Assembly: GCA_973895155.1 (NCBI GenBank)
Contig: OZ316897.1
Span: 23,287,455 to 23,351,454, forward strand
DNA from: Marsupella aquatica
Lineage: Eukaryota; Plantae; Marchantiophyta
Reading direction: 5' to 3'
Length of the DNA stretch: 64,000 bases
Shown: positions 1 to 64,000 of the stretch, piece after piece
How positions within the stretch are numbered: the first letter of the stretch is position 1
Layout of the letters: the number at the start of each line of letters is the position of its first letter
The notes under the pieces: model-generated
Seen by the model: only the letters and a program-made list of their open reading frames with translations
Databases searched by the model: none
What the model was told of the DNA's origin: nothing
Position numbers and translations under genes: made by a program

Positions 1-25
1 GATACAAGCCCGTACCGATGATGCT

Positions 26-965
26 ATGCGACAAGCGTGGTTTGTAGCTGCCCTACCAAGCAAGATGGGGTTCTTTGTACGACAGGCCAAGCCAACCACA
101 TTGGCTGAGGCTATTGCAGCAGCGGAGTCATACACTGCCGCCGATGCCACGAGCAAGCGCTGCCGAAGAAAGAAGTTGAAACCTGTTGACAGTTCCTCTA
201 GTGAGGAATCAAGTGAATCTGAGTCGGATGGTAGTGATGAATCTGAGGACTCTGAGAGCACTACAGAGTCAGACACTATGGAGTCAAAAGCTGAGAAGCA
301 AAAGAAGAGGAAGAAGTTGTCCAAGAAGGCCAAGAAGTCGTCTCATCGAGAAGTGGTGCTACCCACGGTGGCAGTAACACCATTGTCTATGGCAAGACGA
401 CTCAAGGAGCAAGAGGCCAGGTACAATGAGTTGACAGAGCAAATAAAAGCATTGAAGGTGCACTTTGCAGGTCTCAAGCCAGAGAGGAGAAAGGTTCCAG
501 TGGAGAGAGCCAACGTGTGGTGCACCAAGTGCATGAAGTTTGGTCATGCCCCGAAGGAGTGTCCAACGGGAGAACCAACCAAGGTTTTTCAAGTACGGGA
601 GGATGACGTTGAGGGAGCAAGCTACTCAAACCCTTCTTATGCAGCGGAAGGACCAGTAGAGTACTTCATGGAGGAGCCACCAGAGGCCAACGTATATAGT
701 GTACAACCTCTCAACCCGGGACCAAGGAGCATTCATGGGATCTCAACTAACGCTGGAGCACCCCCATATGCTAACTATTCCAACGCTACTCCCGGGAATA
801 AGCCATCATATCCGGGGGTAAGAAAGATCCCTATTTGTTACAATTGTAGAGTGGCTGGCCACTACGCTAACGTGTGCCCGGAGCCCACACGTCAAGGGAA
901 CGGAGATTTTTCCCGGTTGTGTCAATTGTGCAAGGGGGAGGGACATCTTGCACCACACTGTCCAA
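26..965 (+). pseudogene. gag: Retrotransposon Gag fragment (capsid C-terminal region plus three CCHC zinc knuckles), likely Ty3/gypsy-type
   Basis: ORF 26..1183 contains 'WFVAALP...KPTTLAEAIAAAE' (Gag capsid-like) and three CX2CX4HX4C knuckles (CTKCMKFGHAPKEC, CYNCRVAGHYANVC, CQLCKGEGHLAPHC). After about 965 the protein switches to family A/D ORF sequence. Confidence 0.8.
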
Positions 966-3240
966 CCTTGGGATTCATTTGGTTGCCGTGGAGGTTAGTT
1001 GATATACCAGATAAAGATCTGTTAGACTTTGTCGGATGCTGGGAGGCTTCTTCCAACACGACGCTGATGTATGGGAGGGTTGTAGAGCTAACACCAGCGC
1101 TAATCAAAGCTTTCTTTGCTTTACCACAAAGAAACAAGACCAAGGTGGAGCAGAGGAAGACGTTACCGGATAATCAGTTTTGATCATTTCCAGGGCCCTC
1201 CACTAAGAGCAAGTTTTTTATAAATCAATGTACTAATCCACATATGGGGCAGTTGATTGATTTTTTGAGAGGACGCTACACTACACATTGCCGAGAGCAT
1301 AAATTGGCAAGGCCCAAGTGTTTTTAGTCGAGAATGTTGACTCAAGCCTTTATTACAATGGCTATCTGTTAATGCAGTTGAAAAAGGCATTAAATGAGGA
1401 GAAGCAGAGCATTGGGAGGGAGCGGTATCTAGACTAGGGTACCATTTGCAATTACTTTGTCGTTATGCCAAGAGCTAGTCTTTTGCACTAGTCTTGCCTC
1501 TATAGGAGCGGCTGCCAATTGTAGTGCCAATAATTGAGGAAGAGGACAAAGAACCCGTGCACAGACGGAGGCAAGAGAAAAAGCCGGCAACACTGGGAAG
1601 GGAGAATTCCCCTATAACGGAGCCAGAGGTGGTAACACTAGATGTGGTGAGGAATCCGTTGTGACGGCCTACTCAAAATAACCCATAAGCAGGCATTTAC
1701 CTGGTTGAGAGGAAGATGACTGCCCAAGAAAGAAAGAAGCGTGACGAGCAGATGGATTCAGAGTCAGAAGATGGAAGCCGAGGCCAAAGCCAGGAGAGGC
1801 CGGTACTTAGAGCTTCTGGTTGGGTTCAAGTAGAAGAACCTATGGAGGACAGTCAGCCACCGACAACCAAGCAATACTCGAAGGAGGAGATTGGGGGCTT
1901 TGCAGAGGCAGCATGCATACACATTAGTTAGGTTAATGTGGAGGACTACGATGAAGAATATGTTGATCATGGGGAGAGGCCGGTGCCAGGCGTTAGGACG
2001 CTGGGAAGATTTTGTACAAGACTTCCATCGGTCTTTTATGGCAGGCCAGAAGACCAGAAAACCCCAAAGTCTCCTCCACCGGATGTGACACCAAGGGAGT
2101 TTGATAGAATGAAGGAGGCCAAGGCAGGACTTTAGGAGAAACTCAAGGAGTGGGAGGCCCAGAATGAAATGCACGAACGGCAACTACTAGGAGGAGATTG
2201 GCCAAAGGAAATAAAACGGCTTAGTGAGAAACAGGTCGAGCCTCTCACTGACTTTGATCAGCTACGGGCGGAGGCTTGGGAGAGATGACCTCAATGGCAG
2301 ATGCCAATATCACTTGGGAGGTCAATTACGCAAGAGATCGGGCTAAGGAATATGGAGACATGTGTGGACTCTTAGCCTTGGAAATTTTTGGCAATGAGTT
2401 AGAATCCGGGCCATTTCTTAGAAAAGAAATGGCTGATCAAACGAGGTTGGAGGAGGCAATGACGTTGGAGCGACTGAAGAAAGAGGAAGTAATTGATTGG
2501 CTTTGCAGGATGGAAGCCAAAGCTGCTAAGACAAGGGTTGATTAGCAAGTTCAGCAAGATCTGTTGGCTAAACAACAAGAGTTGGAGGTTGCAAACGACC
2601 AATTGGAAAGTTACCAATTGGACAACCAGCGGATCAAGGAAAAATTGACCAAGGTACAAGTGGAGTTAGCCGATACAAAGGAAGAAGTACAGGGCCTTAA
2701 TCGGCAAGTTGGATCAAAGGCTAAGGAGCAGCTCACTCAGAGTGATAAAGCCTTGGCAGAATCCTAGCGGAAGCAGGACAAGCTACTCAACCGGCTGGAG
2801 GCCATGCATGAAAAGCATGAGGAGGCAACTTGTACAGCTGCCAATGACCACCTCAACCGAGTACAACAAATATGGAAGGAGCAAGTGTGACGCCGCCAGC
2901 ACGGCGGTTAATGATTGATTCGGCCTAGCCCGTGCTTAGCATGCACATTAAGGGCACCGTAGGCCGTAGTTATTAGCATAATGACACTAAGTAGGTAGTA
3001 CTTATGACTAGGGAATCATTAGTTAATAAGGGGTATTTACATTCGGGGTGGCAGTAGAGCGCCATTCGTACTCCCAGGTTACGAGCGTGTAAGGAGACCC
3101 TTTGGGTCCATATAACAAATTCTTGGAGGCGGCTGCTGACACGCTCCAAACCGGACCCACGAGTGGCCAGTACACTGAGCGTGAAAAGCTTGGCCTATAG
3201 GAAGGGAGGGAGGGGTCAGTCAAACAATGAGCTCTCAGAG

Positions 3241-3249
3241 TATAAAAGG
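3241..3249 (+). promoter_or_regulatory. Putative TATA box of family C element
   Basis: TATAAAAGG about 355 bp inside the 5' end of C, upstream of its ORF and followed by pyrimidine-rich leader-like sequence. Confidence 0.45.
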
Positions 3250-4080
3250 AGGGCCATTCTCTCGCATTACACCCACACTCCATTCCGCGCACCAGCTTTG
3301 ATCTCAGCCACTTTGTCCCTCCTTAGTTGCCCACTGTCACTCTTGGATGTCTGTCACAAGATTGTCCAGTTTGGCCCTTCAAGTTTGGCTGCAATTCCTA
3401 TCCGTGGGAAGTCACTTAGCCAAGTCCTTAGCCAAAGTCAACCCGTGCCAATACGAGACCGAACAAGCTTATGAGAGAGCCATCCGCTTAGCCGATTGTA
3501 ATCACTATAACGACAACTTTGACCTCCCTTTTCAGAGTGAGCTTTGCCGAGTCGACAAAATCACCGAGTACTTCTTCATCGACAAGAAGTACGTCCGGTT
3601 CTGGAAAGCGCTTCTTTGGCCTCCGGACAAGGTTTACCATCTCTCGGGCACGATAGACTTGCAGCCGCACCACTACGACCATATCCCCGCCCGGGTTCAA
3701 GCCTTGATAGACTGTCGGTTTGGCCCTACCCAAACAAGCAAGACTCCTATCTTAACGTCACTCAACTTCCCCACGGACTTCTTGAATCTAATGGCGCCTC
3801 CTCCATCTACAATTGGCGCCAACTCATCCGTGTCCGCGCCAACACCGCCTCGGCCTCAGCCAAGCCGATCTCCACCACCGGTCGCACCACCTCTCCAAGT
3901 GCGATCCATGGTAAATGCGGTAAATATTAGCTCCAAAGATGAGGAGACTCACCCTCCCCTAAACCGACGGCCGCAGGGTACAAATCAGCATGCGCCAAGC
4001 AACCTGACGCCACTCCAGCAAGCCCGAGGGGATAACACGGTGACTTTAGCGGCCCTGGCACCAATAATCACAGCGGTGGC

Positions 4081-6541
4081 TGTCACGCGATTGACATGGG
4101 TCTTAACACCAAAAATGTCACTATGGGTGCCAAAACCATCTCTTTATACCTGAGGATCACGAAGGGATGTTGTGAAGGCCGGTGAACACCAATTTACGCC
4201 CTTAACACCAGACTATCATAGCAAGACTCTATCACACATCACCCAAGCTCAATCCCAAGGAACCAAGGTTGGGGATCAGATCCGTGCTCATGATAGTTCT
4301 GGTGATAAGGGGTCTTCATATCGGGCCCGTACACACAGGGCCTAGCGCTACGGTGCGCATAGGTCTATACGTATGCTTACTGTCATAGGTATGTTTCTAT
4401 TCCGCCGCCGGAATGTACCCATAAACCAGTGACTCCTGACTGATTCCCGGCTTAGGGACTTCTAAGCCATTGCCCCACCACTCTGCCATTCCACTCTCAG
4501 CAATCAAAGCTATGACATCCTCACCCAGCCCGCTTTAATGCACCCTGTACACCTCTCAGTGGCGCTGCTAGTCCCATCATACACTGAGATTGCCTCACAC
4601 ACACACACATCCATGAGAGAAATGAGGCCTGAGAGGAAAAATCAATTAGATTCAAAGATGTGCACAATAGTTCACTGAGAACACTTGATCCGAACACTAG
4701 GGCCGAAGGCTGTCTCCTCCAGATTGTGACGTGCTTGCCCCGCAAGCCCCGTGCTTGCCATGCAAGCTCAATCCTGAACCTGAGCCCGGCTCACTCCAGA
4801 TTGCGACGGCAGATTGGACTCAAACCAATCCCGTACTTGCCTTGCAAACTCAATCCTGAACTCAACCTCCTTCACTGCACTTCATTCTTGGGGGCACATA
4901 TAGATCTCACACCTCCAATTCAGAACGTCAAGTTACGCATACATAGTTGACTCGACTTCAAAGCTGGTACCAGGCCTAACGACGATCTACCCCAGACTGC
5001 AATGAGGCCCGGCCTCACGCTTGCCCTGCAAGCTCCGCTCTGGCCATAGATCCCTTAGTGCTCTCCACCAGACAAAGGCCGGGACTCCCCATGGATCACG
5101 TAGCCTTGCCAGACTGAACTGTAAATGCTCCTCCTGCTGCCCCTCAATCAATGTCTCAGCCTCCCTAATGTGCTCACCACAAATCAAATTGACATCCTCC
5201 CCACAGTTTACAATCACCAATACATCACCTATCACCAAGGCTCTGTATCGGGGGAAAAGAACCCAGTTGTGCTACCCACTAGAAAGAGCCACAATCCAGC
5301 TTGCAAACCTAGCAACCCGTTGCTGTGAAGCTTGGCTGATTACTCCCTGAGTAATAGCACAACCAAGCTCTCCCCAACACGCAGCGTCCAAGTCCAGCCT
5401 TGCTTGCACAGAGCTCCTCCCTACTGCTCAATCTAAGTGAGATCACACAATTGAAGTCCCCCCCTGCCTCTACCGGAGGGCTGCTCTATATACTTTCTCA
5501 TTGAGCCCAAGTGGGTGGATGCTACGCTGCTGGAGCCCCATCCCAGCCCTAACAGAGCCGCCACTATCTCTAACTACTGAACCCTAACTTGCAACTTTAT
5601 TTCTATCTCAAATTGGCTATGTACTTTGGATTTGGCCCTCCTCCATGGTTTTCGCGAGCTTGCGCCTCCTCTCCCGACTTCTCTATTCAACCATTTTCTG
5701 CGTGGATAACAACGTTGGAAGCGGCTTGAGCTCCTCTTTCCAACGAGGTCAATTATAGCCGATTTGGTCAAATACACAGAGAGTTATGCCCCCGCAACCG
5801 AGAGGGGGTACTCACTGCTGCGCTAACCCGAGTTACATAGCTAACCCGAGTTCGGCTAACCTAGCTATCCTATCTAACCCGAGTAGAGATAACCCGTGGT
5901 CTTGGGTTAGGCCGCTACCCGCTATCCGCTAACCTAGCCTAAGCTGAGCCCGAACCCGAGCTTACCTATGCTAACCTGAGCCCGAGTTTAGGCTAACCCG
6001 AGTTCAGTCTAACCCGGGATCCGAACCCGGGTTAAGCCTAAGCTGAAGCTGTGCTGACCTGAGCTAAGCTGAAGCCGTTCTTACCTGAGCTAAGCTGAAG
6101 CCGTGCTTACCTGAGCTAAGCTAAAGCCGTGCTTACCTGAGCTAAGCTGAAGCCGTGCTCACATAAGCTAAGCCGTGGTCGAGCTTGGGTTAAGCCGAAA
6201 CTGAAGCCGAACCCGCTAATTCCGGCCACAAGTTAACCCGTCACACTAATCAGGCCGTATCTTCCTTAATACACCTCCGTTTCCCGAGTGTTTTATATCA
6301 ATTTTACTCGCCTTGACCAGATCTTTCCAATGCTCTTTACAGATCCGGATTTGGTGACATATTGAAAGAGATATGGTCGCCGACCACCCGCGACATAGCT
6401 TTTATTTCCCTACTCTTAACGCCATGATTGCCCTTATTCTTGCCATCTTGCTAATTGTTATGCGGTATCAATAGCTACTCCTTGCATACAGCAACCTAGT
6501 TAATCAGATCATAGAATAAGGACCATGTCATCGGCGTCACA
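4081..6541 (-). mobile_element. Family B TG...CA element (2461 bp, non-coding, solo-LTR-like)
   Basis: Starts tgtcacgc, ends gcgtcaca. Exact 5-bp TSD GTGGC at 4076-4080 and 6542-6546. Read on the minus strand it begins tgtgacgccg, like family C. A second copy starts at 63286. Confidence 0.9.
5820..6240. repeat. Internal tandem repeats of family B (gctaacccgag variants; 26-bp cttacctgagctaagctgaagccgtg unit)
   Basis: Directly visible tandem copies at about 6040-6175 and gctaacc(c/t)gag variants at 5820-6030. Confidence 0.8.
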
Positions 6542-7923
6542 GTGGCACTACCGCCACCCGACCGAGAGGATGGGGAGATGTCCCCCTCTTCTAGTCACCC
6601 CGGGAATCAGTCTCGAGGTAGGAAGAGAAAGGAACCCGAAGCTGTATCCGGGCTGCCTTTGGCCACGGTTGCGGTGCCCAAGCTGACCATGCATCACATG
6701 GGGGAGAATGTTCACAAGAACATCCTCCACCCCAAGCATGCATGCTACCTGAAGACCCAAGGGATTGAGCACCTCGCCTCTCTCCCTTGGAATGGAAGCA
6801 GGTACTACGGGTAGGATATGACGGAGTTCATTCAAAACTTTGACGAGGCCCGCCAACAAACCCAAGTGCACGGGAGAGTGATGTGTCTCAATGAGGCACG
6901 TTTGAAGATGATTTTTGGCCTACCCAAAGGGATAAACCGGGTAGAGTTGCGGGCTCCTGGGGGCAAGGGAGCTAAATACCAGTCCTCTAGCTTCCCAACC
7001 AAGGGAGCAGTGGACAATGGATTCCTGATGAGGATGTGCCTCATCCCGGAGGTAGCAGAACGCCTGGAGTTCCAGCGGTATGCCCTCCACATGATGGAAC
7101 CACAGCGCAAAATATCCGCTGCCTAGGTCATACAAGTAGAGAACTTTCGGCCTAGGAGGTGGGCGTCCTTCTTTGTCAAGAAGTTCCACGAGGAGATGGA
7201 GCAAAGAAGGAAGACCTTATACCTTGGCGGAAAGGCGTACTTCACAAGCCACATCAAGATCATCATCGAGTGGTACGCCCGTTTTGACCGCCAAAGCCTC
7301 CCCCGTAGCAACGAGACTGAATTGACCCCGTCAAAGTGGGTATTCCCGGCTCAGGAGAGGCGACCATAGCTCGAGGCCCAAAGCCTGGCAGCCGCAAGCC
7401 CTACTTCCCCAGCCCCGCAATCAGCCGCTACCGCCCCGCCAAGCGTACACGTAGACGCAATTATTGCAACCCTGGACGCGATCAACTGGGTCAACGCGAT
7501 TGAAGCCAGGCCGGCTGAGGCCAGACCCAAACCCGATACTACGGTGGCCAAGGAGATCCCGCCACCCCCCACGGCTGTGCAGGAGAACCGCCCAGCCCTA
7601 GTGGAACCAACCCCTTTGACCGACTTACCTCAAGGGCTGGATGTTTCCACTCCAACTCCCGCGTGGTTTGCGGTCTATCCGTGCCCGAATCCAAATGGGC
7701 ATAGTCTGGACCATCCGGAACTCTTTGCACCGGGCACATTTCTGAATGGGTTGTTGGGAGAATTCTCTCAACAAATTGCACAAGATACCAGGGAGTACAT
7801 GGCACAGAAGGTGGCCTACTTCTTCAACCAAGAGTTGGTTGCGGCCGTGGAGGCGGGGCATGCGTAGCTGAGGCTGCACAGAGAATAGAGCGATACCGGG
7901 TTGAGTCTGCCCACCTGAAGGAC

Positions 7924-10900
7924 TGTGATGCCTAGCCAGGAATCACTCGGCCAGTTAAGTGGGTAAAGCAGGAGTGCACCCTAGAAACACCTTAGTATAG
8001 GGACAAAACAAGGAAAATATAAACAATTAGGGGCGACTATGGAACCCGGGCCGAGGCCGGAGGTAAGGACGCTGGGGGTGAAAACTCGATTAGGGTTAGG
8101 GCGCGTTAAGCGTCGGCGGCTAGGAAGGATCAACGGGAGAAAGGACCGGAAGAGGAGAGGGGTAAAGAGCGCTTGCAGGAGATGGTGGCTCATTTGCGAG
8201 CACGAACTAGGCAGACGACTACGGGAGGCCAACTACTGTCAGCTGCTTAGGCAAGCACTCCGGGAGAGAGTAGATACCGACGATCGACCTAAGGAGGGTA
8301 TGAGCAATGTCAATCAAGCGGCACATTTCTGGGGATGCCTGTTCGAACGGGCAATTGAGTACATCAAGACTTACGAGGATGAAGAATCAGAAAGGGCAGC
8401 TCGAGAACGGCAGGAGCTCACTCGATTGTGGGAGCTGCAGAAGATGGCTTTCTTAGGAGGCGAACTCATCAACGCCGAGTTCTTGTGGACTCCTACTTCC
8501 AATCAGCTCGACGATCTTCTGTTTTGTGAAGACAGAATCATCGACAGTCGAGAGGCCATCAAGAACTGCAATGACATACACTGGGAATTGAAGGGTAGCA
8601 CGGAAAGGTGGACCCCGGAAACGGTACTAGGAGAAACCTCCACGGCAGCAGAGATGAAGAGGAAGGGAGCCGTCAATGATGAAGCCACCCCGGCAAAAAG
8701 AACGAGGTCGGCGGCACCAAGGAAGCCAGCCGAGCAGTAGAGCAGGAGGCAGGGAGAAGCCGAAGAGGAGGAGGTCGATCCCATCAATGCCATTCCAACC
8801 AGGGATGACACCTGAAAAGGCTGGGCGACAACCCTACCGATGGAGGTGCAACTACATTTTGCACGGGAGGAGGATGCATGCTTTACGGCCATGCAGACCA
8901 AGAAGTACCAAGGCTTCATGGCCGGATCCGGCTTAGAGGCCTTTGTAAGATTACCATGGCTGAAGCCGGAGGTACCGGATTCAGACCTATTAGAATTCGT
9001 AGGGTCATGGGAACCCGAGACCAATTGCACGAGGATATATGGGAAGGATTTCTATCTTACTCCCAAGGTGATTGCCGAAGTGTTTGGCTTGCCGATAGGC
9101 AATAAGACCAAGGTTGATACCAGGAAGACCTTGCCTGACAAAGAGTTCCGGTCGTTCCCCGGGCCATCAACAAAGAATGGCTTCTTCCGGAACACCTGCA
9201 CCAACCCACACATAGGAGAGATGATCGACTTCTTGCGGGTGACCATGCATTGTAACTTGCCGAGGGCAGAGATCGGCAAAGCACAGGTCTATCTGGCAGA
9301 GAGGCCAGACCCAAGCCGGGACTACAACGGGTACCTCCTCAACCAATTGAAGAAGATCTTAAAGGAGGAGCAGCAGGTAATCGGCATGGGGAGCGTGTCG
9401 CGGCTTGGCTATCACATGCCGCTGTTGTGCCGGTATGCCAGAGGTCAGACCTTTGCCCCAGTACTTCCCCTGCAGGTAAGGGTACCCGAGGAAGCTCCAG
9501 CACCGAGGCCGGTAGCAGAGAAGCCTCAACCACCTGTTAGCCCTACGATCGAGCAGGTGTTTAGGCCAGGGACGGAGGACTTGCCGATGCAGCAACCAGG
9601 CATGCAGAATCTGCTGAAACTACTGGAGAAAGAAAAGAGATCGGCATCGGCAATGACAACGGCAACGGCAACAATGCAGGACACTGCTCCAGAGGTAGGC
9701 CTACACCGGCTTACAAGGGAAAACCCCTTTACTGGCGACAAGGAGAGAATTAGGCCAGAATCCAAGCCGAGTGTTCGAATGTACGTGGGAGTCTCAAGCT
9801 CTGAATCTGAGGCAGAATTGCCTGAAGCTCCTACCGGCAAAGACGAGAGGGAGAAGCCGGAAGTCCAAGAAGTAGAGGAGGCAGTGGAGGACTGCAGCCA
9901 TGATAACTCTGGCTATGGGTCGGACCATCACGTTCCAGGAGTAAGGACCTGTGGCCGGTTTATCCCCACACTTCCAAGGGTAGTACGAGGGGACCCCAAC
10001 CAGCAGAGTAGCCCTGAGTCTCCCCCACCAGATGTTGCTCCCCCGAGCTTTGACGGCATAAAACAGACAGCGCAAGAATTTCAGGAGCGAATCAGGCAGG
10101 AAGAGGAGGCAGCCCTGGCTAGGGAAAAGGATTTTCCAGGAGGAGATTGGCCGGAGGACATCAGGCGGCTAGCTGAAAAAGGAAGCAAACCTCTAGCCAC
10201 GATTGAAGAGATCCGCAAGACGGCTTGGGAGCCGCGATGGGCGATGCCGATCACTTCTACTTACTCCACCTACGCTAAGAATAGAGCCATGGAGTATGGT
10301 GAGATGTGTGGGGAACTTGCGCTCGGCATCTTTGGGGAGGAGTTGGAGGTAGGACCCTTTTTCCATAGGGAGCAGTTGGAGAAGCACCAATTAGAAGAAG
10401 CGGTGGCTTTAGAGAGAACCAAAAAGGACGAGGTCATCCGACTGCTTAGGAGGATGGAAGCCAAAATTGAAGATCTAAGGGCGGCCAAGAAAGCCCAAGA
10501 TGAACTGCGGATTAAGCGGCATGAGCTGAACATCATGCAGGGGCAGTTGGACACAGCGCAGGCTGATAGTCAGATTGTCAAGGATAAACTGACTCAGACC
10601 CAAGGAGAATTGGCCGACGCAATCAAGGATAGGGAGAAATGGAAGAAGGAGGTGAGAGACGTAGAGGAGGCCCATATAGCAGTCAACAACCGGGTCACGG
10701 CGGAGACTCAGAGAAGGGAGAGGGCGCTGAAGGGAGAACTCGAGGTCATCCACAGAGCCCTTGAGCAGAAGGAGGCCGAGTTAGGGAAATCCTATCAAGG
10801 GATTATTGCGCTACAGCAGGAGCTTGCATCCTTGACGGCCAGCTTCAAGGCCGACCTGCGGGAGAAGGACGCCCCGCTCGACCAGACTTATGCCAAGATG

Positions 10901-12595
10901 AATAACATGGAGTCTGAGGTCGTAGCGGAGCTCGACAAGGAGCTAAGAGCAACCCAGGAGGAGAGGGCTACCACCAAGAAGGAATTGGAGGAAGCCCACA
11001 GGGAATTGGAGGAAGCCAAAAATGAGCTGGAGGAGGCACGTAAGGACCTGGATGAGACCCAGGAGGAGTTGGAGGAAAACACGAGGAAGATGGAGAACCT
11101 ACAGCGGCGGGCCGACAACCATAGTGAGCGGCTAAAGAAACAAGCCGCAGTATTTAAATGCTTAGCTGCATCAGGTCCATTTCCCGTAGGGGCAAACCAG
11201 TTACCAGGGGTGGTAATTGCCGAAGGACCAGCCGTGACACACGGCCCGGTGCCGGACGTTGGCGGCAAAGGGAAGGAACAGGCTGTGGAGATAGTGAAGA
11301 AGAAGAAGCGGAAACCTTCGGGGTCCGGAGGTTATTCGACCCCTCAAGCCGTACTCAAACCGGCACCAACCTCCGGCATGAACACGGCAATAGATTCCGC
11401 TATCACCAAAGGTGGGGATGACGTGGCCCAAGCCGAACTACTCAGTAATGAGGCCGGTATCTCAGATCCACCTCTTGAGCAGGCCGGGGAGACAGAAGCC
11501 GAGGCTGAGGCCGTAGCCGAGAATGATTCCCGAGCCGATGCCGAAGCCGAGGGTGGGCCCAGTCAGGCCGATGAAAAGTTGACTCGGTCAGAGGCAGGTA
11601 ATCTGTCAGAGGATGGACCTATGGCAGTGGCTGAGGAGGAAGCGTTGGGGGCGTCCATTGAGGATCCACCACCGGTGTCGTGACGGTGCAAGGGCACCGT
11701 TCCTTTTAGGAAGGGCGGACGTGGAGGTAGGAGGCGTGAGTGGGCAGGGCGGGCGCTGATCTCCAAGTTTAGGATTAGGATCAGGACCAGGAGGCGGCCC
11801 TGACACTTAGCTTAGTGGAATTGCGGTTCCACTGGCAGGAGCAACACTTGTGCTCTTGCCTTGCTGTACATAGGTAGATCCGGGCAGGTAGATTACTGTT
11901 AGGTAGATTAGGCTTACGCTGCAAGGAATTAGGCGGATCCACTACCAGGATAAGTACCTGGGCAGCGGGGAGCTCAGGGCCTCTTCTTTAGCAAGTTTTT
12001 AGTTTGCACCAGCCGGGCTGGGATCAAGTAGTAAGAGAAGCTCTCGGTTAGTCATACCGTGACCTTGTGTATATTCATGTTTCCTCATGCCTAAGAGCTG
12101 AATAGAGTTGGCCTCACGGCTTAGTTCGCATAACTTATGTATGAGATGTACTGTTTGTATGGCAAGTGCATGGTATGACTCAGTCAGAAGGAGTCATTTT
12201 GCTATTTGTGTGTCGCATTAACTTGTGTGAAGAGTGCCCACATCAACCAAGGAAGGAAAGTAAGCAAGGGAGTGAGAGTTGGATGTGTCGAGCTGAGAGA
12301 GGTCTTAGCGGCTTAACCAAGCCTATTGGGGATCATTCCGGCGGCGGAATCCAAACATACCTAACCAGAAGGAGAGGAAGACAAGGGAAGGCCTAGATTA
12401 GGCCGGCTACGTATCTCATGACCCGATGAAGGATCTGTCCAGTATATGTGTGTAAAAGGCTAATAGTAGTAGAAGGAGGTTAGCAGTGTCCCATGCCGCT
12501 AAGCCGCGGAAACGGCCTTGCCAAGCGCGAAACCTGCGGGAATCGGCTTGAGCTGGGGGGTTTCTTGGGTTTAGGGAGCCATGGGACGCACCACA
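7924..12595 (+). mobile_element. Family A copy 1 (4672 bp), TG...CA, TSD AGGAC
   Basis: Termini tgtgatgc...gcaccaca (7/8 inverted match). AGGAC at 7919-7923 and 12596-12600. The empty site is seen in the C copy near 45890. Confidence 0.95.
8039..11683 (+). pseudogene. Family A ORF (PMD-like plus coiled coil) with two in-frame stops
   Basis: ORFs 8039..8740 and 8840..11683 are in the same frame. Stops at 8738 (TAG) and 8813 (TGA) correspond to CAG and TGG in the intact copy at 25134..28757. Confidence 0.85.
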
Positions 12596-15500
12596 AGGAC
12601 GACATGGTGGCCCTAGAGACTAAACTCCAACAACTGCAACCTCAGGTAACGGCCACGGAGGATCAGGTTGCCAAAGCTAGGGCCCGGGCAGCCTTAGCAG
12701 AGCAGGCCGGGTTCAGAAAGGACGCCGAGATCGCACGTTTCCGGACCCAGATTGACGGTTTGAAGGGCCAAGCCGTCATTTGGCAGAAGGATCTGGAGGA
12801 GGCTGACTCTCGGTCCCAGTGAGACGCAGCCGAGATAGACGCCCTGAAGGCGAAAGTGGCACGGCTTCAAGGAGAAGCCACGAAGCAGGCCCAGTTGGTG
12901 GATAAGCTGACGAGTGACGCCCAACAACTGGAGGAGGCATGCCAGGAGGCCGCGGCAAAGCGAGAGAATGAATCTCTGTTGGACCAGGTCTAGCTACTCA
13001 AACAGGACGCCGATAGACTCAGGAGGCAGCGGGATAGTCGCTCCCACTTGGGCGGCTTTGGCAAGCATGCCAGGCATTAGCGGTAGAGTAGGATTAAAAT
13101 AGAGCTAGGAGTAGCTAAATCAGGCTATAGGGACAAGCGTCTGCCCTAGTTAAAGCGGCGCTGCCATATTGTCCGGCCTGCGTAGATTAGAATCTTCTAA
13201 TAAGACAAGCCATTTAATTTATGGCCTGACAGCCAGCTTAGTTAGGATTTTAGTTAGTGAATATTTGGGCACGGGGCCCCTTTGGTCCTCGGCCCTTAGT
13301 ATTTAGTGCACCCCTCGATAGAGCCAGGGGGTTTTTTAATCTCAGAGTTGGACATCCGCGGTATGTGCGGTGAGTCCCAACCTCTGTGAGTAGAAGAGTA
13401 CCAAGGGGAGGGGGTATGACTAAGCTCGCTAGGCAAGTGCGGAGCCGGACTCCGTTGTAGTGCACGCCCCTTGGCCTTGGACCTATCCATTCAAGAGCTG
13501 TCGAGTCAAATAAGTGTAAGTGTATGTCGACTCATGAAGTAAAATCTTTTCCCATTATTTCCTTCGTGTAAACCGAGATTGTATACCTGTGTGTGTGTAT
13601 GTATGAATCTCATGTATGGGTACCAATGCTTGGCCGAGCGCACTGCCCGAGCTGTGCACGGGTGCAGGTTGCGGATGAGTGGCTGCAAGCCCGGGGTGAG
13701 TGCCCGTATCAGCAAAACCAGATCAAAGGCGGACAACACAAAGGCTTAGAATCTTGTAAGAAGCCGGGGTCGATCCCGCTTTTGACTAAGGTACGTTCCG
13801 GTGGCGGAACACAAATCATACCTAGGAAGTGTATGTAAGTAACAGTAGTCGCACTTAGCGCTAGATTACGGGAGTTAGGTGCAGTCCGTGCGTCCCTCCT
13901 TGCCCAAACCCTCATACTAACGAAGGATGTGCCTGTCTAAGCCAAAGCTCGGGTTAAGGCCTAGGTGATGATGTGACAAGGAGCTTCAGGAGGAGTTAGC
14001 TAAGACGAAGGAGGCATGGACGGCTGAGGTCACAAAGTTGGAGGCCATCAACAACTCGCAGAAAGCAGCTTTAGATAAGAAGGAGTTTGAGATCGTGTAG
14101 ATCTTAAATGAGGAGCTAAAGACCGCCAAGGAAGAGGTCCTGCGGCTTAACAATGAAGTAGAAGACTTATCTCAGGAGTTGGAGGAGGCCAAGGAGAAGA
14201 TGATTGGGTTGCAGAGGCGTGCTGACAATCAAACTGAGAAGCTAAAGAAGTATGCCAAAGCGGGACAAGGGTCACCAACTGGAAGGCTTCCCGTCAATGG
14301 CATGGTAAATCTGGCAAAAACATTCATTGGGCCGGCAGGGAATAATGGAATGCCCCTTAAGGCCACGTACGCCAGAAGAGGTCAAAAGCATGGCCGCTCA
14401 CATTTGTTGTACTATAGCCGTGAAGGCAGCTGTGGTGGAGGTAAGTAATGCGGATCAACTTGGAGCTGCGGTGACAGGTTCTGACACTGGTACTGCTTCC
14501 ATGGATTACAAGAACGTACATGAAGCCGTGGGTGATCAAGACCGAGCACATTGGGGAGCAAGCTTGAATAGAAGAAGTGAAGGCCAATGCTATGCAAGTC
14601 GTTGCCAATGAGGATGCTGCCGATATCGATGCCGCAAAATTAGAACCCGAAGCCAAAGCAAAGGAAGCCGAGGGGATCAAGCCGAAGCCAAACATAGAGG
14701 AATGCGCAGAGTCGGAAGGTTTGGGATTGTCTTTGGTCATCTGACAATTAAGGTAGGCCAGTCATCAGTTGAAAGGAGGACGTGGCGGAAGGAGAAGGGC
14801 TTGGGCCAAAAGGGCGCGGCCGTTGTAGGATATTGACAGGGCAAGTGGTGCTTTGTTGGCTTATATTGCTTAGATAGTATTAAGAGTCCGGGTCCCTCAG
14901 CTTTCCGGCTTAGTCAGGTTGAATTTGTTTTAGATTAATAAACAAGAATATCACGATGGAAGGTTGTGATTGAGTGGTTAGGATTTTTGTGGTTCTTTGA
15001 GGTTACGCTGCAAGGATAAAAACCTGGGCAGCGTGGCTCGGGGGCTTTTTCTTAGTCAAGGCTTTAGTATAAATGTGTATTGTTGTGAGCACAGGAAGCT
15101 CTCGGCAAAATCTAGACCGCAGGGTATCAGTAAACCACAAGTTCCCATGGATTTTTGTGCAATTGTTTGAATTGAGTCACTTGGCCTTGTTGCCTAGTTT
15201 GCAGACTCTTGCCGACCAAGAAGTTGTGTGTTGTGATATTTGTTGCTTGATCGATTTAAGTCAGATAGAGTGAAACTGTTGAGCAAGGTACGATCGTATT
15301 GTCTTGATTGGAAACTGCCAAATCAAACTCTGAGAGAAAAGTGAGATATTGATAGTGTTAGTCAGTTAAAGTGTGGGTTGAGTCCGTCTGAAAAAGACCT
15401 TCAGCCGGCTTAAAAAAATTAAGCCGTAGAGGTACATTCCTGGGGCGGAATACAAATATACCCGATGAAGTCAAGGAGAAATTAGGTGTCTCTACAGTGC

Positions 15501-15670
15501 ATGATTCACAAGTCCAGTGAAAGAATCAGTCCAGCAAAGTGTGGATCAAAGGATAGCCGCGTTTCCAAGCCAGATAGCTGCCAAACTCCTAGAAGCCAGA
15601 CATAAATCAGTGGTTTATGATCGGTTGCTGCTAGTTCTTGGGGTTAGAGGTGTCGGGAAACGTGCCACAA

Positions 15671-16450
15671 CAACATTTTGAGGTGAGGGCAAGATGTGGA
15701 GGTGAGGGCAAGATTTCAAGTGAGGGCAAGATGTTGAGGTGAGGGCAAGATTTCTAGGTGAGGGCAAAATGTCGATCGAGGTGAGGGCAAGATTCTGAGT
15801 GAGTGCTGGATGTTGAGGTGAATGCAACATTTTGAGGTGAGGGCAAGATGTGGAGGTGAGGGCAAGATTCCAAGTGAGGGCTAGATGTCGAGGTGAATGC
15901 AACATTTTGAGGTGAGGGCAAGATGTGAAGGTGAGGGCAAGATGTCGAGTGAGGGCAAGATGTTGAGGCAAGCCGGGGCAAGATGTCGAGGAGAGACAAA
16001 GATATTGAGGAGAGGGTAAGATGTCGAGTACATGCAAAGATGTTGAGGGGAGGGAAAGATGTCAAGGAGAGGCAAAAATGTTTAGATGAGGGCAAGATGT
16101 CGAGGCAAGGGCCAGATGTTGAGGTGAGGGCAAGGTGTCAAGGAGAGACAAAGATGTTGAGGAGAGGGTAAGATGTCGAGGAGATGCAAAGATGTTGAGG
16201 CGAGGGCAAGATGTTGAGGAGAGACATAGATGTTGAGGCGAGGGCGAGATGTCGAGAGGAGGAAAAGATGTCAAGGAGAGACAAAAATATTTAGATGAGG
16301 GCAAGATGTCGAGGAGAGGCAAAGATGTTGAGGCGAGGGCAAGATGCATGTCAAGGAGAGGGTAAAATGTTGAGGAGATGCGAAGATGTTGAGGCAAGGG
16401 CAAGATGCCAAGGAGATGCAAAGATGTCGAGGCGAGGGCAAGATGTCGAG
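15671..16450. repeat. About 19-bp-unit satellite (gatgtYgaggYgagggcaa variants)
   Basis: Dozens of tandem degenerate copies, which generate several spurious repetitive ORFs. Further remnants at about 16790-16915. Confidence 0.9.
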
Positions 16451-17333
16451 GGGAGCAAAAGAGGTCAAGCGAGGTCAAAGCAAGGTCAAAGCAAGGCAAA
16501 AGACAGATAATTATGGAGAAAGCTAGACAATGTTTAGAAATAAATTAAAGCAAAAGCAAAAAGACAGGCACAAAAGGCAAAGGGGGAGAAATTCAACACA
16601 CCAAAAGGGAGTTAGAGGAGATAGTATCCAGAGCTATTAATGGAGTTTTGCAGATCAAGGGTCAACAAAAAACTTATTTTCCATCCAATGGTCGAGGTTA
16701 AATCCGGCTCAATCTTGCAATTGTAAGCAGATGATGCCCACAAATGGATGGGGTCCCTTATTGTGTGATAGCCCGATGCCCAGAAGAATTTGAGGCAAGG
16801 CAAGGATGTAGAGGCAAAGGAAAGATGTCAAGGCATGGCAACAATGTCGAAGCGAGTGAACATGTCAAGACAAAAGCAAGTCAAAGATGTTGAGGCACAA
16901 CAACAATGTTGAGGAGGGAAACACTTTTTGTTTTAATGTTCAATTCTTCAAGTTTTTGATAAATGAGTATTTTTATGCACAAAAAACTATAAGTTTTCCA
17001 TCATGGGAAAGCTCTTGGCTGGCAAAAATATTATCCCCTCTATCATTTTCTTGCTTTGTAGTTTTTTCATGTCCTCAACTTTATTTTACTTCTTTTTTTC
17101 CCTTTATCTTAGTAAACCAACCCTCTCCCCTCACACTCCTTGTGGCTTTTCCCCTTTATGTGCGTTATTCATGATACCTTGGGAGAGTTATACATAATCA
17201 TACTCCATGCAAAATACAAAAAGTTTGACATGCCCCAAAAGTTTCTGGTTGGGATGTGTGTAATTTAATAAAAGAGAATACATTTTAGATGATGTCACAT
17301 AAGAATGTACATAAGAATCATCTCATGTAGTCT

Positions 17334-17491
17334 GTATTCTACTATAAAGAGAAGTATATCATTTGACACTCCTGGTTAATCAATCCAAGAGTACACAAAA
17401 AACTTAAAAATAGTATTCTACTATAAAGAGAAGTATATCATTTGACACTCCTGGTTAATCAATCCAAGAGTACACAAAAAACTTAAAAATA
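17334..17491. repeat. Tandem duplication of about 79 bp
   Basis: gtattctactataaagag...cttaaaaata occurs twice head to tail. Confidence 0.85.
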
Positions 17492-19062
17492 ATCTGACGG
17501 CTTAGGTTGATTCCCTCCATTTTTAAGTTTGTAAGTAAACGAAAGTACTTTTTGGCAGCATTGCATATTATAGATGTAGATCACCGTGAGGATAGGTTTT
17601 GAAATCCAATGAGAATTTTATATATAGGTGTAATTAAAGGTTTCTTTTAGGCTAGCCAGTGTAAATTCATGCTAGCAAGGTTGTTTTCATGCCAAATTTT
17701 GGGTATTGCAAATAGAAAATGTGCCAAAAAAATTTACTGTTTCCTCGCAAGCTACAATGACCCACGCAAGCTACAATGACCCAAGTGGCATTCCAATGTC
17801 AAGAACATTAAATTTAGTGGTGACCCGAGTGGCAATCCAATGTCAAGAACATTAAATTTAGTGGTTGATTGCTGCCTGAATGTTTTTGGATTAATTCAAA
17901 GGAAGAATGGTGTCTTTCCACCAGGAGTCTTCAACACCTCACCCAAGCAAATTCAAGCCAAAAAGAAGAGATAACAGATTAAGCGCAGCTACTATGGTAA
18001 CAGCAGGAGTTTTTATGATAGCAAGGTGTTCTCCTTCATTTGAATACTTACCTAATGCTCTGACTGTTATTACTTCTCTCTCAAGACCATCTACACATGA
18101 ATCTATTTTCTTGAAGTAGGCATGGGCCCAGCAGAAGCAACAGACGCATGCTACTCCACTATGCCTTGCAGAACTATGCTCCCTTCGACGTTCACGCGCA
18201 CGGTCTATGAGCTTTCGGATTCAATCATGCCGTCAACGTAGCAAAGTTTCTACTGCAAATACAGTCCACTTTCCTGCCTTGTCCGATAATCCTTCACGAT
18301 AGTACTGTACAGTGCATCATTCCATTCTCGCGTCATTTGAGAATTATTCCCTTACGCCTTCCCTAACTCCAGAGTAGCTAACAAGCTTTCGAGCACGTTT
18401 CACGACCGTATCTTGCGAATCTGAGAAGCTCAGACAGTTGAGATGCAGATGGAACTTCATATCGTTTTGGTCGAATCCAGACTGTCAACTCCCTTTGAAG
18501 CAGAAGAACATGGCCACTTTACTAGAATTGAATTATCTAATCTTCGACATGGATGTATTCGAAGATCTGAATACATCCATCAGTCTCGGCCAAAGGCTTC
18601 CTGCAAGTCGATGAACTCGAAGACTCATTGCTTGAAGTTTTCTGCTGGTGGAGGTCGCCATCCGCGCATTTGATCTTTATGCCCTTGATTTTCGTCTCCT
18701 GTCACTAATGGGAGTTCCCTTCCAGTACCATGTTCACAGCAAGGCAGCTACTGTATGCAAACTCTTCTTTTGATCTAAGGACAATACTCAACTAAGATGT
18801 CAAAAGAGGTTTCTACATATCAAGCCAACAGCTTGATTTCACGCACCTATAATTTCGAAACTCAAAACGAAACTTGCGTGACATTTCTCTTACATGAAAT
18901 GGTCTTTCAGCCAGAAGAGGGCTAGGTACAAACCCCAATTGCAGAATCTCAAAATTAATGTTACAGAATTGCGACACCCAAAACCTGATTGTATCTGCGC
19001 TGCCAGTGACTACTGATTTGAAGTCACTTTCCAGCCAGCCCAACACAGCTTTCAATCTGGGT

Positions 19063-21927
19063 TCACCAGTAATCACCACAAGAACACATTCCATCTTTAA
19101 AATGGTGGAACCGATTTGCATCCCTTGCAATAATCTCGCGTCCGGTCACCTTAGAGATATACTTGGTTGCTGAGTGGCAGTCTGAACACACCCGAAGGTT
19201 CTTACTCACACGAATAGGTTCTCCCCAAGGTAGGTGCATAAGTCCGTAAGCAATAGCCAACTTCTCACTATGAGAGCAAAGGGCTAGCTCTTTATCCTCT
19301 TCACTGATATCATGCAATACAAGCTGGGTATCCGGAATGTAGCCTTCCGCCTTCAGTTTTTCACTCAATTTATTCAGCTCAGTATAGATCGCCTCCGCTT
19401 CTGGGTGAGATGTATCCCCCACCACAAATTCATGGATCTTGTTATGAACTTCGATCCAGCTACGTCCTGGCTCCTTCCGAACACCTCTCTCTTGCATCAT
19501 AGTGCGCACAGATGACACCTTCTCCCACTTCCCAGCTGCAGCATAGATATTGGAGAGCAGCACATATGTAGAGGCCTTACCGGGTTCCAACTTGAAAAGC
19601 TCGTTAGCGGCCAGTTCACCCAGCTCCACGTTACCGTAAGTTCTACAAGCCCCAAGCAAGGCTGTCCAAGTTACATCATCTGGTTCGATCGGCATCTCAC
19701 TGATCAACTGCTTTGCTTCTTCCACGTGTCCCGCCCGCCCAAGAATATCCACCATAAGGGTATAGTGAAAAACAGTACGCTCGATACCATAATCTTGCGT
19801 CATAGCAGAAAAGATTCTACGGCCATCATCAACAAGGCCTCCATGAGAACAGGCTGACAACACAGCTGTGAATGACGTCTCGGTGGGCTTCACATGGTCT
19901 GCATTCATTTGTCTGAAAAGTTCCAGGGCTTCCTGCCCATATCCGTGTTGTGCAAGTCCACCGATCATTATGTTCCAAGTGACTACATCGCGTTTCTCCA
20001 TTCTGTTAAAAACAAGTCGGGCGTCAGCTATACTGCCACTCTCTGCATACATGTGAACGAGTGCACTACCCACACGCAAATCCGACTCCAGTCCGGCTTT
20101 GCTAGCGTGGCCATGAACCTCCTTCACCCACTCCAAAGCCCCCGCACTTGCAGATGCATTCAGAATACTCGCATAAGTGAATGCATCTGGTTCAAAGCCC
20201 TCCCGTCTCATTTGGAGAAACAACCGATATGCTTCATGCCCAGATCTATGTTGTGCAAGCCCTCCTATCATTACAGTCCATGTGATTACATCGCGTTTCT
20301 CCATTCTATCAAAGACCAGTCGGGCATCATCTATACTGCCAATCTTCGCATACATGTGAACGAGTGTATTGCCCACACGCAAATCCGACTCCAGTCCGGC
20401 TTTGCTAGCGTGGCCATGAACCTCCTTCACCCACTCCAAAGCCCCCGCACTTGCAGATGCATTCAGGATGGTCATATAAGTGATTTCATTTGGTTCGAAG
20501 CCTTGGCGTCTCATTTCAAGAAACATTCGATATGCTTCATGCCCACATCCATGTTGTGCAAGTCCCCCGATCATTACGTTCCATGTGACTACATTGTGTT
20601 TCTTCATTCTCTCAAAAACAAGTCGGGCGTCATCTATACTGCCACTCTTTGCATACATGTGGACCAGTGCAGTGCCCACACGCAAGTCTGACTCCAGTCC
20701 AACTTTGCTAGCATGCCCATGAACCTCCCTCACCCACTCCAAAGACCCCGCACTTGCAGACGCATTCAGGATGCTCACATAAGTGACTGCGTTTGGTTCG
20801 AAGCCTTCCCGTCGCATCTGGAGAAACAATCGATAAGCTTCATGCCCACCTCCGTGTTGTGCAAGTCCACCGATCATTACAGTCCATGTGACTACATCGC
20901 GTTTCTCCATTCTGTCAAAAACCAGTCGGGCGTCACCTATCCTGCCACTCTCTGCATACATGTGAACCAGCGCAGAGCCCACACGCAAATCTGACTCCAG
21001 TCCCGCTTTCCTAGCGTGGCCATGAACGTCCTTCACCCATGCCAAACCCCCATCACATGCGGATGCATTCAGGATGCTCGTATAGGTGATTGCATTTGGT
21101 TCGAAGCCATCCCGTCTCATTTGGAGGAATAGTCGATATGCTTCCACACCATCACCACGTTCTGCACATGCTCCAATCATAACATTCCATGTAATGACAT
21201 TTCGATTGGTCAACTTTTCAAAAACTGTCCTTGCCTCGGTGATACAGCCACATTTTGCGTACATCAGTACGAGAGCAGTCCCTACACGCACGTCCGATTC
21301 AAAGCCGGCCTGTCGAATATGCTGATGAATTTCTTTTCCGCAATTGAGAGCTAATGGGCTTGAACATGCATTCAAGATGCTCAGATACGTGATCTCATTC
21401 GGCTTCACGCCTTCTTGGCGCATTAGATTGAAAATTTCGAGTGCAGATTCAGCATGATCACTCCTAGCGTATCCCGCAATCATGCTGGTCCAAGTAATAA
21501 CACATTTCTTCTGAATTTGATCAAAAACTCTACGTGCATCCGATAATCCTCCGCATTTTATATACACATTCAAAAGCGTGATTGCCACATATGGATTTTC
21601 GTGAATTCCACTCTCGATGATGCAATCATGAATTTGCTTGGCTACTGAAAGGTCTTTCTGTTGCAAGCACATTTGCAGAACTTTAACATATGTGTACGAG
21701 TCTATAGCAATGCCTCGCTGGAGACGATCTTTCAACATAGCAATTGTTTGACCCATGGTATTAGGATGCATATGCCTCCTGCCAATCCCTTTTGCAGTGA
21801 CTTGAGACCGATCTCTCGTGCAATAACTAACATTAGATGGAAATCTGCAGTGAGTAACCAAATTCGCCCTTGCCTTAACCCACGCTGGGGTTGACCATCC
21901 ATCCACCCAAAGTGCTAGTCTTGTCAA
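19063..21927 (-). CDS. PLS-class pentatricopeptide repeat protein with E and DYW deaminase domains (organellar C-to-U RNA editing factor)
   Basis: Uninterrupted ORF of up to 954 aa with repeated P-L-S motif triplets, PG box (KEPGRSWIEV), HSEKLA, CSDCH and terminal CSCGDYW. The true start is uncertain: the ORF track uses TTG and the first in-frame ATG is at 21771. Confidence 0.97.
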   Translation of the reverse strand: MTRLALWVDGWSTPAWVKARANLVTHCRFPSNVSYCTRDRSQVTAKGIGRRHMHPNTMGQTIAMLKDRLQRGIAIDSYTYVKVLQMCLQQKDLSVAKQIHDCIIESGIHENPYVAITLLNVYIKCGGLSDARRVFDQIQKKCVITWTSMIAGYARSDHAESALEIFNLMRQEGVKPNEITYLSILNACSSPLALNCGKEIHQHIRQAGFESDVRVGTALVLMYAKCGCITEARTVFEKLTNRNVITWNVMIGACAERGDGVEAYRLFLQMRRDGFEPNAITYTSILNASACDGGLAWVKDVHGHARKAGLESDLRVGSALVHMYAESGRIGDARLVFDRMEKRDVVTWTVMIGGLAQHGGGHEAYRLFLQMRREGFEPNAVTYVSILNASASAGSLEWVREVHGHASKVGLESDLRVGTALVHMYAKSGSIDDARLVFERMKKHNVVTWNVMIGGLAQHGCGHEAYRMFLEMRRQGFEPNEITYMTILNASASAGALEWVKEVHGHASKAGLESDLRVGNTLVHMYAKIGSIDDARLVFDRMEKRDVITWTVMIGGLAQHRSGHEAYRLFLQMRREGFEPDAFTYASILNASASAGALEWVKEVHGHASKAGLESDLRVGSALVHMYAESGSIADARLVFNRMEKRDVVTWNIMIGGLAQHGYGQEALELFRQMNADHVKPTETSFTAVLSACSHGGLVDDGRRIFSAMTQDYGIERTVFHYTLMVDILGRAGHVEEAKQLISEMPIEPDDVTWTALLGACRTYGNVELGELAANELFKLEPGKASTYVLLSNIYAAAGKWEKVSSVRTMMQERGVRKEPGRSWIEVHNKIHEFVVGDTSHPEAEAIYTELNKLSEKLKAEGYIPDTQLVLHDISEEDKELALCSHSEKLAIAYGLMHLPWGEPIRVSKNLRVCSDCHSATKYISKVTGREIIARDANRFHHFKDGMCSCGDYW

Positions 21928-22383
21928 CTTCTGATTGAACTCAGGTGCTCTGGGCTTCCTCTGTCAGCACCACAACCCACGATCAGATCTGCTACCAGGA
22001 TAAAATCCAGGAGATTCCACGAGGTGCAATGAATTTGTGGTTATTTCTTGACGGCTATGTTCCCAGTGATCTTTTTACAATGAGTGTTCAGAAATGGATA
22101 GCAGACCGGTAAGCCTCTCGAGTTCTAGGGTGCATTCCTACCTCCGTCCAAAGATGTATTTTCTTGTCTCCCTTGCTCTGCTGTGATGTTTGGTACTGAT
22201 AACTTGCAAAAGTTACATGACTCCTTTCCAACTGAGAGTAACGGGTATCTGTCAAGAATGCAATGATCTTAGAATAGAATATTGAAATAATTGTGAAAGG
22301 CTTATCCAGGTATCAACAAGCTCGTTCCTTCTCCCGTATTTCACTGTACCCACAGAAAGGACAGAGTCAAGAGCCTATCGAAT

Positions 22384-22642
22384 TGGTACTAAAATACTTC
22401 AGCCAGAAGTCACATGTTATCCTTGGGTTGTGTACAGGATCTTAGGGCATCTTGACAGGCGTTCATTTGTAAGTTGCCTACACTGTCCTTTCTGCGCTAT
22501 ACACAAACCATGGTACTAAAATACTTCAGCCAGAAGTCACATGTTATCCTTGGGTTGTGTACAGGACAGACTCTTAGGGCATCTTGACAGGCGTTCATTT
22601 GTAAGTTGCCTACACTGTCCTTTCTGCGCTATACACAAACCA
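22384..22642. repeat. Tandem duplication of about 127 bp upstream of the PPR gene
   Basis: tggtactaaaatacttcagcc...tacacaaacc is repeated, with a 5-bp indel. Confidence 0.85.
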
Positions 22643-25018
22643 GAATCTCAGGTTTCTGAAAAGAGAGTACTTAGAAATAAAGCCTAGCCATCATCTGTAG
22701 AATCCATCGTGATTAGACACAGATGACATGAACGTGAAAGCGCTTCCCTCCCTCTCCTACAATTCAGAAATAAAGGCTATCCATCATTCTTGAACTTGGC
22801 TCTTATACAATCCGTGAAGAGACACATACGACATGAATGTAACAGCTCTTCAGTCTCATTACCTGAAGGCCGTGTACAAGAACAATGGCGGATGCCAATA
22901 CCAATCAAACTGGAAGATGAAGGATAAACTCTGCAAATCAAACGTCTTTGTTGAGAATGTATTGAAGGTCGTTTGGTCACATCAAATCCAACAAAATGAC
23001 ATTCATACAAACTAATCATACCTGGCTGAGGACTGTTGCCTAAAGCGGTCCATATCCAAAAGTTCCATCGAGTCAGCTCCGTTCCCGTGCCGGGAATACG
23101 GAGCTCAATGGTACAGTTTTGAGAAATACGATCTTACCTGTTTGACAAAGGTTCAAATCAGTCTAAGTAGTGCAATCTTGCAGAGCCCTCAAATTTCAAG
23201 TCTCATCTTTCCTTCCCATGGACTAAGGAAAGAATATTCATTACGCGAAGGCTCTGTCGGGGAAACCTTGCCCGGGCAGAGGAATCTCAGCTCAGCGTAA
23301 CAGTTGGAGGAAGCCCTAGAAGCATAGCAGTAGCGGTATCTTCTCCAGGATCAATTCCTCCTGGTGGACTCTTTTAAGAATCATCCCAGCTTTGCCATCA
23401 AAACTTGAGAATCAAAACTACAAATTTTGAGAAGAAAAAGTATGAGAAGATCTTCCATCCAAACCCCAAAGCAACCCACCGTCATACCTGCACATTGCCC
23501 TCTGAAAAACTATGGCGCGAGTGCTCTTGTTTATCGCCCTCCAGGAAAGAACCCTTTCCAACTGAAGTGTCCTGCATACCAAACGAAGAATTGACGACAT
23601 TTCTTCAAAGAAGAACTTGTGAACAAGTGTTATGCAGACCGTGTAAGTAGCAAATTGGGCAGGCTCGACAATTCGTTCAGAACAACAAGTTGAAGCAAGT
23701 GGCAACAAAATTGGTCTAGATTGTGACGGGAAATCAGGAGACGGGCAGCAGGAGACGTCATGCAAGAAATGAGCAGGACTTGAACCAGGATGGACAGTAT
23801 CCCGGGCTGAAAAAGAGATTCTGTCCCGCTTCCTTGGGCGCTCAGAGGTGAGAAGTATAGTTGCCCAGCAATCTCAGGTCGAAACGCAGAAGAACATCCA
23901 GTATAGCTAGGGCTTTACTAGGAATTCTCTGCCCAAAGGACATACGAGAGGCCGTGTAAAAGTGGTAACGCGAACCTAACAGGGATCACTGGATTCGTCA
24001 GCATGTAGCTACGCACAGCTCGATACCAACTCCCCGAGAAGCAACTATAGCAATTCAGCAATCCGAAACCACTACTACAAGTAATTCTTAGCAGATTGTG
24101 AATTCTACAAGGATTGTTAGCTTTAAATTAACTGCTGAACCACCATTGGGGTATGGCTACCATGCGAGGAAACAGGACAAAATTTGCTAGTACCAGTAAA
24201 TTTTTTTCTGTTATGAGTAAAAAGACTCCTTGTAATGGGTCTTTTTTTCCTCATACCAAGGTTTGGACTTGTTGGCCGCTAGTAACAATATAGCATGGTC
24301 ATCTGGAACATGCTTTATTTTTTGTCTTGTAGTGATGTGAAAGTAAATAAAATATGATAGCATAGAAGTGCTGTTATATAAGTAAAGTGTCTGCCAAGAA
24401 AAGCACAGTGACCAAGAAAAGGTACAGTCAAACGATGCTAGGATGTGTGCACTTAACTCAGGGTGCCTTATGAATGACACTCCTTTCAATAAAAACCATA
24501 AACCTAAGAAAGAAAAAGATGAGGAGAACTTAAGAGGCTATGCGTTCATTTCTCTCACTTGTGGTGGTGGAGCCTTTGGTTTCATCTCTAAGAAAACACA
24601 TACTGTGAAAGGGGGCTGCCAAAATAAGTTCAAAACACTCTAGAATATCTAAAACTAAAGGGGTCTAAAAATTAATTAAAAATGTATAGAATACAAAGGC
24701 TTCCCCTTGATAAGGCAGATTGAAATGAAAATACATGACACAAAAATCTGAATAAGACAAAATCTGAAATGTGCATTCACCATATAGCAGCTTCAAAAAT
24801 TTCACAACTAGCCGCTAGTAACAACAAGCCTAGCGAAAACCCATTTGTGATTCGTTAGAACAAAGACACAAAATGTGCAAGACACGAGAGCGTACACGAG
24901 AGCGCTAGGAAAAGCAGTATTCAGTATTCTGCAGATGAACTGCAACTCCCCCAAAGGGCAAAGATAAAGGGCACGATCAACCCCGCAAACAGGAGACCCC
25001 GAGCCAGGGCACGGCAGA

Positions 25019-28000
25019 TGTGATGCCTAGACAGGAATCACTCGGCCGGTTAAGTGGGTAAAGCAGGAAGGCACCCTAGGAACACCTTAGTATAGGGACA
25101 AAACAAGGAAAATATAAACAATTAGGGGCAACCATGGAACCCGGGCAGAGGCCGGAGGTAAGGCTGAGGGTGAAAACCCGATTAGGGTTAGGGCGCGTTA
25201 AGCGTCGGCGGCTAGGAAGGATCAACGGGAAGAAGGACCGGCAGAGGAGAGGGGTAAGGAGCGCTTGCAGGAGATGGTGGCTCATTTGCGAGCACGAACT
25301 AGGCAGACGACTACGGGAGGCCAACTACTGTCAGCTGCTTAGGCAAGCACTCGGGGAGAGAGTAGATACCGACGATCGACCTAAGGAGGGTATGAGCAAC
25401 GTCAATCAAGCGGCACATTTCTGGGGATGCCTGTTCGAACGGGCAACTGAGTACATCAAGACTTACGAGGACGAGGAGTCAGAAAGGGCAGCTCGAGAAC
25501 GGCAGGAGCTCGCTCGATTGTGGGAGCTGCAGAAGACGGCTTTCTTAGGAGGCGAACTCATCAAGGACGAGTTCCTGTGGACGCCTACTTCCAATCAACT
25601 CGAAGATCTTCTGTTTTGCAAAGACAGCGTCGTCGGCATCCGAGAGGCCATCAAGAACTGCAACGACATACACTGGGAATTAAAGGGTAGCACGGAAAGG
25701 TGGACCCAGGCAACGGTGCTAGGAGAAACCTCCACGGCAGCAGAGATGAAGAGGAAGGGGGCCGTCAACGATGAAGCCACCCCGGCAAAAAGAATGAGGT
25801 CGGCGGCACCAAAGAGGCCAGCCGAGCAGCAGAGCAGGAGGCAGGGAGAAGCCAAAGAGGAGGAGGTCGATCCCATCAAGGCCATTCCAACCAGGGATGA
25901 CACCTGGAAGGGCTGGGCGGCAACCCTACCGGTGGAGGTGCAACTACATTTTGCACGGGAGGAGGATGCATGCTTTACGGCCATGCAGACCAAGAAGTAC
26001 CAAGGCTTCATGGCCGGATCCGGCTTGGAGGCCTTTGTAAGATTACCATGGCTGAAGCCGGAGGTACCGGAGTCAGACCTATTAGAATTCGTGGGGTCAT
26101 GGGAACCCGAGACCAATTGCACGAGGATATATGGGAAGGATTTCTATCTTACTCCCAAGGTAATTGCCGAAGTGTTTGGCTTGCCGATAGGCAATAAGAC
26201 CAAAGTTGATACCAGGAAGACCCTGCCTGACAAGGAGTTCCGGTCGTTCCCCGGACCATCAACGAAGAATGGCTTCTTCCGGAACACCTGCACCAACCCG
26301 CACATAGGAGAGATGATCGACTTCTTGTGGGTGACCATGCATTGTAACTTGCCGAGGGCAGAGATCGGCAAGGCACAGGTCTATCTGGCAGAAAGGCCAG
26401 ACCCAAGCCGGGACTACAACGGGTACCTCCTCAACCAATTGAAGAAGATCTTAAAGGAGGAGCAGCAGGTAATCGGCATGGGGAGCGTGTCGCGGCTTGG
26501 CTATCACATGCCGCTGTTGTGCCGGTATGCCAGAGGTCAGACTTTTGCCCCGGTACTTCCCCTGCAGGTAAGGGCACCCGAGGAAGCTCCAACGCCGAGG
26601 CCGTTGGCTGAGAAGCCTCAACCACCTGTTAGTCCTACGATCGAGCAGGTGTTTAGGCCCAGGAAGGAAGACTTGCCGATGCAGCAACCAGGCATGCAGA
26701 GTCTGCTGAAACTACTGGAGAAAGAAAAGAAATCGGCATCGGCAACAACAACGGCAACGGCAACAATGCAGGACACTACTACAGAGGTAGGCCTACACCG
26801 GCTCACAAGAGAAAACCCCTTTGCTAGAGACAAGGAGAGAATCAGGCCGGAATCCAAGCCAGGTGTTCGAATGTACGTGGGAACCTCAAGCTCCGAATCT
26901 GAGGCAGAATTGCCTGAAGCTCCTACCGACGAAGAGGAGAGGGAGAAGCCGGACGTCCAAGAGGTAGAGGAGGCAGTGGAGGACTGCAGCCATGATAATT
27001 CCGGCTATGGGTCGGACCATCACGTTCCAGGAGTAAGGACCTGTGGCCGGTTTGTCCCCACACTTCCAAGGGTAGTGCGAGGGGACCCCAACCAGCAGAG
27101 TAGCCCTGAGTCTCCCCCACCAGATGTTGCTCCCCCGAGCTTCGACGGCATAAAACAGACGGTGCAGGAATTTCAGGAGCGAATCAAGCAGGAGGAAGAG
27201 GCCGCCCTGGCTAAGGAAAAGGATTTACCAGGAGGAGATTGGCCGGAGAACATCAGGCGGCTAGCCGAAAAAGGAAGCAAACCTCTAGCCACGATTGAAG
27301 AGATCCGCAAGACGGCTTGGGAGCAGAGGCCACGATGGGCGATGCCGATCACTTCTACTTACTCCACCTACGCTAAGAATAGAGCCATGGAGTATGGTGA
27401 GATGTGTGGGGAACTTGCGCTCGGCATCTTTGGAGAGGAGTTGGAGGTAGGACCCTTTTTCCATAGGGAGCAGTTGGAGAAGCACCAATTAGAAGAAGCG
27501 GTGGCTTTAGAGAGAAGCAAGAAGGACGAGGTCATTCGACGGCTTAGGAGGATGGAAGCCGAGATTGAAGATCTAAGGGCGGCCAAGAAAGCCCAAGATG
27601 AACTGCGGATTAAACGACATGAACTGAACATCATGCAGGGGCAGTTGGACACCGCGCAGGCTGATAATCAGAATATCAAGGATAAACTAACTCAGACGCA
27701 GGGAGAGTTGGCCGACACGATCAAAGAGAGGGAGAAGTGGAAGCAAGAGCTGAAGAATACAGAGGAGGCCCACATAACAGCCAACAGCCGGGCCATGGCG
27801 GAGACCCAAAGAAGGGAATGGGCGTTGAAAGTGGAGCTCGAGAAAATCCGCGGAGCCCTTGAGCAGAAGGAGGTCGAGTTAGGGAAATCCTATCAAGGGA
27901 TTATGGCGCTGCAGCAGGAGCTTGCGTCCCTAACGGCCAGCTTCAAGGCCGACCTAAGGGAGAAGGACGAGATGCTCGAACAGACTTACGCCAAGATGAA

Positions 28001-29678
28001 CCAGATGGAGTCTGTCATCATTGCAGAGCTCGACAAGGAGCTAAGAGCAACCCAGGAGGAGAGGGCTACCTTGAAGAAGGAATTGGAGGAAGCCCACAGG
28101 GAGCAGGAGGAGGCCAAAAACGAGCTGGAGGGGGCACGTAAGGACCTGGATGAAACCCAAGAGGAGTTGGAGGAAATCACGAGGAAGATGGAGAACCTAC
28201 AGCGGCGGGCCGACAACCAAACAGAGCGGCTGAAGAAACAAGCCGCAGTATTTAAATGCTTAGCTGCAGCAGGTCCATCTCCCGTTGGGACAAACCAGTT
28301 ACCAGGGGTGGTAATTGCCGAAGGACAAGCTGCGCCAACTGCACCAGTGCCGGAAGTAAGTGGGAAGGGGAAGGGACCAGCTGCCGAGCCACCAACGAAG
28401 AAGAAGCGGAAACCTTCAGGGTCAAGGAGTAATACGACTTCACAGGCCGTGGTGATCAAGGAGGTAGACCCAGCACCGACCCCAGACAGGGTCACGGCTA
28501 AGGATCCAACTACCCTAGGGGAAGGGGAGGCCGAAGCCGAGGGAGTGGCTGAAGCCGAAGCCGTGGGAGTGGCTGAGGCCGAAGCCATGGGTATTGCCGA
28601 GGCCGGTGTTGAGGCTGAAGCCGAAGGTGGACCCAGTCAGGCCGATGGAGAGTTGACTCAGTCAAGGGCAGGTAATCTGTCAGAGAATGAACCTACGGCA
28701 GTGGCTGAGGAGGAAGCGTTGGGGGCGTCCATTAAGGATCCACCACCGGTGTCGTGACGGTGCAAGGGCGCCGTTCCTTTTAGGGAGGGCGGACGTGGAG
28801 GGAGGAGGCGTGAGTGGGCAGGGCGGGCGCGGATCTCCACGTTTAGGATTAGGATCAGAACCAGGAGCGGCCCTGACACTTAGCTTAGTGGGATTGCGGT
28901 CCCACTGGTAGGAGCAACACTTGTGCTCCTGCCTTGCTGTACATAGGTAGATTCAGGCAAGTAGATTACTGTTAAGTAGATTAGGCTTACGATGCAAAGA
29001 ATGGCGGATCCACTACCAGGATAAGTACCTGGGCAGCGGGGAGCTCAGGGCCTCTTCTTTAGCAAGTTTTTAGTTTGCACCAGCCGGGCTGGGATCAAGT
29101 AGTACGAGAAGCTCTCGGTTAGTCATACAGTGACCCTTGTGTATATTCATGTTTCCTCATGCCTAAGAGCTGAATAGAGTTGGCCTCACGGCTTAGTTCG
29201 CAGAACTTGTGTATGAGATGTACTGTTTGTATGGCAAGTGCATGGTATGACTCAGTCAGAATGAGTCATTTTGCTATTTGTGTGTTGCATTAACTTGTGT
29301 GAAGAGTGCCCACATCAACAGAAGGAAGGAAAGTAAGCAGGGGAGTGAGAGTTGGATGTGTCGAGCTGAGAGAGGTCTTAGCGGCTTAACCAAGCCTATT
29401 GGGGATCATTTCGGCGGCGGAATCCAAACATACCTAACAAGACGGAGGGGAAGACAGGGGAAGACAGGGGAAGGCCTATATTAGGCCGGCTACGTATCTC
29501 ATGACCCGATGAAGGATCTGTCCAGTATATGTGTGTAAAATGTTAATAGTAGTAGTAGAAGGTTAGCAGCGTCCCATGCCGCTAAGCCGCGGAAACGGCC
29601 TCGCCAAGCACGAAACCTGCGGGAATCGGCTTGAGCTGGGGGGTTTCTTGGGTTTAGGGAGCCATGGGACGCACCACA
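25019..29678 (+). mobile_element. Family A copy 2 (4660 bp), TG...CA, TSD GCAGA
   Basis: GCAGA at 25014-25018 and 29679-29683. The empty site ggcagagaactc is present in the sister copia LTR at about 34585. Confidence 0.95.
25134..28757 (+). CDS. Intact family A protein: basic N-terminus, plant-mobile-domain/transposon-protein-like region, long coiled coil, acidic tail
   Basis: 1207-aa uninterrupted ORF. EFVGSWEPETNCTRIYGKDFYLTPKVIAEVFGLPIG resembles the PMD consensus W.PET...G....T..V...GLP. The C-terminal half is heptad-rich in E/K/L. No RT, integrase or DDE motifs seen. Confidence 0.8.
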   Translation: MEPGQRPEVRLRVKTRLGLGRVKRRRLGRINGKKDRQRRGVRSACRRWWLICEHELGRRLREANYCQLLRQALGERVDTDDRPKEGMSNVNQAAHFWGCLFERATEYIKTYEDEESERAARERQELARLWELQKTAFLGGELIKDEFLWTPTSNQLEDLLFCKDSVVGIREAIKNCNDIHWELKGSTERWTQATVLGETSTAAEMKRKGAVNDEATPAKRMRSAAPKRPAEQQSRRQGEAKEEEVDPIKAIPTRDDTWKGWAATLPVEVQLHFAREEDACFTAMQTKKYQGFMAGSGLEAFVRLPWLKPEVPESDLLEFVGSWEPETNCTRIYGKDFYLTPKVIAEVFGLPIGNKTKVDTRKTLPDKEFRSFPGPSTKNGFFRNTCTNPHIGEMIDFLWVTMHCNLPRAEIGKAQVYLAERPDPSRDYNGYLLNQLKKILKEEQQVIGMGSVSRLGYHMPLLCRYARGQTFAPVLPLQVRAPEEAPTPRPLAEKPQPPVSPTIEQVFRPRKEDLPMQQPGMQSLLKLLEKEKKSASATTTATATMQDTTTEVGLHRLTRENPFARDKERIRPESKPGVRMYVGTSSSESEAELPEAPTDEEEREKPDVQEVEEAVEDCSHDNSGYGSDHHVPGVRTCGRFVPTLPRVVRGDPNQQSSPESPPPDVAPPSFDGIKQTVQEFQERIKQEEEAALAKEKDLPGGDWPENIRRLAEKGSKPLATIEEIRKTAWEQRPRWAMPITSTYSTYAKNRAMEYGEMCGELALGIFGEELEVGPFFHREQLEKHQLEEAVALERSKKDEVIRRLRRMEAEIEDLRAAKKAQDELRIKRHELNIMQGQLDTAQADNQNIKDKLTQTQGELADTIKEREKWKQELKNTEEAHITANSRAMAETQRREWALKVELEKIRGALEQKEVELGKSYQGIMALQQELASLTASFKADLREKDEMLEQTYAKMNQMESVIIAELDKELRATQEERATLKKELEEAHREQEEAKNELEGARKDLDETQEELEEITRKMENLQRRADNQTERLKKQAAVFKCLAAAGPSPVGTNQLPGVVIAEGQAAPTAPVPEVSGKGKGPAAEPPTKKKRKPSGSRSNTTSQAVVIKEVDPAPTPDRVTAKDPTTLGEGEAEAEGVAEAEAVGVAEAEAMGIAEAGVEAEAEGGPSQADGELTQSRAGNLSENEPTAVAEEEALGASIKDPPPVS

Positions 29679-30075
29679 GCAGAGAACTCAAACCAAAAAC
29701 AAAAGCACGTCGCCCTTGCTTCACATTGTGGCAAGTGGCAAGTGGCAAGTGATGGAGTGCGAACTGCAAAAGTGAAAACGTAACAAGCTAAAGAACTGCA
29801 GTAAAAGTAAAAAACACAATAGCCTACATCTAGACGGAGAACGACGAGAGGAACCCCGTGAGGAACCAGACATCAGATCCGGTCGAGCACAGAAGAGAAC
29901 AGGGCATTCCCTGTCACACTTCCCCCCGATCGACCACATTTGAAGAAGACAACAGCGGCAACGTTTGTAGACTCAGAAGTTGCACAAACCGACGAAAAGC
30001 TTCACCAGATAGAGGTTTTGTAAGACCATCAGCTGGCATGATTGTTGTCGACAAGTATCGAAGTGTCACAATACC

Positions 30076-33000
30076 CTATTGAACTTGTTCGTGAACAAAA
30101 TGCCATTGAATGTCAATGTGCTTGGTTTTCGCATGATGCTCAGGATTAATGGTCAGAGCTAACGCCGGTTTATTGTCGCCATAGATGACCACTGTGTGCA
30201 CATCAGGTGAAACAACTTGAAGTTCATGAAGTAAGCGCCGTAGCCACACCGCCTCCTTACAAGCAATTGAGTAGGCAACGTATTCTGCCTCGGTAGAGCT
30301 GGTGGCAATTAATGGCTGTTTGCGAGATTTCCAACTGATAGCCCCGCCTGCAAGTTTAAAAAGATAGCCAGAAGTAGACTTGCAATCGGTGGAGTTACTA
30401 GCATAAGATGCATCAGAGAAACCTTGAAAATTGAGAGAATGTACTTCAAGTCCCAGAGATGGTGTCAACTGATAGCGAATGCCAAGATTGAGAGTATGAT
30501 TGATATAGGCCATGATGTTGCGAATGCAGCTGTGATGCTCTGGTGCAGGATTATGTGCAAAATGTCCTAATCGTGCACAACGCTCAGCAATGTCAGGCCA
30601 TGTCCATACAGCCAGATACATTAACAATCCCACCATGGATTGGTAGTGATGACACTGATCAGGAGTCGCCTGCATAGGACTAGGCCGAAGATCATCAAGA
30701 CCCGTGGAAGGAGCTGTCATGGGTGCAGCATTTTCCATGTGAAACGTCGAACAATCTTTTGAGCATAGACATTTTGAGCAATGTAGAGAACACCAGCAGC
30801 ACGATTGCGATGAATAGTAAGACCCAAATATTTCGTAAGTTCTCCCATATCCCAAACCTCGTATTTAGACACCAGCATGGCCTTCATTCGAGCAATACCT
30901 TGCTTAGTAGGAGAGAGGCAAATGATATCATCAACCCAGAGAACTATTATATCCCCATTCTGATGTCGTAAAACGCATGGATCAGATGGAAGAGGAAAGA
31001 AACCATTTCGAGCAAGAAACTCGGTAATCTCAATGTACCAAAGGCGTGGTGATTGACGAAGACCGTAGAGGGCCTTCAGAAGGAGCCAAATTAAAAGAGC
31101 ACCATGAATGTCATAGGTCTCATATCCAGGCGGTGGACAAATATAGATGGGAGGTTGGCCTGCCATAAGTGCGTACAAAAAATCAGTAACAACATCAAAG
31201 CAATGAGCCTCAAGGTTGCCAGAGACCACGAGTGCCATGAGTAATCGAAAGGTCTCCGGACAAACTACGGAGGCAAAAGTATCGTGAAAATCTTCCCCCG
31301 GGTGTTGTTTATCCCCTCGAGCAACAAAACGGGCCTTATGAATCCCTGACCGTTTACGAGAATACATCCATTTAGACAGTAGCAAACGTGCACCAGGAGG
31401 AAGAGTAGTGAGCTTAGCCACGTTTAACTTCTGTAATTGATTGAGCTCAGTGAGCTCGGCAACACGCCATTTATCCACATCAGGTCGAGAGAGTGTCTCC
31501 CGATGTGTTTTAGGGACATCATCATCGGCTGAAGAAAAAAGCGCCGCTGAATAAGAGTATACCAGAGATGATGGAAGATGTGCCAGCATTGTATAGGCAT
31601 TCATTGTGGCATTGTACCGAGAAGGAGGAATCCCCTTATTTGTCCGAGCAGAGCGACGGAGCTCCGAGGGCGTGGTAGCAAGAGCTGCTTCAAAATCATG
31701 TTGAAATTCATCACCAGATGGATTCCTGATTGGCGGTGCCATTGTGACAAGCGGAAGTGGAATCGGAATCACAAGATCAGAAGCAGAGTGATCAGTAGAC
31801 GAGATGACAGCATCCAAAACAGGTGTTATTGTAGACTTGGATGGCATCGGAGGTCCATTAGAGAGTGGAGAACTAGTACCACTAGCCGCAGGCGCCAAAA
31901 TTGAAGCAACCGGAGTCGGAAGAGACAATGGTGACTGAAGAAGAGGCAGAGGTGACTCAGAAGATACTAGAACAACATCCAATGTTGAATCCGTAGCCGG
32001 AACATCGGAAGAAGAGTCCTCATAGAGTGTTGGACAGTTCTCGGGTGAAATAGCCAGGAGTCGAGGCGTTTCATCAAAAGTAACATAGGCAGAAATGGTG
32101 ATCAAATTTTGCCGTGGCATCCAAATCCGATAATTCAGACCATCATCATACCCAACCAAATAGCCTTGTTGAGCACGTGGCTCGAACTTCTCCCCTCTGG
32201 GCCATGTTTCAGGAGGAATGTGAACATATGCTACTGCTCCAAAAACTTTCAGATGACCAAAATTGGATATCTCAGGGAGTGCCATGACCTTTCGTAAACA
32301 TGATATAGGTGAGACAAGGTCCGAATGAGCCGTCGTAGGAAGATGATTGGTAAGATAGACCGCAGTCCTAATTGACTCGGGCCAAAGTAGAGTTGGTAAT
32401 TTTGAATCCAAGAGCATAGCTCGGGCCTTCTCCGTGATGATACCATTTGATCGCTCGGCGATGCCATTCTGAGTGTGATGGTAAGGGGCCGAGTGTACCA
32501 TGCGACTACCCTTCTCCGCAAGAAAATTCTGAAACAAAATGCTGCCAAATTCGGTGCCATTATCACAAAAAACTTCTGAAATAGTCGATGAGTACTGATT
32601 GGCAATGGCCGCAAAGAATTGTTGTATGATAGCAACCGATTCACCCTTGTTATGGAGACAGGATGTCCAGCGATAGCGGGTATGATCATCAGTGATTAGA
32701 AGAAAATATTTCATACTACCAATGCCTAGAGAAGACATCGGTCCACACAGATCAAGATGTATTCGCTGAAAAGGTTTGGAAGCACGAGTGTGTTGTTCTT
32801 GACAGATTATACGAGCAGACTTGGCCAGAGCACAGGCATCACATGATGTAAACAGAGCAGAATCAGTAAGTCGGATCCCCTCGCTCTGAATGAACTGTTT
32901 CACACCGTCAATGTGTAGGTGCGCCAAGCGCCTATGAAGAGTATTGATATTGACAGATTGAAGAGAGATAGTACTGTTATGATGGTCATTAGCAAGAGCC

Positions 33001-34360
33001 AATTGAACATGGAAAACCTTAAGGCCATCAACCTTTTGAATACGAGCAAACTCTTGACCACTAGGAAGAAGTACAAATTTGGAGTGCCAGCCTTGCCAAT
33101 ACACACCCCGTTGTTCAAGAAGATGTTCAGAGATTGTGTTGAGAACACTTGTAGGCATATAGCGTACATGATTTAGACGAAGAGGCCGAAATGTTTGTCA
33201 GTGCATTGGACATGCAGATCAATGTTACCGTATCCCGGAGATATGATTGACCCCGCCCCGGTATTAATGGAGATAGGATCAACAATGTATTGCTGTAACA
33301 ACTTTTCATTATTGCAAAAATGGTGATTTGCCCCTGAGTCAGCAATCCATGTATCCTGATCAATGGTGAATGCGGCTGCTGAATGAGCTTGATGCGCGAA
33401 CTGAACAAAATTAAACACGTCCAGCAACAATGATTCGATTGGAGTGGGAATTGAGGTAGATGCCTGAACATTGTTGACACCTCTTAGCCGCTCCTGTATT
33501 CTCTGCATTGTGATAGTATTTGGTTGCCATCCCGGACGACGGAGATGAACGTATTTGTAGTAGCACGTCTCTTCCCGATGTCGGGGCAGACGACAGTATG
33601 GACAGATCTCCTTGCGCGGTGCAGCATTAGAAGGAGCAATGGAAGTAACAATGGAAGATGCCATAGCCACTTGTAGTGTAGGTGGCTCACGCTCAGTCTT
33701 ACGGCGCCATTCATCCTTCGCTTCAAAGATGAGAAGATCTAGGGAAGGTGCATTATTAGGATCACGGCGCATTAGCTCCCGCTTTGAGAACGCCCATTGA
33801 TCAAAGTGTCCATCCATAATATGAATGAATTGCATAATTTGAACTGTAGGATCGATTGTAATCCCAGCAGCAGTGCAACGATCAATGGCTTCACGATAAG
33901 AAATGCCAAACAACTCCATCTCTTCCCCACGATAATGTAGCTTCACAAAATGAACCCAATTATCATGTTTCTGTAGCAAACCTTGAGGTTGATACGTCTT
34001 CTTTAGATGATCCCAACACTCTTTAGCCGTAGTGATTGTGGCTAAAGAAGTCTGGATATGTGGTTTGCACGTAGAAAGAATGAGCATGCGCGCATGAGCA
34101 CCCTGTGCAGTGTAGGTCTCCAGACGCGCCTGAAAGTGGTAATCTCGTTCATCAACATCTTGTATCGGTGGAATAGCCATTCCGTCCACAAATTTCCAAA
34201 CACTACCAGCGGCTAAACTTGCAGAAACGAGCATCTGCCAAGATTCATAGTTGGAGTTTCCATCGAGTTTTGGAACGAAATGACTAGTATCGCGATAAGA
34301 GAAAGACATGATTTCAGATAGTTGAACAAGAGAGAAGAATTCTAGCAGGAAAGAATGCAA
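30076..34360 (-). pseudogene. Copia gag-pol polyprotein, disrupted
   Basis: Gag (KLDGNSNYESW), protease WIADSGANHH, LHRRLAH..CDAC, integrase (IHLDLCGP, DNGTEF, QNGIAER), RT (HKARFVARG, LLKALYGLRQSPR, WVDD), RNase H (FSDASYA, STEAEY, KHIDIQWHFV). Split by a stop near 33173 and a frameshift near 30750. Confidence 0.95.
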
Positions 34361-35149
34361 GTCTTACACAAATGGAATGGTTCCAAGAAGAATCAAAAAA
34401 TTCTAGGCCCATAACCTGTGATTCGTTAGAACAAAGACACAAAATGTGCAAGACATGAGAGCGTACACGAGAGCGCTAGGAAAAGCAGTATTCAGTATTC
34501 CGTAGATGAACTGCAACTCCCCCAAAGGGCAAAGATAAAGGGCACGATCAACCCCGCAAATAGGAGAGCCCAAGCCAGGGCGCGGCAGAGAACTCAAACC
34601 AAAAACAAAAGCACGTCGCCCCGCACGTCGCCCTTGCTTCACATTGTGGCAAGTGGCAAGTGATGGAGTGCGAATTGCAAAAGTGAAAATGTAACAAGCT
34701 AAAGAACTGCAGTAAAAGTAAAAAACACAATAGCCTACATCTAGACGGAGAATGACGAGAGGAACCCCGTGAGGAACCAGACATCAGATCCGGTCGAGCA
34801 CAGAAGAGAACAGGGCATTCCCTGTCACACCATCCAACAGTCTGTTCATATTTGAACTTAACCTTTCGAGTTAAGTATGTCAATGTAATTTTTTTTAAAA
34901 CAAGTTGAACTCCGAAATAGACATAAAGATCATCACTAAAGCACTTGGAAAGGAGTTTAACTTTCAATTTCAATCATGGGTATGGACATTGGGAGTCATT
35001 GGTATCTCAGATAAACATACAAAATTGGCACCATAACCAACTTACAAGGTTGGCAATAATTTCAGGGAGACTTGCCAACTTTTCAAAAAAGCCAAGTCTA
35101 TAAAGACATGATATCCAACCTTATCGGGGTAACATGACTGTGCCACTGA

Positions 35150-35780
35150 CTCCCCTAAACCCCTAAACCCCTAAACTCCAACCGTACTTAAATATATATA
35201 TAAAAACCGTACTTAAAAGTGAGGGAGATTGGGTTGGGGGAGTTGTGTGTTGGGGGTGGAGGGAGTTTGGGAGTTTGGTTGGGGAGGAGTTGACAGAGCG
35301 AGTTTGAGTTTAGGGGGTTTGGTCAGGGGTTGAGGGAGACGGTTTGGAGTTTAGGGTTTAGCATTTAGGGTTTAGGGAGTTTGGGTTGAGGGGGTTGGGG
35401 AGTGGTGTAGTGGGGGTTTAGAGAGTTTGGAGTGAGGGAGATTGAGTTGGGGGAGTTGTGTGTTGGGGGTGGAGGGAGTTTGGTTGGGGAGGAGTTGACA
35501 GAGCGAGTTTGAGTTTAGGGGGTTTGGTTGGGGAGGAGTTGACAGAGCGAGTTTGAGTTTAGGGGGTTTGGTAGGGGGTTGAGGGAGACGGTTTGGAGTT
35601 TAGGGTTTAGGGAGTTTGGGTTGAGGGGGTTGGGGAGTGGTGTAGTGGGGGTTTAGGGAGTTTGCAGTGAGGGAGATTAATTGGGTTGGGGGAGTTGTGT
35701 GTTGGGGGTGGATGGAGTTTGGGATTTTGGTTGGGAAGGAGTTGACAGAGCGAGTTTGAGTTTAGTGGGTTTGGTCTGTA
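35150..35780. repeat. Degenerate G-rich, telomere-like (TTTAGGG-containing) repeat block
   Basis: cccctaaa x3 at 35152-35175, followed by opposite-strand gagtttagggtttag and ggggagttg repeats in longer duplicated units. Confidence 0.75.
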
Positions 35781-37480
35781 CATATCTTCTCCTCACTGCG
35801 CGTGCAATGAGGCCGGTCTTCTAGCCATTTCAGGGTATTTAGGGAGCCTAGTGCACAGTCTCCTACATGCAGTGCATGGTCTTGACGTTTCAACATTTGG
35901 ACTCCCACAACATTATTATTAAAACCTTTAAACTCCATCTGGAGGTCTGAACGGCCGTCCTTGAGCCCGGCCCATTCCCCTTGACCTGACCAGCTATCAG
36001 CTATTAGCTAGTCCAAGTCCTTAGTGTGTGTCCCCAGATTGGCTCCTTGCCTCGCTAGTGCTACGTCTCATTGCCCACAAGTCTCCCCATGCTAAGTCCT
36101 CCCTGGACGGCCTATCCGGGCCTAGACCATAAGGGAGCTTGGCGTCGGAGTCGGCAACGCCGGAGCTAAGTGTTAAGGTAGTCAAGTTACGCAACTATGC
36201 ACTAAACAACGAGATGATGTGAGCACACAACTTCAGTTGTTCATATTAGAGTCACTGAGCAGGTTGGAAGACCTTCAACGAGCACTTGTAGAATAGACAA
36301 GGCTGAAGGCGGAATACGCAGTTGCTCACAAAGCTTTGAAGGAGAACAAAATATGCATGGGGGAACTGAGAAATGAGGTAGCAAAGTGCACTGCCAAACG
36401 CAATACTCAGCGCACTAACGTGGAGTCTTTGAAATTGGACTTAGAGCGTACAATGGCAGAGCTTGAACAGGTGCATTGTAGATTGGGCGAGAATGTAGAC
36501 TTGCAACAAATAGTTTTGACTCAGAAAGTAGAATTAAAATTCAAGGATGACCAATTGCACATAGCTCTTGCAAAGGTTCAAGAGTTGGAATGTACAGTGA
36601 GGAATTTGAAGAGAAAGTAGGTGTTGAACGCTGAACCAGTTATACCGTTCATCGCGGAACCAAGGAGGCAAGCTCATGGACGTCCATTACTTGGTTCAAC
36701 CTCCAACAATGAAATGCAACAGTGCCATGCAAAAATCGCGTATAGAGGGATGAGACTACAAGTTGTTCTCTATCTGTGGTCTTGCAATTGACTCGTATTA
36801 ATTTGGAGGATCCCCCAAAAAGGCGACAATCTGTTGCGGTCGTTCGATAATGAAGGGGATAGCTCGGATCATGTTGACATTGATGCTACCTCCGTGCATC
36901 GTACAATCACAGATTCATGTTCCAATTTAGATTTAGATTCAGAGATGGACTTTCCCCGAGTCCGAGTCCAACCTTTTTTGAAAATAGAGGTACGAGTGAG
37001 TAAACTGACCATGTTGCAGCATCTTGTCCAAATACTTAGTTTGGATGAGCAGAGCCAGTTAAGAAGGCTGACTGTTATTCTGTGACCATTGCAGGAATAC
37101 ATCGATGATAGGGACTTCACAAGAGAAGCAAGCCCACCAGATGGGCTTATGCAAAATGTGACAATTTACCAACATCAACGGAAAGATCTATTTTGGATGT
37201 TGTCGAGGGAAAGTGGCGATTCCGAATGTTTTGGGGGCATTTTGGCAGATGACCAGGTAAAACCCTAAAGCTCACTTCATTTCCTAATGTTGAGTGGGCT
37301 GCGCATTGACTTTAGGGTCATCATGTGTTTTGTGGTGTGAACTTGGAATTTTCTTTCCCATTGCATGAAATGAACTAACTGTATTTGTTGGTGGGGAATG
37401 GGGAAGACAATTCAACTCTTAGTCACCAATCGACCACCCAGAAGCAAGACCCTTATCATTTGTCCGAGAAGGAGGGTTTT

Positions 37481-37791
37481 CACCGTGACAGCAAATAGCA
37501 AACAGATTTACTCTTACGAGCAAAACTTTTCCTGTTATGAGCAAAAATTTACTGTTACGAGCAAACTAGACAATCCTAAAAATGTGTCATTAACAGTCAC
37601 AATTTTCAAAATAATTTAAAACATGACATTTTTTTGCTAGTGTAAGGCGATACTATTACTAGCTCCGGGCGCTAGCCAAAAAATATCGACTCACAATTTG
37701 TTTTTAATATTTTTTCCCGCAAAATAAATTCCAAATTTTTTTCCACCCATTTGCTGTTACGAGTAACTGTTTGTTGTTTGCTGTCACGGTG
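37481..37791. mobile_element. CACTA-like terminus and subterminal inverted repeats
   Basis: tttttttgcTAGTG ends at 37642 (reverse CACTAGCAAAAAAA). Repeated ctgttacgagcaaa motifs. Inverted pair caccgtgacagcaaa (37481) and tttgctgtcacggtg (ending 37791). Confidence 0.5.
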
Positions 37792-38043
37792 GTTATACCC
37801 CCTCCATATGAGGAGGAACAAAATACGAAGGTAGCAGACAACAATAGAAGATTCAGGGAGATATTTGGACCAAATTTCAATTTCATGTGAGTATAATCTT
37901 GCATGTTGTTTTGAATGTGCAAAAATGTGTTAATATTGCTCATCAGCAATATTAGTTGGTTTTTGGTACTTGTCATTCATGAATTGATATTCTCTGATGT
38001 AGACTGGGCGCAACACAGACCATAGGGCGCAAGAAGGAAACAA

Positions 38044-39346
38044 GATCATCTCTCCTATGTGAGGGTTGGTGCAGGTGTTCCGGAAGAAGCCATTCTTCAT
38101 TGATGGTCCGGGGAACGACCGGAACTCTTTGTCAGGCAAGGTCTTCCTGGTATCAACCTTGGTCTTATTGCCTATCGGCAAGCCAAACACTTCGGCAATC
38201 ACCTTGGGAGTAAGATAGAAATCCTTCCCATATATCCTCGTGCAATTGGTCTCGGGTTCCCATGACCCTACGAATTCTAATAGGTCTGAATCCGGTACCT
38301 CCGGCTTCAGCCATGGTAATCTTACAAAGGCCTCTAAGCCGGATCCGGCCATGAAGCCTTGGTACTTCTTGGTCTGCATGGCCGTAAAGCATGCATCCTC
38401 CTCCCGTGCAAAATGTAGTTGCACCTCCACCGGTAGGGTTGCCGCCCAGCCTTTCCAGGTGTCATCCCTGGTTGGAATGGCATTGATGGGATCGACCTCC
38501 TCCTCTTCGGCTTCTCCCTGCCTCCTGCTCTGCTGCTCGGCTGGCTTCCTTGGTGCCGCCGACCTCGTTCTTTTTGCCGGGGTGGCTTCATCGTTGACGG
38601 CATCCTTCCTCTTCATCTCTGCTGCCGTGGAGGTTTCTCCTAGTACCGTTGCCGGGGTCCACCTTTCCGTGCTACCCTTCAATTCCCAGTGTATGTCGTT
38701 GCAATTCTTGATGGCCTCTCGAATGCCGATGATTCTGTCTTCACAAAATAGAAGATCGTCGAGCTGATTGGAAGTAGGAGTCCACAAGAACTCGGCGTTG
38801 ATGAGTTCGCCTCCTAAGAAAGCCGTCTTCTGCAGCTCCCACAATCGAGCGAGCTCCTGCCGTTCTCGAGCTGCCCTTTCTGATTCTTCGTCCTCGTAAG
38901 TCTTGATGTACTCAGTTGCCCGTTTGAACAGGCATCCCCAGAAATGTGCCGCTTGATTGACGTTGCTCATACCCTCCTTAGGTCGATCATCGGTATCTAC
39001 TCTCTCCCGGAGTGCTTGCCTAAGCAGCTGACAGTAGTTGGCCTCCCGTAGTCGTCTGCCTAGTTCGTGCTCGCAAATGAGCCACCATCTCCTGCAAGCG
39101 CTCCTTACCCCTCTCCTCTTCCGGTCCTTTCTCCCGTTGATCCTTCCTAGCCGCCGACGCTTAACGCGCCCTAACCCTAATCGAGTTTTCACCCCTAGTG
39201 TCCTTACCTCCGGCCTCGGCCCGGGTTCCATAGTCGCCCCTAATTGTTTATATTTTCCTTGTTTTGTCCCTATACTAAGGTGTTTCTAGGGTGCACTCCT
39301 GCTTTACCCACTTAACTGGCCGAGTGATTCCTGGCTAGGCATCACA
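38044..39346 (-). mobile_element. Family A copy 3, truncated (5' 1.3 kb only)
   Basis: Begins tgtgatgcctagccagg on the minus strand at 39346. The ORF matches copy 1 until ...PHIGEMI, then breaks into unrelated sequence. Confidence 0.9.
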
Positions 39347-39349
39347 GTA

Positions 39350-39700
39350 ACGGGCACTACAAGCTCTGCCCTGGAGTAAGCGAATCGCTTCCTCACCTTT
39401 TTATGCAATGTACACATGCTAGGAAGTGTTGGTCAGTCTGTGCTGGTGGCTTCAGGGGCATGTTTGCTGACTACCCTGATGGATTAGTTAGGCTTTTAGA
39501 TTCTGCGACTGACAGAGAACCAGGGAAGGTAGTGAAAATGTTTATTCTCTTCCAGATGCTGTGGCAGTTGTGGACCGGCAAAAATGAACATATGTTTCAG
39601 ATAGATGGTACTCATAGATTTGACTTTAGATTTTTGCTTTTGGAGGCTGTGGATCATGTCTCTGCTGTGGGATTGGGCATGCCCCATAATTGATGATATG
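39350..39700 (+). mobile_element. L1-type LINE fragment (zf-RVT zinc-binding C-terminal region)
   Basis: Translation KLCPGVSESLPHLFMQCTHARKCW...LWQLWTGKNEHMF fits the C-x-ES-x-HLF-x-C-x-A-x-W and W-x-W-x-RN-x-F pattern of plant LINE ORF2 ends. Confidence 0.7.
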
Positions 39701-39949
39701 CTAGATTACGGAGAGCGCGTGAAATGATGAGCTTGGAAAGAATGGTGTGGTTTAGCCGTAGGGATGGATGGGTGACATCGGTCCCCCGACTTTGATATCT
39801 GGGGATTCTGTGTTCTTTTTAACACTTGTGGACCACTTTTTCCCCCTTGCTCTGCGGAGTTCTGGGTATGGGTTGTTGTTCCTTTGTTTCCTTGGCTGAC
39901 GCTGATGGCTTTCCCCTGCCACGGGGTTTTCGTGGTTTTCAAAATTATA

Positions 39950-41234
39950 AAAATTAAATATTCCAAGGAAGAACAAGAGGCTACACCACCTAGGCCATCA
40001 AAGAGGTTCAAGAAATCAACCTCTATCACTATCTCACCTAGTGAACAAGGACCAGTTCTCTCCCCAAATCCAACAGTAAAGGTGAAATTGTCTTTAGTTG
40101 GCTTATGTTGTTAAATTGATGATATGTCCAAATCAGTACTACAAGTATTTTGTTCTAACAATTTTGTGTGTGGCAGTTTTCAAAAGGAGATGGTGTAGAA
40201 GTACGAAGCGTTATGGATCGCTCTACAGTTGTTGCTAGAGGTGAAGTGACAGGGTTACAAGGAGAGGATAAATTTCATTGTGTCATGATTGAGAACCCTT
40301 GGGTGCGAGTATCAGTTAAGGCAGTGTATTGTGATGATGCAGCATTGCCAATGCCAAACAAAGAAGAGAAACAACTTTGCTTACGGGATGTGTTAGGAAT
40401 GAATACATTGTGGAATCAATGCTAGGTTTTTTTGGAAGTGATGAACATTTTCTCTGATCATGTAGAACATACAATTTTTGAATGTTTTGGTTACCATTGT
40501 TTCACTCGTGGGAGTGGAAAATGAGTACTTTCTATCACTTCATCATAAAGACTTATGTTTTTTCAATTGTTCTGTATTAGAGCTTGTGAATGGTGGAGTG
40601 TGAATTTCCAAATACAATGATGAATGATGGATAAAGTGATGTTTTTGTTTAGCGTTTTAAGTGGATTCATTGTATGTGATTTTGAATATAACTATGAGCT
40701 CCTCTTAGATACATCCCAAATGACATTACTTAAAGATATCCTGTATGACACCCTGTATGACACCATGTATGATACCTTATATGAAACCCTGTATGACACC
40801 CTATATGACACCCCATATGACACCCTGTATGACACCCTCAATGACACCATGTATGACACCCTCAATGACACCCTCAATGACACCTTAAATGGTTTATTAT
40901 TGTGTCATTTATGACATGTCTGATATGACATATCATGACAACCGTGCGTAATTACCATGTGTTGTGATATGATTTGTTTAAATGTGTCATTAAAGACATG
41001 ACCAAATGACTGACGGCCGTTCATTCAGTCATTTAAGACAACATGTCATTTCAAAAATATTGTGTCATTTAGGACTACCATAAATGACTAATGAGAGTTT
41101 TAGTCATTTGTCTTGATTGATTGTCCTAAAAGATGAGGCAGGTATGACAGGAAAGCTCTAGTCATATATTGGTACATATGACTCATTTTTCAGTCCTCAT
41201 TCTAGTCCTTTAAGACACATTTTTTCCACTAGTG
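39950..41234 (+). mobile_element. CACTA (En/Spm) 3' end with TnpA/TNP1-like exon and subterminal repeats
   Basis: ORF 40168..40425 (VVARGEV...FHCVMIENPWVRVSVKAV...LPMP...LW) resembles the TNP1/EnSpm domain. A 12-bp tandem (tatgacaccctg) lies at 40741-40885, atgac/gtcat motifs are dense, and the end ttttttccacTAGTG at 41234 is reverse CACTAGTGGAAAAAA. Confidence 0.75.
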
Positions 41235-41269
41235 GAGGTGAGGCAGTCGCCGCAGCGTCTGGAGAGGCT

Positions 41270-42340
41270 CTACGCAATAGATGGCAGGGTGGGCAGAGTT
41301 GATGCGAGGGGAGTACGGGAAGAAGGCTGCAGTGCTATCTAGGCTCCCGATGCAATGACGTTTGAAGAATGGTGTCGGGATCGGTTTACTTTGTATTGTC
41401 ATGGCACAACGGTCTGTTTCGTGCAGTCATGGCAAGAAGACCATGGAACTAGGATAAACCCTCAACCGTAAATGGTAAACCCTCAACCGTAAACATGAGG
41501 AGCCCTGGTTTGATGCCATCAAGGCTCGTGATGAGATGGCCGCACAATGCGGGGTTGTGATGAGTTGGCATTTGGAGGATGGCAGGATTGGAGTTGATCC
41601 CTTGGTGTATGCAAGGCCAAGGGACGGAGCCACAAGGAACAACGTCGGTAAACCCTAAACAATGGGGAGGGAGGGTGGGCATAGTTGATGCGAGGGGAGT
41701 ACGGGAAGAAGGCCGCAGTGTTATCTGGGCTCCCAACATAGTGATGTTTGAAGAATGGCGCGGGGATCGACTTACTTTGTAATGTTGGTTCCTTTGTATT
41801 TTCATGGCGGGACGGTCTTTTTTGGGCACTCGTGGCAAAAAGACCACGAAAAAGACTGCAAAGACCGGGCATTGCGATCGCTGGGCTCCACAAAAATGTA
41901 TATATGATGTTTGAAGGATGGTGCGGGGATCAATTTACTTTGTATTTTCATGGCACGACGGTCTTTTTTGGGCTGTCGTGGCAAGAAGACCATGAAACTA
42001 GGGTAAACCCTAAACTATAAACGATAAACCCTAAACCATAAACGCAAGGAGCCTTGGTTTGATGCCACGAAGGCTCGTGATGAGATGGCTGCACAATGGG
42101 GGGTCGTGATGAGGTGACATTTGGAGGATGGCAGGATTGGAGTTGATCCTTGGTGTATGCAAGGCCGGGGGACGGAGCCACGAGGAACAACGTCGGTAAA
42201 CCCTAAACAATGGGGAGGGAGGGTGGGCATAGTTGATGCGAGGGGAGTACGGGAAGAAGGCCGCAGTGCTATCCGGGCTCCCAACACAGTGACGTTTGAA
42301 GAATGGCGTGGGGATCGACTTACTTTGTAATGTTGGTTCC
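41270..42340. repeat. Degenerate long tandem repeat (about 540-bp duplicated unit) with taaaccctaaa motifs
   Basis: About 41430-41790 is repeated at about 41975-42340. The sub-unit gatgtttgaagaatggYgYggggatc recurs four times. Confidence 0.75.
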
Positions 42341-42662
42341 TAACAAGAAGCCTTAAGGGATGAGTCCAAAGCCTTATTTCTCTTTTCAAAATCTTCATGA
42401 TATTCAAAAATGTGTACCAAAAAACCACCAAAAAATGGTATGTATTTTCCAAACTAGACTCAAGAGAATTTTACCACCAAAATCTAAGCATATCTTATAT
42501 GATATTCTCACAATTGTATAAACCTTGAAATATGCACTTTATAAAAGTAGTCAAAATCAAACTCATCGATCAGAGTTTAAGTCAAACTCAAAGTTTTACA
42601 AAATATAACCCAACTTAACCCCAAGTGGTTTCAAATGCTACAAGTCCCCCTATTTACCTAGT

Positions 42663-45600
42663 CTAATCCAAAAGGACCGCTTCCCCTTCCTCGGTTCCGG
42701 AAGTCCCTGCCATCAATTCTGGAACAATTGTGGCATCGTCAACCACGCTATCCTCTTCGGCCTGAGGAATGTCTTCCTCACTATCCTCATCCGTCTCCCC
42801 CTGTCCGTCTTCCTCTTCAATGTTATCTGCAAGGTTAAGAATCCTCCCTTTCAACACACTGCTCTGTCGCTCGTCAATCTCAATGGCAATGCAATGTCTG
42901 CCCATGGCCAAGGAGGAGGTTGTCCCAGTCCCTGATCCTGAACAAATATCCAAAACCCAGTCTCCAACCTGACTAAAATGACTCACTTCCCAATCTAACA
43001 ATGCACGTGGTTTCTGATAGACATTCACTGCCTTGTTATCCCCGTTGTGTTTCAACTTCTTAGTCACAGCTGCGCATACAACCACATTGTTCCTGGATTT
43101 ATTTGTGTCAAAATTGAAGTGCTCCAATGACCGTTTACCATCTGGGCTGTGAAAGCCAATTGTAAAGCACTCAAAGTTGTTGTTCAATCTTGGCCCACCA
43201 GCATTCTTCACATTATCCTTAACCCTGAAAAGTCACAAAAAGTCAAGGAGTCATTTAAACTTAGAAACATGGATCATGAAATCACGAACAACTAATAATT
43301 GTTTTTTTCAAAGACAAATATTTCTTACCACACACAATTCTGGAACCCTCCATTACACTCCGCTTTCAAAACGGTCTTGATGGCCTCATATTGGTCAAGG
43401 CTGTGGTGAATGATAATACGCCACAACTTCGCAGTAGTAGCCACCTTGAAAGATTGGACCATTTTTGTGATCTCCTCAATTCCCCATCCAGTAGTGTCCT
43501 CATGAAGACATCCAGGCAATGCAAACCCGTAGGGGATATCCACTAAAGCTAATGTGTAAGCCCAACCCGGAACCACCTCGTGTAATCGCTGAGCATCATG
43601 AGAAAAATATCATAGTGCACATCACCAAACTCTGGATGCTCAAAAGAATTTGGATGAAGTTCCCCCTCTTGGGTTTGCCGACTAGAAGTCTTCATGGATA
43701 GCCAATTTTGCGCTTGCACAATATACGCATTGAATTTATCCGGGAATGACTTGAGATATTTGCCTTCCTCATCTCCCTTCTTTTTCTGGGAGGTGGTATC
43801 TTTCTACAAAAGGGAACCTTACAATTAGAAACAAGGATTCCAAATTCAATGAATTCAAACAATCATTCGAAGAAAGGTGACAAAATCTTACCCATGTCTG
43901 GAAAACAGGTATGAAATTCTTAAGCACATTGTCTGTGCAATGCTCAGGGTACTTGGTTTTACAACCTGACCAACTCTCAAACACGTGAGGAAGGCCTTCT
44001 GCACCTGCATATGAAATTTGTGTCGAGTAAATTCGTGACCCATTTCCTGTAAAGAGATTTCTTTAGTAAGAACTCTCTGTAACACTGGGCAAATCATATC
44101 AGGATCTTTCAAGGCCTGCATGTGTCTCCACTCTGTTAATTTCATGTCCTCATAAGGCAATTTGGCATCTCCAGACTTAGAAACTTTCTTCTTGCCCTTG
44201 TCTCCTTTTTGACCTTTGATCTCACACATCTCCCACTTGTCACAAATCTGCCTCACAAATGACCACACAAGATCTTGTCGGAATGCCAATTGAAATAGGT
44301 TATCGTTGGCATTAAGAACCTCAGCATCCTTTTGCACACCCCAATCCTTGAGATTGATTTCAGTAGCACACTCTTTCTTGAAATCCTGGTTGGACGACAA
44401 TCCATTCTCCACAAATCTCATGTGAATATAATTTACTCTCTGGATTGTCGTCATTTGTTGTCGAAATTCAGAATCAATATTGTGACTCCATGCCAAGTTT
44501 CTTGCCTCTTGCACACTCAATCCCGCAAATATCCAAGATTGCACTCTCCAAAATGCCTTGTTGTTAGGGAACTGAAGAGCAAGGTCTGCTTTGGCACAGG
44601 CTGAATGGTTGGCCCCAATCACATAATAATGGTAATCAGATTTCCTTGAAAAATCAAAGTGTCACATCGTCGGCTTCGGCCTTAACTCAGACTTCAGCTT
44701 AGACGGACACATCCCTCGTAAATCTGAGGGTTCGGGCAGGAAGGGAAGCACGTAATGCACCTTATTCTCGTAAACTAGCGCTAAGTGCGCATACTGCTAA
44801 ATACGGACACCTCCTAGGTATGGTTTGTGTTCCGCCGCCGGAACGTACCTTAGTCAATAGCAGGATCGACCCCGGCTTAAGGGCTTCTAAGCCTTCATGC
44901 TGTCCGCCTTCGATCCGGATTCGATGATACAGGTCCTCAACCCGTGCTTGCAACCACTTACCTGCAGGCTGCACCCTATGCACGTCTCGGGTAGTGCGTT
45001 CGGCCTAGCGCTGCCACCCATATACGAGAAACCCACACACATACACGCGCACATGCATACAATCTCCACATGATGGAACCCCGGGGGGAGATCTCCGCCG
45101 CCCAGGTTATCCAGGTCGAGAACTATCGACCTAGGAGGTGGGCGTCGTACTTCGCTAAGAAATTCCATGAAGAGATGGAGCGGCGAAGGAAGACGCTGTA
45201 CATTGGCGGGAAGGCGTATTTCGCTAGCCACATCGAGATCATTCTTGAGTGGTACGCCCGGTTTGATCGACGAACCCTTCCCCGTGTCAACATTACAAAG
45301 CTGGTCCCAGCTAGGTGGGTTTTCCCGGCCTTGGAGAGACGGCCCCAACCCGAGGCCCGAAGTCCAGCGGACACGCCAGCTTCACCCACCCCACCTCCAC
45401 AAGTAGCTGTAGTCGTAACCGAAGAGGTACCGGATGGGTCGGTTGTCGCAACCGTTGATGCGACCCAACAAGTCGGGCTAAGTACAGAAGTCGGTACGAC
45501 GGAGGTCTTACCCGAGCCAGGGTCTCCCAAAGACCCACCGGTGGCTATTTCGGAGAACCGGACATTGCTGTAGGAGGACACTCCAGCCCCTTCCAACGTT

Positions 45601-47346
45601 ACGTCCCCAGGGCTGGACGTCACTGCCCCGGCCCCCGTGCGTGTTGATGTCTGCCCATGCCCAACTCTGGACAGGCACAACCTGGACCACCCGGAACTCT
45701 TCGTACCGGGTACCTTTCTAAACGGGCTTCTGGGAGATTTCTCTCATCAAATTGCCCGGGATACCGGGGAGTTCATGGCCCGGAAGGTAGCCTGTTTCTT
45801 CAATCAGGAGTTGGTTGCCGCAGTAAAGGCAGGTCGGGCCCAGTCAGAGGCCCTTCAGAGGATAGAGCGGTACCGGGTGGAGTCCGTGTACCTAAAGAAC
45901 AAAGTTGCAGCTCAAGAGGCTAAGCTTCTGCAACTACGACCCAAGGTTGCAGTCGCCGATAAGTTGTTAGCAAAGGCGCACGCTCTTACCGCCCTAGCCG
46001 AACAGGCCAAAGCTGGGAACGAGGCCGAGATTACACGACTCCGGAACCAGATTGACAGTTTGAAGAATCAAACTGTCACCTGGCATAGCGACCCGCCGCC
46101 AGTCCGAACCTGAATTCCCCCTTATTGCCTAATGATGTCCTACCCATAATGATTACCTAAGTACTGTTGTTATGCTAATAATAGCAGCCTAAGACACTCC
46201 TAACGCGCGTGCTAAGCGCAGTTAGACCGAATCACTCATTAACCGCCGTACCGGTGGCGTCACACAAAGTCTTGCCTAGTAGCACACTCCTTCGGATCCA
46301 CCAAGAGGACAAACGGAGCTGCAAGTGGACTGGCACCTACAGTCTTCATCCGCAAGGTCAATTGGGTCAAGAAATATGGTTGGATGTGTCAAACCTGGTA
46401 AATGGGCAAGCCCCTAGCCTTCTCTCTCACTGGAGGGTAAAGTTGACCAATGTCAGCCGTCACGGTCTCCTCTTGAACACCACATCTTCCTAGAATCTCC
46501 TCCTGGTACAATACCCGTGCATCCATTGACATTGATTGAGCCTTTTGCTCCAAATGCATCGGAATTTTCTCCAAAGTCTTCTTTTTTGACTTTGGAGCAC
46601 TGGGCTCGACAGGCTCAGGAGTCATAGCAGGTCGCTTCTTTGAAGAAGTACGAGTTCCAGTCGTACCTTGTGCCGACCCACCAGTCAAAGCCGTTCCCTA
46701 GGATGATCTACCAACTTGAGATCCCCCTCCAGATGCTGCTGCTTCACAGGAGGTTGTAGGCGCTACCACGGTCAAAATGTCATCGGGTAAAATGCTAGGC
46801 CTAGATCTAGAAGGAACACCGGAAGCCCCAGATTTGGGTGGACAACTTACCCCCTTCTCTACCGATCTTTTTCGGAGAATCTCTCGCAATTTTTGGATTG
46901 CACTCTTTAAAGTGCTAGCGTGAAATTCGAACACAAAACCGGAAATCTTTCCCACGATGTCGTGGTAACGTTCCTTACTCGAAAGAGACTTGACAGTCTC
47001 AATGATGCTATCAATGTCCTCATCGAGATAGCAGGTGGCAGCCATTCTGGAAAACCTCTCCACATCCACGACAATCAAAGTCAACGTTTCCTTTGTTGTG
47101 ATCAACATGTTCACAACTTTGTCGCCCCGTCAAAATACATCAATACGGACGTAATTTACCCACTGTAATGCCCCCGATGGAAGCCCCTCAAATACACACA
47201 ACATTAGGAAGGGCTTCTTCCATGTTTCCGTCCCTAAGGAAATCGTCCAGGATGAGTTGTGGAAGTCCGTCAAAGGATGGCGCGAAAATATGTCATCCAC
47301 CAGCTCTTCCTACGACATTGTCATGTTTCCGCCTGATCTTTAAAAC
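42663..47346 (-). pseudogene. ParB-like domain plus beta-class N6/N4 DNA methyltransferase fusion gene 1 (spliced, disrupted by C insertion, stops and frameshifts)
   Basis: ParB-like region YQV*HIQPYFLTQLTLRMKTVG..PFVLLVD..YYVIGANHSACA is in frame after removing 44660-46264. MTase motifs LALVDIPYG, CVW|VKDN..NNFECFTIGF, NVYQKPRALL, GDWVLDICSGSGT..SLAMGRHCIAIEID. GT-AG introns at about 43891-43819 and 43328-43225. The 5' end is approximate. Confidence 0.8.
44660..46264 (-). mobile_element. Family C copy 2 (1605 bp, internally deleted, with an inverted internal segment), TSD CAAAG
   Basis: CAAAG at 44655-44659 and 46265-46269. Termini match C copy 1 in reverse orientation, while about 45064-46085 matches the C ORF in forward orientation. 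Confidence 0.9.
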
Positions 47347-47987
47347 CTGAAAACATACCACAAAATCAGTCCACTTCAAACCCAACCTGCGAGACAAAGT
47401 GCCACAGAACCAAAGAATGTGCCAACAAATGGCTACTAAAGCCGTGTCCTTACGGATCTAACAACGCTCTCGGCCACCCCAGGACTCCTATCATGAATTC
47501 ATGAAGGGAGTCTCCCTCTCGCACCGACCTTCATGAATTCATGAAGGGAGTCTCTTCTCTCTTTGCATGTACACCTCGGAGATTCAGAAGGGTATTGAAA
47601 ATGGGGTTTGGAGGGAGGGTGATGTGAAGAAATCACCCAGGGTCTAAATTACTACCTAAAATAAGGTTGAAATGAAGCGCAACCATGACAACTTGCGACA
47701 CGTTGCCGATGAGTGCTGAAAATGACACGAAATTGGACAGCGAGATTGTTTTTCACTCTTTTACAAAGGAAATCCAAATGACATCGAGTGAAAATGAATG
47801 GGCTGCCCCGTGTTACTTGGTTATACATACTAATCATGGATCAAGCGCGACTTAGTAAAATTAACACCAAATCATGATAAATCAATGTTTTCGGGCCAAT
47901 TATTCATGAATATTTTGGGGTAATAACGAGAAAAAGTTCGTAAATTTCATGAATATCTGATATTTTTGAAGTTAAGAAGTCACAACA

Positions 47988-48123
47988 TGTGACGCCGCCG
48001 GTACGGCGGGTAATGAGTAATTCGGTCTAACCGCGCTTAGCACGCGCGTTAGGGGTATCTTAGGCCGTTATTATTAGCATAATGACAGTACTTAGGTAGC
48101 CATTATGAGTAGGAAATCATTAG
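47988..48123 (+). mobile_element. Family C 5' terminal fragment
   Basis: tgtgacgccgccggtacggcgg...attagcataatgacagtacttagg matches the first ~135 bp of C. Confidence 0.85.
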
Positions 48124-48175
48124 TATCAGCCTATTCATTAAAAGTGTATTTTCTTTTGTTCACAAATCAGTCCTG

Positions 48176-48255
48176 AAATGTACACTTTTATGTCCCCAAA
48201 TGTACACTTTAAGAAGCCCAAATGTACACTTTTTGATACCTAAATGTACACTTTA
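48176..48255. repeat. Four spaced copies of aaatgtacacttt (candidate subterminal repeats of a DNA transposon)
   Basis: The 13-bp motif is repeated four times at about 22-bp spacing, downstream of the HAD gene. Confidence 0.6.
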
Positions 48256-48495
48256 TAGGCCAAATCTTATTAGTATTATATTAATTATAATAGTATTATA
48301 TTACTTATTAGTTCACAAAGAACCATGGGATAGAGATCATACTTGTAAAAACATTTACGCACAAAGAAGCCTAAGCAAGGACCATTGATTGATAATGTGT
48401 GAAATAATTATATATAATTGTGTCCAAACTTACAATGAATATCCAGGGCTGGCACCCATTTTTACTATCTAATGGGCTTAACATGAGTCAGATCT

Positions 48496-49535
48496 CTAAA
48501 CAAAGTGCTCCTTACAATATTTATTTGAGCACGTGCCCTTGTCTCCTTTACTATCTACCCTAATGTCACGGTTGCAACTCCCTTTATCTTCAGGGAGATG
48601 AAATTTGGTGGTGTTGTTCCTAACTGCTATAATCTCCCGCAAAAAGTGTCTGGGATTTTCTCTATACAGACCTGAATATTCCCGTCCTACAAATGATCTA
48701 GCAAGTGAGGTGACAAGTGCATCGTCAAGTTCCACCGCAGGACGTAAGCTACATATACGTTGCTTCACAGCCCAAGGAATCTCATTGCTATTGAGGTCCA
48801 GCACACTATGCCTATACTGTGACTTCCAAATTTTTGCTGCACATCTCTTACTAAGTTGATCATAAGTAATCTCATTTTTTGCCTTGTCTCTCTTAATGTG
48901 CAATAGAGACCACTTTGGAGAGTTTAGGAGAAGATAACAACGAATGTCACTTGCATGTGACAGTTTCTCAAGACATGGCCAAAGAATTGTTAGAAGAAAA
49001 TTGTCTCCACGATTGGCATGCGTGTAGGGCACTGGAAATAGTCCGGTCATGTCTGGGTTGGCAAATGCCTTCAAGGGGGAGTCATCCACAAGGAGTGTGT
49101 TGGTTTCATCATATAGATTTCCAAATGCACTCCATACCACCCGAAAATCCTTCAATAGCACATTTGCCTTTCCATTTGTAATGTCACACCTTTGAATGCC
49201 TGTGTCAAAGGCTTCCACCTATGTGAATACAAACTTCAGTTTCAACCGCTCCTCAACAGTGAACATCATGTTCAACATTTTCACTGTCCGCGGCATCCCA
49301 GCACATGTCCAAATTGCAACGTCAAACCGGTCAAAAACCAACTTTAGAAACTCATGGAACCCTGGCCTCTGTGTATACATGCGACTAGTTCCATTTGATC
49401 TATCCCAATGCACTCCATTTGGGGTCACAATGTTTCTGGATTTGCCCTTGCTTTGGAATTCAAGTGAATCCCAAAGTATTTTGTTAAGATCCAAAATCAA
49501 CAACTTCCGCTTGATGGGACAAGGTCTCGATTCTG
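48496..49535 (-). pseudogene. FCP1/NIF-like HAD-superfamily phosphatase with one in-frame stop
   Basis: KLLILDLNKIL, RPGFHEFLKLVFDRFDVAIWTCA, LLKDFRVVW, NTLLVDDSPLKAFANP. ORFs 49219..49665 and 48496..49218 are separated by a single TAG. Probable splice acceptor ttgcag near 49533. Confidence 0.8.
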
Positions 49536-52354
49536 CAAGTGCAACAAATACAACTCTTAGAAAGAAAACCAAATTTGAACTTTGGACTGAGATTGTCTCA
49601 GTCCAAAAATACAAGACAATGACTAACAACAAAGAAAACCTACATACCATTTTTAGAAGCCCCAAAGAGCGTAGGTGGATATCGAGGCTCTAATTGCTGA
49701 CCGCATTCTGTGAGACCGAGAAGTATTTTAGATTGGTATGAAAAAATGGAAAGTCAGACGGTTTGATCTCAGTCTGAAAAAAGAGATCCGTATTCATCAA
49801 TAATGTCAACACCCAGCTCCTCTTGGATTTCAAAATTGACATCTGAAGTACTTTGTTCTACCCAATAAGGTGACGTCCAAACAGGAGTTATCAATCCCAA
49901 TTCTCCTCTCTTATACTCCTTCCTGTTAAGAATCGATGGAGCAGCATCCAATGAAACTTCTTGGCCTCTATTTGGCCCACTTTTCCACACATAACATCGT
50001 GCATCACGTTCAAGTGACCTCCATCTGGTTGATCCAACTCTATTCCCTTTTTTCTTTGAGAGAGGAAGGACAACTGGACTTCCCGAGTGTGAACGAACAA
50101 AAACCAATTTGTCATCAGAAGCTGAAAAGAGTGTGTCAGGACAAATTGAAGCACCTGCCTGGTTGTCAACAGTCGCTGATGCACGGGCTTCTGGGGTCAT
50201 GGGAATCTCACGTACTTCGACAGCCGTCCCGGGAATCAAATTTTGGGTGTCAGCTTCATTCGAATTGACCTGTCTGTCTCCACCGTCCGCGACCAAATTG
50301 GTTGACGAACGATTTTCAAATGTATCAATGTCAATCGGATCACCAATTCCGTCCGTTTCTCGTTGCACCACATTTGGATTGAGACCATCCTTGTCCAAGT
50401 TGTCATCAACCTCAACTTCATAGGGTTCCAAAGGGACGTCATCTGCACGTGATGAAGGGCGTGGTGCAAGACCAAGGTTATCATCAACATCGTAGGGTTC
50501 TATGCTTTCACTTTGACCTACACGGTCATCCAAATTCTTTGCATACGCCACCTCTGATGCCCCATCATCTTTGACTGACTTAGCGCCCACTTCTTCGGAA
50601 TTATCAGCTGATTCATGTTCGGTAGAAACATCCGTAATAGTGGGTTTCCAATGCCTAGAACTCCCACCACGAGGATCCCAATTTTCCTTGATTGAGGGGA
50701 CCCTCTCGCAAAGGAATGAAGCATACGCTTCCACAAAGTGTCTCTCATCTTGAGAGTCATAATAAACAAAGCATTCGCGTTGCACCAAGAATGCTGTCTT
50801 CATCACTTGACCACCCGAGAAAAAATCAAGAATCAAGTCTCCAGCTTCTGACAAGGATTCAATAATCCTCTGTATCATCCGCGTGGGTTTGGCATGTGGA
50901 TTCACCCAACCACCACGAGCACCAACTATCTCAAATCGAGGGGCCATGTGCAAAACCTTGGTCGCCTCTTCTGGGGTCAGCATCATTTTTAGATCTTCGG
51001 GTTTTGACACGTCGTCTGTGTCAACCTTTGCCTTCCCAGTGTCAATCTTGGTGACCTCAAAATCAGTATCTTTTGAACCAAAAAAGAATTTTGGCTTTGG
51101 ATGATTGGGTTTGAAAACATCATTCCAATTCACATTTTCATCTCGAGAAATTCCTGCGAATATAACTTCTTCAATTCCGCCTCCCCAACACGAATCAAGC
51201 GGGTGCGGTTGATCCTCTCGAGAATAACTCCCATACTCAATGTGAATGGTGAGAGATTTCTCTTGTCCCAATTTTCGAAGTGAGCTTAGGACATTCATTG
51301 CAAGAGGCCCCGAATGAACAGTTATGGCTACAACGATTGTAAGATTTCGTGGTAGCTCCACAATGTATTGCAGAAAGACCAAAACTTCTGCTTCCGTCCA
51401 CAGCTTCTGGTGATCTCGACTGAAGTCAACAATGGCAAGTGAGCACGTTGGAGATGATTCTTCTATTGCTGGTGGATCAACTGTTTTCATTAGATTGTCA
51501 CTAAAGAACGTGACCCACGGTTGGCTCCGAGAATGTGTCCCTCCGCCAAACTTCTGGCAATAAATGTCATCAAGGCGCATCACCAGAGCTATTGGCAAGA
51601 TTGCACTCTCCCTGGTATGATTTGGCTTCAACAGATTTGACAAAAAAACTTCACCAGCCGCTCTTCTGCATCTACTGAATTCTGCGTCAACACTCAACAA
51701 TGGCAGAACCTCTACAACTTTCTTCCAATCGGTATCCGAAGGGAAATTCCTTGGATCCTTGCCGAAGTAGTACTCCTCAATGAGAGACTTGAGCTTCCTC
51801 ACTTTTTTCACATCCTTCGCAAGCTCCTCTATTGAGGGTATGTCAGATTTATTTGTGGCATCTTTCTTCAGCAATGCCTTTCCTGACTTCACTTGTGTCA
51901 GGATTTTTGTGATGTCTTTCTGTGAGATCAACTCACCATCAAAGGGACGAAACATGGCAACGGTAATTGCTTTTTCGGAGTTGTTATTTCCTTCCATCCC
52001 AGCTCCATCAGGAAGTTTCCCATGCAACCACATCTCACAGACTAACCGCCACAACTCAAAAAGATCGTTGTCCGCAAAAAGTAGCCAGTATACATTTCGC
52101 AAGTCCTTCCTGCCCATAGTCATTCTTGCCAGAGCCAACCAATCCTACAATCCAAAAGGAAAGCTAGTCAGTTATCCCCAACGCAAGGGTTGGAAAAAAA
52201 GGATTCTAATGTGCGATAATAGTATTGGATTCGGATGGTCTCAATCAAAAACAAAACTCGTACTAAACATTCCAAAAGTTCCAATACTCTTTGACAAATC
52301 GTGTCGGACTGAGACCATCCGAATCCAAAATAGAATTACTCTCTATGGTAGAGA

Positions 52355-55300
52355 TGTGGTGCGTCCCATGGCTCCCTAAACCCAAGAAACCCCCCAGCTC
52401 AAGCCGATTCCCGCAGGTTTCGTGCTTGGCGAGGCCGTTTCCGCGGCTTAGCGGCATGGGACGCTGCTAACCTTCTACTACTACTATTAACATTTTACAC
52501 ACATATACTGGACAGATCCTTCATCGGGTCATGAGATACGTAGCCGGCCTAATATAGGCCTTCCCCTGTCTTCCCCTGTCTTCTTGTTAGGTATGTTTGG
52601 ATTCCGCCGCCGGAATGATCCCCAATAGGCTTGGTTAAGCCGCTAAGACCTCTCTCAGCTCGACACATCCAACTCTCACTCCCCTGCTTACTTTCCTTCC
52701 TTCTGTTGATGTGGGCACTCTTCACACAAGTTAATGCGACACACAAATAGCAAAATGACTCATTCTGACTGAGTCATACCATGCACTTGCCATACAAACA
52801 GTACATCTCATACACAAGTTCTGCGAACTAAGCCGTGAGGCCAACTCTATTCAGCTCTTAGGCATGAGGAAACATGAATATACACAAGGGTCACTGTATG
52901 ACTAACCGAGAGCTTCTCGTACTACTTGATCCCAGCCCGGCTGGTGCAAACTAAAAACTTGCTAAAGAAGAGGCCCTGAGCTCCCCGCTGCCCAGGTACT
53001 TATCCTGGTAGTGGATCCGCCATTCTTTGCATCGTAAGCCTAATCTACCTGACAGTAATCTACTTGCCCGAATCTACCTATGTACAACAAGGCAGGAGCA
53101 CAAGTGTTGCTCCTACCAGTGGGACCGCAATCCCACTAAGCTAAGTGTCAGGGCCGCTCCTGGTTCTGATCCTAATCCTAAACGTGGAGATCCGTGCCCG
53201 CCCTGCCCACTCACGCCTCCTCCCTCCACGTCCGCCCTCCCTAAAAGGAACGGCGCCCTTGCACCGTCACGACACCGGTGGTGGATCCTCAATGGACGCC
53301 CCCAACACTTCCTCCTCAGCCACTACCGTTGGCCCGCCTACTGACAGATTACCTGCCCTTGACCGAGTCAACTCTCCATCGGCCTGACTGGGTCCACCTT
53401 CGGCTTCAGCCTCAACACCGGCCTCGGCAATACCCACGGCTTCGGCCTCAGCCACTCCCACGGCTTTGGCCTCCCCTTCCCCTAGGGTAGTTGGATCCTT
53501 AGCCGTGACCCTGTCTGGGGTCGGTGCTGGGTCTACCTCCTTGATCACCACGGCCTGTGAAGTCGTATTACTCCTTGACCCTGAAGGTTTCCGCTTCTTC
53601 TTCGTTGGTGGCTCGGCAGCTGGTCCCTTCCCCTTCCCACTTACTTCCGGCACTGGTGCAGGTGGCGCGGCTTGTCCTTCGGCAATTACCACCCCTGGTA
53701 ACTGGTTTGTCCCAACGGGAGATGGACCTGCTGCAGCTAAGCATTTAAATACTGCAGCTTGTTTCTTCAGCCGCTCTGTTTGGTTGTCGGCCCGCCGCTG
53801 TAGGTTCTCCATCTTCCTCGTGATTTCCTCCAACTCCTCTTGGGTTTCATCCAGGTCCTTACGTGCCCCCTCCAGCTCGTTTTTGGCCTCCTCCTGCTCC
53901 CTGTGGGCTTCCTCCAATTCCTTCTTCAAGGTAGCCCTCTCCTCCTGGGTTGCTCTTAGCTCCTTGTCGAGCTCTGCAATGATGACAGACTCCATCTGGT
54001 TCATCTTGGCGTAAGTCTGTTCGAGCATCTCGTCCTTCTCCCTTAGGTCGGCCTTGAAGCTGGCCGTCAGGGACGCAAGCTCCTGCTGCAGCGCCATAAT
54101 CCCTTGATAGGATTTCCCTAACTCGACCTCCTTCTGCTCAAGGGCTCCGCGGATTTTCTCGAGCTCCCCTTTCAACGCCCATTCCTTTCTTTGGGTCTCC
54201 GCCATGGCCCGGCTGTTGGCTGTTATGTGGGCCTCCTCTGTATTCTTCAGCTCTTGCTTCCACTTCTCCCTCTCTTTGATCGTGTCGGCCAACTCTTCCT
54301 GCGTCTGAGTCAGTTTATCCTTGATATTCTGATTATCAGCCTGCGCGGCGTCCAACTGCCCCTGCATGATGTTCAGCTCATGTCGTTTAATCCGCAGTTC
54401 ATCCAGGGCTTTCTTGGCCGCCCTTAGATCTTCAATCTCAGCTTCCATCCTCCTAAGCCGTCGAATGACCTCGTCCTTCTTGCTTCTCTCTAAAGCCACC
54501 GCTTCTTCTAATTGGTGCTTCTCCAACTGCTCCCTATGGAAAAAGGGTCCTATCTCCAACTCCTCTCCAAAGATGCCGAGCGCAAGTTCCCCACACATCT
54601 CACCATACTCCATGGCTCTATTCTTAGCGTAGGTGGAGTAAGTAGAAGTGATCGGCATCGCCCATCGTGGCCTCTGCTCCCAAGCCGTCCTGCGGATCTC
54701 TTCAATCGTGGCTAGAGGTTTGCTTCCTTTTTCGGCTAGCCGCCTGATGTCCTCCGGCCAATCTCCTCCTGGTAAATCCTTTTCCTTAGCCAGGGCGGCC
54801 TCTTCCTCCTGCTTGATTCGCTCCTGAAATTCCTGCACCGTCTGTTTTATGCCGTCGAAGCTCGGGGGAGCAACATCTGGTGGGGGAGACTCAGGGCTAC
54901 TCTGCTGGTTGGGGTCCCCTCGCACTACCCTTGGAAGTGTGGGGACAAACCGGCCACAGGTCCTTACTCCTGGAACGTGATGGTCCGACCCATAGCCGGA
55001 ATTATCATGGCTGCAGTCCTCCACTGCCTCCTCTACCTCTTGGACGTCCGGCTTCTCCCTCTCCTCTTCGTCGGTAGGAGCTTCAGGCAATTCTGCCTCA
55101 GATTCGGAGCTTGAGGTTCCCACGTACATTCGAACACCTGGCTTGGATTCCGGCCTGATTCTCTCCTTGTTTCCAGCAAAGGGGTTTTCTCTTGTGAGCC
55201 GGTGTAGGCCTACCTCTGTAGTAGTGTCCTGCATTGTTGCCGTTGCCGTTGTTGTTGCCGATGCCGATTTCTTTTCTTTCTCCAGTAGTTTCAGCAGACT

Positions 55301-56981
55301 CTGCATGCCTGGTTGCTGCATCGGCAAGTCTTCCTTCCTGGGCCTAAACACCTGCTCGATCGTAGGACTAACAGGTGGTTGAGGTTTCTCAGCCAACGGC
55401 CTCGGCGTTGGAGCTTCCTCGGGTGCCCTTACCTGCAGGGGAAGTACCGGGGCAAAAGTCTGACCTCTGGCATACCGGCACAACAGCGGCATGTGATAGC
55501 CAAGCCGCGACACGCTCCCCATGCCGATTACCTGCTGCTCCTCCTTTAAGATCTTCTTCAATTGGTTGAGGAGGTACCCGTTGTAGTCCCGGCTTGGGTC
55601 TGGCCTTTCTGCCAGATAGACCTGTGCCTTGCCGATCTCTGCCCTCGGCAAGTTACAATGCATGGTCACCCGCAAGAAGTCGATCATCTCTCCTATGTGC
55701 GGGTTGGTGCAGGTGTTCCGGAAGAAGCCATTCTTCGTTGATGGCCCGGGGAACGACCGGAACTCCTTGTCAGGCAAGGTCTTCCTGGTATCAACTTTGG
55801 TCTTATTGCCTATCGGCAGGCCAAACACTTCGGCAATTACCTTGGGAGTAAGATAGAAATCCCTCCCATATATCCTCGTGCAATTGGTCTCGGGTTCCCA
55901 TGACCCCACGAATTCTAATAGGTCTGACTCCGGTAACTCCGGCTTCAGCCATGGTAATCTTACAAAGGCCTCCAAGCCGGATCCGGCCATGAAGCCTTGG
56001 TACTTCTTGGTCTGCATGGCCGTAAAGCATGCATCCTCCTCCCGTGCAAAATGTAGTTGCACCTCCACCGATAGGGTTGCCGCCCAGCCCTTCCAGGTGT
56101 CATCCCTGGTTGGAATGGCCTTGATGGGATCGACCTCCTCCTCTTCGGCTTCTCCCTGCCTCCTGCTCTGCTGCTCGGCTGGCTTCTTTGGTGCCGCCGA
56201 CCTCGTTCTTTTTGCCGGGGTGGCTTCATCGTTGACGGCTCCCTTCCTCTTCATCTCTGCTGCCGTGGAGGTTTCTCCTAGCACCGTTGCCTGGGTCCAC
56301 CTTTCCGTGCTACCCTTTAATTCCCAGTGTATGTCGTTGCAGTTCTTGATGGCCTCTCGGATGCCGACGACGCTGTCTTTGCAAAACAGAAGATCGTCGA
56401 GTTGATTGGAAGTAGGCGTCCACAGGAACTCGTCCTTGATGAGTTCGCCTCCTAAGAAAGCCGTCTTCTACAGCTCCCACAATCGAGCGAGCTCCTGCCG
56501 TTCTCGAGCTGCCCTTTCTGACTCCTCGTCCTCGTAAGTCTTGATGTACTCAGTTGCCCGTTCGAACAGGCATCCCCAGAAATGTGTCGCTTGATTGACG
56601 TTGCTCATACCCTCCTTAGGTCGATCGTCGGTATCTACTCTCTCCCCGAGTGCTTGCCTAAGCAGCTGACAGTAGTTGGCCTCCCGTAGTCGTCTGCCTA
56701 GTTCGTGCTCGCAAATGAGCCACCATCTCCTGCAAGCGCTCCTTACTCCTCTCCTCTGCCGGTCCTTCTTCCCGTTGATCCTTCCTAGCCGCCGACGCTT
56801 AACGCGCCCTAACCCTAATCGGGTTTTCACCCTTAGCCTTACCTCCGGCCTCTGCCCGGGTTCCATGGTTGCCCCTAATTGTTTATATTTTCCTTGTTTT
56901 GTCACTATACTAAGGTGTTCCTAGGGTGCCTTCCTGCTTTACCCACTTAACCGGCCGAGTGATTCCTGTCTAGGCATCACA
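52355..56981 (-). mobile_element. Family A copy 4 (4627 bp), TG...CA, TSD AGAGA, inserted in intron 2 of ParB-MTase gene 2
   Basis: AGAGA at 52350-52354 and 56982-56986. Nearly identical to copy 2. Its ORF (56866-53267) has one TAG at 56468. Confidence 0.95.
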
Positions 56982-58721
56982 AGAGAAATGCATACAAAGT
57001 AATCACATTTCTTACCTGAAATTTTTGGTTGTCTTGAGCATTTGTTTTGTTGTCGCCATGTTTTGGTTTGTCTGGATTTCCACATTCAACAAACTGCCGC
57101 CTCGCATGGACAACTGTATCTTTAAAGCAAGACTGAAACACCATCGTGCTATTGATGGCGTTCGATCTCATGGAGTGCTCAACAAGAATTGAAGACGGTG
57201 TGCGATCAGACAATATTCTGGATTTCCTGAATTCTAACTTCTTGGCCAACTGGGTGAGCTTGGCATCCTTTGTTGCCCAATCACGAATCCATCTCGCAGC
57301 TCTCGTAGAGTGCTGACCACTAACGGCTAGAAATTGGACCTCGCCCTTTTTCACTCCGGCCAAAAAATCCTTCCGGTCCGACTCTGTATTCTCAAAGTGG
57401 AGTACCTTTCTTCGCTCGACGTTAAAAGGAATCAAATCAGCGACATGTGGCTCATGCCCAGGTGTTTTGATCATGGAATCAGCAATGTCTTGCACATGAT
57501 CAAAATTCATCATCCGATAGCATAGTCTCGCTGGTGCGGCAAAAATACTTTCAACTGGGATCAGAAAAATTTCGTTTATCCCAAAAGTATAGTACTGCTC
57601 CATTTGTTGAAGAACTTCATTCCCTTCTAAGACGTCTTTCTCCTCTGGAGCATGTAGCCTATCACCCTCATCTTCAGCATGTAATGAAAAATCTACAGGA
57701 GTTGAATTCACAACTCCGGTGTCGGTTTTTTGTTTCTTCTTCTCCCTCGACTTCTTCTCGGCTGGAAGCTTCTTCTTCTCGGTTGGAAGCTTCTTCTTCT
57801 CGGCTGGAGCCGTGATCTTCTTCTCAACTGAAGTAGGTTTCTCAACCAGAAGCTTCTTCTCCCTCTGCTTTCGCTTCCCTGCCGCTCTATCCATGGTTGT
57901 TGCTGCAGTAGTTTGTGTTGTCTCCGTCGTAGTTGCTGGAGTTCCTTTGGCTGGCGTAGACTCAATTATTTTCTATGGTTGTGTACTTTTCCTCAACTTC
58001 ACCAAAGACTCTACCCATAGATTTGCTTTTTCCAGGTCAAGCGTGTGTGCAAAGGCTAGTGCCTTGGCGATCCAAACATTTGAGTCTGGTGACACCAGAC
58101 CTGCTTTCTCAAGCAAATTGTTAAGAGTCCATGTGGATGGAAAAGAGAACTTTGATGGGTTGTTTACAATGTTGAGTTTCAAATAAAGAAACCCATAAAA
58201 AATGTCCAAAGGAAGCATTCCCTTCAGTCCTCCAATAATCTTCTCCTTTGTGTAGGATTTTGGAAAGAATCCCATCGACAACACACTTAATTCCCCACTT
58301 GCATACCATTCCACATTGAACTCGGCCGAGAAAGCCTTTGTGGGGAGCTGCAACTTTGCCCACCTCATCGTGTCCGACACCTCTACAATGATAGAATTCA
58401 TTCCTCTTCCTATCATTCCCACAGAGACCACGGGTCCGATGACCAATGTTTGGTTGTTGCCTGTCCTGATCTTGACACATAACACTGGATCCTGAATGTT
58501 AAATGAATTCAGGCGGAAGTTAACTCGCGAGAACTCAAGTCCCTACCGAAATCCTGGATCGCGGTCCTCCAAAATGAGCCCATCGTCGCAGTCTGCCTCT
58601 GAAATGGCAAGAGTTGTATTCACCAGATCACTCTCTGCATAGGAGAGTGAAAATTCATATTAGACTTCAAATCCATGAAATTTGTTTTAAGAAATCACTG
58701 TCAAAGTGAGATTGAAGGCTC

Positions 58722-59295
58722 TTGGATTCGGACCATCCGAATCCAATACAAGAAGCCCACTTGGATTCGGATGGTCCGAATCCAAACAACCCTCTTAGAT
58801 TCGGACCATCTGAATCCAATCAAGCCACTTGGATTCGGATGGTCCGAATCCAAACAACCCTCTTGGATTCAGACCATCCGAATCCAATCAAGCCACTTGG
58901 ATTCAGACCATCCAAATCCAAACAACCCACTTGGATTCGGATGGTCCGAATCCAAACAACCCTCTTGGATTTGGATGGTCCGAATTTAAACAACCCTCTT
59001 AGATTCAGACCATCCGAATCCAAACAACCCACTTGGATTCGGATGGTCCAAATCCAAACAACGCTCTTGGATTCGGACCATCCAAATCCAAACAACCCAC
59101 TTGGATTCGGATGGTCCAAATCCAAACAACCCTCTTGGATTTGGATGGTCCGAATTTAAACAACCCTCTTAGATTCAGACCATCCGAATCCAAACAACCC
59201 ACTTGGATTCGGATGGTCCGAATCCAAACAACGCTCTTGGATTCGGATGGTCCGAATCCAAACAATGCTCTTGGATTCGGACCATCCGAATCCAA
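58722..59295. repeat. Array of 17 copies of the 25-bp palindrome TTGGATTCGGA-(CCA/TGG)-TCCGAATCCAA, 34-bp period
   Basis: Copies start at 58722, then 58761 and every 34 bp to 59271. Linkers are 9 bp (acaacccWc-like). Confidence 0.95.
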
Positions 59296-59589
59296 CAACT
59301 TAAGATGCATGAATAAACCTCTGGGAACTTACTTTGGACTTGAGATTGAAATTCTTGGGAATCCCTAAGCGCTAGGGCCACAAGATCACCGACAGAGGAG
59401 AGATCCAAGTCATCAAATTCTTCGGCGAGAAGGACAATGACGGTTTTCTTGGCAACTTCCATTTTTAGGAGTGACACGTGGCAGGATATACTGAGGACAC
59501 GTCAAGATGGGCAAGATCTAGGGCGTTGCAGCAGATTAGGGCAAGAAGGCAATTAGGGCAAGGGCAAGGGATAGCGGCGGCAGCCAGCC

Positions 59590-59720
59590 AAGAGCGAGAG
59601 CGAGGAGCGAGAATGAGGAGCTAGAGCGAGAGCGAGGAGCGAGAGGGAGGAGCTAGAGCGAGAGCGAGGAGCGAGAGGGAGGAGCGAGAGGGAGGAGCGA
59701 GAGTGAGGAGCGACAGAGAG
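59590..59720. repeat. GA-rich low-complexity repeat (gagcgagag/gaggag) in a probable divergent promoter or 5'UTR region
   Basis: Tandem gcgagag variants between the two divergently oriented genes. Confidence 0.7.
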
Positions 59721-60489
59721 AAAACAACAATGAGGTCTGTGGAAGACCTCGTCCTCCCTTTACCCCCTCCTGAAAGGCTTGTTTGCGTACGGATGATCGC
59801 TGCACGGATCATCTCTGTACGGATCATCTCTATACGGATAGAGACCAAGAAGGGATCTGGTCCTATCAGTTTGGGTGGGACGCTAGCTGTATTGTCTAAC
59901 ACAATGGATTGAAAAAGGATTGGATGATTGTTCTAACCGCGATACTCGGTGTTGCCTCAACCTTATCGGATCGCACATTCAGGGCCGAACATACCAACCC
60001 ACGAGTATAAGAGGTACTCTACAGACATCATTGTTGTTTTAGTTTCATATCTTCACTTGGGCATCCAGGTCTGCGCAACTCCTCCTCAGCTCTTCTCTCT
60101 GATGGAGTTTAGACTTGAAGTGACTTTGATAGCTTTCTTAGTCAGATTGATATGAACTTATTCATCAATTTAGAGGTAGCAGAGCCAACCTTGGAGACAT
60201 ACTGGAAAAACAAGACTGCTGAGGTGAGTTATGGTCTTAGTCGCTTTGCTTATTTTGAGTTCTTAGGGAAGAGAGACGAACCCTTTCACTTTGTTCTGCA
60301 TTCTAGTGACTTCCCAATTATTATTTCACGAATTACCCAATGTTCCGAAAAACCCGGAATGTCTAAATTTGATTAGGAAGAGATCTCAATCTCAATATAT
60401 CCATCTCAACATAATCTTCATTGTGGAGTTAGACCATTTGAATCCAGACTTGATGTGTGGATTATAATGGTCCTAATCCTAGATTGTTG

Positions 60490-61550
60490 TTTGGATTTGG
60501 ATGATCCAAATCCAATCCATTTCTAGGATTGGGACCATCTGATCAGATTCCAATCTTGGTTTGGATTCGGATGGTCCGAATCCAAGAGGGTGTGTTGGAT
60601 TCGGACCATCCGAATCCAACCGTGCAATGCTTAAATTGTGACCTTTGGGATCCAATCTCGGTTTGGATTCGGACCATCCCAATCCAAGCGAGATGGTAAA
60701 TACAGTCTGGTTTTTGATTTGGATGGTCCGAATCCAAGAGGGTGTGTTGGATTCGGACCATCCGAATCCAAGCGTGCAATGCTTAAATTGTGGCCTTTGG
60801 GATCCAATCTCGGTTTGGATTCGGACCATCCCAATCCAAGCGAGATGGTTGAATTTGGGCGTTTTAAATACAGTCTGGTTTTGGATTCGGATGGTCCGAA
60901 TCCAAGAGCGTGTGTTGGATTCGGACCATCCGAATCCAAGCGTGCAATGCTTAAATTGTGACCTTTGGGATCCAATCTCAGTTTGGATTCGGACCATCCC
61001 AATCCAAGCGAGATGGTTGAATTTGGGCGTTTGAAATACAGTCTGGTTTTGGATTCGGACCATCCGAATCCAAGTCCGATGCTTAAATTGGGACCTTTGA
61101 AATACAATCTTCGCGCACCATCCCAATCCAAGCCGGTTTGTTGAATTGGGACCTTCGGGATAGAATCTGTGTTTGGATTCGGACCATCCGAATCCAAGAT
61201 GGTGGGTTGGATTCGGACCTTTGAAATACAATCTGGTTTTGGATTCGGACCATCCGAATCCAAGCCCGGTGCTCAAATTGGGACCTTTGAAATAAAATCT
61301 GGGTTTGGATTCAGACCATCCCAATCCAAGCGCGTTTGTTGAATTGGGACCTTTGGGATCCCATCTGGGTTTGGATTCGGACCATCCAAATCCAAGAGGG
61401 TGTGTTGGATAGAGGTTGGTTTGGATTCGGACGATCCCAATTCAAGCGAGATGCTTAAATTTGACCTTCAGAATAAAATCTTCATGGTTTTGATTTGGAC
61501 CACCGGCCCCAATCCAAGCGTGATAGTTGAGCCAATGTTTGGATTCTCAG
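60490..61550. repeat. Second array of the same 25-bp palindrome in higher-order units of about 155-165 bp
   Basis: Roughly twenty ttggattcgga-nnn-tccgaatccaa copies or variants, interleaved with repeated linkers (gcttaaattg, aatacagtctggtttt). Confidence 0.9.
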
Positions 61551-61640
61551 AATGGCAATCAAATGACCGTATGGATAATTGTGAGTCTCTTCAAATTCTT
61601 GTCATTCGGATTTGTGATGGTTTTTCTGAAAATTGTGCAG

Positions 61641-63285
61641 GTTACTAAATCCGAGAATGACTAGAAGGTTTTCAAGAGGTGATGATGTGACCTTGACAAT
61701 TGATGGAGATGATGTCGGTTGTGGGACAGTTCAGAAAATTAACCCCCAGGATAGGGTGCACAACATATTGTTGGGGGATAATCGAATTGGTGTGCTCATG
61801 GAGAAGGTTTTCGAGCCAACTCGAAAACTACCATTTCCACTACCAAGGGTAGAAAATCTTTTTGATGCCATTGACTCATGTGTTATTTGGGAGATCTCGT
61901 GCGCGTATCTCTCTATAACTCTAGATTCCCAAAAACGCATCAGTACTGGTAGTTGTTCAACTCGACCAGATAATAACTTGGATAAATCTCCTACAATTGT
62001 TATGGAGGATGCATCAAACACTCTAAGGCAAGGGGACGAGGTTGAAATGCTCATTGATGGGTGTTGTGTAGCCCTTGGAGTTATTTTCAAGGTAAATCCA
62101 AAGGACCGATGTCACAACATATTACTTGGTGAGTCTCGGATCAGTGTGAAAATCACTGATGTTATTCATGGTAGTAAGGCTTTACCTTACATACACAATG
62201 GGGCTGAAACAATTGAAGAGACAAAAGACTCATGGGTTCTCTGGGACTTGGCCGATGTTCATAAAAAAGGTTGGAATGTTGATGAAGGTAGAAAGTCTTC
62301 CTCTAAGAAGCAAGGTGATGGCGACGTTTTAATTGAGGAGAGTTTTGTCTCACATTCTCCATCAACAAAATCGACCAAAACTCATTCTGATTATTACCAA
62401 CGGTCCAATTGGATGTCAGAGTTGGTCGAATTATACATTGGTTCAGGACGATCGAGTAAGGTTGCCACTGGGACTATCACTGTGCCTCAAGCAACGGCGG
62501 CTGTTGATGATGAAATCCTGGGAGAAGACTATGTAGGGGTTGTTGTGAAAGATGTCATGGAATCGCAATACTTTCCAAGCATTCACAAGGGAGTAATTAG
62601 TTTGGTTCGATGGCGAATTGATCACACAAAACTAGTAGCAACTGGAAAAATTTTGTCAGACATTCTGGTAGAAGGTACAGAGAATATGGAGTCAATGGAT
62701 AGGGATGATCTGAATCCGGATCATGTGGTTGGATCCGCATCCGGATGTCGTCAAAGGCCATATAACTTCAACAAGAGGAATCAAGTTGATCCTGTTGAGA
62801 AGAAAAGGAGGCTCTTGCAAACCAAGGCAGTTTCAAAAACAACAGAAGCCGCAATTGATGAGATCAAAAGAGTAAATTGCTGCAAGCATAAATGTTGTCT
62901 CATTATGCCAAGGGAAGATATAGAAGATGTTAGGATGGAATTTCACGGGATGTCTAGCGAGTCCAAAACATCACACATTTTCAACCTCTTCCACTACAGA
63001 GAGGATGATGTTCGTGATAAGGGACACCATGTTCTCAAAGGTATGGTCATCTGTAAAGATGCATTTGCAACCATCCATGGTTTTAGTCACACCAAGTATT
63101 ATGATTACAAGAGAAGATACATGGAGGGTTGCAAAATTGGGTTCCATGGGAACACAGGCTTGAAGAAAACAAGGTCAAATACCTTGCATGCGCGAGCTCT
63201 TCTAGAGGCATTTCTGACTCAAAATGCAGAGCCAATGCCTCATATGCCTTATGGAGGGGCCCATGGGACAGACAGCATTGAGTAT
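61641..63285 (+). CDS. Putative DNA transposon protein: three TNP1/TnpA-like domains followed by a Sola-like (DUF7869-associated) transposase N-terminal region; interrupted by family B
   Basis: Three repeats of G.V...dp...hn..LG.....V....V......LP; then CCKHKCC..EDVRMEF..VICKDAFATIHGFS..FHGNTGLKK..AEPMPH. Acceptor tgcag at 61640. The catalytic core is not in the window. Confidence 0.55.
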
Positions 63286-64000
63286 TGTCACGCGATTGAC
63301 ATGGGTCTTAACACCAAAGACGTCACTATGGGTGCCAAAACCATCTCCTTGTACCTGAGGATCACGAAGGGATGCTGTGAAGGCAGGTAAACACCAATTT
63401 ATGCCCTTAACACCAGAATATCATAACAAGACTCCGTCACACATCACCCAAGCTCAATCCCTAAGAACCAAGGTTGGGAATCAGATCCGCGCTCATGATA
63501 GTTCTGGTGAGAAGGAGTCTTCATATCGGGCCCGTACACACAGGGCCTAGCGCTACGATGCGCATAGGTCTATACGTATGCTTACTGTCATAGGTATGTT
63601 TCTATTCCGCCGCCGGAATGTACCCATAAACCAGTGACTCTTGACTGATTCCCGGCTTAGGGACTTCTAAGCCATTGCCCCACCACTCTGCCATTCCACT
63701 CTCAGCAATCAGAGCTATGACAGTCCTCACCCAGCCCGCTTCAATGCACCCTGTACACCTCTCAGTGGCGCTGCTAGTCCCATCATACACTTAGATTGCC
63801 TCACACACACACACATCCATGAGAGAAATGAGGCTTGAGAGGAAAACTCAATTAGATTCAACAATGTGCACAATAGTTCACTGAGAACACTTGATCCGAA
63901 CAATAGGCCCGAAGGCTGTCTACTCCAGATTGCAGTGTGCTTGCCCCGCAAGCCCCATGCTTGCCATGCAAGCTCAATCCTGAACCTGAGCCCGACTCAC
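63286..64000 (-). mobile_element. Family B copy 2 (cut by the window end)
   Basis: tgtcacgcgattgacatggg... closely matches 4081-4797. The expected TSD is AGTAT (63281-63285). Confidence 0.9.

Follow-up and report, generated by a model that had tools for sequence, protein, structure and literature searches.

The 64-kb window (the whole stretch of DNA that was analyzed) contains three complete copies of a 4.6-kb unit, designated Family A, and one 1.3-kb fragment, which together amount to 15.3 kb or 24% of the window. Copies c1 (7924–12595; 4672 nt) and c2 (25019–29678; 4660 nt) are complete and lie on the forward strand, and c3 (52355–56981; 4627 nt) is complete and lies on the reverse strand. 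The fourth copy, c4 (38044–39346, reverse strand), is truncated, retaining only the initial 1.3 kb of the unit with the Family A 5′ end. There are two subfamilies, c1/c4 and c2/c3, and c3 is 98% identical to c2. All three complete copies have the same termini, 5′ TGTGATGC and 3′ GCACCACA, which are complementary at seven of eight positions, and each is flanked by its own exact 5-bp TSD: AGGAC for c1 (7919–7923 and 12596–12600), GCAGA for c2 (left, 25014–25018; right, 29679–29683), and TCTCT in the orientation of the element for c3 (52350–52354 and 56982–56986).

Empty counterparts were found for two of the insertion sites. Copy c2 is inserted in one LTR of a Copia element (first LTR 24846–29918, with c2 included), and the other LTR (34417–34829) contains a single uninterrupted GCAGA at 34585–34589. 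Copy c1 is inserted in an older element of a related lineage (lineage C, below), and a paralogue of its flanks (45064–46085, +) aligns straight across the insertion point with 68–80% identity. The TG...CA ends, three exact TSDs, and two empty sites identify the Family A units as genuine insertions of the integrase type. An origin by segmental duplication of a host gene to dispersed sites, with the TSDs and the ORF conservation being coincidental, would fit the annotation of relatives from Calypogeia fissa as ordinary proteins, but it is refuted by unit boundaries that are base-identical in three copies, each with a different exact TSD (chance of three exact matches, P ~1e-9), and by the two empty sites. 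The placement of one insertion inside a Copia LTR and of another inside a related older element, together with the in-frame stops of individual copies (below), speaks against it as well, and we give it practically no weight.

Self-BLAST of the units gives only 14-nt chance words, no direct word of at least 9 nt is common to the first and last 500 nt of the unit, and the two terminal direct repeats present in TRIM, LARD, and TR-GAG elements were not found. A non-autonomous cut-and-paste DNA transposon that has captured a gene could also account for the 5-bp TSD and for the short, imperfectly inverted ends (TGTGATGC on one strand, TGTGGTGC on the other), if it belonged to a Transib-like or Ginger-like superfamily, whose TSDs are 5 bp long. 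However, inverted ends of just 8 nt (7/8 matching) are what LTRs typically have, in contrast to TIR transposons, and the same TGT...ACA end type is shared by the Copia LTRs and by a second unit (unit B) in the window. Neither the unit nor the window contains a transposase, the only such signal in the window being a weak sub-threshold TNP1/EN/SPM match in an ORF unrelated to the unit. To our knowledge, Transib and Ginger have not been reported from land plants, and a DNA transposon is a very improbable explanation of the unit. A first-pass annotation of this DNA had described three complete copies and a truncated fourth, with TG...CA ends, separate exact 5-bp TSDs, and short imperfect inverted ends, had reported no internal direct terminal repeats, and had proposed integrase-type insertion; all four copies were located where it placed them, the structural features agree, and the three TSDs with the two empty sites substantiate the mode of insertion.

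The unit contains a 1207-codon ORF (P0001; 25134–28757, +; unit positions 116–3739 of 4660) that occupies 77.8% of its length and is intact in full in c2 alone. An in-frame stop at 25077–25079 closes the frame upstream, although the true start of the protein may be Met87 at 25392. A run of 1207 stop-free codons has a chance probability of ~2e-23, as calculated from the base composition. Single copies decay, with two in-frame stops breaking the ORF in c1 and one in c3. Between the subfamilies, dN/dS is 0.32 in the ORF frame versus 1.03 and 1.16 when the two other frames are read, and the differences number 77, 80, and 159 at codon positions 1, 2, and 3 (chi-square P 1e-9). The seven indels that separate c1 from c2 within the ORF are all multiples of three (lengths 3, 6, 12, 6, 3, 21, and 6), whereas only one of the six outside it is in frame (lengths 1, 2, 1, 1, 9, and 1). 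Because dN/dS is far below that of the control frames, the ORF indels preserve the frame, and homologues occur in other genomes, we conclude that the ORF is a real coding gene under purifying selection.

The non-coding ends are better conserved than the ORF (94–96% versus 91%). The 3′ part of the unit (28758–29678, +) is 95.9% identical between the subfamilies compared with 91.2% for the ORF, has indels that are not multiples of three, and presumably acts in cis. It contains several TATA-like motifs, of which one located toward the 3′ end lacks conservation in c1. Close to the 5′ end of the unit, a TATAAA motif (25113–25118, +; unit positions 95–100) is situated 15 nt 5′ of the first ATG and is identical in all four copies, suggesting a candidate promoter element.

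From its basic N-terminus, P0001 runs through a conserved core and an acidic, disordered stretch into a long coiled coil. The ~230-residue core (residues ~235–480; 25836–26573, +) has a dN/dS of 0.12, and clear homologues elsewhere exist for this part alone. The coiled-coil region (residues ~791–1060; 27504–28313, +) has a dN/dS of 0.25 and a high dS of 0.32, and the subfamilies are therefore mosaic there. A phmmer search of 1.84 billion representatives (E≤1e-3) yields 18 matches, 13 on the core and four on residues ~90–245 just before it, the best being 41% identical. The only named relatives are proteins of the leafy liverwort Calypogeia fissa, and the longer relatives repeat the P0001 order of core, disordered stretch, and coiled coil.

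Pfam families matching P0001 were absent, and hence it contains no reverse transcriptase, integrase, or transposase; even at E≤10 there is nothing for P0001, its core domain, or 14 relatives, and PF03078 (ATHILA), PF20167 (Transposase_32), and PF10536 (PMD) have no match among 15 aligned members. The neighbors identified with a protein language model, PF20167 and PF03078 (Athila extra-ORF families; scores 0.87–0.90, the nearest clusters 0.87–0.88), are leads only, and no sequence or fold tie between P0001 and known retrotransposon proteins was found. There is no membrane segment (top 19-residue hydropathy 0.86). From its sequence, P0001 is predicted to be a soluble, oligomerizing accessory factor of the element, probably nuclear, without a role as a transposition enzyme. 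The first-pass annotation is thus upheld in its account of a unit with a single ORF filling about 78% of its length, with no transposition enzymes, and with selection acting on the protein; the dN/dS between subfamilies, which it had named as a check, is not near 1.

Seven loci of the Family A gene family are present in the window. At its left edge is a gag fragment (2–970, +, within an ORF at 2–1183) that has three CX2CX4HX4C zinc knuckles and is cut off by the window edge. Directly downstream, in the same orientation and joined in frame, is a diverged and frameshifted relative (lineage A′; 971–2806, +) with 44–67% amino acid identity to P0001 residues 300–905. This junction may be a local rearrangement, because it cuts into the conserved core and because Pfam scans of database relatives showed no zinc knuckle in any of them; its weight in favor of a link to gag is about two to one at most. 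A third and more distant relative, lineage C (3302–7303, +), has a canonical TATAAAAG at 3241–3248, ~100 nt from an ATG at 3347. Its N-terminal part ends at 4080, where it is interrupted by unit B and its TSD, and the frame resumes at 6547; the core domain (6629–7303) is followed by c1, which again interrupts the gene, and similarity to the coiled coil is found at 13984–14307. Unit B (4081–6541), with TGTCAC...GTCACA ends and the TSD GTGGC, is a second solo-LTR-like unit, and the open frame of lineage C is restored once it is removed. The window also contains an intact Copia element, with LTRs that have TG...CA ends. Outside of this single Copia, there is no match to reverse transcriptase, RNase H, integrase, or protease among the window ORFs of at least 110 aa and 229 ORFs of 55–109 aa, and no Ty3/gypsy pol was found anywhere in the 64 kb.

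We propose that the Family A units are probably solo LTRs, derived from a giant LTR retrotransposon with an accessory gene in its LTR. Canonical LTR-type reverse transcription is not open to a unit that lacks terminal repeats, PBS, and PPT, and a solo LTR is favored for this reason, as well as because unit B and the intact Copia have the same TG...CA end type and because a gag fragment in the same orientation directly precedes one diverged relative of the ORF. Solo-LTR formation is also known to rise with LTR length. The full element would have the organization LTR-PBS-gag-pol-PPT-LTR, with the whole accessory gene in each 4.6-kb LTR. Both LTRs would be rebuilt in each cycle of reverse transcription, such that the gene is copied and selected in every active lineage, and this would account for a dN/dS of ~0.3 between the subfamilies despite the decay of single copies. 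Integrase would join the TG...CA ends to generate the 5-bp duplication, and the internal part would then be lost when the two very long LTRs recombine unequally, leaving a solo LTR within the original duplication.

The position of TATAAA ~95 nt from the 5′ end in all four copies, and of TATAAAAG ~100 nt before the ATG of lineage C, suggests that these LTRs would have a short U3 with the gene in the transcribed R-U5, and each LTR, solo LTRs included, would then constitute a promoter–ORF–3′UTR cassette. Alternatively, U3 could be long and contain the gene, as it does with sag in MMTV. Counting against the solo-LTR interpretation, the strong-stop DNA would have to be unusually long to span a 4.5-kb R-U5. 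Moreover, no PBS, PPT, or pol adjoins any of the four copies, their upstream flanks are not purine-rich, and a full-length element is not seen in the window. Neither are there paired units in the window: c1/c2 and c3/c4 are co-oriented but of different subfamilies, and the complete copies have their own TSDs. Two metagenome scans were likewise empty.

The free-standing alternative is that the unit is itself a complete LTR-less element, a promoter–ORF–3′UTR cassette with integrase recognition ends only, that was never part of a gag-pol element and whose insertion relies in trans on an integrase, either from an autonomous LTR retrotransposon or of a related DDE type. It accords with the finding that none of the three complete copies has a partner and each has a TSD of its own (the fourth being truncated), with candidate promoters at the unit 5′ end in lineages A and C, and with purifying selection on the gene, which is expected if the unit depends on it; Ty3/gypsy pol is also missing from the 64 kb despite seven loci of the gene family. 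However, very long LTRs are expected to have high solo-to-intact ratios in any event, and one relative of the gene sits behind a gag. Such a unit would furthermore lack any terminal repeat of at least 9 nt to support strand transfer, as well as a PBS or PPT by its ends, and it encodes neither polymerase nor integrase; we know of no route by which linear double-stranded DNA with both ends could be made from an LTR-less unit. We therefore consider this explanation unlikely. The same low probability attaches to the broader proposal that Family A is a new kind of mobile gene hijacking a retrotransposon integrase, in which the coiled-coil protein would serve parasitism and at least three cassette lineages would have diversified in liverworts. 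The first-pass annotation had left the choice between giant solo LTRs and a unit mobilized in trans; selection on the protein and integrase-type insertion both stand, and we prefer the solo LTR.

As solo LTRs, the Family A units can be compared with those of plant elements with long LTRs (Ogre, Tat, Retrosat2, and LARD), with which they share TG...CA short inverted ends, a 5-bp TSD, and copies that stand alone with their own TSDs and nest in other elements. They differ in that a single ORF maintained by selection makes up 78% of the unit. In Ogre, the extra ORF sits in the internal region and not in the LTR. The extra ORF of Retrosat2 is likewise described as part of the internal region and not of the LTR (PMC3485330), whereas the Family A ORF is inside the unit. 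The same source describes LTRs as non-coding and gives a size range of 80 bp to >5 kb, with LTRs of >3 kb being uncommon (PMC3485330), and the Family A unit is within this range.

Plant Ty3/gypsy lineages that have long LTRs often carry extra ORFs (PMC6317226, PMC11728184), and the aORF/eORF proteins are described as non-enzymatic, disordered, and lineage-conserved, with basic stretches resembling nuclear localization signals (PMC11728184, PMC6317226). P0001 is similar to these proteins (Athila ORF-1, PF03078; Transposase_32, PF20167; and PMD in Ogre) in being a non-enzymatic accessory protein with basic stretches and disorder, but differs in having no Pfam match even at the relaxed threshold. 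The described aORFs are also located between the LTR and gag-pol, whereas the P0001 ORF lies within the unit. In the available text of a review of aORFs (PMC7264820), none of the expressions 'in the LTR', 'within the LTR', 'inside the LTR', or 'overlap' occurs, and a literature search for ORFs in LTRs yielded mainly MMTV papers (e.g. PMC2118998).

The sag gene of MMTV is a coding ORF wholly inside the LTR (in U3), and so is present in both proviral LTRs; the P0001 ORF is wholly inside its unit, and is sag-like only if the unit is an LTR. The P0001 ORF is about four times longer than sag, and sag encodes a type II membrane protein, unlike P0001 with neither a membrane segment nor a Pfam match. 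The Family A gene may also sit in R-U5 and not in U3, and its host is a plant genome, so that the likeness to sag is in placement only. In the literature and sequence searches made, Family A matched no LTR family already described as having an ORF annotated in its LTR. If Family A does consist of solo LTRs, it would be unusual, as LTRs normally hold no gene, and its nearest precedents would be MMTV sag and the "additional ORFs" of plants.

Family A is represented by three complete copies, c1 (7924–12595, + strand), c2 (25019–29678, + strand) and c3 (52355–56981, − strand), and a 5′ fragment, c4 (38044–39346, − strand), which combined make up 24% of the 64-kb window. Repeat search, BLAST and direct reading together recover this set, bearing out the three complete 4.6-kb units and truncated fourth described in the first-pass annotation. 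The complete copies have common termini (TGTGATGC at the start and GCACCACA at the end), and each is flanked, as had also been claimed, by its own exact 5-bp TSD: AGGAC for c1, GCAGA for c2, and TCTCT for c3. Three exact TSDs would be expected by chance with a probability of ~1e-9. Empty sites are present for both c1 and c2; the c1 flanks align as a single block to positions 45064–46085, and a single GCAGA is located in unbroken sequence (34585–34589) in the other LTR of the Copia element that contains c2. Set beside these TSDs and empty sites, the proposal that Family A is a non-mobile duplication is scarcely credible. A 331-codon frame with no Pfam family (56977–57972, − strand) ends in a TGA stop made by the first bases of c3, suggesting that c3 landed inside a coding sequence; this frame is not continued in the methylase ORF across c3.

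The window is plant-like and dense in nested transposons. The intact Ty1/copia element carrying c2 (24846–34829, − strand) encodes gag, integrase and RVT_2 (30717–34309), and has LTRs at 24846–29918 (with c2) and 34417–34829 with TGTGAT...GTCACA ends. The two LTRs are 94.2% identical after the Family A insertion is removed, GGGGGGAAG adjoins the 3′ LTR, and four of five positions agree between the flanks CCATT and CCATC. Because c2 and c3 are 98% identical, the Copia element predates the c2 insertion.

TG...CA ends with a 5-bp duplication are the signature of a retrotransposon integrase, and the same type of end is found in the Copia LTRs and in unit B, a separate TG...CA unit in the window. 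Next to this signature, a DNA transposon with a 5-bp TSD is a very improbable identity for Family A. The units contain no terminal direct repeat, in agreement with the first-pass annotation; the first and last 500 nt have no word of ≥9 nt in common, and share five 8-mers (3.7 expected by chance). Small LTR elements of the TRIM, LARD or TR-GAG types are therefore ruled out. Neither c1 and c2 nor c3 and c4 are the LTR pair of a single element, as the members of each pair are of different subfamilies (c1/c4 and c2/c3) and no two complete copies share a TSD.

Canonical LTR replication is impossible for a unit lacking terminal repeats, a PBS and a PPT, and the economical reading is therefore that a Family A unit is what remained, as a solo LTR, once the two LTRs of a full element had recombined; the units are probably the solo LTRs of a giant LTR retrotransposon. 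Very long LTRs should favour LTR–LTR recombination to solo LTRs. LTRs longer than 3 kb are described as uncommon, yet reach more than 5 kb (PMC3485330), and Athila and Tat, both noted for their long LTRs and for their extra ORFs, are reported in liverworts (PMC12885004, PMC13468544). The unusual feature is that an accessory gene would then be wholly contained within the repeat; an in-frame stop at 25077–25079 closes the frame of the ORF upstream. No full-length Family A element, PBS or PPT is seen in the window, nor is a Ty3/gypsy pol remnant present there among ORFs of ≥110 aa and 229 ORFs of 55–109 aa outside known elements. These absences speak for a different arrangement, in which Family A is an LTR-less cassette moved in trans, and this is considered unlikely.

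The ORF is a gene. In c2 it spans 25134–28757 and its 1207 codons correspond to 77.8% of the unit; the ORF strand is T-poor, and the chance of a frame of this length is still only ~2e-23. Comparison of the two subfamilies gives a dN/dS (Nei–Gojobori) of 0.32 in frame versus 1.03 and 1.16 in two shifted control frames, with unequal synonymous and non-synonymous proportions (Fisher P 1e-21) and with 77, 80 and 159 differences at codon positions 1, 2 and 3, respectively (chi-square P 1e-9). All seven indels within the ORF are divisible by three (P 5e-4), as is one of six in the non-coding part. The earlier proposals of one 1207-aa ORF filling about 78% of the unit and of selection acting on its protein are thus both sustained. 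Along the ORF, dN/dS is 0.12 for residues 236–480 (the core), 0.25 for the coiled coil, 0.31 for residues 87–235 and about 1 for the first 86 codons, where there are 8 changes only. Over the length of the ORF dS runs between 0.03 and 0.56, and the subfamilies are therefore mosaics. Two in-frame stops are present in c1 and one in c3, and this pattern of constraint and decay fits selection while lineages replicate, followed by neutral decay once a copy has inserted. The subfamilies agree more closely in the non-coding ends (93.9% identity at the 5′ end, 95.9% at the 3′ end) than in the ORF (91.2%), as expected of cis-acting sequence.

The 1207-aa protein of c2 (P0001) opens with a basic N-terminus (26 K+R among its first 100 residues), followed by the conserved core, a stretch that is acidic and rich in proline, a long coiled coil (proline-free at residues 801–1000), and an acidic alanine-rich tail. 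It matches no Pfam family and has no membrane segment; an env-like reading was rejected for lack of the latter, and a plant mobile domain reading, suggested by a motif resemblance, was rejected for want of Pfam support. A phmmer search of 1.84 billion representatives identifies 18 proteins at E≤1e-3 (top match 41% identical), 13 of them matching the core, four matching residues ~90–245 just N-terminal to it, and one the coiled coil. The longer relatives have the same layout, in which a core is followed by a disordered stretch and then by a coiled coil, and Pfam scans of the relatives reveal no family beyond generic coiled-coil matches. Those that are named come only from the leafy liverwort Calypogeia fissa, which points to a probable liverwort origin for the window, and a profile search with the aligned relatives returns only two Calypogeia proteins. 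A protein homology search found no homologues of the whole protein at near lengths and, as weak evidence by the method's own account, no longer homologues that could be pol fusions. Language-model neighbours of P0001 belong to PF20167 and PF03078 clusters (0.87–0.88, below the method's trust line), a likeness that has no sequence-test support and is a lead, not membership. The AlphaFold2 model of the core is mediocre (pLDDT 63.5, pTM 0.55), and Foldseek returns no match to it at E≤0.001 in either PDB or BFVD. A wide VIA-align comparison of the core reaches a top Z of 3.4, far below the noise level, with a non-significant VANC21 row (Z 2.9), and the core profile finds only a chance histone row (E 0.5) among PDB sequences. 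In metagenome contigs, a 22-nt exact pattern from the 3′ end of the unit has no matches, and none of 36 pattern matches to the core domain was confirmed.

Searches using tblastn with P0001 and its relatives show that the window holds two other members of the gene family, both of them older. The first, lineage A′ (971–2806, + strand), is frameshifted and has 44–67% identity to P0001 residues 300–905. Its first part shares a single open frame (2–1183, + strand) with an upstream gag fragment containing three CX2CX4HX4C zinc knuckles and a weak SCAN-like (capsid C-terminal type) match (E 0.057). The junction falls within the conserved core, and the database relatives scanned in Pfam contain no zinc knuckle; it is read as a putative deletion joining gag to the gene, the other possibility being a natural gag fusion. 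Even as a deletion product, the gene lies behind gag on the same strand, which lends weak support to a retrotransposon context. The second, lineage C, is nearest to the Calypogeia protein P0012 (34% identity), and has a canonical TATA box (TATAAAAG, 3241–3248) and an ATG at 3347. It is broken at 4081 by unit B (4081–6541, + strand; 2461 nt), which has TGTCAC...GTCACA ends and an exact TSD, GTGGC; with unit B and one TSD copy (2466 nt) excised, the frame stays free of stops over 348 codons and reaches the core domain at 6629–7303. A second copy of unit B (63286–64000) is 95% identical, overlaps the end of the ORF at 61630–63390 and is cut by the end of the window; unit B is probably a solo LTR of a family other than Family A. 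Copy c1 inserted later into the lineage C element, whose ends, sought by TSD and inverted ends, have four weak candidates, none of them convincing. The gene family is carried by at least three repeat lineages in the window, and TG...CA solo-LTR-like units with 5-bp TSDs are common there. A pair of 136-nt inverted repeats (46129–46264 and 47988–48123; 90% complementary, 1.7 kb apart) resembles a small DNA transposon within a lineage C paralogue, and a third copy of the arm (2885–3033) directly follows lineage A′.

The position of the gene within the presumed LTR is suggested by four features. A TATAAA motif (25113–25118), the same in all four copies, is situated 15 nt upstream of the first ATG; the homologue P0008 begins near Met87 of P0001; the first 86 codons are not constrained; and the lineage C TATA box is ~100 nt upstream of its ATG. 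These point to a short U3 of ~125 nt, with a predicted transcription start just past the first ATG and Met87 (25392) as the predicted initiator. Under this layout the gene would be located in R–U5, such that even a solo LTR would constitute a complete gene. Alternatively, the gene may lie in U3 and be read from full-length or spliced RNA, like MMTV sag; a splice-donor-like GGAG|GTAAGG occurs at about unit position 139. TATA-like motifs of the 3′ part give no clear signal, and one near the 3′ end, dropped as a candidate LTR promoter, is not conserved in c1.

Several other features are located in the window. An intronless gene of the PPR-E-E+-DYW editing-factor type (19063–21771, − strand; 902 aa) contains five 303-nt internal repeats (19928–21439), presumably blocks of PPR motifs. 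ORFs on the − strand at 49769–52123, 42663–43232 and 48496–49689 have methylase and phosphatase family matches; the N6_N4 DNA methylase family is matched by two ORFs (E 9e-6 and 4e-9) and a NIF-like phosphatase by two adjacent ORFs. Laterally acquired methyltransferases making 4-methylcytosine are reported in liverworts (preprint 10.64898/2026.05.21.726589), and these ORFs may be host genes of that kind or transposon cargo. Tandem arrays are present at 15650–16500, 58643–59390 and 60545–61432; their repeat periods are 19 nt, 34 nt and about 66/168 nt, and the arrays at 58.6–59.4 kb and 60.4–61.4 kb are relatives that lie in opposite orientations.

Family A is similar to solo LTRs in its mode of insertion, to MMTV sag in gene placement, and to plant additional ORFs in the character of its protein, and sequence-based membership tests place it with none of the three. 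A sunflower Athila element is reported to carry PF20167, a relative of PF03078, in its 3′ additional ORF (PMC11728184), and the extra-ORF domains described for Athila, Retand and Ogre lineages include Athila ORF-1, Transposase_28 and PMD (PMC6317226). Phrase searches of open-access text for a plant LTR-borne ORF gave only MMTV and unrelated uses of the phrase, which does not imply absence from print, and a phrase search of the aORF review PMC7264820 returned no description of a gene-carrying plant LTR. What stands out is how large the gene is, how clearly it is under selection, and that three lineages occur side by side.

These findings are relevant to genome annotation, as the Calypogeia fissa relatives are on file as unnamed host proteins, and to LTR-finding software; LTR-FINDER has been run with a 6-kb LTR cap (PMC6317226), and coding sequence is unexpected within an LTR. 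The protein family, with a defined conserved core and no Pfam family or structural match, lends itself well to functional study in a liverwort model. The functions of accessory proteins in plant retrotransposons are described as a long-standing unknown (PMC11728184, PMC7264820). If the Family A units are LTRs, then a retrotransposon holds a 3.6-kb accessory gene within its terminal repeat, the gene would be present twice per element, and every solo LTR remaining after recombination would stay a potential gene, with a bearing on both the evolution and the expression of accessory proteins in plant retrotransposons.

Follow-up and report, generated by a model that had tools for sequence, protein, structure and literature searches.

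A dead ParB-methylase gene in the liverwort Marsupella aquatica has transposon-borne relatives among streptophytes

We found that a spliced gene of the liverwort Marsupella aquatica, which joins a ParB-like part to a beta-class amino-methyltransferase, is present as a dead pseudogene, a broken copy, in the 64,000-nucleotide stretch of contig OZ316897.1 analysed here (the window). A preliminary description had recognised the gene and was silent on its being dead. Our preferred reading, which we hold to be probable, is that it is one copy of a repeat family whose relatives reside in DUF7869 cut-and-paste transposons, and that an undamaged version of the protein would likely attach to the element encoding it and likely methylate adenine there at N6 (N6-methyladenine, 6mA). 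The idea of a self-marking ParB-methylase transposon has already been published, for Ectocarpus in 2025, and is followed here into land plants, for which we found no description of such a fusion in the literature searched (Repbase and most subscription journals lay outside its coverage).

Results

Structure and decay of the gene

The gene runs on the minus strand to a stop codon at 42663, and an AG acceptor (47346-47347) lies just ahead of its start codon. The features of the element in the window are:

42342..42662, no strand: probable left end and 3' flanking part of the element, beginning AAC where a neighbouring repeat copy is cut off
42663..43224, minus: last exon, with W-x-K, QKP, the SAM-binding motif DICSGSGT (42950-42927) and an acidic tail, and no premature stop
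43225..43328, minus: intron 2, GT-AG, 104 nt, phase 2, splitting a Trp codon
43329..43803, minus: catalytic exon with motif IV, DIPY (43540-43529), and a one-base frameshift near 43602
43804..43891, minus: intron 1, GT-AG, 88 nt, phase 0
43892..44659, minus: long exon, 3' part, with IGANHS (44619-44602) at the position of ParB box II, a ParB-type helical DNA-binding region and a frameshift near 43978
44660..46264, no strand: inserted solo LTR, TG...CA, 1605 bp, with a 5-bp target duplication (44655-44659 / 46265-46269), splitting the ParB-like domain
46265..47346, minus: long exon, 5' part, with the start codon (47324), an N-terminal domain without recognised fold, a low-complexity linker, the start of the ParB-like domain and four in-frame stops
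47490..47547, no strand: candidate binding sites, a pair of spaced TCATG-N4-CATGA palindromes at a distance of 40 bp, with no further copy elsewhere in the window
47988..48123, no strand: LTR fragment of the same family as the inserted solo LTR, where the element appears to break off

The motifs on which the preliminary description was built are all present on the minus strand, and DIPY comes ahead of DICSGSGT, the beta-class order that it had claimed. Its GT-AG introns, and with them a eukaryotic gene, were confirmed: the Calypogeia gene model P0013 is spliced at both positions, with the same two joins. The second intron position recurs in 43 of 49 DIPY-holding loci (80 loci examined), and related single-frame ORFs stop at the position of intron 1. 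Identity to relatives is 64-72% in the last exon (P0013 and L001) and 34-38% in the 5' part of the long exon (P0008, P0001 and L001). A PPR-DYW gene is also present in the window.

Besides the two frameshifts and the LTR, this copy carries in-frame stop codons at 47312, 47132, 46700 and 46391; its function is lost, and it has decayed in the manner of methylated DNA. Contigs that lack the LTR and join 44654 to 46265 were recovered from all four runs in one analysis and from three of four in another. In run X3, deep contigs (depth 533-621 vs about 20 elsewhere) tile across the gene, with neither the LTR nor either frameshift, and because such contigs occur in public runs, the gene is a member of a repeat family. 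Many decayed copies are found among the related loci, and the CpG ratios of the elements (0.42-0.82) give no evident sign of clear protection.

Borders of the element

The probable left terminus is placed by the repeat D11, one copy of which (42148-42341) ends exactly at the 42342 border while another (41600-41793) continues further; in run X6, read depth rises about 15-fold at this border. Its AAC start can be set beside the termini of relatives, which read AACAC. Within the window we found neither a matching right end, nor a target duplication of the element, nor the terminus of the fern clade. At the other side a contig of run X3 runs past 47987 into different DNA. The DUF7869 core was looked for in the window and not found, and the transposase half of the element appears to be absent from it, with the break at the LTR fragment.

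Transposon context in relatives

In related loci the methylase gene stands head-to-head with a DUF7869 transposase, which bears out the transposon association proposed in the preliminary description. A transposase on the opposite strand was found at 12 of the 17 loci with at least 1.5 kb of upstream sequence and at all ten with at least 3.4 kb; the ORFs span 830-900 residues and show DUF7869 (E 1e-51) and conserved Asp motifs. One related locus spans a complete element of 7.6 kb, bounded by terminal inverted repeats, and repeats of the form AACAC...GTGTT enclose both genes in L049 (37 nt) and L039 (34 nt); translation of L039 ran into stop codons. Identical termini sit beside differing flanks. 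Of the terminal features that the preliminary description had suggested looking for, inverted repeats were thus present around L049 and L039, whereas target duplications were not seen there: the flanks show no 4-bp match, but these contigs are collapsed repeats. Judged by termini and layout, on which the link rests, the DUF7869 elements are likely of Sola1 type.

All transposase-bearing loci belong to a distant clade (about 30-37% identity). Among loci of the clade to which the window's gene belongs, none extends as far as a transposase; at L002 the opposite strand offers no more than an unassigned ORF. The related loci were drawn mostly from a few assemblies. Named relatives come from Chara, Riccia, Calypogeia, Ceratopteris, Adiantum and Ginkgo, all streptophytes, and one search added ten further Chara proteins. 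A tree of the ParB part places liverwort and fern members in separate clades; it leaves out 8 of 27 named proteins, in which the anchor motif is absent, its long branches are unsure, and with no prokaryotic rows it identified no donor.

No relative was found in viral contigs (queries A1 and P0093) or in prokaryotic genomes (P0093, a distant query used with exact-word patterns, a weak test), and a phage tblastn with P0013 gave no match. The nearest phage methylases share 26-28% identity with a distant family member, a level at which nothing points to recent acquisition from phages.

The methylase part

The last exon matches the Pfam profile PF01555 (N6_N4_Mtase) with 37.1 bits (cut-off 26.7, E 4e-9), and the methylase model of P0013 (pLDDT 87) has CcrM as its top fold match (E 1e-13), in agreement with the proposed beta-class fold. 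Among the further fold matches are rotifer N4CMT and PvuII (E 8e-10 to 9e-10), and profile comparison gives E 1e-21 for CcrM vs 5e-9 for the rotifer N4C enzyme; 6mA enzymes come first in both rankings. DIPY, found in 47 of 47 motif matches, deviates from the (D/N/S)PP(Y/F) or DPPY form of motif IV, and more deeply diverged members show DFPY, DVPY, DAPY, DLPY or DPPY. The first residue is Asp in 44 of 47 aligned rows and Ser in two. The lost proline need not abolish activity, because in N4CMT the first Pro works through its main-chain carbonyl (bioRxiv 2021.02.12.428880, PMC8885841, PMC10406627). D, P, Y, QKP and GxG are near-invariant in the family, and the median dN/dS is 0.034-0.063 in all four gene parts (the pairs are not independent), values that indicate strong purifying selection.

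The ParB-like part

No profile of Pfam, PHROGs or NCBIfam matches the ParB part, and DUF6551 appears weakly in 6 of 45 rows; of the two domains named in the preliminary description, profile searches therefore recovered the methyltransferase alone. The fold of a 63%-identical relative supports the ParB-like region: its predicted structure (pLDDT 89) shows an N-terminal ParB/Srx fold and, after it, a helical DNA-binding domain, and its top matches are ParB, Noc and KorB (Foldseek E 8e-6), with phage ParB proteins also among the fold matches. Against 7bm8 the model reaches Z 9.8 (rmsd 2.3 A, 98 residues) and against KorB Z 9.4 (204 residues), while the DNA-binding domains compared alone give just Z 4.2-5.1. 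A homodimer prediction of the ParB part scored 0.01. Box II reads G-G-[SNG]-H-[ST], and the Arg of GxxR is absent in both registers (His in 41 of 42 rows, then Ser in 34 of 42). This Arg is required for nucleotide binding in tested ParB folds, and nucleotide preference is not predictable from sequence (PMC12704722).

Palindromes 5' of the gene

Spaced palindromes lie 5' of the gene, between the two divergent genes, and differ from one subfamily to the next. The core seen in the window recurs upstream in L001 (42 bp apart) and L002 (40 bp apart), and L001, L002 and L041 also carry a palindrome in intron 2; a decayed sequence resembling it is seen in that intron of the focal gene. We counted 151 palindrome matches in 43 kb of upstream sequence vs 29 in the other 271 kb. 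Of 137 spacings, which are not independent, 85% fall within 1.5 bp of a multiple of 10.3, vs 29% if uniform; counting distinct spacings only, 16 of 31 (52%) are phased. A general palindrome count exceeds all shuffles in 18 of 45 upstream regions and does not single out that of the window (4 vs a shuffle maximum of 5). The window contains a second gene laid out like the focal one, in which motif IV is lost and the palindrome array is very large (31 copies).

Discussion

The intact protein may act on its own element as follows. A dimer would use its ParB-type helical DNA-binding domain to grip the spaced palindromes upstream, with several copies lined up along the same face of the DNA. The ParB-like N-terminal domain could help in loading or spreading, probably not as a classical CTP clamp, which is improbable because the box II arginine is absent. 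The DIPY/SAM domain would then methylate an exocyclic amine, with N6 of adenine a likelier target than N4 of cytosine. Either this mark or the bound protein might protect cognate copies from silencing by host 5mC, so that they can still be transcribed or transposed.

It is unlikely that the protein is mainly a sequence-specific binder (an autorepressor, an activator of the divergent transposase promoter or an end-pairing helper), with a methylase fold that contributes to DNA or RNA binding or that works on the transcript of the element. The position of the palindromes between divergent genes would suit such a role, ParB-fold proteins such as KorB regulate transcription, and the second gene in the window suggests that binding can persist without catalysis. 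However, the near-invariant active-site residues and a dN/dS of about 0.035 are what a working active site would be expected to show, and no RNA-binding domain is fused to the protein.

That the same accessory protein writes N4-methylcytosine (4mC), and so directly blocks or competes with host 5mC on the element, we regard as unlikely. Enzymes of the PF01555 family have switched repeatedly between 6mA and 4mC (bioRxiv 2021.02.12.428880, PMC8885841, PMC10406627), the fold matches include rotifer N4CMT and PvuII, the palindrome cores of the distant clade contain CG, and the Ectocarpus paper, as far as its accessible text goes, leaves the methylated base open (PMC12477816). The leading Asp of motif IV, the SPPY of known eukaryotic 4mC enzymes and the first rank of 6mA enzymes by profile and fold argue against 4mC.

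A domesticated host gene family of bacterial origin, like Marchantia DN4MT1, of which the focal copy would be a stray pseudogene, is very unlikely. Introns kept across distant lineages and strong purifying selection would fit it, but terminal repeats with varying flanks, the transposase linkage, the further Chara proteins, the many decayed copies and the separate liverwort and fern clades do not. Both folds and the transposon association held, which is not the picture of a single-copy host gene. That the sequence is a contaminant from bacteria or phages, or derives from an endogenous giant virus, is extremely improbable despite two prokaryote-type domains and fold matches to phage ParB proteins: as the preliminary description had maintained, the DNA is that of a plant, with spliceosomal introns, a nested plant LTR with its target duplication and a PPR-DYW gene in the same window, and the named relatives are streptophytes, none having been found in viral contigs or, with one distant query, in prokaryotic genomes.

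The closest known counterpart to the preferred self-marking reading is Sola1-1_Ec32 of Ectocarpus. According to the accessible part of its description (PMC12477816), its accessory gene likewise fuses a ParB-like domain to an N4C/N6A methyltransferase opposite the transposase, encodes about 1,000-1,100 residues as in the focal family, and lies between termini that begin AAC (AACCG); self-modification was proposed, and the transposase best matches the moss element Sola1-1_PPa. It differs in belonging to a brown alga, in its 21.5-kb length and in being called an Ectocarpus-specific gene, and the proteins are likened here by description, not by alignment; palindromes, motif and selection data are not mentioned in that accessible part (PMC12477816). 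Plavaka elements of Bostrychia, from what is available of the preprint (bioRxiv 10.1101/2025.02.11.637652), carry the ParB-methylase design into red algae: PAG2/PAG3 bring a PF01555 methylase and a ParB-like domain, whose best structure, 7BNR, is that of the focal family too, and inverted-repeat arrays next to the ParB gene, proposed as binding sites, resemble our palindromes. Plavaka elements are, however, of EnSpm type with separate genes (methylase + SET; ParB + 2OG oxygenase), unlike the single fusion in DUF7869 elements.

Among bacterial enzymes, CcrM, M.BceJIV, M1.HpyAVI and RsrI share the fold and the order of motif IV before I, and phage ParB-N6_N4 proteins, in the portion of that work at hand (PMC12704722), share the fusion. 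The focal family departs from bacterial and phage beta-class proteins in DIPY for DPPY, the missing box II Arg, its introns and 13-22% identity in structural matches. Marchantia DN4MT1 and rotifer N4CMT are likewise bacterial-type beta-class enzymes in eukaryotes; in the accessible text they are described as host genes that write 4mC (SPPY in N4CMT) and have no ParB domain (bioRxiv 2021.02.12.428880, PMC8885841, PMC10406627). Assignment of the focal family to this 4mC type was considered and rejected on the Asp in motif IV, the ParB fusion and the transposon context. A functional model is offered by VANC of VANDAL, which, as far as the available text describes it, is element-encoded and goes with family-specific repeated motifs in element introns and intergenic DNA; VANC causes loss of 5mC and is not presented in that text as a methylase, whereas the focal family is a predicted writer of prokaryote-type fold (PMC5735166).

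A 2015 survey listed few 6mA-writing DNA enzymes in land plants, and their existence is unsettled. We tentatively propose, as a possibility, that streptophyte transposons from Chara via liverworts and ferns to Ginkgo encode working, sequence-targeted adenine methylases. In each subfamily the ParB-type domain would load onto its own helically phased palindromes and the enzyme fused to it would mark the matching copies, making these proteins an enzymatic counterpart to VANC anti-silencing and a local source of plant nuclear 6mA. The dead copy in the window is useful as a pointer only. The family offers compact test objects, namely elements of 7-8 kb with two genes whose frames look intact, an active-site motif that does not vary and predicted target arrays specific to each subfamily. 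If active, these proteins would give plant transposons a second means, after VANC, of editing their own chromatin, and would constitute natural methylases targeted by sequence.

Structure and decay of the focal gene

The focal feature is real, but the copy is dead. Its landmarks, all on the minus strand, are:

47324, minus: start codon
43891-43804, minus: intron 1, GT-AG
43540-43529, minus: motif IV, DIPY
43328-43225, minus: intron 2, GT-AG
42950-42927, minus: SAM motif, DICSGSGT
42663, minus: stop codon

The spliced structure claimed in the preliminary description holds: both GT-AG introns are joined as in the Calypogeia gene model P0013. Of the 80 loci fetched (the best 80 of 113 related stretches), 49 carry DIPY, and 43 of these have the second intron at the identical codon. 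The beta-class order is also borne out, DIPY preceding the SAM motif, and a profile search places Pfam N6_N4_Mtase on the last exon (37.1 bits; cut-off 26.7).

Decay shows in four in-frame stops, all in the 5' part, in frameshifts close to 43978 and 43602, and in a solo LTR of 1605 bp that sits within the ParB-like domain, flanked by a 5-bp target duplication. Contigs from public runs span the LTR site uninterrupted in 4/4 runs and 3/4 runs, five of six overall. Run X3 has contigs of depth 533-621 that together cover the gene at 2-3% differences and carry extra bases at both frameshifts; others beside them have a depth of about 20. Depth does not equal copy number, but this is how a collapsed repeat family looks. 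The stop at 47312 is the only one of the four seen changed among the run contigs listed. At most differing sites the window has A or T where the runs have G or C; for X3 the counts are 102 versus 45 in reverse (42300-48200, LTR included), an excess consistent with deamination of 5mC.

A conserved predicted methylase fused to a ParB-like part

Because the window exons could not be folded as one chain, relatives were used. The methylase part of P0013 (model pLDDT 87) is nearest by fold and profile to CcrM, M.BceJIV, M1.HpyAVI and MboII, all 6mA enzymes, which upholds the proposed bacterial-type beta-class assignment. The profile match reaches E 1e-21 for 6mA enzymes versus 5e-9 for the rotifer N4CMT, and 4mC as the target appears quite improbable.

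DIPY was invariant in all 47 motif matches in the loci, and the motif IV pattern was matched in 36 of 149 representative hits (DIPY 10, DFPY 6, DVPY 6, DAPY 3, DPPY 3, others 8). In N4CMT the first Pro of the motif contributes its main-chain carbonyl (PMC10406627); Ile in DIPY may therefore be compatible with catalysis. Median dN/dS was 0.041 for the ParB domain (36 pairs of loci), 0.063 for the helical domain (46), 0.034 for the DIPY exon (15) and 0.039 for the SAM exon (20), in non-independent pairs with dS 0.15-1.0 and stop-containing segments left out. Beside this constancy, a chiefly non-catalytic, regulatory protein seems an unlikely reading.

The ParB-like N-terminal region was likewise recovered by folding: the L001 locus, 63% identical to the window in this part (pLDDT 89), has ParB, Noc and KorB as top matches (Foldseek E 8e-6). 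Its N-terminal domain superposes on Caulobacter ParB (Z 9.8, rmsd 2.3 A, 98 residues), and KorB aligns across 204 residues, DNA-binding part included; the DNA-binding domains alone reach a Z of just 4.2-5.1. The GxxR motif and its Arg are described as required for nucleotide binding in tested ParB-fold members (PMC12704722). Since box II of the family reads G-G-[SNG]-H-[ST] and lacks Arg, the modelled protein is ParB-like in build but without one defining feature of CTP clamps.

Mobile relatives and their distribution

A DUF7869 ORF lies on the opposite strand in 12 of 17 loci with at least 1.5 kb upstream and in 10 of 10 with at least 3.4 kb. L049 is an entire 7.6-kb element whose 37-nt terminal inverted repeats enclose the transposase and the ParB-methylase gene; L039 has 34-nt repeats, and all ends carry AACAC. 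Several loci share an identical terminus with differing flanks, which shows mobility. The suggested transposon-borne state stands for these relatives. No target duplication could be paired at element ends on the collapsed contigs. Every transposase-linked locus falls in the distant clade, which is 30-37% identical and includes the Ceratopteris protein, and the contigs of the window's own clade (L001, L002, L041) are too short for element context. The window element probably starts at 42342, where AAC truncates a neighbouring repeat, and ends abruptly at 47987, at an LTR fragment; an X3 contig carries different DNA beyond. A host gene is a decidedly remote alternative.

P0013 matched 410 clusters (50% identity clustering, E up to 0.001). 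Named relatives come from Chara braunii (3 proteins and 8 more), Riccia, Calypogeia, Ceratopteris, Adiantum and Ginkgo, and in the ParB-part tree the window copy groups with Calypogeia and seven metagenome proteins (100/99), a placement that makes a bryophyte the probable host. The 1825-aa Chara braunii model P0062 holds two tandem units and may merge two neighbouring copies. Deep-branching members with DLPY or DPPY (P0093, P0114, P0196, P0222, P0155, P0162), some with Cys-rich C-terminal fingers, are probably from microbial eukaryotes, and the family likely extends past plants.

Palindromes and neighbouring features

TCATG-N4-CATGA occurs twice in 64 kb, at 47491 and 47531, directly 5' of the focal gene. 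The pair recurs in L001 and L002, at 42 and 40 bp spacing, respectively, and both, like L041, have an additional palindrome in the last intron. The distant clade instead has CGATRC-N3-GYATCG, with 151 matches in 43 kb upstream versus 29 in the remaining 271 kb; it is present in 31 of the 50 loci whose upstream stretch is 400 bp or longer. Spacings deviate by no more than 1.5 bp from a multiple of 10.3 in 85% of 137 cases (29% expected) and in 16 of 31 distinct values. These numbers are descriptive because the patterns derive from the regions counted and tandem duplication links the spacings. A general palindrome count exceeded all shuffles in just 18 of 45 regions, the window's not among them. 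L016 has a second array (4750-5650) near a further terminal-repeat copy at 3282, probably one element inside or next to another.

Other features of the window are:

7922-12595, 25019-29678, 38044-39348, 52355-56981: LTR-type element, four recent copies, 93-98% alike
19063-21963, minus: PPR-E-DYW RNA-editing gene, single-frame, intact-looking, among transposons
30076-34363, minus: Copia-type retrotransposon, frameshifted
48496-49689, minus: NIF/FCP1-like HAD phosphatase gene spread over two frames, exceeding the Pfam NIF cut-off
49769-52144 and 56977-57972, minus: second ParB-like and methylase-like gene, very distant
61630-63285, plus: transposase-like N-terminus with repeated domains that match Transposase_23 weakly

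The PPR-DYW gene is a mark of land-plant DNA, and viral and prokaryotic sequence searches gave no close relative; contamination or a virus is scarcely credible. The four-copy element encodes one 1,200-residue coiled-coil ORF, with no reverse transcriptase recognised. Its 4.6-kb copy at 52355-56981, with a 5-bp duplication, splits the second gene, in which motif IV is gone (DFSR), the SAM-side region remains alignable (profile probability 96%) and the ParB part matches weakly. Between this gene and a divergent ORF, likewise head-to-head, two arrays (58724-61441) hold 31 copies of GGATTCGGA-N3-TCCGAATCC, allowing at most 2 mismatches, a spaced palindrome unlike that of the focal gene. The transposase-like part, interrupted at 63286 by an LTR-type insertion, has Cys motifs after its repeated domains that align weakly with DUF7869 ORFs (E 0.005). 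The phosphatase gene, deep in 4/4 runs, is likely additional cargo of the second element; such CTD-phosphatase-like cargo could influence transcription.

A possible counter-silencing role

We infer, with somewhat better than even confidence, that the intact protein would bind the palindromes of its own subfamily as a dimer, perhaps spread along the DNA, and methylate adenines on the element, whereby cognate copies could escape or counter host silencing. VANC proteins offer a likeness in element-encoded help against silencing, acting on VANDAL elements via motifs in introns and intergenic DNA (PMC5735166). A published precedent is the brown-alga element Sola1-1_Ec32 of Ectocarpus, whose accessory gene joins a ParB-like domain to an N4C/N6A methyltransferase domain on the strand opposite the transposase, with self-modification proposed (PMC12477816). 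Bostrychia Plavaka elements similarly combine a PF01555 methylase gene, a ParB gene and adjoining inverted-repeat arrays on a transposon (bioRxiv 10.1101/2025.02.11.637652). The sections seen of a 2015 survey of eukaryotic amino-methylases list no permuted ParB-fused clade for land plants, and the literature searched gave no land-plant description of the fusion; one may exist in Iyer 2011, in Repbase or among the bioRxiv supplements. Our analysis adds a streptophyte range with compact whole elements, a constant active site under selection beside a missing ParB arginine, and phased palindromes specific to each subfamily.

Follow-up and report, generated by a model that had tools for sequence, protein, structure and literature searches.

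Positions 48125-63285 of the window, that is of the whole 64,000-nt stretch of DNA analysed, hold a truncated transposase gene on the plus strand which diverges from a large methylase-like accessory gene on the minus strand, and behind the latter lies a phosphatase-like gene. This is the arrangement put forward in the initial annotation, and all its parts can be located in the sequence.

Transposase, accessory and phosphatase genes

The transposase gene (61657..63285) is recognised through its phmmer relatives and comprises only the N-terminal 543 codons, which encode three TNP1-like repeats, a zinc-finger-like motif (CCKHKCC) and a conserved region that runs to ...GTDSIEY. The three TnpA-like units noticed initially are indeed related repeats of ~85 aa, the other two sharing 37% and 27% identity with the first, and the match of the ORF to TNP1 (PF03017) in Pfam is weak (E 0.0012; E 6.4e-7 for its relative P0088). 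Among 1.84 billion representatives phmmer finds 175 relatives at E<=1e-3 and 25 at E<=1e-30, the named ones coming from the liverwort Riccia. Full-length relatives are 1100-1250 aa in length and carry Pfam DUF7869 with a D..D..D-type core and the conserved motifs IIHDKMDQ, DNSGKDNKN and GHTHEDVD. DUF7869 (PF25273) is detected in 10 of the 15 long relatives scanned at E<=0.01 (8 of these above the cut-off), in nearly all of them downstream of the part that aligns with the window. The alignment stops where full-length relatives continue with RLPSCF..., and with the ORF broken off at 63285 the window lacks the catalytic core. Homology identifies the plus-strand gene as the N-terminal half of a DUF7869-carrying transposase, an assignment in which the presence of the core is read from the relatives, the core itself being absent here; the transposase is probably Sola1-like.

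The divergent accessory gene encodes a protein of about 1,400 aa. Its last exon (49769..52144, minus strand, 791 codons) is defined by homologues, fold and profile matches and specifies a helical domain, a beta-class amino-methylase fold with DFSR as motif IV, an acidic linker and a conserved C-terminal beta-rich domain. It is preceded by an intron (52145..57015) which measured about 240 bp before the nested insertion B described below and whose borders are read from the sequence (donor CAG/GTAAGA at 57016/57015, acceptor TTGTAG/GAT at 52145/52144). The exon on the other side (57016..58542) encodes an N-terminal domain, a Lys-rich linker and a putative ParB-like domain (motif SGQHSTRAA); it has 4 homologues with 42-54% identity and contains an in-frame TAG at 57973-57975. 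Because the Calypogeia homologue P0002 crosses the junction at which the GT..AG intron joins ORF 49769-52144 to ORF 56977-57972, and because homologues P0011 and P0012 read through both upstream ORFs with no stop at 57973, the two ORFs and the last exon are read as one gene. A predicted first exon (59336..59470, MEVAKK...) is in frame after splicing, with the ATG at 59470, a donor near 59336 and an acceptor near 58651; it is not backed by homologues, P0011 and P0012 both starting only after it.

The ORF 49769-52144 matches PF01555 in Pfam (E 8.9e-6), and the gathering score is reached by none of the 10 methylase-like family proteins scanned. A family profile run against the PDB matches motif I of M.RsrI (E 8.6e-6), Foldseek returns 32 PDB matches at E<=0.001 of which MboIIA, CcrM and RsrI are the best, and in VIA each of the best 11 chains is a beta-class methylase or a Mod subunit (Z 13.8-18.2, with CcrM at 18.2 and RsrI at 16.0). 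The accessory protein clearly contains a beta-class N6A/N4C DNA-methylase fold, and together with the PF01555 match this bears out the methylase part of the ParB-MTase-like gene proposed initially. It shares the permuted order of CcrM, M.RsrI, M.MboIIA, M.PvuII and bdelloid N4CMT, with which it aligns over 198-216 residues (Z 14.9-18.2), and its motif I, NPxAKP...DFFSGGQV, compares with HPTQKP...DFFAGSGV of RsrI. Unlike these enzymes, it resides within a ~1,400-aa transposon-encoded protein and lacks their motif IV, (D/S/N)PP(Y/F/W). The last exon has 9 homologues, and in their alignment 8 of the 9 members covering motif IV have DF[SGT]R and 1 has DLAR, while an additional member (L001) has DFAR; DPPY is thus absent in 10 of 10 covering members. 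Throughout the family, as covered here, the catalytic motif is lost. The search with the methylase-like protein returned no Riccia protein, although Riccia has the transposase family, and the pairing of the two genes may therefore not be universal.

The ParB-like identity of the N-terminal region, also part of the initial annotation, fares less well and is left without HMM or fold support in this gene, since the putative domain is recovered neither by Pfam nor by the PDB profile search nor by a fold search with a weak model (pLDDT 42.6). Weak leads point towards it: Atlas ParB_N clusters (11 of 30 at 0.9 or more), and one of the fold matches, which is a phage ParB/Srx-methylase fusion.

The third gene, 80 bp downstream of the methylase-like gene, is an NIF/FCP1-like (HAD) phosphatase pseudogene (48496..49689, minus strand). 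Both halves of the ORF pair match NIF (PF03031) with E 1.1e-6 each (28.8 and 28.9 bits, the cut-off being 21.8) and cover profile positions 1-64 and 90-160, in agreement with the HAD phosphatase called from the letters; the PDB match to UBLCP1 is weak (E 0.045). An in-frame TAG at 49219-49221 and a DxDxT motif that reads DLNKI in this copy can be read from the sequence. With this motif altered and motif IV of the methylase lost in every covering member, the suggestion of an unusual enzymatic cargo is doubtful.

Palindrome arrays and the divergent region

A 25-bp palindrome, TTGGATTCGGA-NNN-TCCGAATCCAA, occurs in 33 copies in the 64-kb window, where 0 are expected by chance, and all sites lie inside two arrays. 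Array 1 (58722..59295) has 17 sites with a 34-bp period and lies in what is predicted to be the first intron, or in the 5' region, of the accessory gene. Array 2 (60491..61445) precedes the transposase start codon and has 16 sites at intervals between 34 and 124 bp. The variant TTGGACTGAGA-TTG-TCTCAGTCCAA at 49582..49606, situated in the phosphatase gene's 5' intron region, retains 11 of 11 arm pairs, each of its 3 differences from the canonical arms being compensated in the opposite arm. Two hybrid sites (52225-52249 and 52304-52328) are found in the accessory-gene intron. Palindromes and variants are confined to 49582-61445 of the window, so that a single palindrome labels introns and 5' regions of the genes and ties the two sides of the element together, as had been claimed. 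The GA-rich divergent region reported earlier corresponds to 10 copies of 13/19-bp tandem repeats (family D7) at 59565..59733, in the divergent promoter region.

By analogy with the algal elements discussed below, the accessory protein is the likely binder of the palindrome rows. It would bind the arrays via its ParB-like module, as is proposed for those elements, and may work through DNA binding, not through active methylation, on the chromatin of its own element or on the transposition complex. The product of the phosphatase-like gene could be a second helper, and the role of a 'counter-silencing toolkit' is a conjecture.

Ends, copy number and origin of the element

The candidate left end (48125..48263) carries the spaced repeats seen initially, four exact subterminal copies of AAATGTACACTTT at 48176-48254 with 22-bp spacing, which occur nowhere else in the window (0.14 expected by chance). 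The flank outside it (47988..48124, plus strand) consists of the initial 137 bp, TGTGACGCC..., of a repeat that is abundant, the C family, and is 81% identical to 2886-3023 and 90% identical to the inverted 46129-46264. Other C copies continue alike past CATTAG, but here collinearity is lost at 48124/48125; one X3 contig begins precisely at 48125, which we infer to be the true left terminus. Among the 24 of 308 loose ends listed, the clear pile of unlike flanks is located at 47988, the start of repeat C, and not at 48125. Contigs of unlike sequence before 47988 number 10 in X1, 27 in X3 and 24 (plus 11 at 47987) in X2. At the other side transposase homology stops at 63285, whereas the unit had first been given as 48125..64000, and 63286..64000 (plus strand) is an internal stretch of repeat C, 95% identical to 4081-4794. 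Since the window ends at 64000, no TIR, target duplication or second end is seen for the element within it.

The accessory-gene intron is split by insertion B (52355..56981, minus strand), a 4.6-kb TG..CA element with a 5-bp target duplication, AGAGA, read at 52350-54 and 56982-86. B is 98% identical to 25019-29678 and 91-93% identical to 7924-12595, another copy (38044-39346) is partial, and its summed contig depth is 350,000-1,100,000 in X1 and X3. The window is dense in nested repeats, among them B, C and a copia element.

All parts of the element are multi-copy in public runs. The contigs matching 44.5-64 kb number 21,822 in X1 and 38,850 in X3, at identities from 99% or more down to <90%, and in all four coding regions short near-identical contigs reach a depth of 900-1,500 beside ~88-90% identical ones (X1, X3 and X5 together). 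This agrees with the earlier reading of the region as part of a large DNA-transposon-like element, one that is present in many copies. The stretch 48125-63285 (>15 kb) is most likely a dead copy, truncated on the right, from a family of giant cut-and-paste DNA transposons in a bryophyte-like land plant; the family would be mobilised by the DUF7869-type transposase, and the three genes would travel together. This copy is dead, as both minus-strand genes contain nonsense codons, the 4.6-kb insertion interrupts it and the transposase core is gone.

From the two flanks, the junction at 63286 looks like the product of a deletion and not of a simple insertion. The element would have inserted into a copy of repeat C, and a subsequent deletion may have taken transposase codon ~543 through position ~1195 of that repeat, in which case the core may be absent from the sequence past 64000 as well. 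The initial annotation had instead assumed that the element is intact past the window, with a separate insertion at 63286 flanked by the target duplication AGTAT and with core and right terminus further on. AGTAT is present at 63282-63286, inside the transposase reading frame (..SIEY), as well as at 48121-48125, and one X1 contig joins 45838 to 63286 (side 26, weak), so that 63286 may be a repeat boundary. However, 63286-64000 corresponds to positions about 1196-1909 of repeat C and not to its start, and it is collinear and co-oriented with the first 137 bp of the same repeat which abut the other side; a single deletion inside a C copy explains both junctions, which would otherwise need two chance events. 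We regard the intact geometry as rather doubtful.

Less probable still is a mosaic of separate repeats, in which one abundant repeat would contain the phosphatase gene and the methylase-like 3' end, other repeats would supply the ParB-like/methylase-like gene and the transposase fragment, nested insertions and deletions alone would account for their juxtaposition and the palindromes would be a local satellite. The density of nested repeats (B, C, copia) is in keeping with it, as is the contig depth, which over 48452-50200 exceeds that over 57500-62700 by a factor of 5-10 (in X1, summed depth is 14,000-53,000 in the phosphatase region versus 1,300-3,100 in the ParB-like, array and transposase regions) and drops near 50150-50240 in X1, X3 and X2. 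Given this unevenness, part of the left arm may belong either to a separate, commoner repeat or to deletion derivatives, and derivatives of this kind would themselves raise the copy number of one arm of a DNA transposon. The methylase ORF is uninterrupted across the step, and within the 64 kb the palindrome with its compensated variants is restricted to introns or 5' regions of the three genes. The phosphatase-methylase junction is kept in diverged contigs, being crossed by X2 record 14 (49453-49804, 45 differences, 4 gaps) and X3 record 22 (49657-49794, 10 differences), but no contig among those listed bridges the divergent region from the ParB-like gene to the transposase gene, and the only metagenome locus found (1,802 bp) is too short to show neighbours. 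It is highly improbable that the methylase-like gene and the phosphatase gene are normal nuclear genes, for example of a liverwort DNA-modification pathway, with a transposon relic as their neighbour. Both genes carry introns, and liverworts own beta-class 4mC methylases such as Marchantia DN4MT1, as the available part of its description states (bioRxiv 10.1101/2021.02.12.428880). Yet both are broken by in-frame stops (49219-21 and 57973-75), a stop is also present in a metagenome relative, hundreds to thousands of contigs per run cover them at 85% to >99% identity, in Calypogeia at least 4 contigs carry the 6 dispersed gene models of the methylase-like family, and the catalytic motif is lost family-wide.

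Precedents in algal and other elements

The combination of genes had been thought undescribed, but a ParB-like or methylase accessory gene with inverted-repeat arrays is a design already known from algae (2025). In the accessible part of its description, Sola1-1_Ec32 of the brown alga Ectocarpus is a 21.5-kb element with termini AACCG..CGGTT, a 282-bp imperfect TIR and a 4-bp TSD, whose ParB-like and DNA-methyltransferase gene lies opposite the transposase and encodes a protein proposed to bind and modify its own element (PMC12477816). Compared by published description, both elements are giant (>15 kb here) and have on the strand opposite the transposase an accessory gene for a protein of >1,000 aa with an N4C/N6A-type DNA-methyltransferase domain and a ParB-like part; the present element differs in its land-plant host, its linked phosphatase-like third gene, the family-wide loss of the methylase motif and the two 25-bp palindrome arrays flanking the divergent promoter. 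Red-algal Plavaka elements (EnSpm-lineage) encode PAG1-3, of which PAG2 has a PF01555 methylase domain and PAG3 a ParB-like N-terminus, and tandem inverted-repeat arrays adjoin PAG3, self-binding having been proposed; the portion of the source available reports no phosphatase gene (bioRxiv 10.1101/2025.02.11.637652). According to the same portion they belong to another transposase superfamily, and in them SET is the fusion partner of the methylase and a 2OG oxygenase that of the ParB-like part, whereas here the methylase-like and ParB-like parts are at most fused together. New in the present variant are its occurrence in a land plant, the linkage of a phosphatase gene and the loss of the methylase catalytic motif.

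As far as the accessible part of their description goes, Sola2 elements have 4-bp TSDs and acquire accessory genes (Fanzor), and in pattern, compared by eye, their catalytic blocks 2 and 3 (SDGxxxQ[YF]KN and SHGKxxCDG) resemble DNSGKDNKN and GHTHEDVDA of the relatives, but their first block is DFAENY as opposed to HDKMDQ, and the N-terminal TNP1-like repeats fall outside the Sola2 alignment (PMC3627910). With En/Spm (CACTA) elements the locus shares TNP1-type domains (PF03017) at the transposase N-terminus and many short binding-site-like repeats in both orientations. TnpA/TNP1 of En/Spm is associated with subterminal repeat arrays, whereas the arrays here lie between two genes and are not demonstrably terminal, and the catalytic domain is DUF7869, not TNP2.

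Genes of the element

The feature at 48125-63285 is most likely what remains of a dead member of a family of giant Sola-like DNA transposons, with an accessory gene of methylase fold that is possibly fused to a ParB-like part, a linked phosphatase-like gene and arrays of palindromes. The copy in the window is only a relic. Its transposase is represented by a plus-strand ORF that runs from an ATG at 61657 to ...GTDSIEY at 63285 and is aligned by the full-length relatives P0018 (1250 aa), P0022 (1143 aa) and P0030 (1101 aa), which extend for a further 550-700 residues; the ORF stops at 63285 and the catalytic core is missing from the window. An earlier homologue search restricted to 'longer' lengths gave no match for this ORF, and an exhaustive phmmer search returned 175 relatives at E ≤ 1e-3, 76 at E ≤ 1e-10 and 25 at E ≤ 1e-30. 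The named relatives of the element's proteins belong to the liverworts Calypogeia fissa and Riccia sorocarpa. The initial annotation had noted three TnpA-like units, and three related repeats of about 85 aa are indeed found in the plus-strand ORF; these N-terminal repeats are of the TNP1 type (PF03017), with an E value of 0.0012 in the window and 6.4e-7 in the relative P0088. The ORF at 3302-4153 has no similarity to the transposase ORF.

Fifteen long relatives of the transposase were scanned against Pfam, ten of which match DUF7869 at E ≤ 0.01 (eight of them above the cut-off) while five have no match; this family is named by no paper in the literature searched, and a profile search of the PDB with the transposase alignment gave zero matches at E ≤ 5. 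Three blocks, IIHDKMDQ, DNSGKDNKN and GHTHEDVD, are kept among the relatives and have the look of a DDD/E core. When set by eye against the Sola2 sequences in Additional file 10 of PMC3627910, blocks 2 and 3 are alike in pattern and block 1 is unlike; the label 'Sola-like' is a plausible, tentative one.

The accessory gene lies on the minus strand. Its homologue P0002 from Calypogeia is continuous from ..HARRQF..DNKTN.., which is encoded in the ORF at 56977-57972, into ..YWILFAED.. of the ORF at 49769-52144, the part that matches PF01555, and the two are joined by splice sites at 57016/57015 (CAG/GTAAGA) and 52145/52144 (TTGTAG/GAT). The intron holds the nested insertion B (52355-56981; TG..CA ends, target duplication AGAGA, 98% identical to 25019-29678), and measures about 240 bp once this is removed. 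The homologues P0011 and P0012 read without a stop through an N-terminal domain (ORF 57976-58542, 34% identity), a Lys-rich linker and the next domain, and therefore the TAG at 57973-75 is a nonsense mutation of this copy. The stretch 58546-58650 does not align to the N-termini of homologues and is not claimed as coding, nor is 58543-45 counted as a second stop.

In the structural model of the last exon (pLDDT 57 overall, 70-90 within domains) residues 206-503 adopt the fold of a beta-class amino-methylase. VIA comparison gives CcrM (Z 18.2, rmsd 3.5, 216 aligned), RsrI, BceJIV and MboIIA (Z 16.0), bdelloid N4CMT (Z 15.0) and PvuII (Z 14.9); each of the 11 best chains belongs to the beta-class methylases, MT-A70 enzymes come next (Z 8-11) and Foldseek agrees. 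The permuted order of this class is present, with the strand LAIVD (236-240) preceding DFFSGGQV (440-447), as is AdoMet-binding motif I of the FxGxG type, for which the family profile aligns NPxAKP...DFFSGGQV to RsrI 224-272 (E 8.6e-6). The Pfam match is limited to this AdoMet-motif region (profile positions ~161-215 of 221) and misses the PF01555 gathering score of 26.7 bits both in the window (26.2) and in all nine homologues (19.6-25.9). Motif IV, (D/S/N)PP(Y/F/W), is absent: at the position expected from the alignment and from the strand order of the modelled fold, the window reads LAIVD-FSR after the catalytic strand, and nine of the ten aligned members cover the site, eight with DF[SGT]R and one with DLAR. 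A metagenome scan with the methylase alignment yielded a single locus of 1,802 bp, too short to hold neighbours, and this sole metagenome relative (L001:208-1641) has DFAR at motif IV and an in-frame stop (between ..SKND and RSTF..). The methylase fold is retained, and from sequence and model classic amino-methylation appears unlikely. The catalytic loop is lost throughout the family, and what the family has conserved would be binding to DNA and not its methylation.

The initial annotation described this gene as ParB-MTase-like, of which the methylase part stands and the ParB part is left without Pfam, PDB-profile or fold support. ParB_N (PF02195) gives no Pfam match in five of five family members even at E ≤ 10 and no PDB profile match for the putative ParB-like domain, a single-sequence phmmer search of the PDB with this part found only chance-level matches to picornavirus capsids (E 0.018), and an AlphaFold model of the region from five sequences is weak (pLDDT 42.6; best VIA Z 3.2, best Foldseek E 0.27). 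By language-model features the nearest family to 56977-57972 (minus strand) is DUF3723 (score 0.93, 168 shared features); with DUF3723 left out, ParB_N clusters account for 11 of the 30 matches at 0.9 or more, and the features shared number no more than 117-127. Moreover, a phage ParB/Srx-methylase fusion stands at rank 6 among the fold matches of the downstream part (473 columns), and the conserved SGQH(S/L)xxAA resembles, by eye, the GxxRxxA box of ParB. On balance we regard the gene as somewhat more probably ParB-like than otherwise. DUF3723 is an unexplained auxiliary gene family of the fungal Starship giant transposons, and perhaps represents a ParB-like module of such elements; the literature searched holds no link between DUF3723 and ParB.

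The conserved, beta-rich C-terminal ~110 residues of the accessory protein (49769-50100, minus strand) may be chromo-like or Royal-family-like. Giant-virus chromodomain proteins occupy ranks 29-30 of the viral fold search (E 0.014, 109 columns, rmsd 3.7, the aligned range not being given). Bdelloid rotifers possess a host beta-class methylase, N4CMT, that is fused to a chromodomain, and a chromo-like C-terminal domain, if true, would parallel this fusion.

The third gene, annotated initially as a HAD phosphatase, is borne out by two minus-strand ORFs in the same frame, 48496-49218 and 49219-49689, which each match NIF (PF03031, E 1.1e-6) above the cut-off of 21.8 bits (28.9 and 28.8 bits; profile positions 1-64 and 90-160 of 160). 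They are split by an in-frame TAG at 49219-21, making this a pseudogene copy. NIF/FCP1-like HAD phosphatase domains begin with the catalytic motif DxDxT, which is absent from this pseudogene copy, where profile positions 1-10 read LILDLNKIL (D-L-N-K-I); both changes are transitions and the family state may differ.

Palindromes, boundaries and copies

The accessory and transposase genes are transcribed away from each other, their start codons lying about 2.2 kb from one another, and the accessory gene stands opposite the transposase with arrays adjoining, in a multi-copy arrangement. The arrays consist of 33 copies of the palindrome TTGGATTCGGA-NNN-TCCGAATCCAA, 17 at 58722-59295 with a strict 34-bp period and 16 at 60491-61445, and there are zero copies in 1-49000 (chance expectation 0). 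The large intron holds two hybrid sites (52225-52249 and 52304-52328), and a perfect variant at 49582-49606 carries three arm changes, each compensated in the opposite arm, which argues that the two-fold symmetry itself is under constraint. Other repeats are GA-rich ones at 59565-59733 and AAATGTACACTTT, found four times with 22-bp spacing at 48176-48254 and nowhere else in the window. The initial annotation had picked out the AAATGTACACTTT repeats, a GA-rich divergent region and a 25-bp palindrome in introns of gene 2 and upstream of the transposase exon, and all three were located, the last as 33 sites in two arrays plus the intron variants.

On either side the remnant of the element abuts a piece of a flanking repeat, C. 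The sequence at 47988-48124 is the first 137 bp of C (TGTGACGCC...), 81% identical to 2886-3023 and 90% to the inverted 46129-46264, and 63286-64000 is 95% identical to 4081-4794, positions ~1196-1909 of the C copy that includes 2886-3023, and is oriented alike. The other two C copies read CATTAG followed by (T/G)(T/C)AATAAGGGG, whereas here CATTAG is followed by TATCAGCC. Dozens of contigs from public sequencing runs (10 from run X1, 27 from X3, 24 plus 11 from X2) carry unlike sequence before 47988 (agreement 0.37-0.57), therefore 47988 is the terminus of C and not of the studied element. Taking 47988-48124 as the transposon's own terminal repeat is less likely, given that two other copies continue alike past position 137 where this one breaks, and its start moreover resembles that of repeat B, with TG..CA and a habit of 5-bp target duplications. 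The simplest history would be that the element landed behind position 137 of a C copy, and that one deletion then took the transposase from codon ~543 onwards, the right terminus and C up to position ~1195. The right end is either deleted or outside the window. The initial annotation instead read a separate insertion at 63286 with a target duplication AGTAT, in which case the core would lie beyond 64000; we judge this alternative unlikely. An alignment of 52300-53010 with 63300-64000 shows that the two insertions have only a 35-bp motif in common and are therefore different elements.

Eight public runs from six studies contain parts of 48100-52200 (word shares 0.64 to 0.09); no RNA run is listed among these holders, which has no bearing on expression. 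On 44.5-64 kb, run X1 provides 21,822 contigs and X3 38,850, with all identity classes represented (6,882, 7,405, 5,676 and 1,859 in X1), the Logan contigs over the region being only ~120-450 bp long. The phosphatase, methylase-like, ParB-like and transposase regions each have near-identical and ~88-90% identical contigs when X1, X3 and X5 are pooled; among the listed contigs of any one run, coverage of the four regions at the two identity levels is incomplete. The near-identical contigs differ at 0-2 places and have a depth of 900-1,500, and 69% of the differences in X1 are transitions (574 of 832 places), as expected for silenced repeats. In Calypogeia there are six methylase-like gene models on at least four contigs.

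Whether the parts travel as a single unit is best judged at their junctions. Two diverged contigs cross the 80 bp that separate the methylase stop from the phosphatase gene (X2 record 14, 49453-49804, ~87% identity; X3 record 22, 49657-49794, ~93%), thus the adjacency of these two genes is inherited among copies; none of the contigs shown bridges the divergent region. The summed depth of the phosphatase region is 5-10x that of the ParB-like, array and transposase regions, with a step down near 50150-50240 in X1, X3 and X2, contig depth here being distinct from copy number and lacking a single-copy baseline. Both the uneven depth and the unbridged divergent region count against a simple single unit. 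Deletion derivatives that retain the left arm would produce the observed profile, and so would a left arm that is part of a separate abundant repeat. In run X5 the 94-bp bin 48076-48169 has a summed depth of 4,439 against 55 and 99 in its neighbours and 49298-49391 reaches 49,115, from which it follows that short left-arm pieces are separately very abundant in the organism of that run.

Relation to algal transposons and possible function

The initial annotation knew of no description of this combination of genes, yet the kind has been known from algae since 2025. A table row for Sola1-1_Ec32 lists a 4-bp target duplication, a 282-bp imperfect terminal inverted repeat and, as best blastp match, Sola1-1_PPa, a Sola1 transposase (PMC12477816). 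In red-algal Plavaka elements, according to the text of the preprint, PAG2 combines PF01555 with SET and PAG3 a ParB-like part with a 2OG oxygenase, and tandem inverted-repeat arrays adjoin PAG3 as its proposed binding sites (bioRxiv 10.1101/2025.02.11.637652). An accessory gene beside or opposite the transposase, inverted-repeat arrays and multiple copies, which characterise the giant DNA transposons that carry ParB-like or methylase accessory genes (Sola1-1_Ec32 and the Plavaka PAG type), are all matched here. ParB-like or methylase-like accessory genes are an emerging recurrent passenger of giant DNA transposons, in print from algae only as far as the literature searched goes; no paper on such elements in land plants was found there, figures and the supplements of bioRxiv papers lying beyond its reach. 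Beta-class methylases also exist as host genes, of which Marchantia DN4MT1 is an example (bioRxiv 10.1101/2021.02.12.428880). What sets this element apart is that it lies in a land plant, has a linked phosphatase-like third gene and belongs to a family that has lost the methylase motif throughout. A land-plant family of the same layout would extend the class to embryophytes, with the linked FCP1-like phosphatase gene as an addition to the algal layout.

In the mechanism that we infer, the palindromes would serve the accessory protein as binding sites, and its role would be to bind DNA and not to methylate it; the candidate binding site is simple, with 33 copies of one palindrome and compensated variants. 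A bolder joint reading, which we hold to be very unlikely, is that of a conserved three-part self-protection module in land-plant Sola1-like transposons. The ParB-like protein would load on the 25-bp palindrome arrays as a eukaryotic 'parS' and then spread, these arrays surrounding the bidirectional promoter of the element itself; the methylase fold, being catalytically dead, would either read DNA by base flipping or be a decoy for host methylation marks; and the FCP1/NIF-like phosphatase would target the CTD of an RNA polymerase (II, IV or V), which would keep the element transcribed or out of RNA-directed silencing. If true, a bacterial partition-type DNA clamp would have been re-used in plant nuclei against silencing. 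Transformable liverworts offer a tractable system for what such proteins do for a transposon.

Other repeats and genes in the window

By its content the window is eukaryotic and plant-like. Repeat C is present in pieces at 2886-4794, 46098-46264, 47988-48124 and 63286-64000, and two of its starts (46264 and 47988) lie 1.7 kb apart, facing away from each other. Its start TGTGACGCC resembles the start of B, TGTGATGCC, and the 35-bp motif common to B and C has a palindromic core, TAGGTATGTTT..ATTCCGCCGCCGGAATG, and occurs at 4388, 52588 and 63591. Repeat B, an element of 4.6-4.7 kb, is found at 52355-56981, 7924-12595, 25019-29678 and 38044-39346; its terminal inverted repeat, TGTGRTGC, is short, and its target duplications are 5 bp long. 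B has two ORFs, a coiled-coil one of 1066 aa and another of 150 aa, with no Pfam family, and far exceeds every other sequence of the runs in abundance (summed contig depth 350,000-1,100,000); it could be a giant retroelement's solo LTR, or else a distinct kind of element. One B copy sits inside sequence that is repeated beside a copia-type element at 30076-34363 (24846-25018 and 29679-29919 against 34417-34830), and the two matches flanking it have 5 bp in common, a clean target duplication of that length. Amid these repeats, 19063-21963 (minus strand) is an intact gene free of introns, whose product is a PPR protein of 966 aa that carries E, E+ and DYW deaminase domains and is of the organellar RNA-editing factor type.

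Follow-up and report, generated by a model that had tools for sequence, protein, structure and literature searches.

Gene 2, on the minus strand of the 64,000-nucleotide stretch of Marsupella aquatica DNA analysed here (the window), encodes a protein in which structure models place a ParB/Srx-fold domain ahead of a beta-class amino-methyltransferase (MTase) fold, and the motifs of this MTase are eroded throughout a clade of relatives. Judging from these motifs, the DFSR type, to which gene 2 belongs, very probably lacks catalysis. Our best overall reading, put forward tentatively and just short of an even chance, is a transposon-borne pseudo-MTase partnering a DIPY-type enzyme such as that of the neighbouring gene 1.

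Gene structure and domain organization

The features of gene 2 are as follows.

59333..59462, minus strand: exon 1, with the ATG at 59462 and a phase-1 donor
57016..58634, minus strand: exon 2, with an N-terminal domain, a Lys-rich linker and the ParB/Srx-fold domain
about 57600-57154, minus strand: ParB/Srx-fold domain in exon 2 (structure model)
57321-57307, minus strand: SGQHS, codon 482
49769..52144, minus strand: exon 3, with a helical region, the pseudo-MTase, an acidic disordered linker and a C-terminal domain of ~120 aa
about 51532-50678, minus strand: beta-class pseudo-MTase domain in exon 3 (structure model)
51430-51416, minus strand: VDFSR, codon 822
50905-50885, minus strand: VNPHAKP, codon 997
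50827-50810, minus strand: DFFSGG, codon 1023

An earlier note on this DNA had claimed that the three exons join in frame. Their phases are indeed compatible and their ends are GT/AG (130+1619+2376 nt, 1,374 codons joined), but the joined frame is closed by two TAG codons. The predicted splice model was built on phase, the GT/AG ends and spliced homologues, of which P0002 crosses the exon 2/3 joint. VNPHAKP and DFFSGG were found as the note had reported them. The C-terminal domain is conserved. The N-terminal domain of exon 2 matches neither the gene-1 profile nor P0211, and P0218 lacks it. All ESM Atlas matches score under 0.9 and serve as leads only.

In the VIA structure search with the exon 2 model the top 8 rows are all ParB/Srx proteins (Z 5.3-8.0; PadC with rmsd 3.1 and 96 aligned), while the next rows reach at most 3.2; Foldseek gives E-values of 0.011 or higher. 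Because these Z values lie near the level reached by chance folds, the assignment of a ParB/Srx fold to the modelled domain is based on the agreement among the VIA rows and not on Z itself. Profiles from Pfam, NCBIfam and PHROG gave no ParB match. The nucleotide motif of ParB CTPases is GxxR; the aligned rows with the motif have GQHS, GAHS or GNHS instead.

The MTase domain and its motifs

The earlier note would have given up its reading if the C-terminal region did not model as a Rossmann MTase fold. The model has a seven-strand MTase fold matching beta-class enzymes, and both structure searches point to a beta-class amino-MTase. Foldseek finds RsrI (E 6.4e-8) and CcrM (E 1.6e-7). With VIA, CcrM is matched at Z 17.6 (rmsd 3.9 over 212 aligned), all of the 11 leading rows are bacterial-type beta-class MTases or N4CMT, and PF01555-type enzymes (Z 14-18) rank above MT-A70 pairs (Z 9-12). 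Model confidence is moderate, with a pLDDT of 54-83 in the core block and below 50 at 310-323 and 346-416. The motif order IV - TRD - X - I is that of beta-class amino-MTases. Against the Pfam profile PF01555 gene 2 scores 26.2 bits (E 8.9e-6), below the gathering score of 26.7, whereas the gene-1 type lies above it with 37 and 32.7 bits.

The DPPY equivalent reads VDFSR, as noted before, and hhalign (90.7%, E 1.3e-6, 200 columns) sets it in register with ADIPY of the gene-1 type. The statement that the two proteins align only at motifs has to be narrowed accordingly: by profile, the MTase domains align over about 200 columns, and it is the ParB and helical parts that align weakly (15.7%). Motif IV of gene 2, DFSR, departs from the (D/N/S)PP(Y/F/W) of active amino-MTases, and motif I, which the earlier note did not mention in this respect, is also eroded, reading FSGGQ where FxGxG is expected.

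Relatives of gene 2

We compared 150 representatives of gene 2 relatives, collected with a profile made from DFSR-type rows. The DIPY protein scores 15 bits on this profile, so the census shows how uniform the clade is but gives no ratio of the two types. Proline is found at place 2 or 3 of motif IV in 0 of the 48 relatives covering it, while the Asp is kept in 44/48 and place 4 is Arg, His or Lys in 42/48. No relative has FxGxG in motif I (0/59 covering it; 44/59 read FSGG). The motif X Lys is kept in 57 of 58 and the GG loop is strongly kept; the acidic residue after strand 2 is unconserved (Asp at the nearest place in 19/55). The erosion is thus clade-wide and not decay, and it appears to be under constraint.

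The named members of the eroded clade are sequences of Calypogeia fissa and of Riccia sorocarpa. Both types are present in the C. fissa genome (2 gene-1-type and 7 gene-2-type accessions seen), which answers the concern that they might never co-occur; these accessions are not neighbours by number, which counts against pairing. Riccia yielded 11 accessions of eroded types in at least three deep subclades, two of which include genes only 8 gene tags apart (R1sor_008243 and R1sor_008251). Searches limited to close relatives recovered no DIPY-type protein from Riccia, which likewise counts against pairing. Of 165 aligned rows, 37 entered a tree, chosen for having at least 150 domain residues and after removal of 3 near-duplicates; the window protein and P0217 were added. 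The position of the DIPY row in this tree is unsure. Together, census and tree support the proposal that the family has diversified, with one type keeping intact motifs and another forming an eroded clade. Pattern scans found no close relative in viral or prokaryotic contigs, and one 1.8-kb locus in JGI metagenomes, too short for neighbour genes.

The copies in the window

Gene 2 is a real gene whose copy in the window is dead. The premature TAG codons lie in exon 2 at 58545 and 57975, and both are private to this copy. At the first site, contigs of 4/4 runs carry a sense codon (58544) at full depth; at the second, the codon is sense at full depth in three runs and in 175/198 in the fourth. 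Intron 2 is interrupted by an insertion that makes up 4.6 of the 9.7 kb of the gene.

52355..56981, minus strand: TG...CA LTR-type insertion in intron 2, 4,627 bp, with a 5-bp target duplication (AGAGA)
53267-56284: 1,005-aa ORF of the insertion

The insertion is 98% identical to 25019-29678; a further copy lies at 7924-12595 and a partial one at 38044-39348. The 1,005-aa ORF was considered as a part of gene 2 and rejected, as it belongs to the insertion.

Gene 1 is located 2.4 kb downstream on the same strand.

42663..47318, minus strand: gene 1, ParB-like (GANHS) plus beta-class MTase (DIPY and CSGSG), broken copy
43540-43529, minus strand: DIPY, motif IV
44660..46264: TG...CA insertion in the coding sequence, 1,605 bp, with a 5-bp duplication (CAAAG)

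The two divergent genes span 16.8 kb, within the 17 kb given before. They share the ParB-like plus MTase architecture, but gene 1 reads GANHS and not SGQHS. The empty site of the 1,605-bp insertion is joined in contigs of 3/4 runs. Gene 1 carries further damage: its 5' part contains four stops, and the reading frame changes ahead of DIPY. Neither gene is intact here. DIPY itself departs from (D/N/S)PP(Y/F/W) and is seen in only two sequences, the window and P0217; with its intact-looking motifs the gene-1 type is predicted to be the active type.

The surrounding element

Gene 1, gene 2 and a phosphatase gene probably belong, together with 34 palindromic repeats and a transposase-like gene that is truncated, to one large multicopy DNA transposon.

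48496..49665, minus strand: FCP1/NIF-like phosphatase gene, with one in-frame stop at 49219-49221
58722..59295: palindrome array in intron 1 of gene 2, 17 copies, 34-bp period
60491..61445: second array of the same 25-bp palindrome, 16 copies, upstream of the transposase-like ORF
61633..63285, plus strand: transposase-like ORF, divergently transcribed, with three ~80-aa repeats and a Cys-rich part
47988-48123: LTR fragment of 136 bp between gene 1 and the phosphatase gene

In the Riccia gene models P0106 and P0166 pseudo-MTase and FCP1 follow in the same order and are fused. The array unit is a 25-bp palindrome, TTGGATTCGGA-NNN-TCCGAATCCAA, with two GANTC sites per unit; it has 34 matches in the window and 0 in 100 shuffles. 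The recurring pseudo-MTase/FCP1 order, and a palindrome common to gene 2 and the region ahead of the transposase-like ORF, speak for one element. GANTC is enriched in the arrays only and not in the genes (26 sites in intron 1 where 2.5 are expected, and 29 at 59463-61632 where 8.2 are expected); a link to the site of CcrM is a lead only. The transposase-like ORF has one weak Pfam match (TNP1/EnSpm, E 0.001, below the cut-off) and is cut at 63286 by a repeat with another copy at 4081.

Multicopy presence, accessory genes and inverted-repeat arrays occur together as in giant Plavaka/EnSpm elements. Deep contigs cover the window parts from 44 to 64 kb in 4/4 runs. As a hint, since depth is not copy number, contig depth is similar for gene 1 and the 3' end of gene 2 (540-574 and 523 in X1; 5,042-5,326 and 5,736 in X2). 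Two observations count against a single element: the depth of the gene 2 body is 2-5 times below that of gene 1 in X1 and X2, and the LTR fragment lies in the gap. Neither element ends nor a target duplication were found in the 64-kb window, the right end lying beyond it. A CACTA-type end at 41234 is likely the terminus of an adjacent element on the left.

Proposed role and alternative explanations

As an accessory gene of such a transposon beside an intact-motif paralogue, gene 2 would encode the non-catalytic half of a heterodimer with the DIPY enzyme, as METTL14 partners METTL3, and the heterodimer would mark the DNA of the element itself by adenine methylation. A non-catalytic partner is suggested because the eroded motif is common to relatives in two liverwort genera. 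Beta-class MTases are described as dimers with division of labour: METTL3-METTL14, in which an active METTL3 is joined by a METTL14 whose motif IV is eroded, and MTA1-MTA9 are heterodimers, while CcrM, EcoP15I and RsrI are homodimers (PMC7544214). An active-type and an eroded paralogue in one genome, as in the window and in C. fissa, resemble METTL3/14; the MT-A70 pairs, however, are host genes of another clade, whereas the putative pair here is PF01555-type, ParB-fused and on a repeat. By this analogy, pairing of the two types is nearly as likely as its opposite. Adenine rather than cytosine as target, the 25-bp palindromes as binding sites of the complex, and anti-silencing as the outcome of self-methylation are leads only. 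The full scenario is rather unlikely: giant liverwort transposons would encode a two-subunit adenine MTase derived from a phage-type ParB-MTase that duplicated early into active and dead subunits, independently repeating the METTL3/METTL14 split, and that loads on the GANTC palindrome arrays, so that the element writes 6mA on itself in a lineage regarded as having lost it.

The eroded protein might instead work alone, as a DNA-binding or base-reading transposon factor (ParB clamp plus MTase-fold nucleotide pocket), for instance a VANC-like anti-silencing factor or transposition regulator on the arrays, without contact to DIPY. This is possible but clearly less probable than pairing. The several eroded subclades in Riccia, two of them in close vicinity, with no DIPY type recovered, would fit, as would the arrays in and next to gene 2 rather than gene 1, and VANC targets are described as tandem repeats in non-coding element parts (PMC5735166). 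However, a dimer-forming beta-class scaffold is kept over ~200 columns, the intact-motif paralogue lies closely downstream on the same strand, and the DIPY searches covered only close relatives. The earlier note's two related transposons, here two families brought side by side by nesting (the DIPY gene against the DFSR gene with phosphatase and transposase), are improbable, and a single large element with both genes is the likelier reading. The depth difference between gene 1 and the gene-2 body, the LTR fragment in a window full of nested insertions and the lack of a bridging contig among those listed speak for them; but in X1 and X2 the change in depth occurs within gene 2 (between 50026 and 50760) and not between the genes, which lie compactly on the same strand, and gene 1 showed no flanking pair of terminal repeats.

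It is more improbable still that members of the DFSR clade are active with an altered chemistry (a non-canonical motif IV working through the kept Asp and a basic residue, or another cofactor) or an altered substrate (protein or RNA). The kept Asp and basic residue of motif IV, the motif X Lys and the GG loop would agree with it, but the target-base-stacking aromatic, both prolines and FxGxG are lost and the acid after strand 2 is unconserved, and the lost residues are those to which catalysis and SAM binding are assigned (PMC7544214). That gene 2 is a decayed host gene, or a single pseudogene eroded by chance, is largely refuted: the window copy has its two stops and the insertion, but other copies have sense codons at both stop sites. 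VDFSR as decay of a single copy was rejected, because the eroded state is common to the whole clade across two liverwort genera.

Comparison with known systems

A close parallel to the element proposed here is provided by the giant Plavaka (EnSpm/CACTA) elements with accessory genes PAG2 and PAG3 in the red alga Bostrychia (10.1101/2025.02.11.637652). They are large DNA transposons with a gene for a PF01555 amino-methylase, a ParB-like gene that only a remote search revealed and tandem inverted-repeat arrays alongside, and self-modification was proposed for them. In those elements SET is joined to the methylase and a 2OG oxygenase to ParB, whereas in the present case a single protein combines ParB and methylase and occurs twice, one type being eroded; an FCP1-like phosphatase lies between and the host is a land plant (PAG2/PAG3 were compared by description). 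Phage ParB-MTase fusions, which occur in ParB-terminase loci (PMC4738411), also have ParB N-terminal to the amino-MTase (BFVD A0A6J5MMM5, E 3.8e-7), but the liverwort genes are intron-bearing, eukaryotic and >2x the length. Marchantia MpDN4MT1 and bdelloid N4CMT (structural match Z 15.0) are likewise beta-class amino-MTases in a liverwort or animal, of bacterial origin and domesticated as 4mC writers (10.1101/2021.02.12.428880, PMC8885841); the Marchantia enzyme is described without extra domains, and N4CMT has SPPY (PMC8885841). The DAM domains of DIRS/LTR retrotransposons are transposon-borne adenine methylases, with DIRS1 copies likely inactive (PMC4738411, 10.64898/2026.05.21.726589), but are of another MTase group, in retroelement polyproteins, and are described without ParB or a paired paralogue. 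VANDAL/VANC likewise combines an accessory protein with tandem repeats inside a DNA transposon; VANC is not presented in PMC5735166 as a methyltransferase or ParB protein.

We found no description of the gene-2 ParB-MTase family in the literature searched. According to PMC4738411 and 10.64898/2026.05.21.726589, adenine methylases are scarce in land plants, whose genomes lack 6mA. If true, a ParB-methylase pair on a bryophyte transposon would give elements a novel means of bearing their own epigenetic mark, add an active/dead beta-class pair of independent origin, and offer a pool of liverwort amino-methylases to compare with the domesticated Marchantia 4mC enzyme. The self-marking idea is directly testable, because the palindrome arrays offer a concrete candidate substrate.

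Disruption of both genes in the window

A conserved family of pseudo-methyltransferases stands beside an intact-motif paralogue, and it is likely carried as transposon cargo. In the window these are gene 2 (DFSR type) and its paralogue gene 1 (DIPY type), both combining a ParB-like and a methyltransferase (MTase) part:

59462-59333, minus strand, gene 2 exon 1
58634-57016, minus strand, gene 2 exon 2
52144-49769, minus strand, gene 2 exon 3
42663-47318, minus strand, gene 1, with ParB-like motif GANHS, DIPY and a normal CSGSG loop

The motifs of gene 2 named in the earlier note are found in the joined exons as claimed. Its statement that the three exons join in frame holds for the phases, which are compatible and give a joined length of 1,374 codons, but the frame carries premature stops at 58545 and 57975. 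In contigs from four public runs a sense codon replaces both stops at nearly all depth; the frame is thus open in the family, and the window copy is a mutated one. Intron 2 harbours an insertion of 4,627 bp that has TG...CA termini and a duplicated AGAGA and shares 98% identity with the copy at 25019-29678. The ParB-MTase fusion is supported because the spliced Calypogeia fissa protein P0002 crosses the exon 2/3 joint, and P0218, an unspliced relative of 1,009 aa, spans both parts in a single ORF.

Gene 1 is disrupted by a 1,605-bp insertion (bridged by contigs in three of the four runs), four stops in its 5' part and one frame change. With gene 1 broken and gene 2 mutated, neither window copy is functional; the question is one about the family.

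Eroded motifs across the family

Searching 1.84 billion representatives with a profile yielded 238 matches at E 0.001, and the 150 matches listed were used for motif counts; as the search profile favours the DFSR clade, these counts give no ratio of types. VDFSR had been read as the DPPY-equivalent, and profile alignment indeed sets it on ADIPY, with FSG-GQ of gene 2 against CSGSGT of the gene-1 type. Catalytic motif IV is covered in 48 listed relatives: Asp is kept in 44, Pro at place 2 or 3 in none, and place 4 is aromatic in one and Arg, His or Lys in 42. The cofactor loop, motif I, never reads FxGxG in the 59 relatives covering it (FSGG in 44), while the motif X Lys is present in 57 of 58.

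Among 30 relatives looked up by identity, every one with an organism name comes from a liverwort, either Calypogeia fissa or Riccia sorocarpa, which makes a bryophyte host likely. Several subclades of the tree are deep and starred; R. sorocarpa contributes three or more. In this species two relatives of different eroded subtypes, P0151 and P0166 (R1sor_008243, R1sor_008251), lie eight gene tags apart, hinting at elements which may carry more than one eroded paralogue.

Predicted folds

The C-terminal region models as a beta-class amino-MTase fold, in agreement with the architecture proposed earlier. Built from 10 sequences and with a mean pLDDT of 57 (54-83 in the core blocks), the exon-3 model matches RsrI (E 6.4e-8) and CcrM (E 1.6e-7); Z scores from VIA are 17.6 for CcrM, 16.9 for MboIIA and 15.0 for rotifer N4CMT, 9-12 for MT-A70 proteins and below 6 for all others. 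By its predicted fold the gene 2 protein is a member of the beta-class family, but its motifs are not those of an active amino-MTase. After a disordered linker, close relatives share a conserved C-terminal domain of ~120 aa (SSDKLV...EYGS, window 49769-50150), for which no family is known.

For the exon-2 model (22 sequences, domain pLDDT 78-96) Foldseek gave no match at E 0.001; its leading rows are Noc, ParB, Srx, KorB and SbnI, and the eight best VIA rows are all ParB/Srx proteins (Z 5.3-8.0). The best viral matches include a phage MTase labelled ParB. ParB domains usually carry a GxxR motif, and because this position reads GQHS or GNHS in DIPY and DFSR types alike, nucleotide turnover by the domain appears doubtful in both. 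The N-terminal domain of gene 2 (57976-58634) is matchless in every library and relative tested.

Gene neighbourhood and palindromes

Gene 2 is followed downstream, on the same strand, by a phosphatase gene of the FCP1/NIF type that has one stop, and then by gene 1; two Riccia gene models have the pseudo-MTase fused to FCP1 in the same order. On the 5' side a divergently transcribed transposase-like ORF with three ~80-aa repeats and a weak TNP1/EnSpm match is cut at 63286. A 25-bp palindrome occurs in 34 copies (none in 100 shuffles): intron 1 has 17, intron 2 has one, and the other 16 precede the transposase-like ORF. The arrays are candidate binding sites for the ParB-fold proteins or the transposase; they are listed here with the end of a neighbouring element:

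58722-59295, palindrome array, two GANTC sites per unit
60491-61445, palindrome array, two GANTC sites per unit
40150-41234, likely end of a neighbouring CACTA-type element, 12-bp subterminal repeats, CACTAGTG terminus

Ends of the element were not found in the window. The terminus at 41234, of CACTA type, is probably that of the left-hand neighbour; a fragment there showed similarity to the ~80-aa repeats of the ORF at 61633 in a four-sequence comparison (E 4e-5). Imperfect tandem units of ~549 bp with AAACCCTAAAC motifs lie left of gene 1 (41235-42350) and may be a terminal region of the element.

Possible roles of the DFSR type

Beta-class MTases are dimers in which one subunit recognizes and the other methylates, and in eukaryotes such dimers became active/eroded pairs (PMC7544214). 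The likeliest reading, held tentatively, is that the DFSR protein would serve the DIPY protein as a scaffold or a targeting subunit, the predicted pair marking the element's own DNA, perhaps at palindromes; a self-methylating heterodimer as such is unlikely. Against pairing count the non-canonical DIPY motif, found in only two sequences, the Calypogeia fissa accessions found, which are not neighbours, and the lack of a DIPY type from Riccia in limited searches. The main rival, in which the DFSR protein is a stand-alone DNA-binding regulator, is rather unlikely. Identities of 18-45% alongside fixed motifs argue that a non-catalytic role has long been under constraint. PMC7544214 assigns catalysis and cofactor binding to features that the DFSR type has lost: the prolines, the aromatic that stacks and the loop for SAM. 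That it is an active enzyme using a new chemistry is very improbable.

That two elements merely abut here is quite improbable. Deep near-identical contigs cover all parts of the window from 44 to 64 kb, with depths in run X1 of 150-570 versus 10-24 for diverged single contigs. In runs X1 and X2 the depth of gene 1 resembles that of the 3' end of gene 2, and the gene 2 body lies 2-5 times lower. Contig depth does not measure copy number, yet the pattern is consistent with a single element plus derivatives that carry internal deletions.

Among described systems the nearest is the giant Plavaka element of the red alga Bostrychia (10.1101/2025.02.11.637652). It carries a SET-fused methylase of PF01555, a fusion of ParB with a 2OG oxygenase, and adjoining inverted-repeat arrays. 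The likeness is one of anatomy, and membership is no more than possible, because the transposase core and the termini are missing in the window. In the literature searched, no description of the liverwort ParB-MTase family came up.

Other repeats and genes

The window is intron-bearing plant DNA with dense nested repeats, including a PPR-DYW gene, a copia element and several TG...CA insertions:

19063-21927, open PPR-DYW RNA-editing factor gene among repeats
30076-34830 with 24846-29919, copia element, left LTR interrupted by a 4.6-kb insertion at 25019
7924-12595, 25019-29678, 52355-56981 and 38044-39348, 4.6-kb TG...CA unit, 5-bp target duplications

The 4.6-kb unit resembles a solo LTR and contains an ORF that reaches 1,207 aa in length, with a coiled-coil C-terminal half and no Pfam family above cut-off. 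Such a long ORF inside an LTR-sized unit is unusual, and the unit is very deep in the contigs of the four runs.

Follow-up and report, generated by a model that had tools for sequence, protein, structure and literature searches.

The window analysed here, the whole stretch of 64,000 nucleotides from Marsupella aquatica, holds about 35 copies of a 25-bp palindrome, clustered in introns predicted for two divergent transposon genes. We consider it somewhat better than an even chance (a probability of roughly 0.55) that these arrays are element-specific binding sites for the ParB-methyltransferase-like (ParB-MTase-like) protein encoded by the same element, candidate targets that would act in the way those of VANC or TnpA do. 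The novelty is a land-plant member with a rebuilt active site and with intronic palindrome arrays as candidate targets; the element type itself has already been published (PMC12477816). In the present copy the palindrome system is dead, carrying two stops, two LTR insertions and C-to-T decay.

The repeated unit is an 11-3-11 palindrome, TTGGATTCGGA-NNN-TCCGAATCCAA, a single copy of which makes a DNA hairpin with an 11-bp stem and a 3-base loop. When up to 3 mismatches are allowed the 64-kb window yields 34 matches, compared to none in each of 100 dinucleotide shuffles (100/100). The unit scan delimits two arrays:

58722..59295, no strand assigned: array 1, 17 copies of the 11-3-11 palindrome
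60423..61513, no strand assigned: array 2, 17 copies plus about 13 decayed units

The first-pass annotation of this DNA had reported 17 copies at a mostly 34-bp period in intron 1, and array 1 bears this out: all 17 copies (58722-59295) have no more than 3 mismatches, seven have perfect arms, and a single 39-bp step is followed by fifteen steps of 34 bp. Eight of the cores read CCA and nine TGG. The array sits inside the predicted GT-AG intron 1 (59332-58635, minus strand) of the ParB-MTase-like gene, a prediction made from splice signals and frame in which exons 1 and 2 are joined in frame; all introns mentioned below are likewise predictions from GT-AG signals and frame. The further copies claimed at 60490-61550 are also present. 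Array 2 comprises 17 good copies at no more than 4 mismatches (60491-61445; 16 of them at no more than 3, and 8 perfect), with a further 13 or so decayed units, each carrying 6-9 mismatches, spread over 60423-61513. Its spacing is 32-36 bp, with 168-bp higher-order repeats, and it lies inside the predicted intron 60224-61640 of the transposase gene. Open reading frames read through the arrays were rejected, and 60482-61441 gave no Pfam match.

The two arrays flank the region between the divergent genes and are mutually inverted, since the linkers of array 2 are the reverse complement of those of array 1. Their consensus arms are identical and their linkers differ at 3 of 9 positions. Divergence between the arrays amounts to 8% for the arms and 44% for the 9-bp linkers, a gap inflated by the selection of arms through a mismatch filter.

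An alternating, flipping core had also been proposed. Alternation between CCA and TGG does describe 12 of the 16 steps of array 1, but it fails in array 2, where 13 cores are CCA-type and 4 TGG-type. Because the arms are symmetric, the difference between a CCA and a TGG core is one of unit orientation only. In array 1 each core is tied to the linker that follows it, which ends in AC after 7/7 CCA units and in TC after 9/9 TGG units (16/16 overall, Fisher p 9e-5); the units are therefore of two inherited monomer types, with no free flipping, so that one old inversion gave the two types and amplification came afterwards. This tie leaves a continuing core inversion without support, and recombinase sites were rejected on the same grounds. 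Two odd core contexts in array 2 (61049 and 61371) are consistent with exchange within arms.

Both arrays belong to one element, which runs from about 48125 to 63285 once a 4.6-kb insertion is removed and is cut at its right by a further LTR; without the LTR insert its size is at least 10.5 kb. Its three genes encode a DUF7869/DDE transposase (plus strand), the ParB-MTase-like protein (minus strand) and a NIF-phosphatase-like protein (minus strand), arranged as follows:

48125..48260, no strand assigned: probable left end, with 22-bp subterminal repeats of AAATGTACACTTT core; LTR similarity ends at 48124
48496..49690, minus strand: gene for a NIF (HAD) phosphatase-like protein, interrupted by a stop at 49219, with PF03031 at E 1e-6 on both pieces
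49769..52144, minus strand: predicted exon 3 of the ParB-MTase-like gene, with a helical region, a beta-class amino-methyltransferase fold, an acidic linker and a conserved C-terminal domain
52355..56981, minus strand: 4.6-kb TG...CA insertion with an AGAGA 5-bp target duplication, an LTR-retroelement piece inside intron 2 and foreign to the element
57016..58634, minus strand: predicted exon 2 of the ParB-MTase-like gene, with an N-terminal domain without assignment, a lysine-rich linker and a ParB/DUF3723-like domain (57016-57630)
59333..59462, minus strand: predicted exon 1 of the ParB-MTase-like gene, 43 codons and 1 base, from splice signals and frame
59463..60223, no strand assigned: region between the divergent genes, with GA-rich repeats at 59592-59713, a putative bidirectional promoter plus 5' exon(s) of the transposase gene
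61641..63285, plus strand: N-terminal 543 codons of the transposase gene, with three Tnp1/EnSpm-like repeats and a Cys-rich and HGN region

The left terminus can be placed only within 48125-48168, and the right end falls outside the window. The LTR-retroelement piece of 52355-56981 has several copies in the window, and its empty site is found in a contig of public run X2. The window as a whole is land-plant nuclear DNA, with a PPR-DYW gene at 19063-21963, Copia and other LTR pieces and, in its mobile DNA, other internal tandem arrays (15671-16455); the nearest named protein relatives come from the liverworts Calypogeia fissa and Riccia sorocarpa. A virus insertion was rejected.

The transposase gene occupies the plus strand from about 61657, opposite the ParB-MTase-like gene, which runs from 59462 on the other strand. 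An LTR truncates it at 63286, ahead of the catalytic core, and loose ends in runs X2 and X5 reveal its continuation beyond the cut. The surviving piece shares 36% identity over 568 columns with a 1250-residue relative (P0007; E 7e-96), and PF25273/DUF7869 was found in 12 of the 20 relatives scanned, 10 of these above the cut-off. In the model of another relative, P0120 (mean pLDDT 60), the top 14 fold matches are all integrases or transposases (Z 7.2-8.3, rmsd 2.7-7.4), middling in score but of a single family, and the core is a DDE core with an RNase H fold. Foldseek on the transposase model gave no match with E below 0.001, an HMM search of solved structures gave no match, and neither did word-indexed protein searches, a weak kind of search, with the transposase and ParB pieces. 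The first-pass annotation had called this gene TnpA-like; what it encodes is instead a DUF7869 DDE transposase, of which the N-terminal half is present. A CACTA/En-Spm TnpA identity was rejected, the match to PF03017 being below its cut-off (E 0.001), and CACTA[CG] does not occur between 41227 and 53321. We file the element as Sola-like, a decayed multi-copy DDE transposon, rather than as a proven Sola1.

It is distinctly unlikely that the palindromes are bound by this transposase, through its Tnp1/EnSpm-like repeats or a helical DNA-binding part, or by a host factor. Transposases can be sequence-specific activators of their own copies, according to the available text of bioRxiv 2026.08.24.746577, and the sub-threshold PF03017 match and the small helical domain that precedes the core in the P0120 model, with its weak match to CENP-B (Z 5.6), would suit such a role. 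However, separate 22-bp subterminal repeats, the usual transposase sites, are already present at the left end, and the palindromes are internal, lying 10 kb from that end.

The ParB-MTase-like gene, the preferred source of the binding protein, lies back to back with the transposase gene and has three predicted exons totalling about 1370 codons. The end of exon 2 matches residues 1-43 of a Calypogeia fissa protein (P0001) at 58%, and P0001 continues into exon 3. Exon 2 contains in-frame TAG stops at 58543-58545 and 57973-57975. At position 57975 the contigs of 4/4 runs have another base (175 of a depth of 198 in X2, all of it in the remaining runs); the present copy is thus dead, which need not hold for its family. 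Atlas features relate the ParB-like part to a DUF3723 cluster at 0.95 (31% of members) and to ParB_N at 0.92 (35%), with recognition 2541; DUF3723 is described as conserved Starship cargo in the available text of bioRxiv 2021.12.13.472469. Neither Pfam nor PHROG returned a match for a ParB domain. The CTP-binding (CTPase) motif of ParB is GxxRxxA; exon 2 has GQHSTRA at this point, which lacks the first arginine and so departs from the CTPase motif.

The same polypeptide contains a methyltransferase domain (PF01555, E 9e-6), and among viral proteins a phage ParB/Sulfiredoxin-MTase matches it best (E 8e-8). The exon 3 model (mean pLDDT 57) matches MboIIa with Z 13.3 (rmsd 4.2, 167 aligned), CcrM with Z 13.2 (rmsd 4.9, 196 aligned, 16% identity) and rotifer N4CMT with Z 11.8. 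The CcrM match gives no specificity, because MboIIa, RsrI and others score as well, to within 1 in Z (16-19% identity). Residues 1-200 of exon 3 are predicted to be helical in the model, and no helix-turn-helix was identified among them in searches that barely test for one (Atlas leads all below 0.9). At the motif-I position DFFSGGQ is invariant in 5/5 aligned relatives and aligns to DFFAGSG of M.RsrI, conserved but altered with respect to FxGxG. The beta-class motif order places DPPY after the first core strand. At the motif-IV position, assigned from the model and from this order, DF[SG]R is found instead of (D/N/S)PP(Y/F) in 5/5 aligned relatives, DFSR being the form seen here; 'VDPPA' was rejected as the catalytic motif, as it is not conserved among relatives. 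Because the catalytic motif has been rebuilt, the protein would act mainly by binding or recruiting and not by methyl transfer. Alignment of the MTase against metagenome contigs gave one locus of 1.8 kb, short of intron 1, and against viral contigs no locus.

The first-pass annotation had suggested that the arms might be GANTC methylation targets of the element's methyltransferase, in the manner of CcrM or HinfI. CcrM is indeed among the top fold matches, and a GANTC site in each arm is correct for the consensus arms (GATTC/GAATC). However, the site is intact in just 50/68 arms and lost from the other 18, and a sister palindrome described below is without it. The tie of CcrM with other enzymes at only 16% identity, and DF[SG]R in place of DPPY in 5/5 relatives, also argue against methylation of GANTC by this protein, a reading that we regard as highly improbable. 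GANTC is frequent throughout the window, and since it is so common it needs no array.

Palindromes of the same kind occur elsewhere within the element, so that they sit altogether in four predicted introns across three genes, and once in coding DNA:

49581..49607, no strand assigned: sister palindrome with perfect 12-3-12 symmetry (TTGGACTGAGA/TCTCAGTCCAA as arms), within a 92-bp predicted intron that lies upstream of the NIF ORF
50374..50398, no strand assigned: decayed unit with a CCA core, where the MTase exon encodes the acidic linker
52225..52328, no strand assigned: two hybrid units inverted to each other, within the second predicted intron of the ParB-MTase-like gene

The sister palindrome carries 3 symmetric changes per arm, keeps the 11-3-11 geometry and lacks GANTC; it was observed once, compared to 0 occurrences in 40/40 shuffles of 48124-52354. 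Symmetric change in a hairpin-forming palindrome is possible by template-switch correction without selection. The partial copies reported near 52225-52330 were found again at 52225 (3 mismatches) and 52304 (4 mismatches). Each of these is a hybrid in which one arm is array-type and the other sister-type, with 22/25 bases complementary between the two, and the pair is found in contigs of other public runs. A loose outer-frame scan gave 4 matches outside the arrays, 4/4 of them within the element, versus 1 match in 30 shuffles. Against the binding-site reading, a distant relative (L001, 33% identity) shows no palindrome with arms of at least 7 in its homologous intron 2. The exact palindrome had 0 matches in metagenome, viral and prokaryote contigs, a result uninformative on confinement because such contigs contain little plant DNA.

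The window also contains a second, distant ParB-MTase-like element at 42400-47987, where the same profile matched among 3 exons (E 6e-7 and 1e-5). This element keeps DIPY and has a different palindrome, CCTTCATGAATTCATGAAGG, upstream of its gene (47490-47547), in just 2 full and 2 partial copies. Pairwise alignment of the two elements gave no significance for the ParB exon or for the DIPY exon.

Opposite-oriented neighbours in the arrays might act as RNA, through perfect intron stems of 25-31 bp that would serve small-RNA production or splicing control. The RNA fold of array 1 does reach -374 kcal/mol (z -26), single dimers form 28-bp stems, and the 52225/52304 pair likewise forms a long stem, but such folding is common to any inverted repeat. 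Array 2 is mainly of one orientation (13/17), the isolated perfect sister site yields just a 12-bp stem and Rfam returned 0 matches, and we accordingly hold a function as RNA to be very unlikely.

The stretch is present in six public runs of three organisms, of which four were compared over 56982-63290 and four over 46300-52360. Long contigs at 99% identity, with a depth of 150-200 in a 743-Mb run, indicate a many-copy family; the NIF-phosphatase-like gene is also multi-copy in the public runs, and depth at the left end (48125-48260) is above that of the element interior. In 4/4 runs the arrays show depths that also occur over the coding parts of the element, and never higher ones. In run X3, for example, array 2 reaches a depth of 30-38k, matching coding depth, compared to 1-4k in most neighbouring non-coding bins. 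Units in that run are joined through other linkers of 9, 9 and 10 bases, and one of 14, the joints being weak, with sides of 23-26 letters. In run X5 the arrays are barely covered (0-16 versus up to 120 in coding DNA), as expected for a family-specific motif. Because depth is not copy number, these figures argue solely against a large free satellite.

The arrays could still be a neutral internal satellite, a hairpin-prone intronic palindrome that multiplied by slippage, owes its lasting symmetry to template switching and has no protein that binds it. Plain marks of amplification are present, namely a 170-bp duplication in array 1, by which units 8-10 are repeated as units 13-15, and the 168-bp repeats of array 2, and the other tandem arrays at 15671-16455 show that mobile DNA of the window holds such structures. 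Decay, too, is purely by CpG/CHG-type transition: arm mismatches in array 1 are C>T or G>A in 18/18 cases, several being copies of one event, and because this is the mark of 5mC decay array 1 is read as methylated and decayed like ordinary silenced DNA. A neutral origin leaves unexplained, however, the single and paired copies in two more introns 6-9 kb off, the conservation of arms across inverted arrays with different linkers, and the fact that linkers in X3 keep a length of 9 bp while their letters are new, and we judge it unlikely. The first-pass suggestion that these are sites for the element's own proteins is shared here as the preferred reading as regards binding, which the placement in four introns, the symmetric change of the sister site, arm conservation and run depths all favour indirectly, and is not supported as regards methylation of GANTC.

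Under the binding-site reading, each 11-3-11 site would be occupied by a symmetric dimer of the ParB-MTase-like protein, and the bound protein would coat the introns on either side of the putative bidirectional promoter. An ancestral single site or inverted pair (compare 52225/52304) may have been duplicated once in inverted orientation, after which slippage or unequal exchange could have amplified CCA-type and TGG-type monomers to dense clusters, as with the VANC target motifs. The bound protein might then keep the element genes active or shield them from host 5mC silencing, in an anti-silencing role. More tentatively, giant eukaryotic transposons may have kept the phage-type pair of ParB-MTase and palindrome as a private anti-silencing or licensing circuit, in which a rebuilt MTase-fold protein loads at family-specific intronic palindromes around a bidirectional promoter, site and protein co-diversifying between families, across land plants, algae and animals; on present evidence this wider proposal is a speculative one.

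A published class of transposon accessory proteins without a named target would thereby gain a concrete candidate target that is dense and symmetric. The sister site, the hybrids and the decayed units are natural variants that offer ready-made controls for a binding test. If the reading is true, plant transposons would possess, in addition to VANC and TnpA, a third means of controlling their own chromatin, one derived from bacteria, and sequence-specific DNA binding would have a new scaffold.

Comparison of gene arrangement with Sola1-1_Ec32 of Ectocarpus, a 21.5-kb element with a gene for a 1104-residue ParB-like and N4/N6 MTase protein opposite the transposase (PMC12477816), reveals a shared plan: an MTase part, accompanied in the Marsupella polypeptide by a putative ParB-like part, opposite a DDE transposase, in a large element. 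The available text of that paper proposes that such proteins bind and modify their own transposon and gives no target sites, the string 'palindrom' being absent from the main text and occurring once in the supplement, for another element. For Sola1, the available text of PMC3845634 gives a 4-bp target duplication with an AWWT preference. A weak literature search, which missed the Ectocarpus passage, listed no account in which genes of this kind accompany palindrome arrays; targets may be described in two works cited in PMC12477816, Iyer 2011 and Petroll 2025. Compared to Sola1-1_Ec32, the Marsupella element is in a land plant, adds the NIF-phosphatase gene and has the DF[SG]R motif and dense intronic palindrome arrays.

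VANDALs are Mutator-like, whereas the Marsupella transposase is DUF7869-type and falls outside Mutator. As far as the accessible parts of the sources go, the motifs bound by VANC and TnpA are specific to each family and form clusters outside the coding parts of the elements (PMC5735166; bioRxiv 2026.08.24.746577). The VANDAL/VANC system of Arabidopsis (PMC5735166, PMC10398659) thus has in common with the present element a family-specific motif in tandem repeats, in introns and other non-coding parts, beside an accessory gene; the VANC motifs described there are of 8-9 bp and not palindromic, in contrast to 25-bp palindromes here. With En/Spm TnpA the likeness lies in the high-density motif clusters needed for binding and for reactivation by an element-encoded factor, as set out in the available text of bioRxiv 10.64898/2026.08.24.746577. 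The TnpA sites given there are terminal and of 10 bp, whereas those of the Marsupella element are internal 25-bp palindromes, with no CACTA end.

ParB and KorB with their parS and OB sites (PMC11790492), and the phage ParB-MTase fusions (PMC4738411), are similar, in the portions of these papers available, in combining a ParB-family domain, a putative one in Marsupella, with palindromic sites on the same mobile element, and KorB is reported there to regulate promoters at a distance (PMC11790492). The Marsupella gene differs in being eukaryotic and spliced, with an MTase-fold fusion, tandem 25-bp candidate sites and a CTPase motif that is not intact. Finally, MpDN4MT1 (bioRxiv 2021.02.12.428880) and rotifer N4CMT (PMC8885841) have the same beta-class amino-methyltransferase fold; both are, in the available texts, host genes with intact SPPY-type motifs and without a ParB domain, whereas the Marsupella gene is transposon cargo with a rebuilt motif.

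At the probable left end of the main element, a decayed multi-copy DDE transposon, public-contig depth over window positions 48127-48329 (not a measure of copy number) is several times that over the interior. This excess suggests that numerous short non-autonomous derivatives have the same end. Within the linker part of the transposase coding region, positions 62695-62719 weakly resemble the 25-bp palindrome unit of the element's arrays (6 mismatches), a likeness that may be due to chance.

Forty copies of a 19-bp repeat with the core GAGGGCAAGATG occupy 15671-16455, and a similar word recurs at about 59500-59560, between the main element's divergent genes. At 35150-35780, G-rich and degenerate plant telomere-like repeats (CCCCTAAA, TTTAGGG) lie within mobile DNA. 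The sole clear host gene of the window encodes a PPR-E-DYW protein (19063-21963; 966 codons); it looks intact and includes four internal repeats of 303 bp each.

The right end of a CACTA-type element lies at 40177-41233, with TTTTTTCCACTAGTG at about 41219-41233. This end includes a Tnp1-like exon as well as subterminal repeats of 12 bp (CCTGTATGACAC); an additional CTAGTG end, with 20-bp repeats, occurs near 37632-37642. A 4.6-kb TG...CA repeat is present in four copies, 91-98% alike:

7924-12595, full copy
25019-29678, full copy
52355-56981, full copy
38044-39348, partial copy

These are unusually long solo-LTR-like elements with an internal coiled-coil ORF of 950-1225 codons, for which no Pfam family was found.

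A second ParB-MTase-like element, distant from the main one, spans 42400-47987 and, in public runs, is multi-copy:

42666-43232, motif-I exon
43333-43585, DIPY exon
43891-44661, ParB-like exon

It is interrupted by an LTR (44660-46264), truncated at 47988, and carries a palindrome of its own with a GAATTC centre (47490-47547; partial copies at 47902 and 47946). In its catalytic motif, this second element seems closer to active enzymes.
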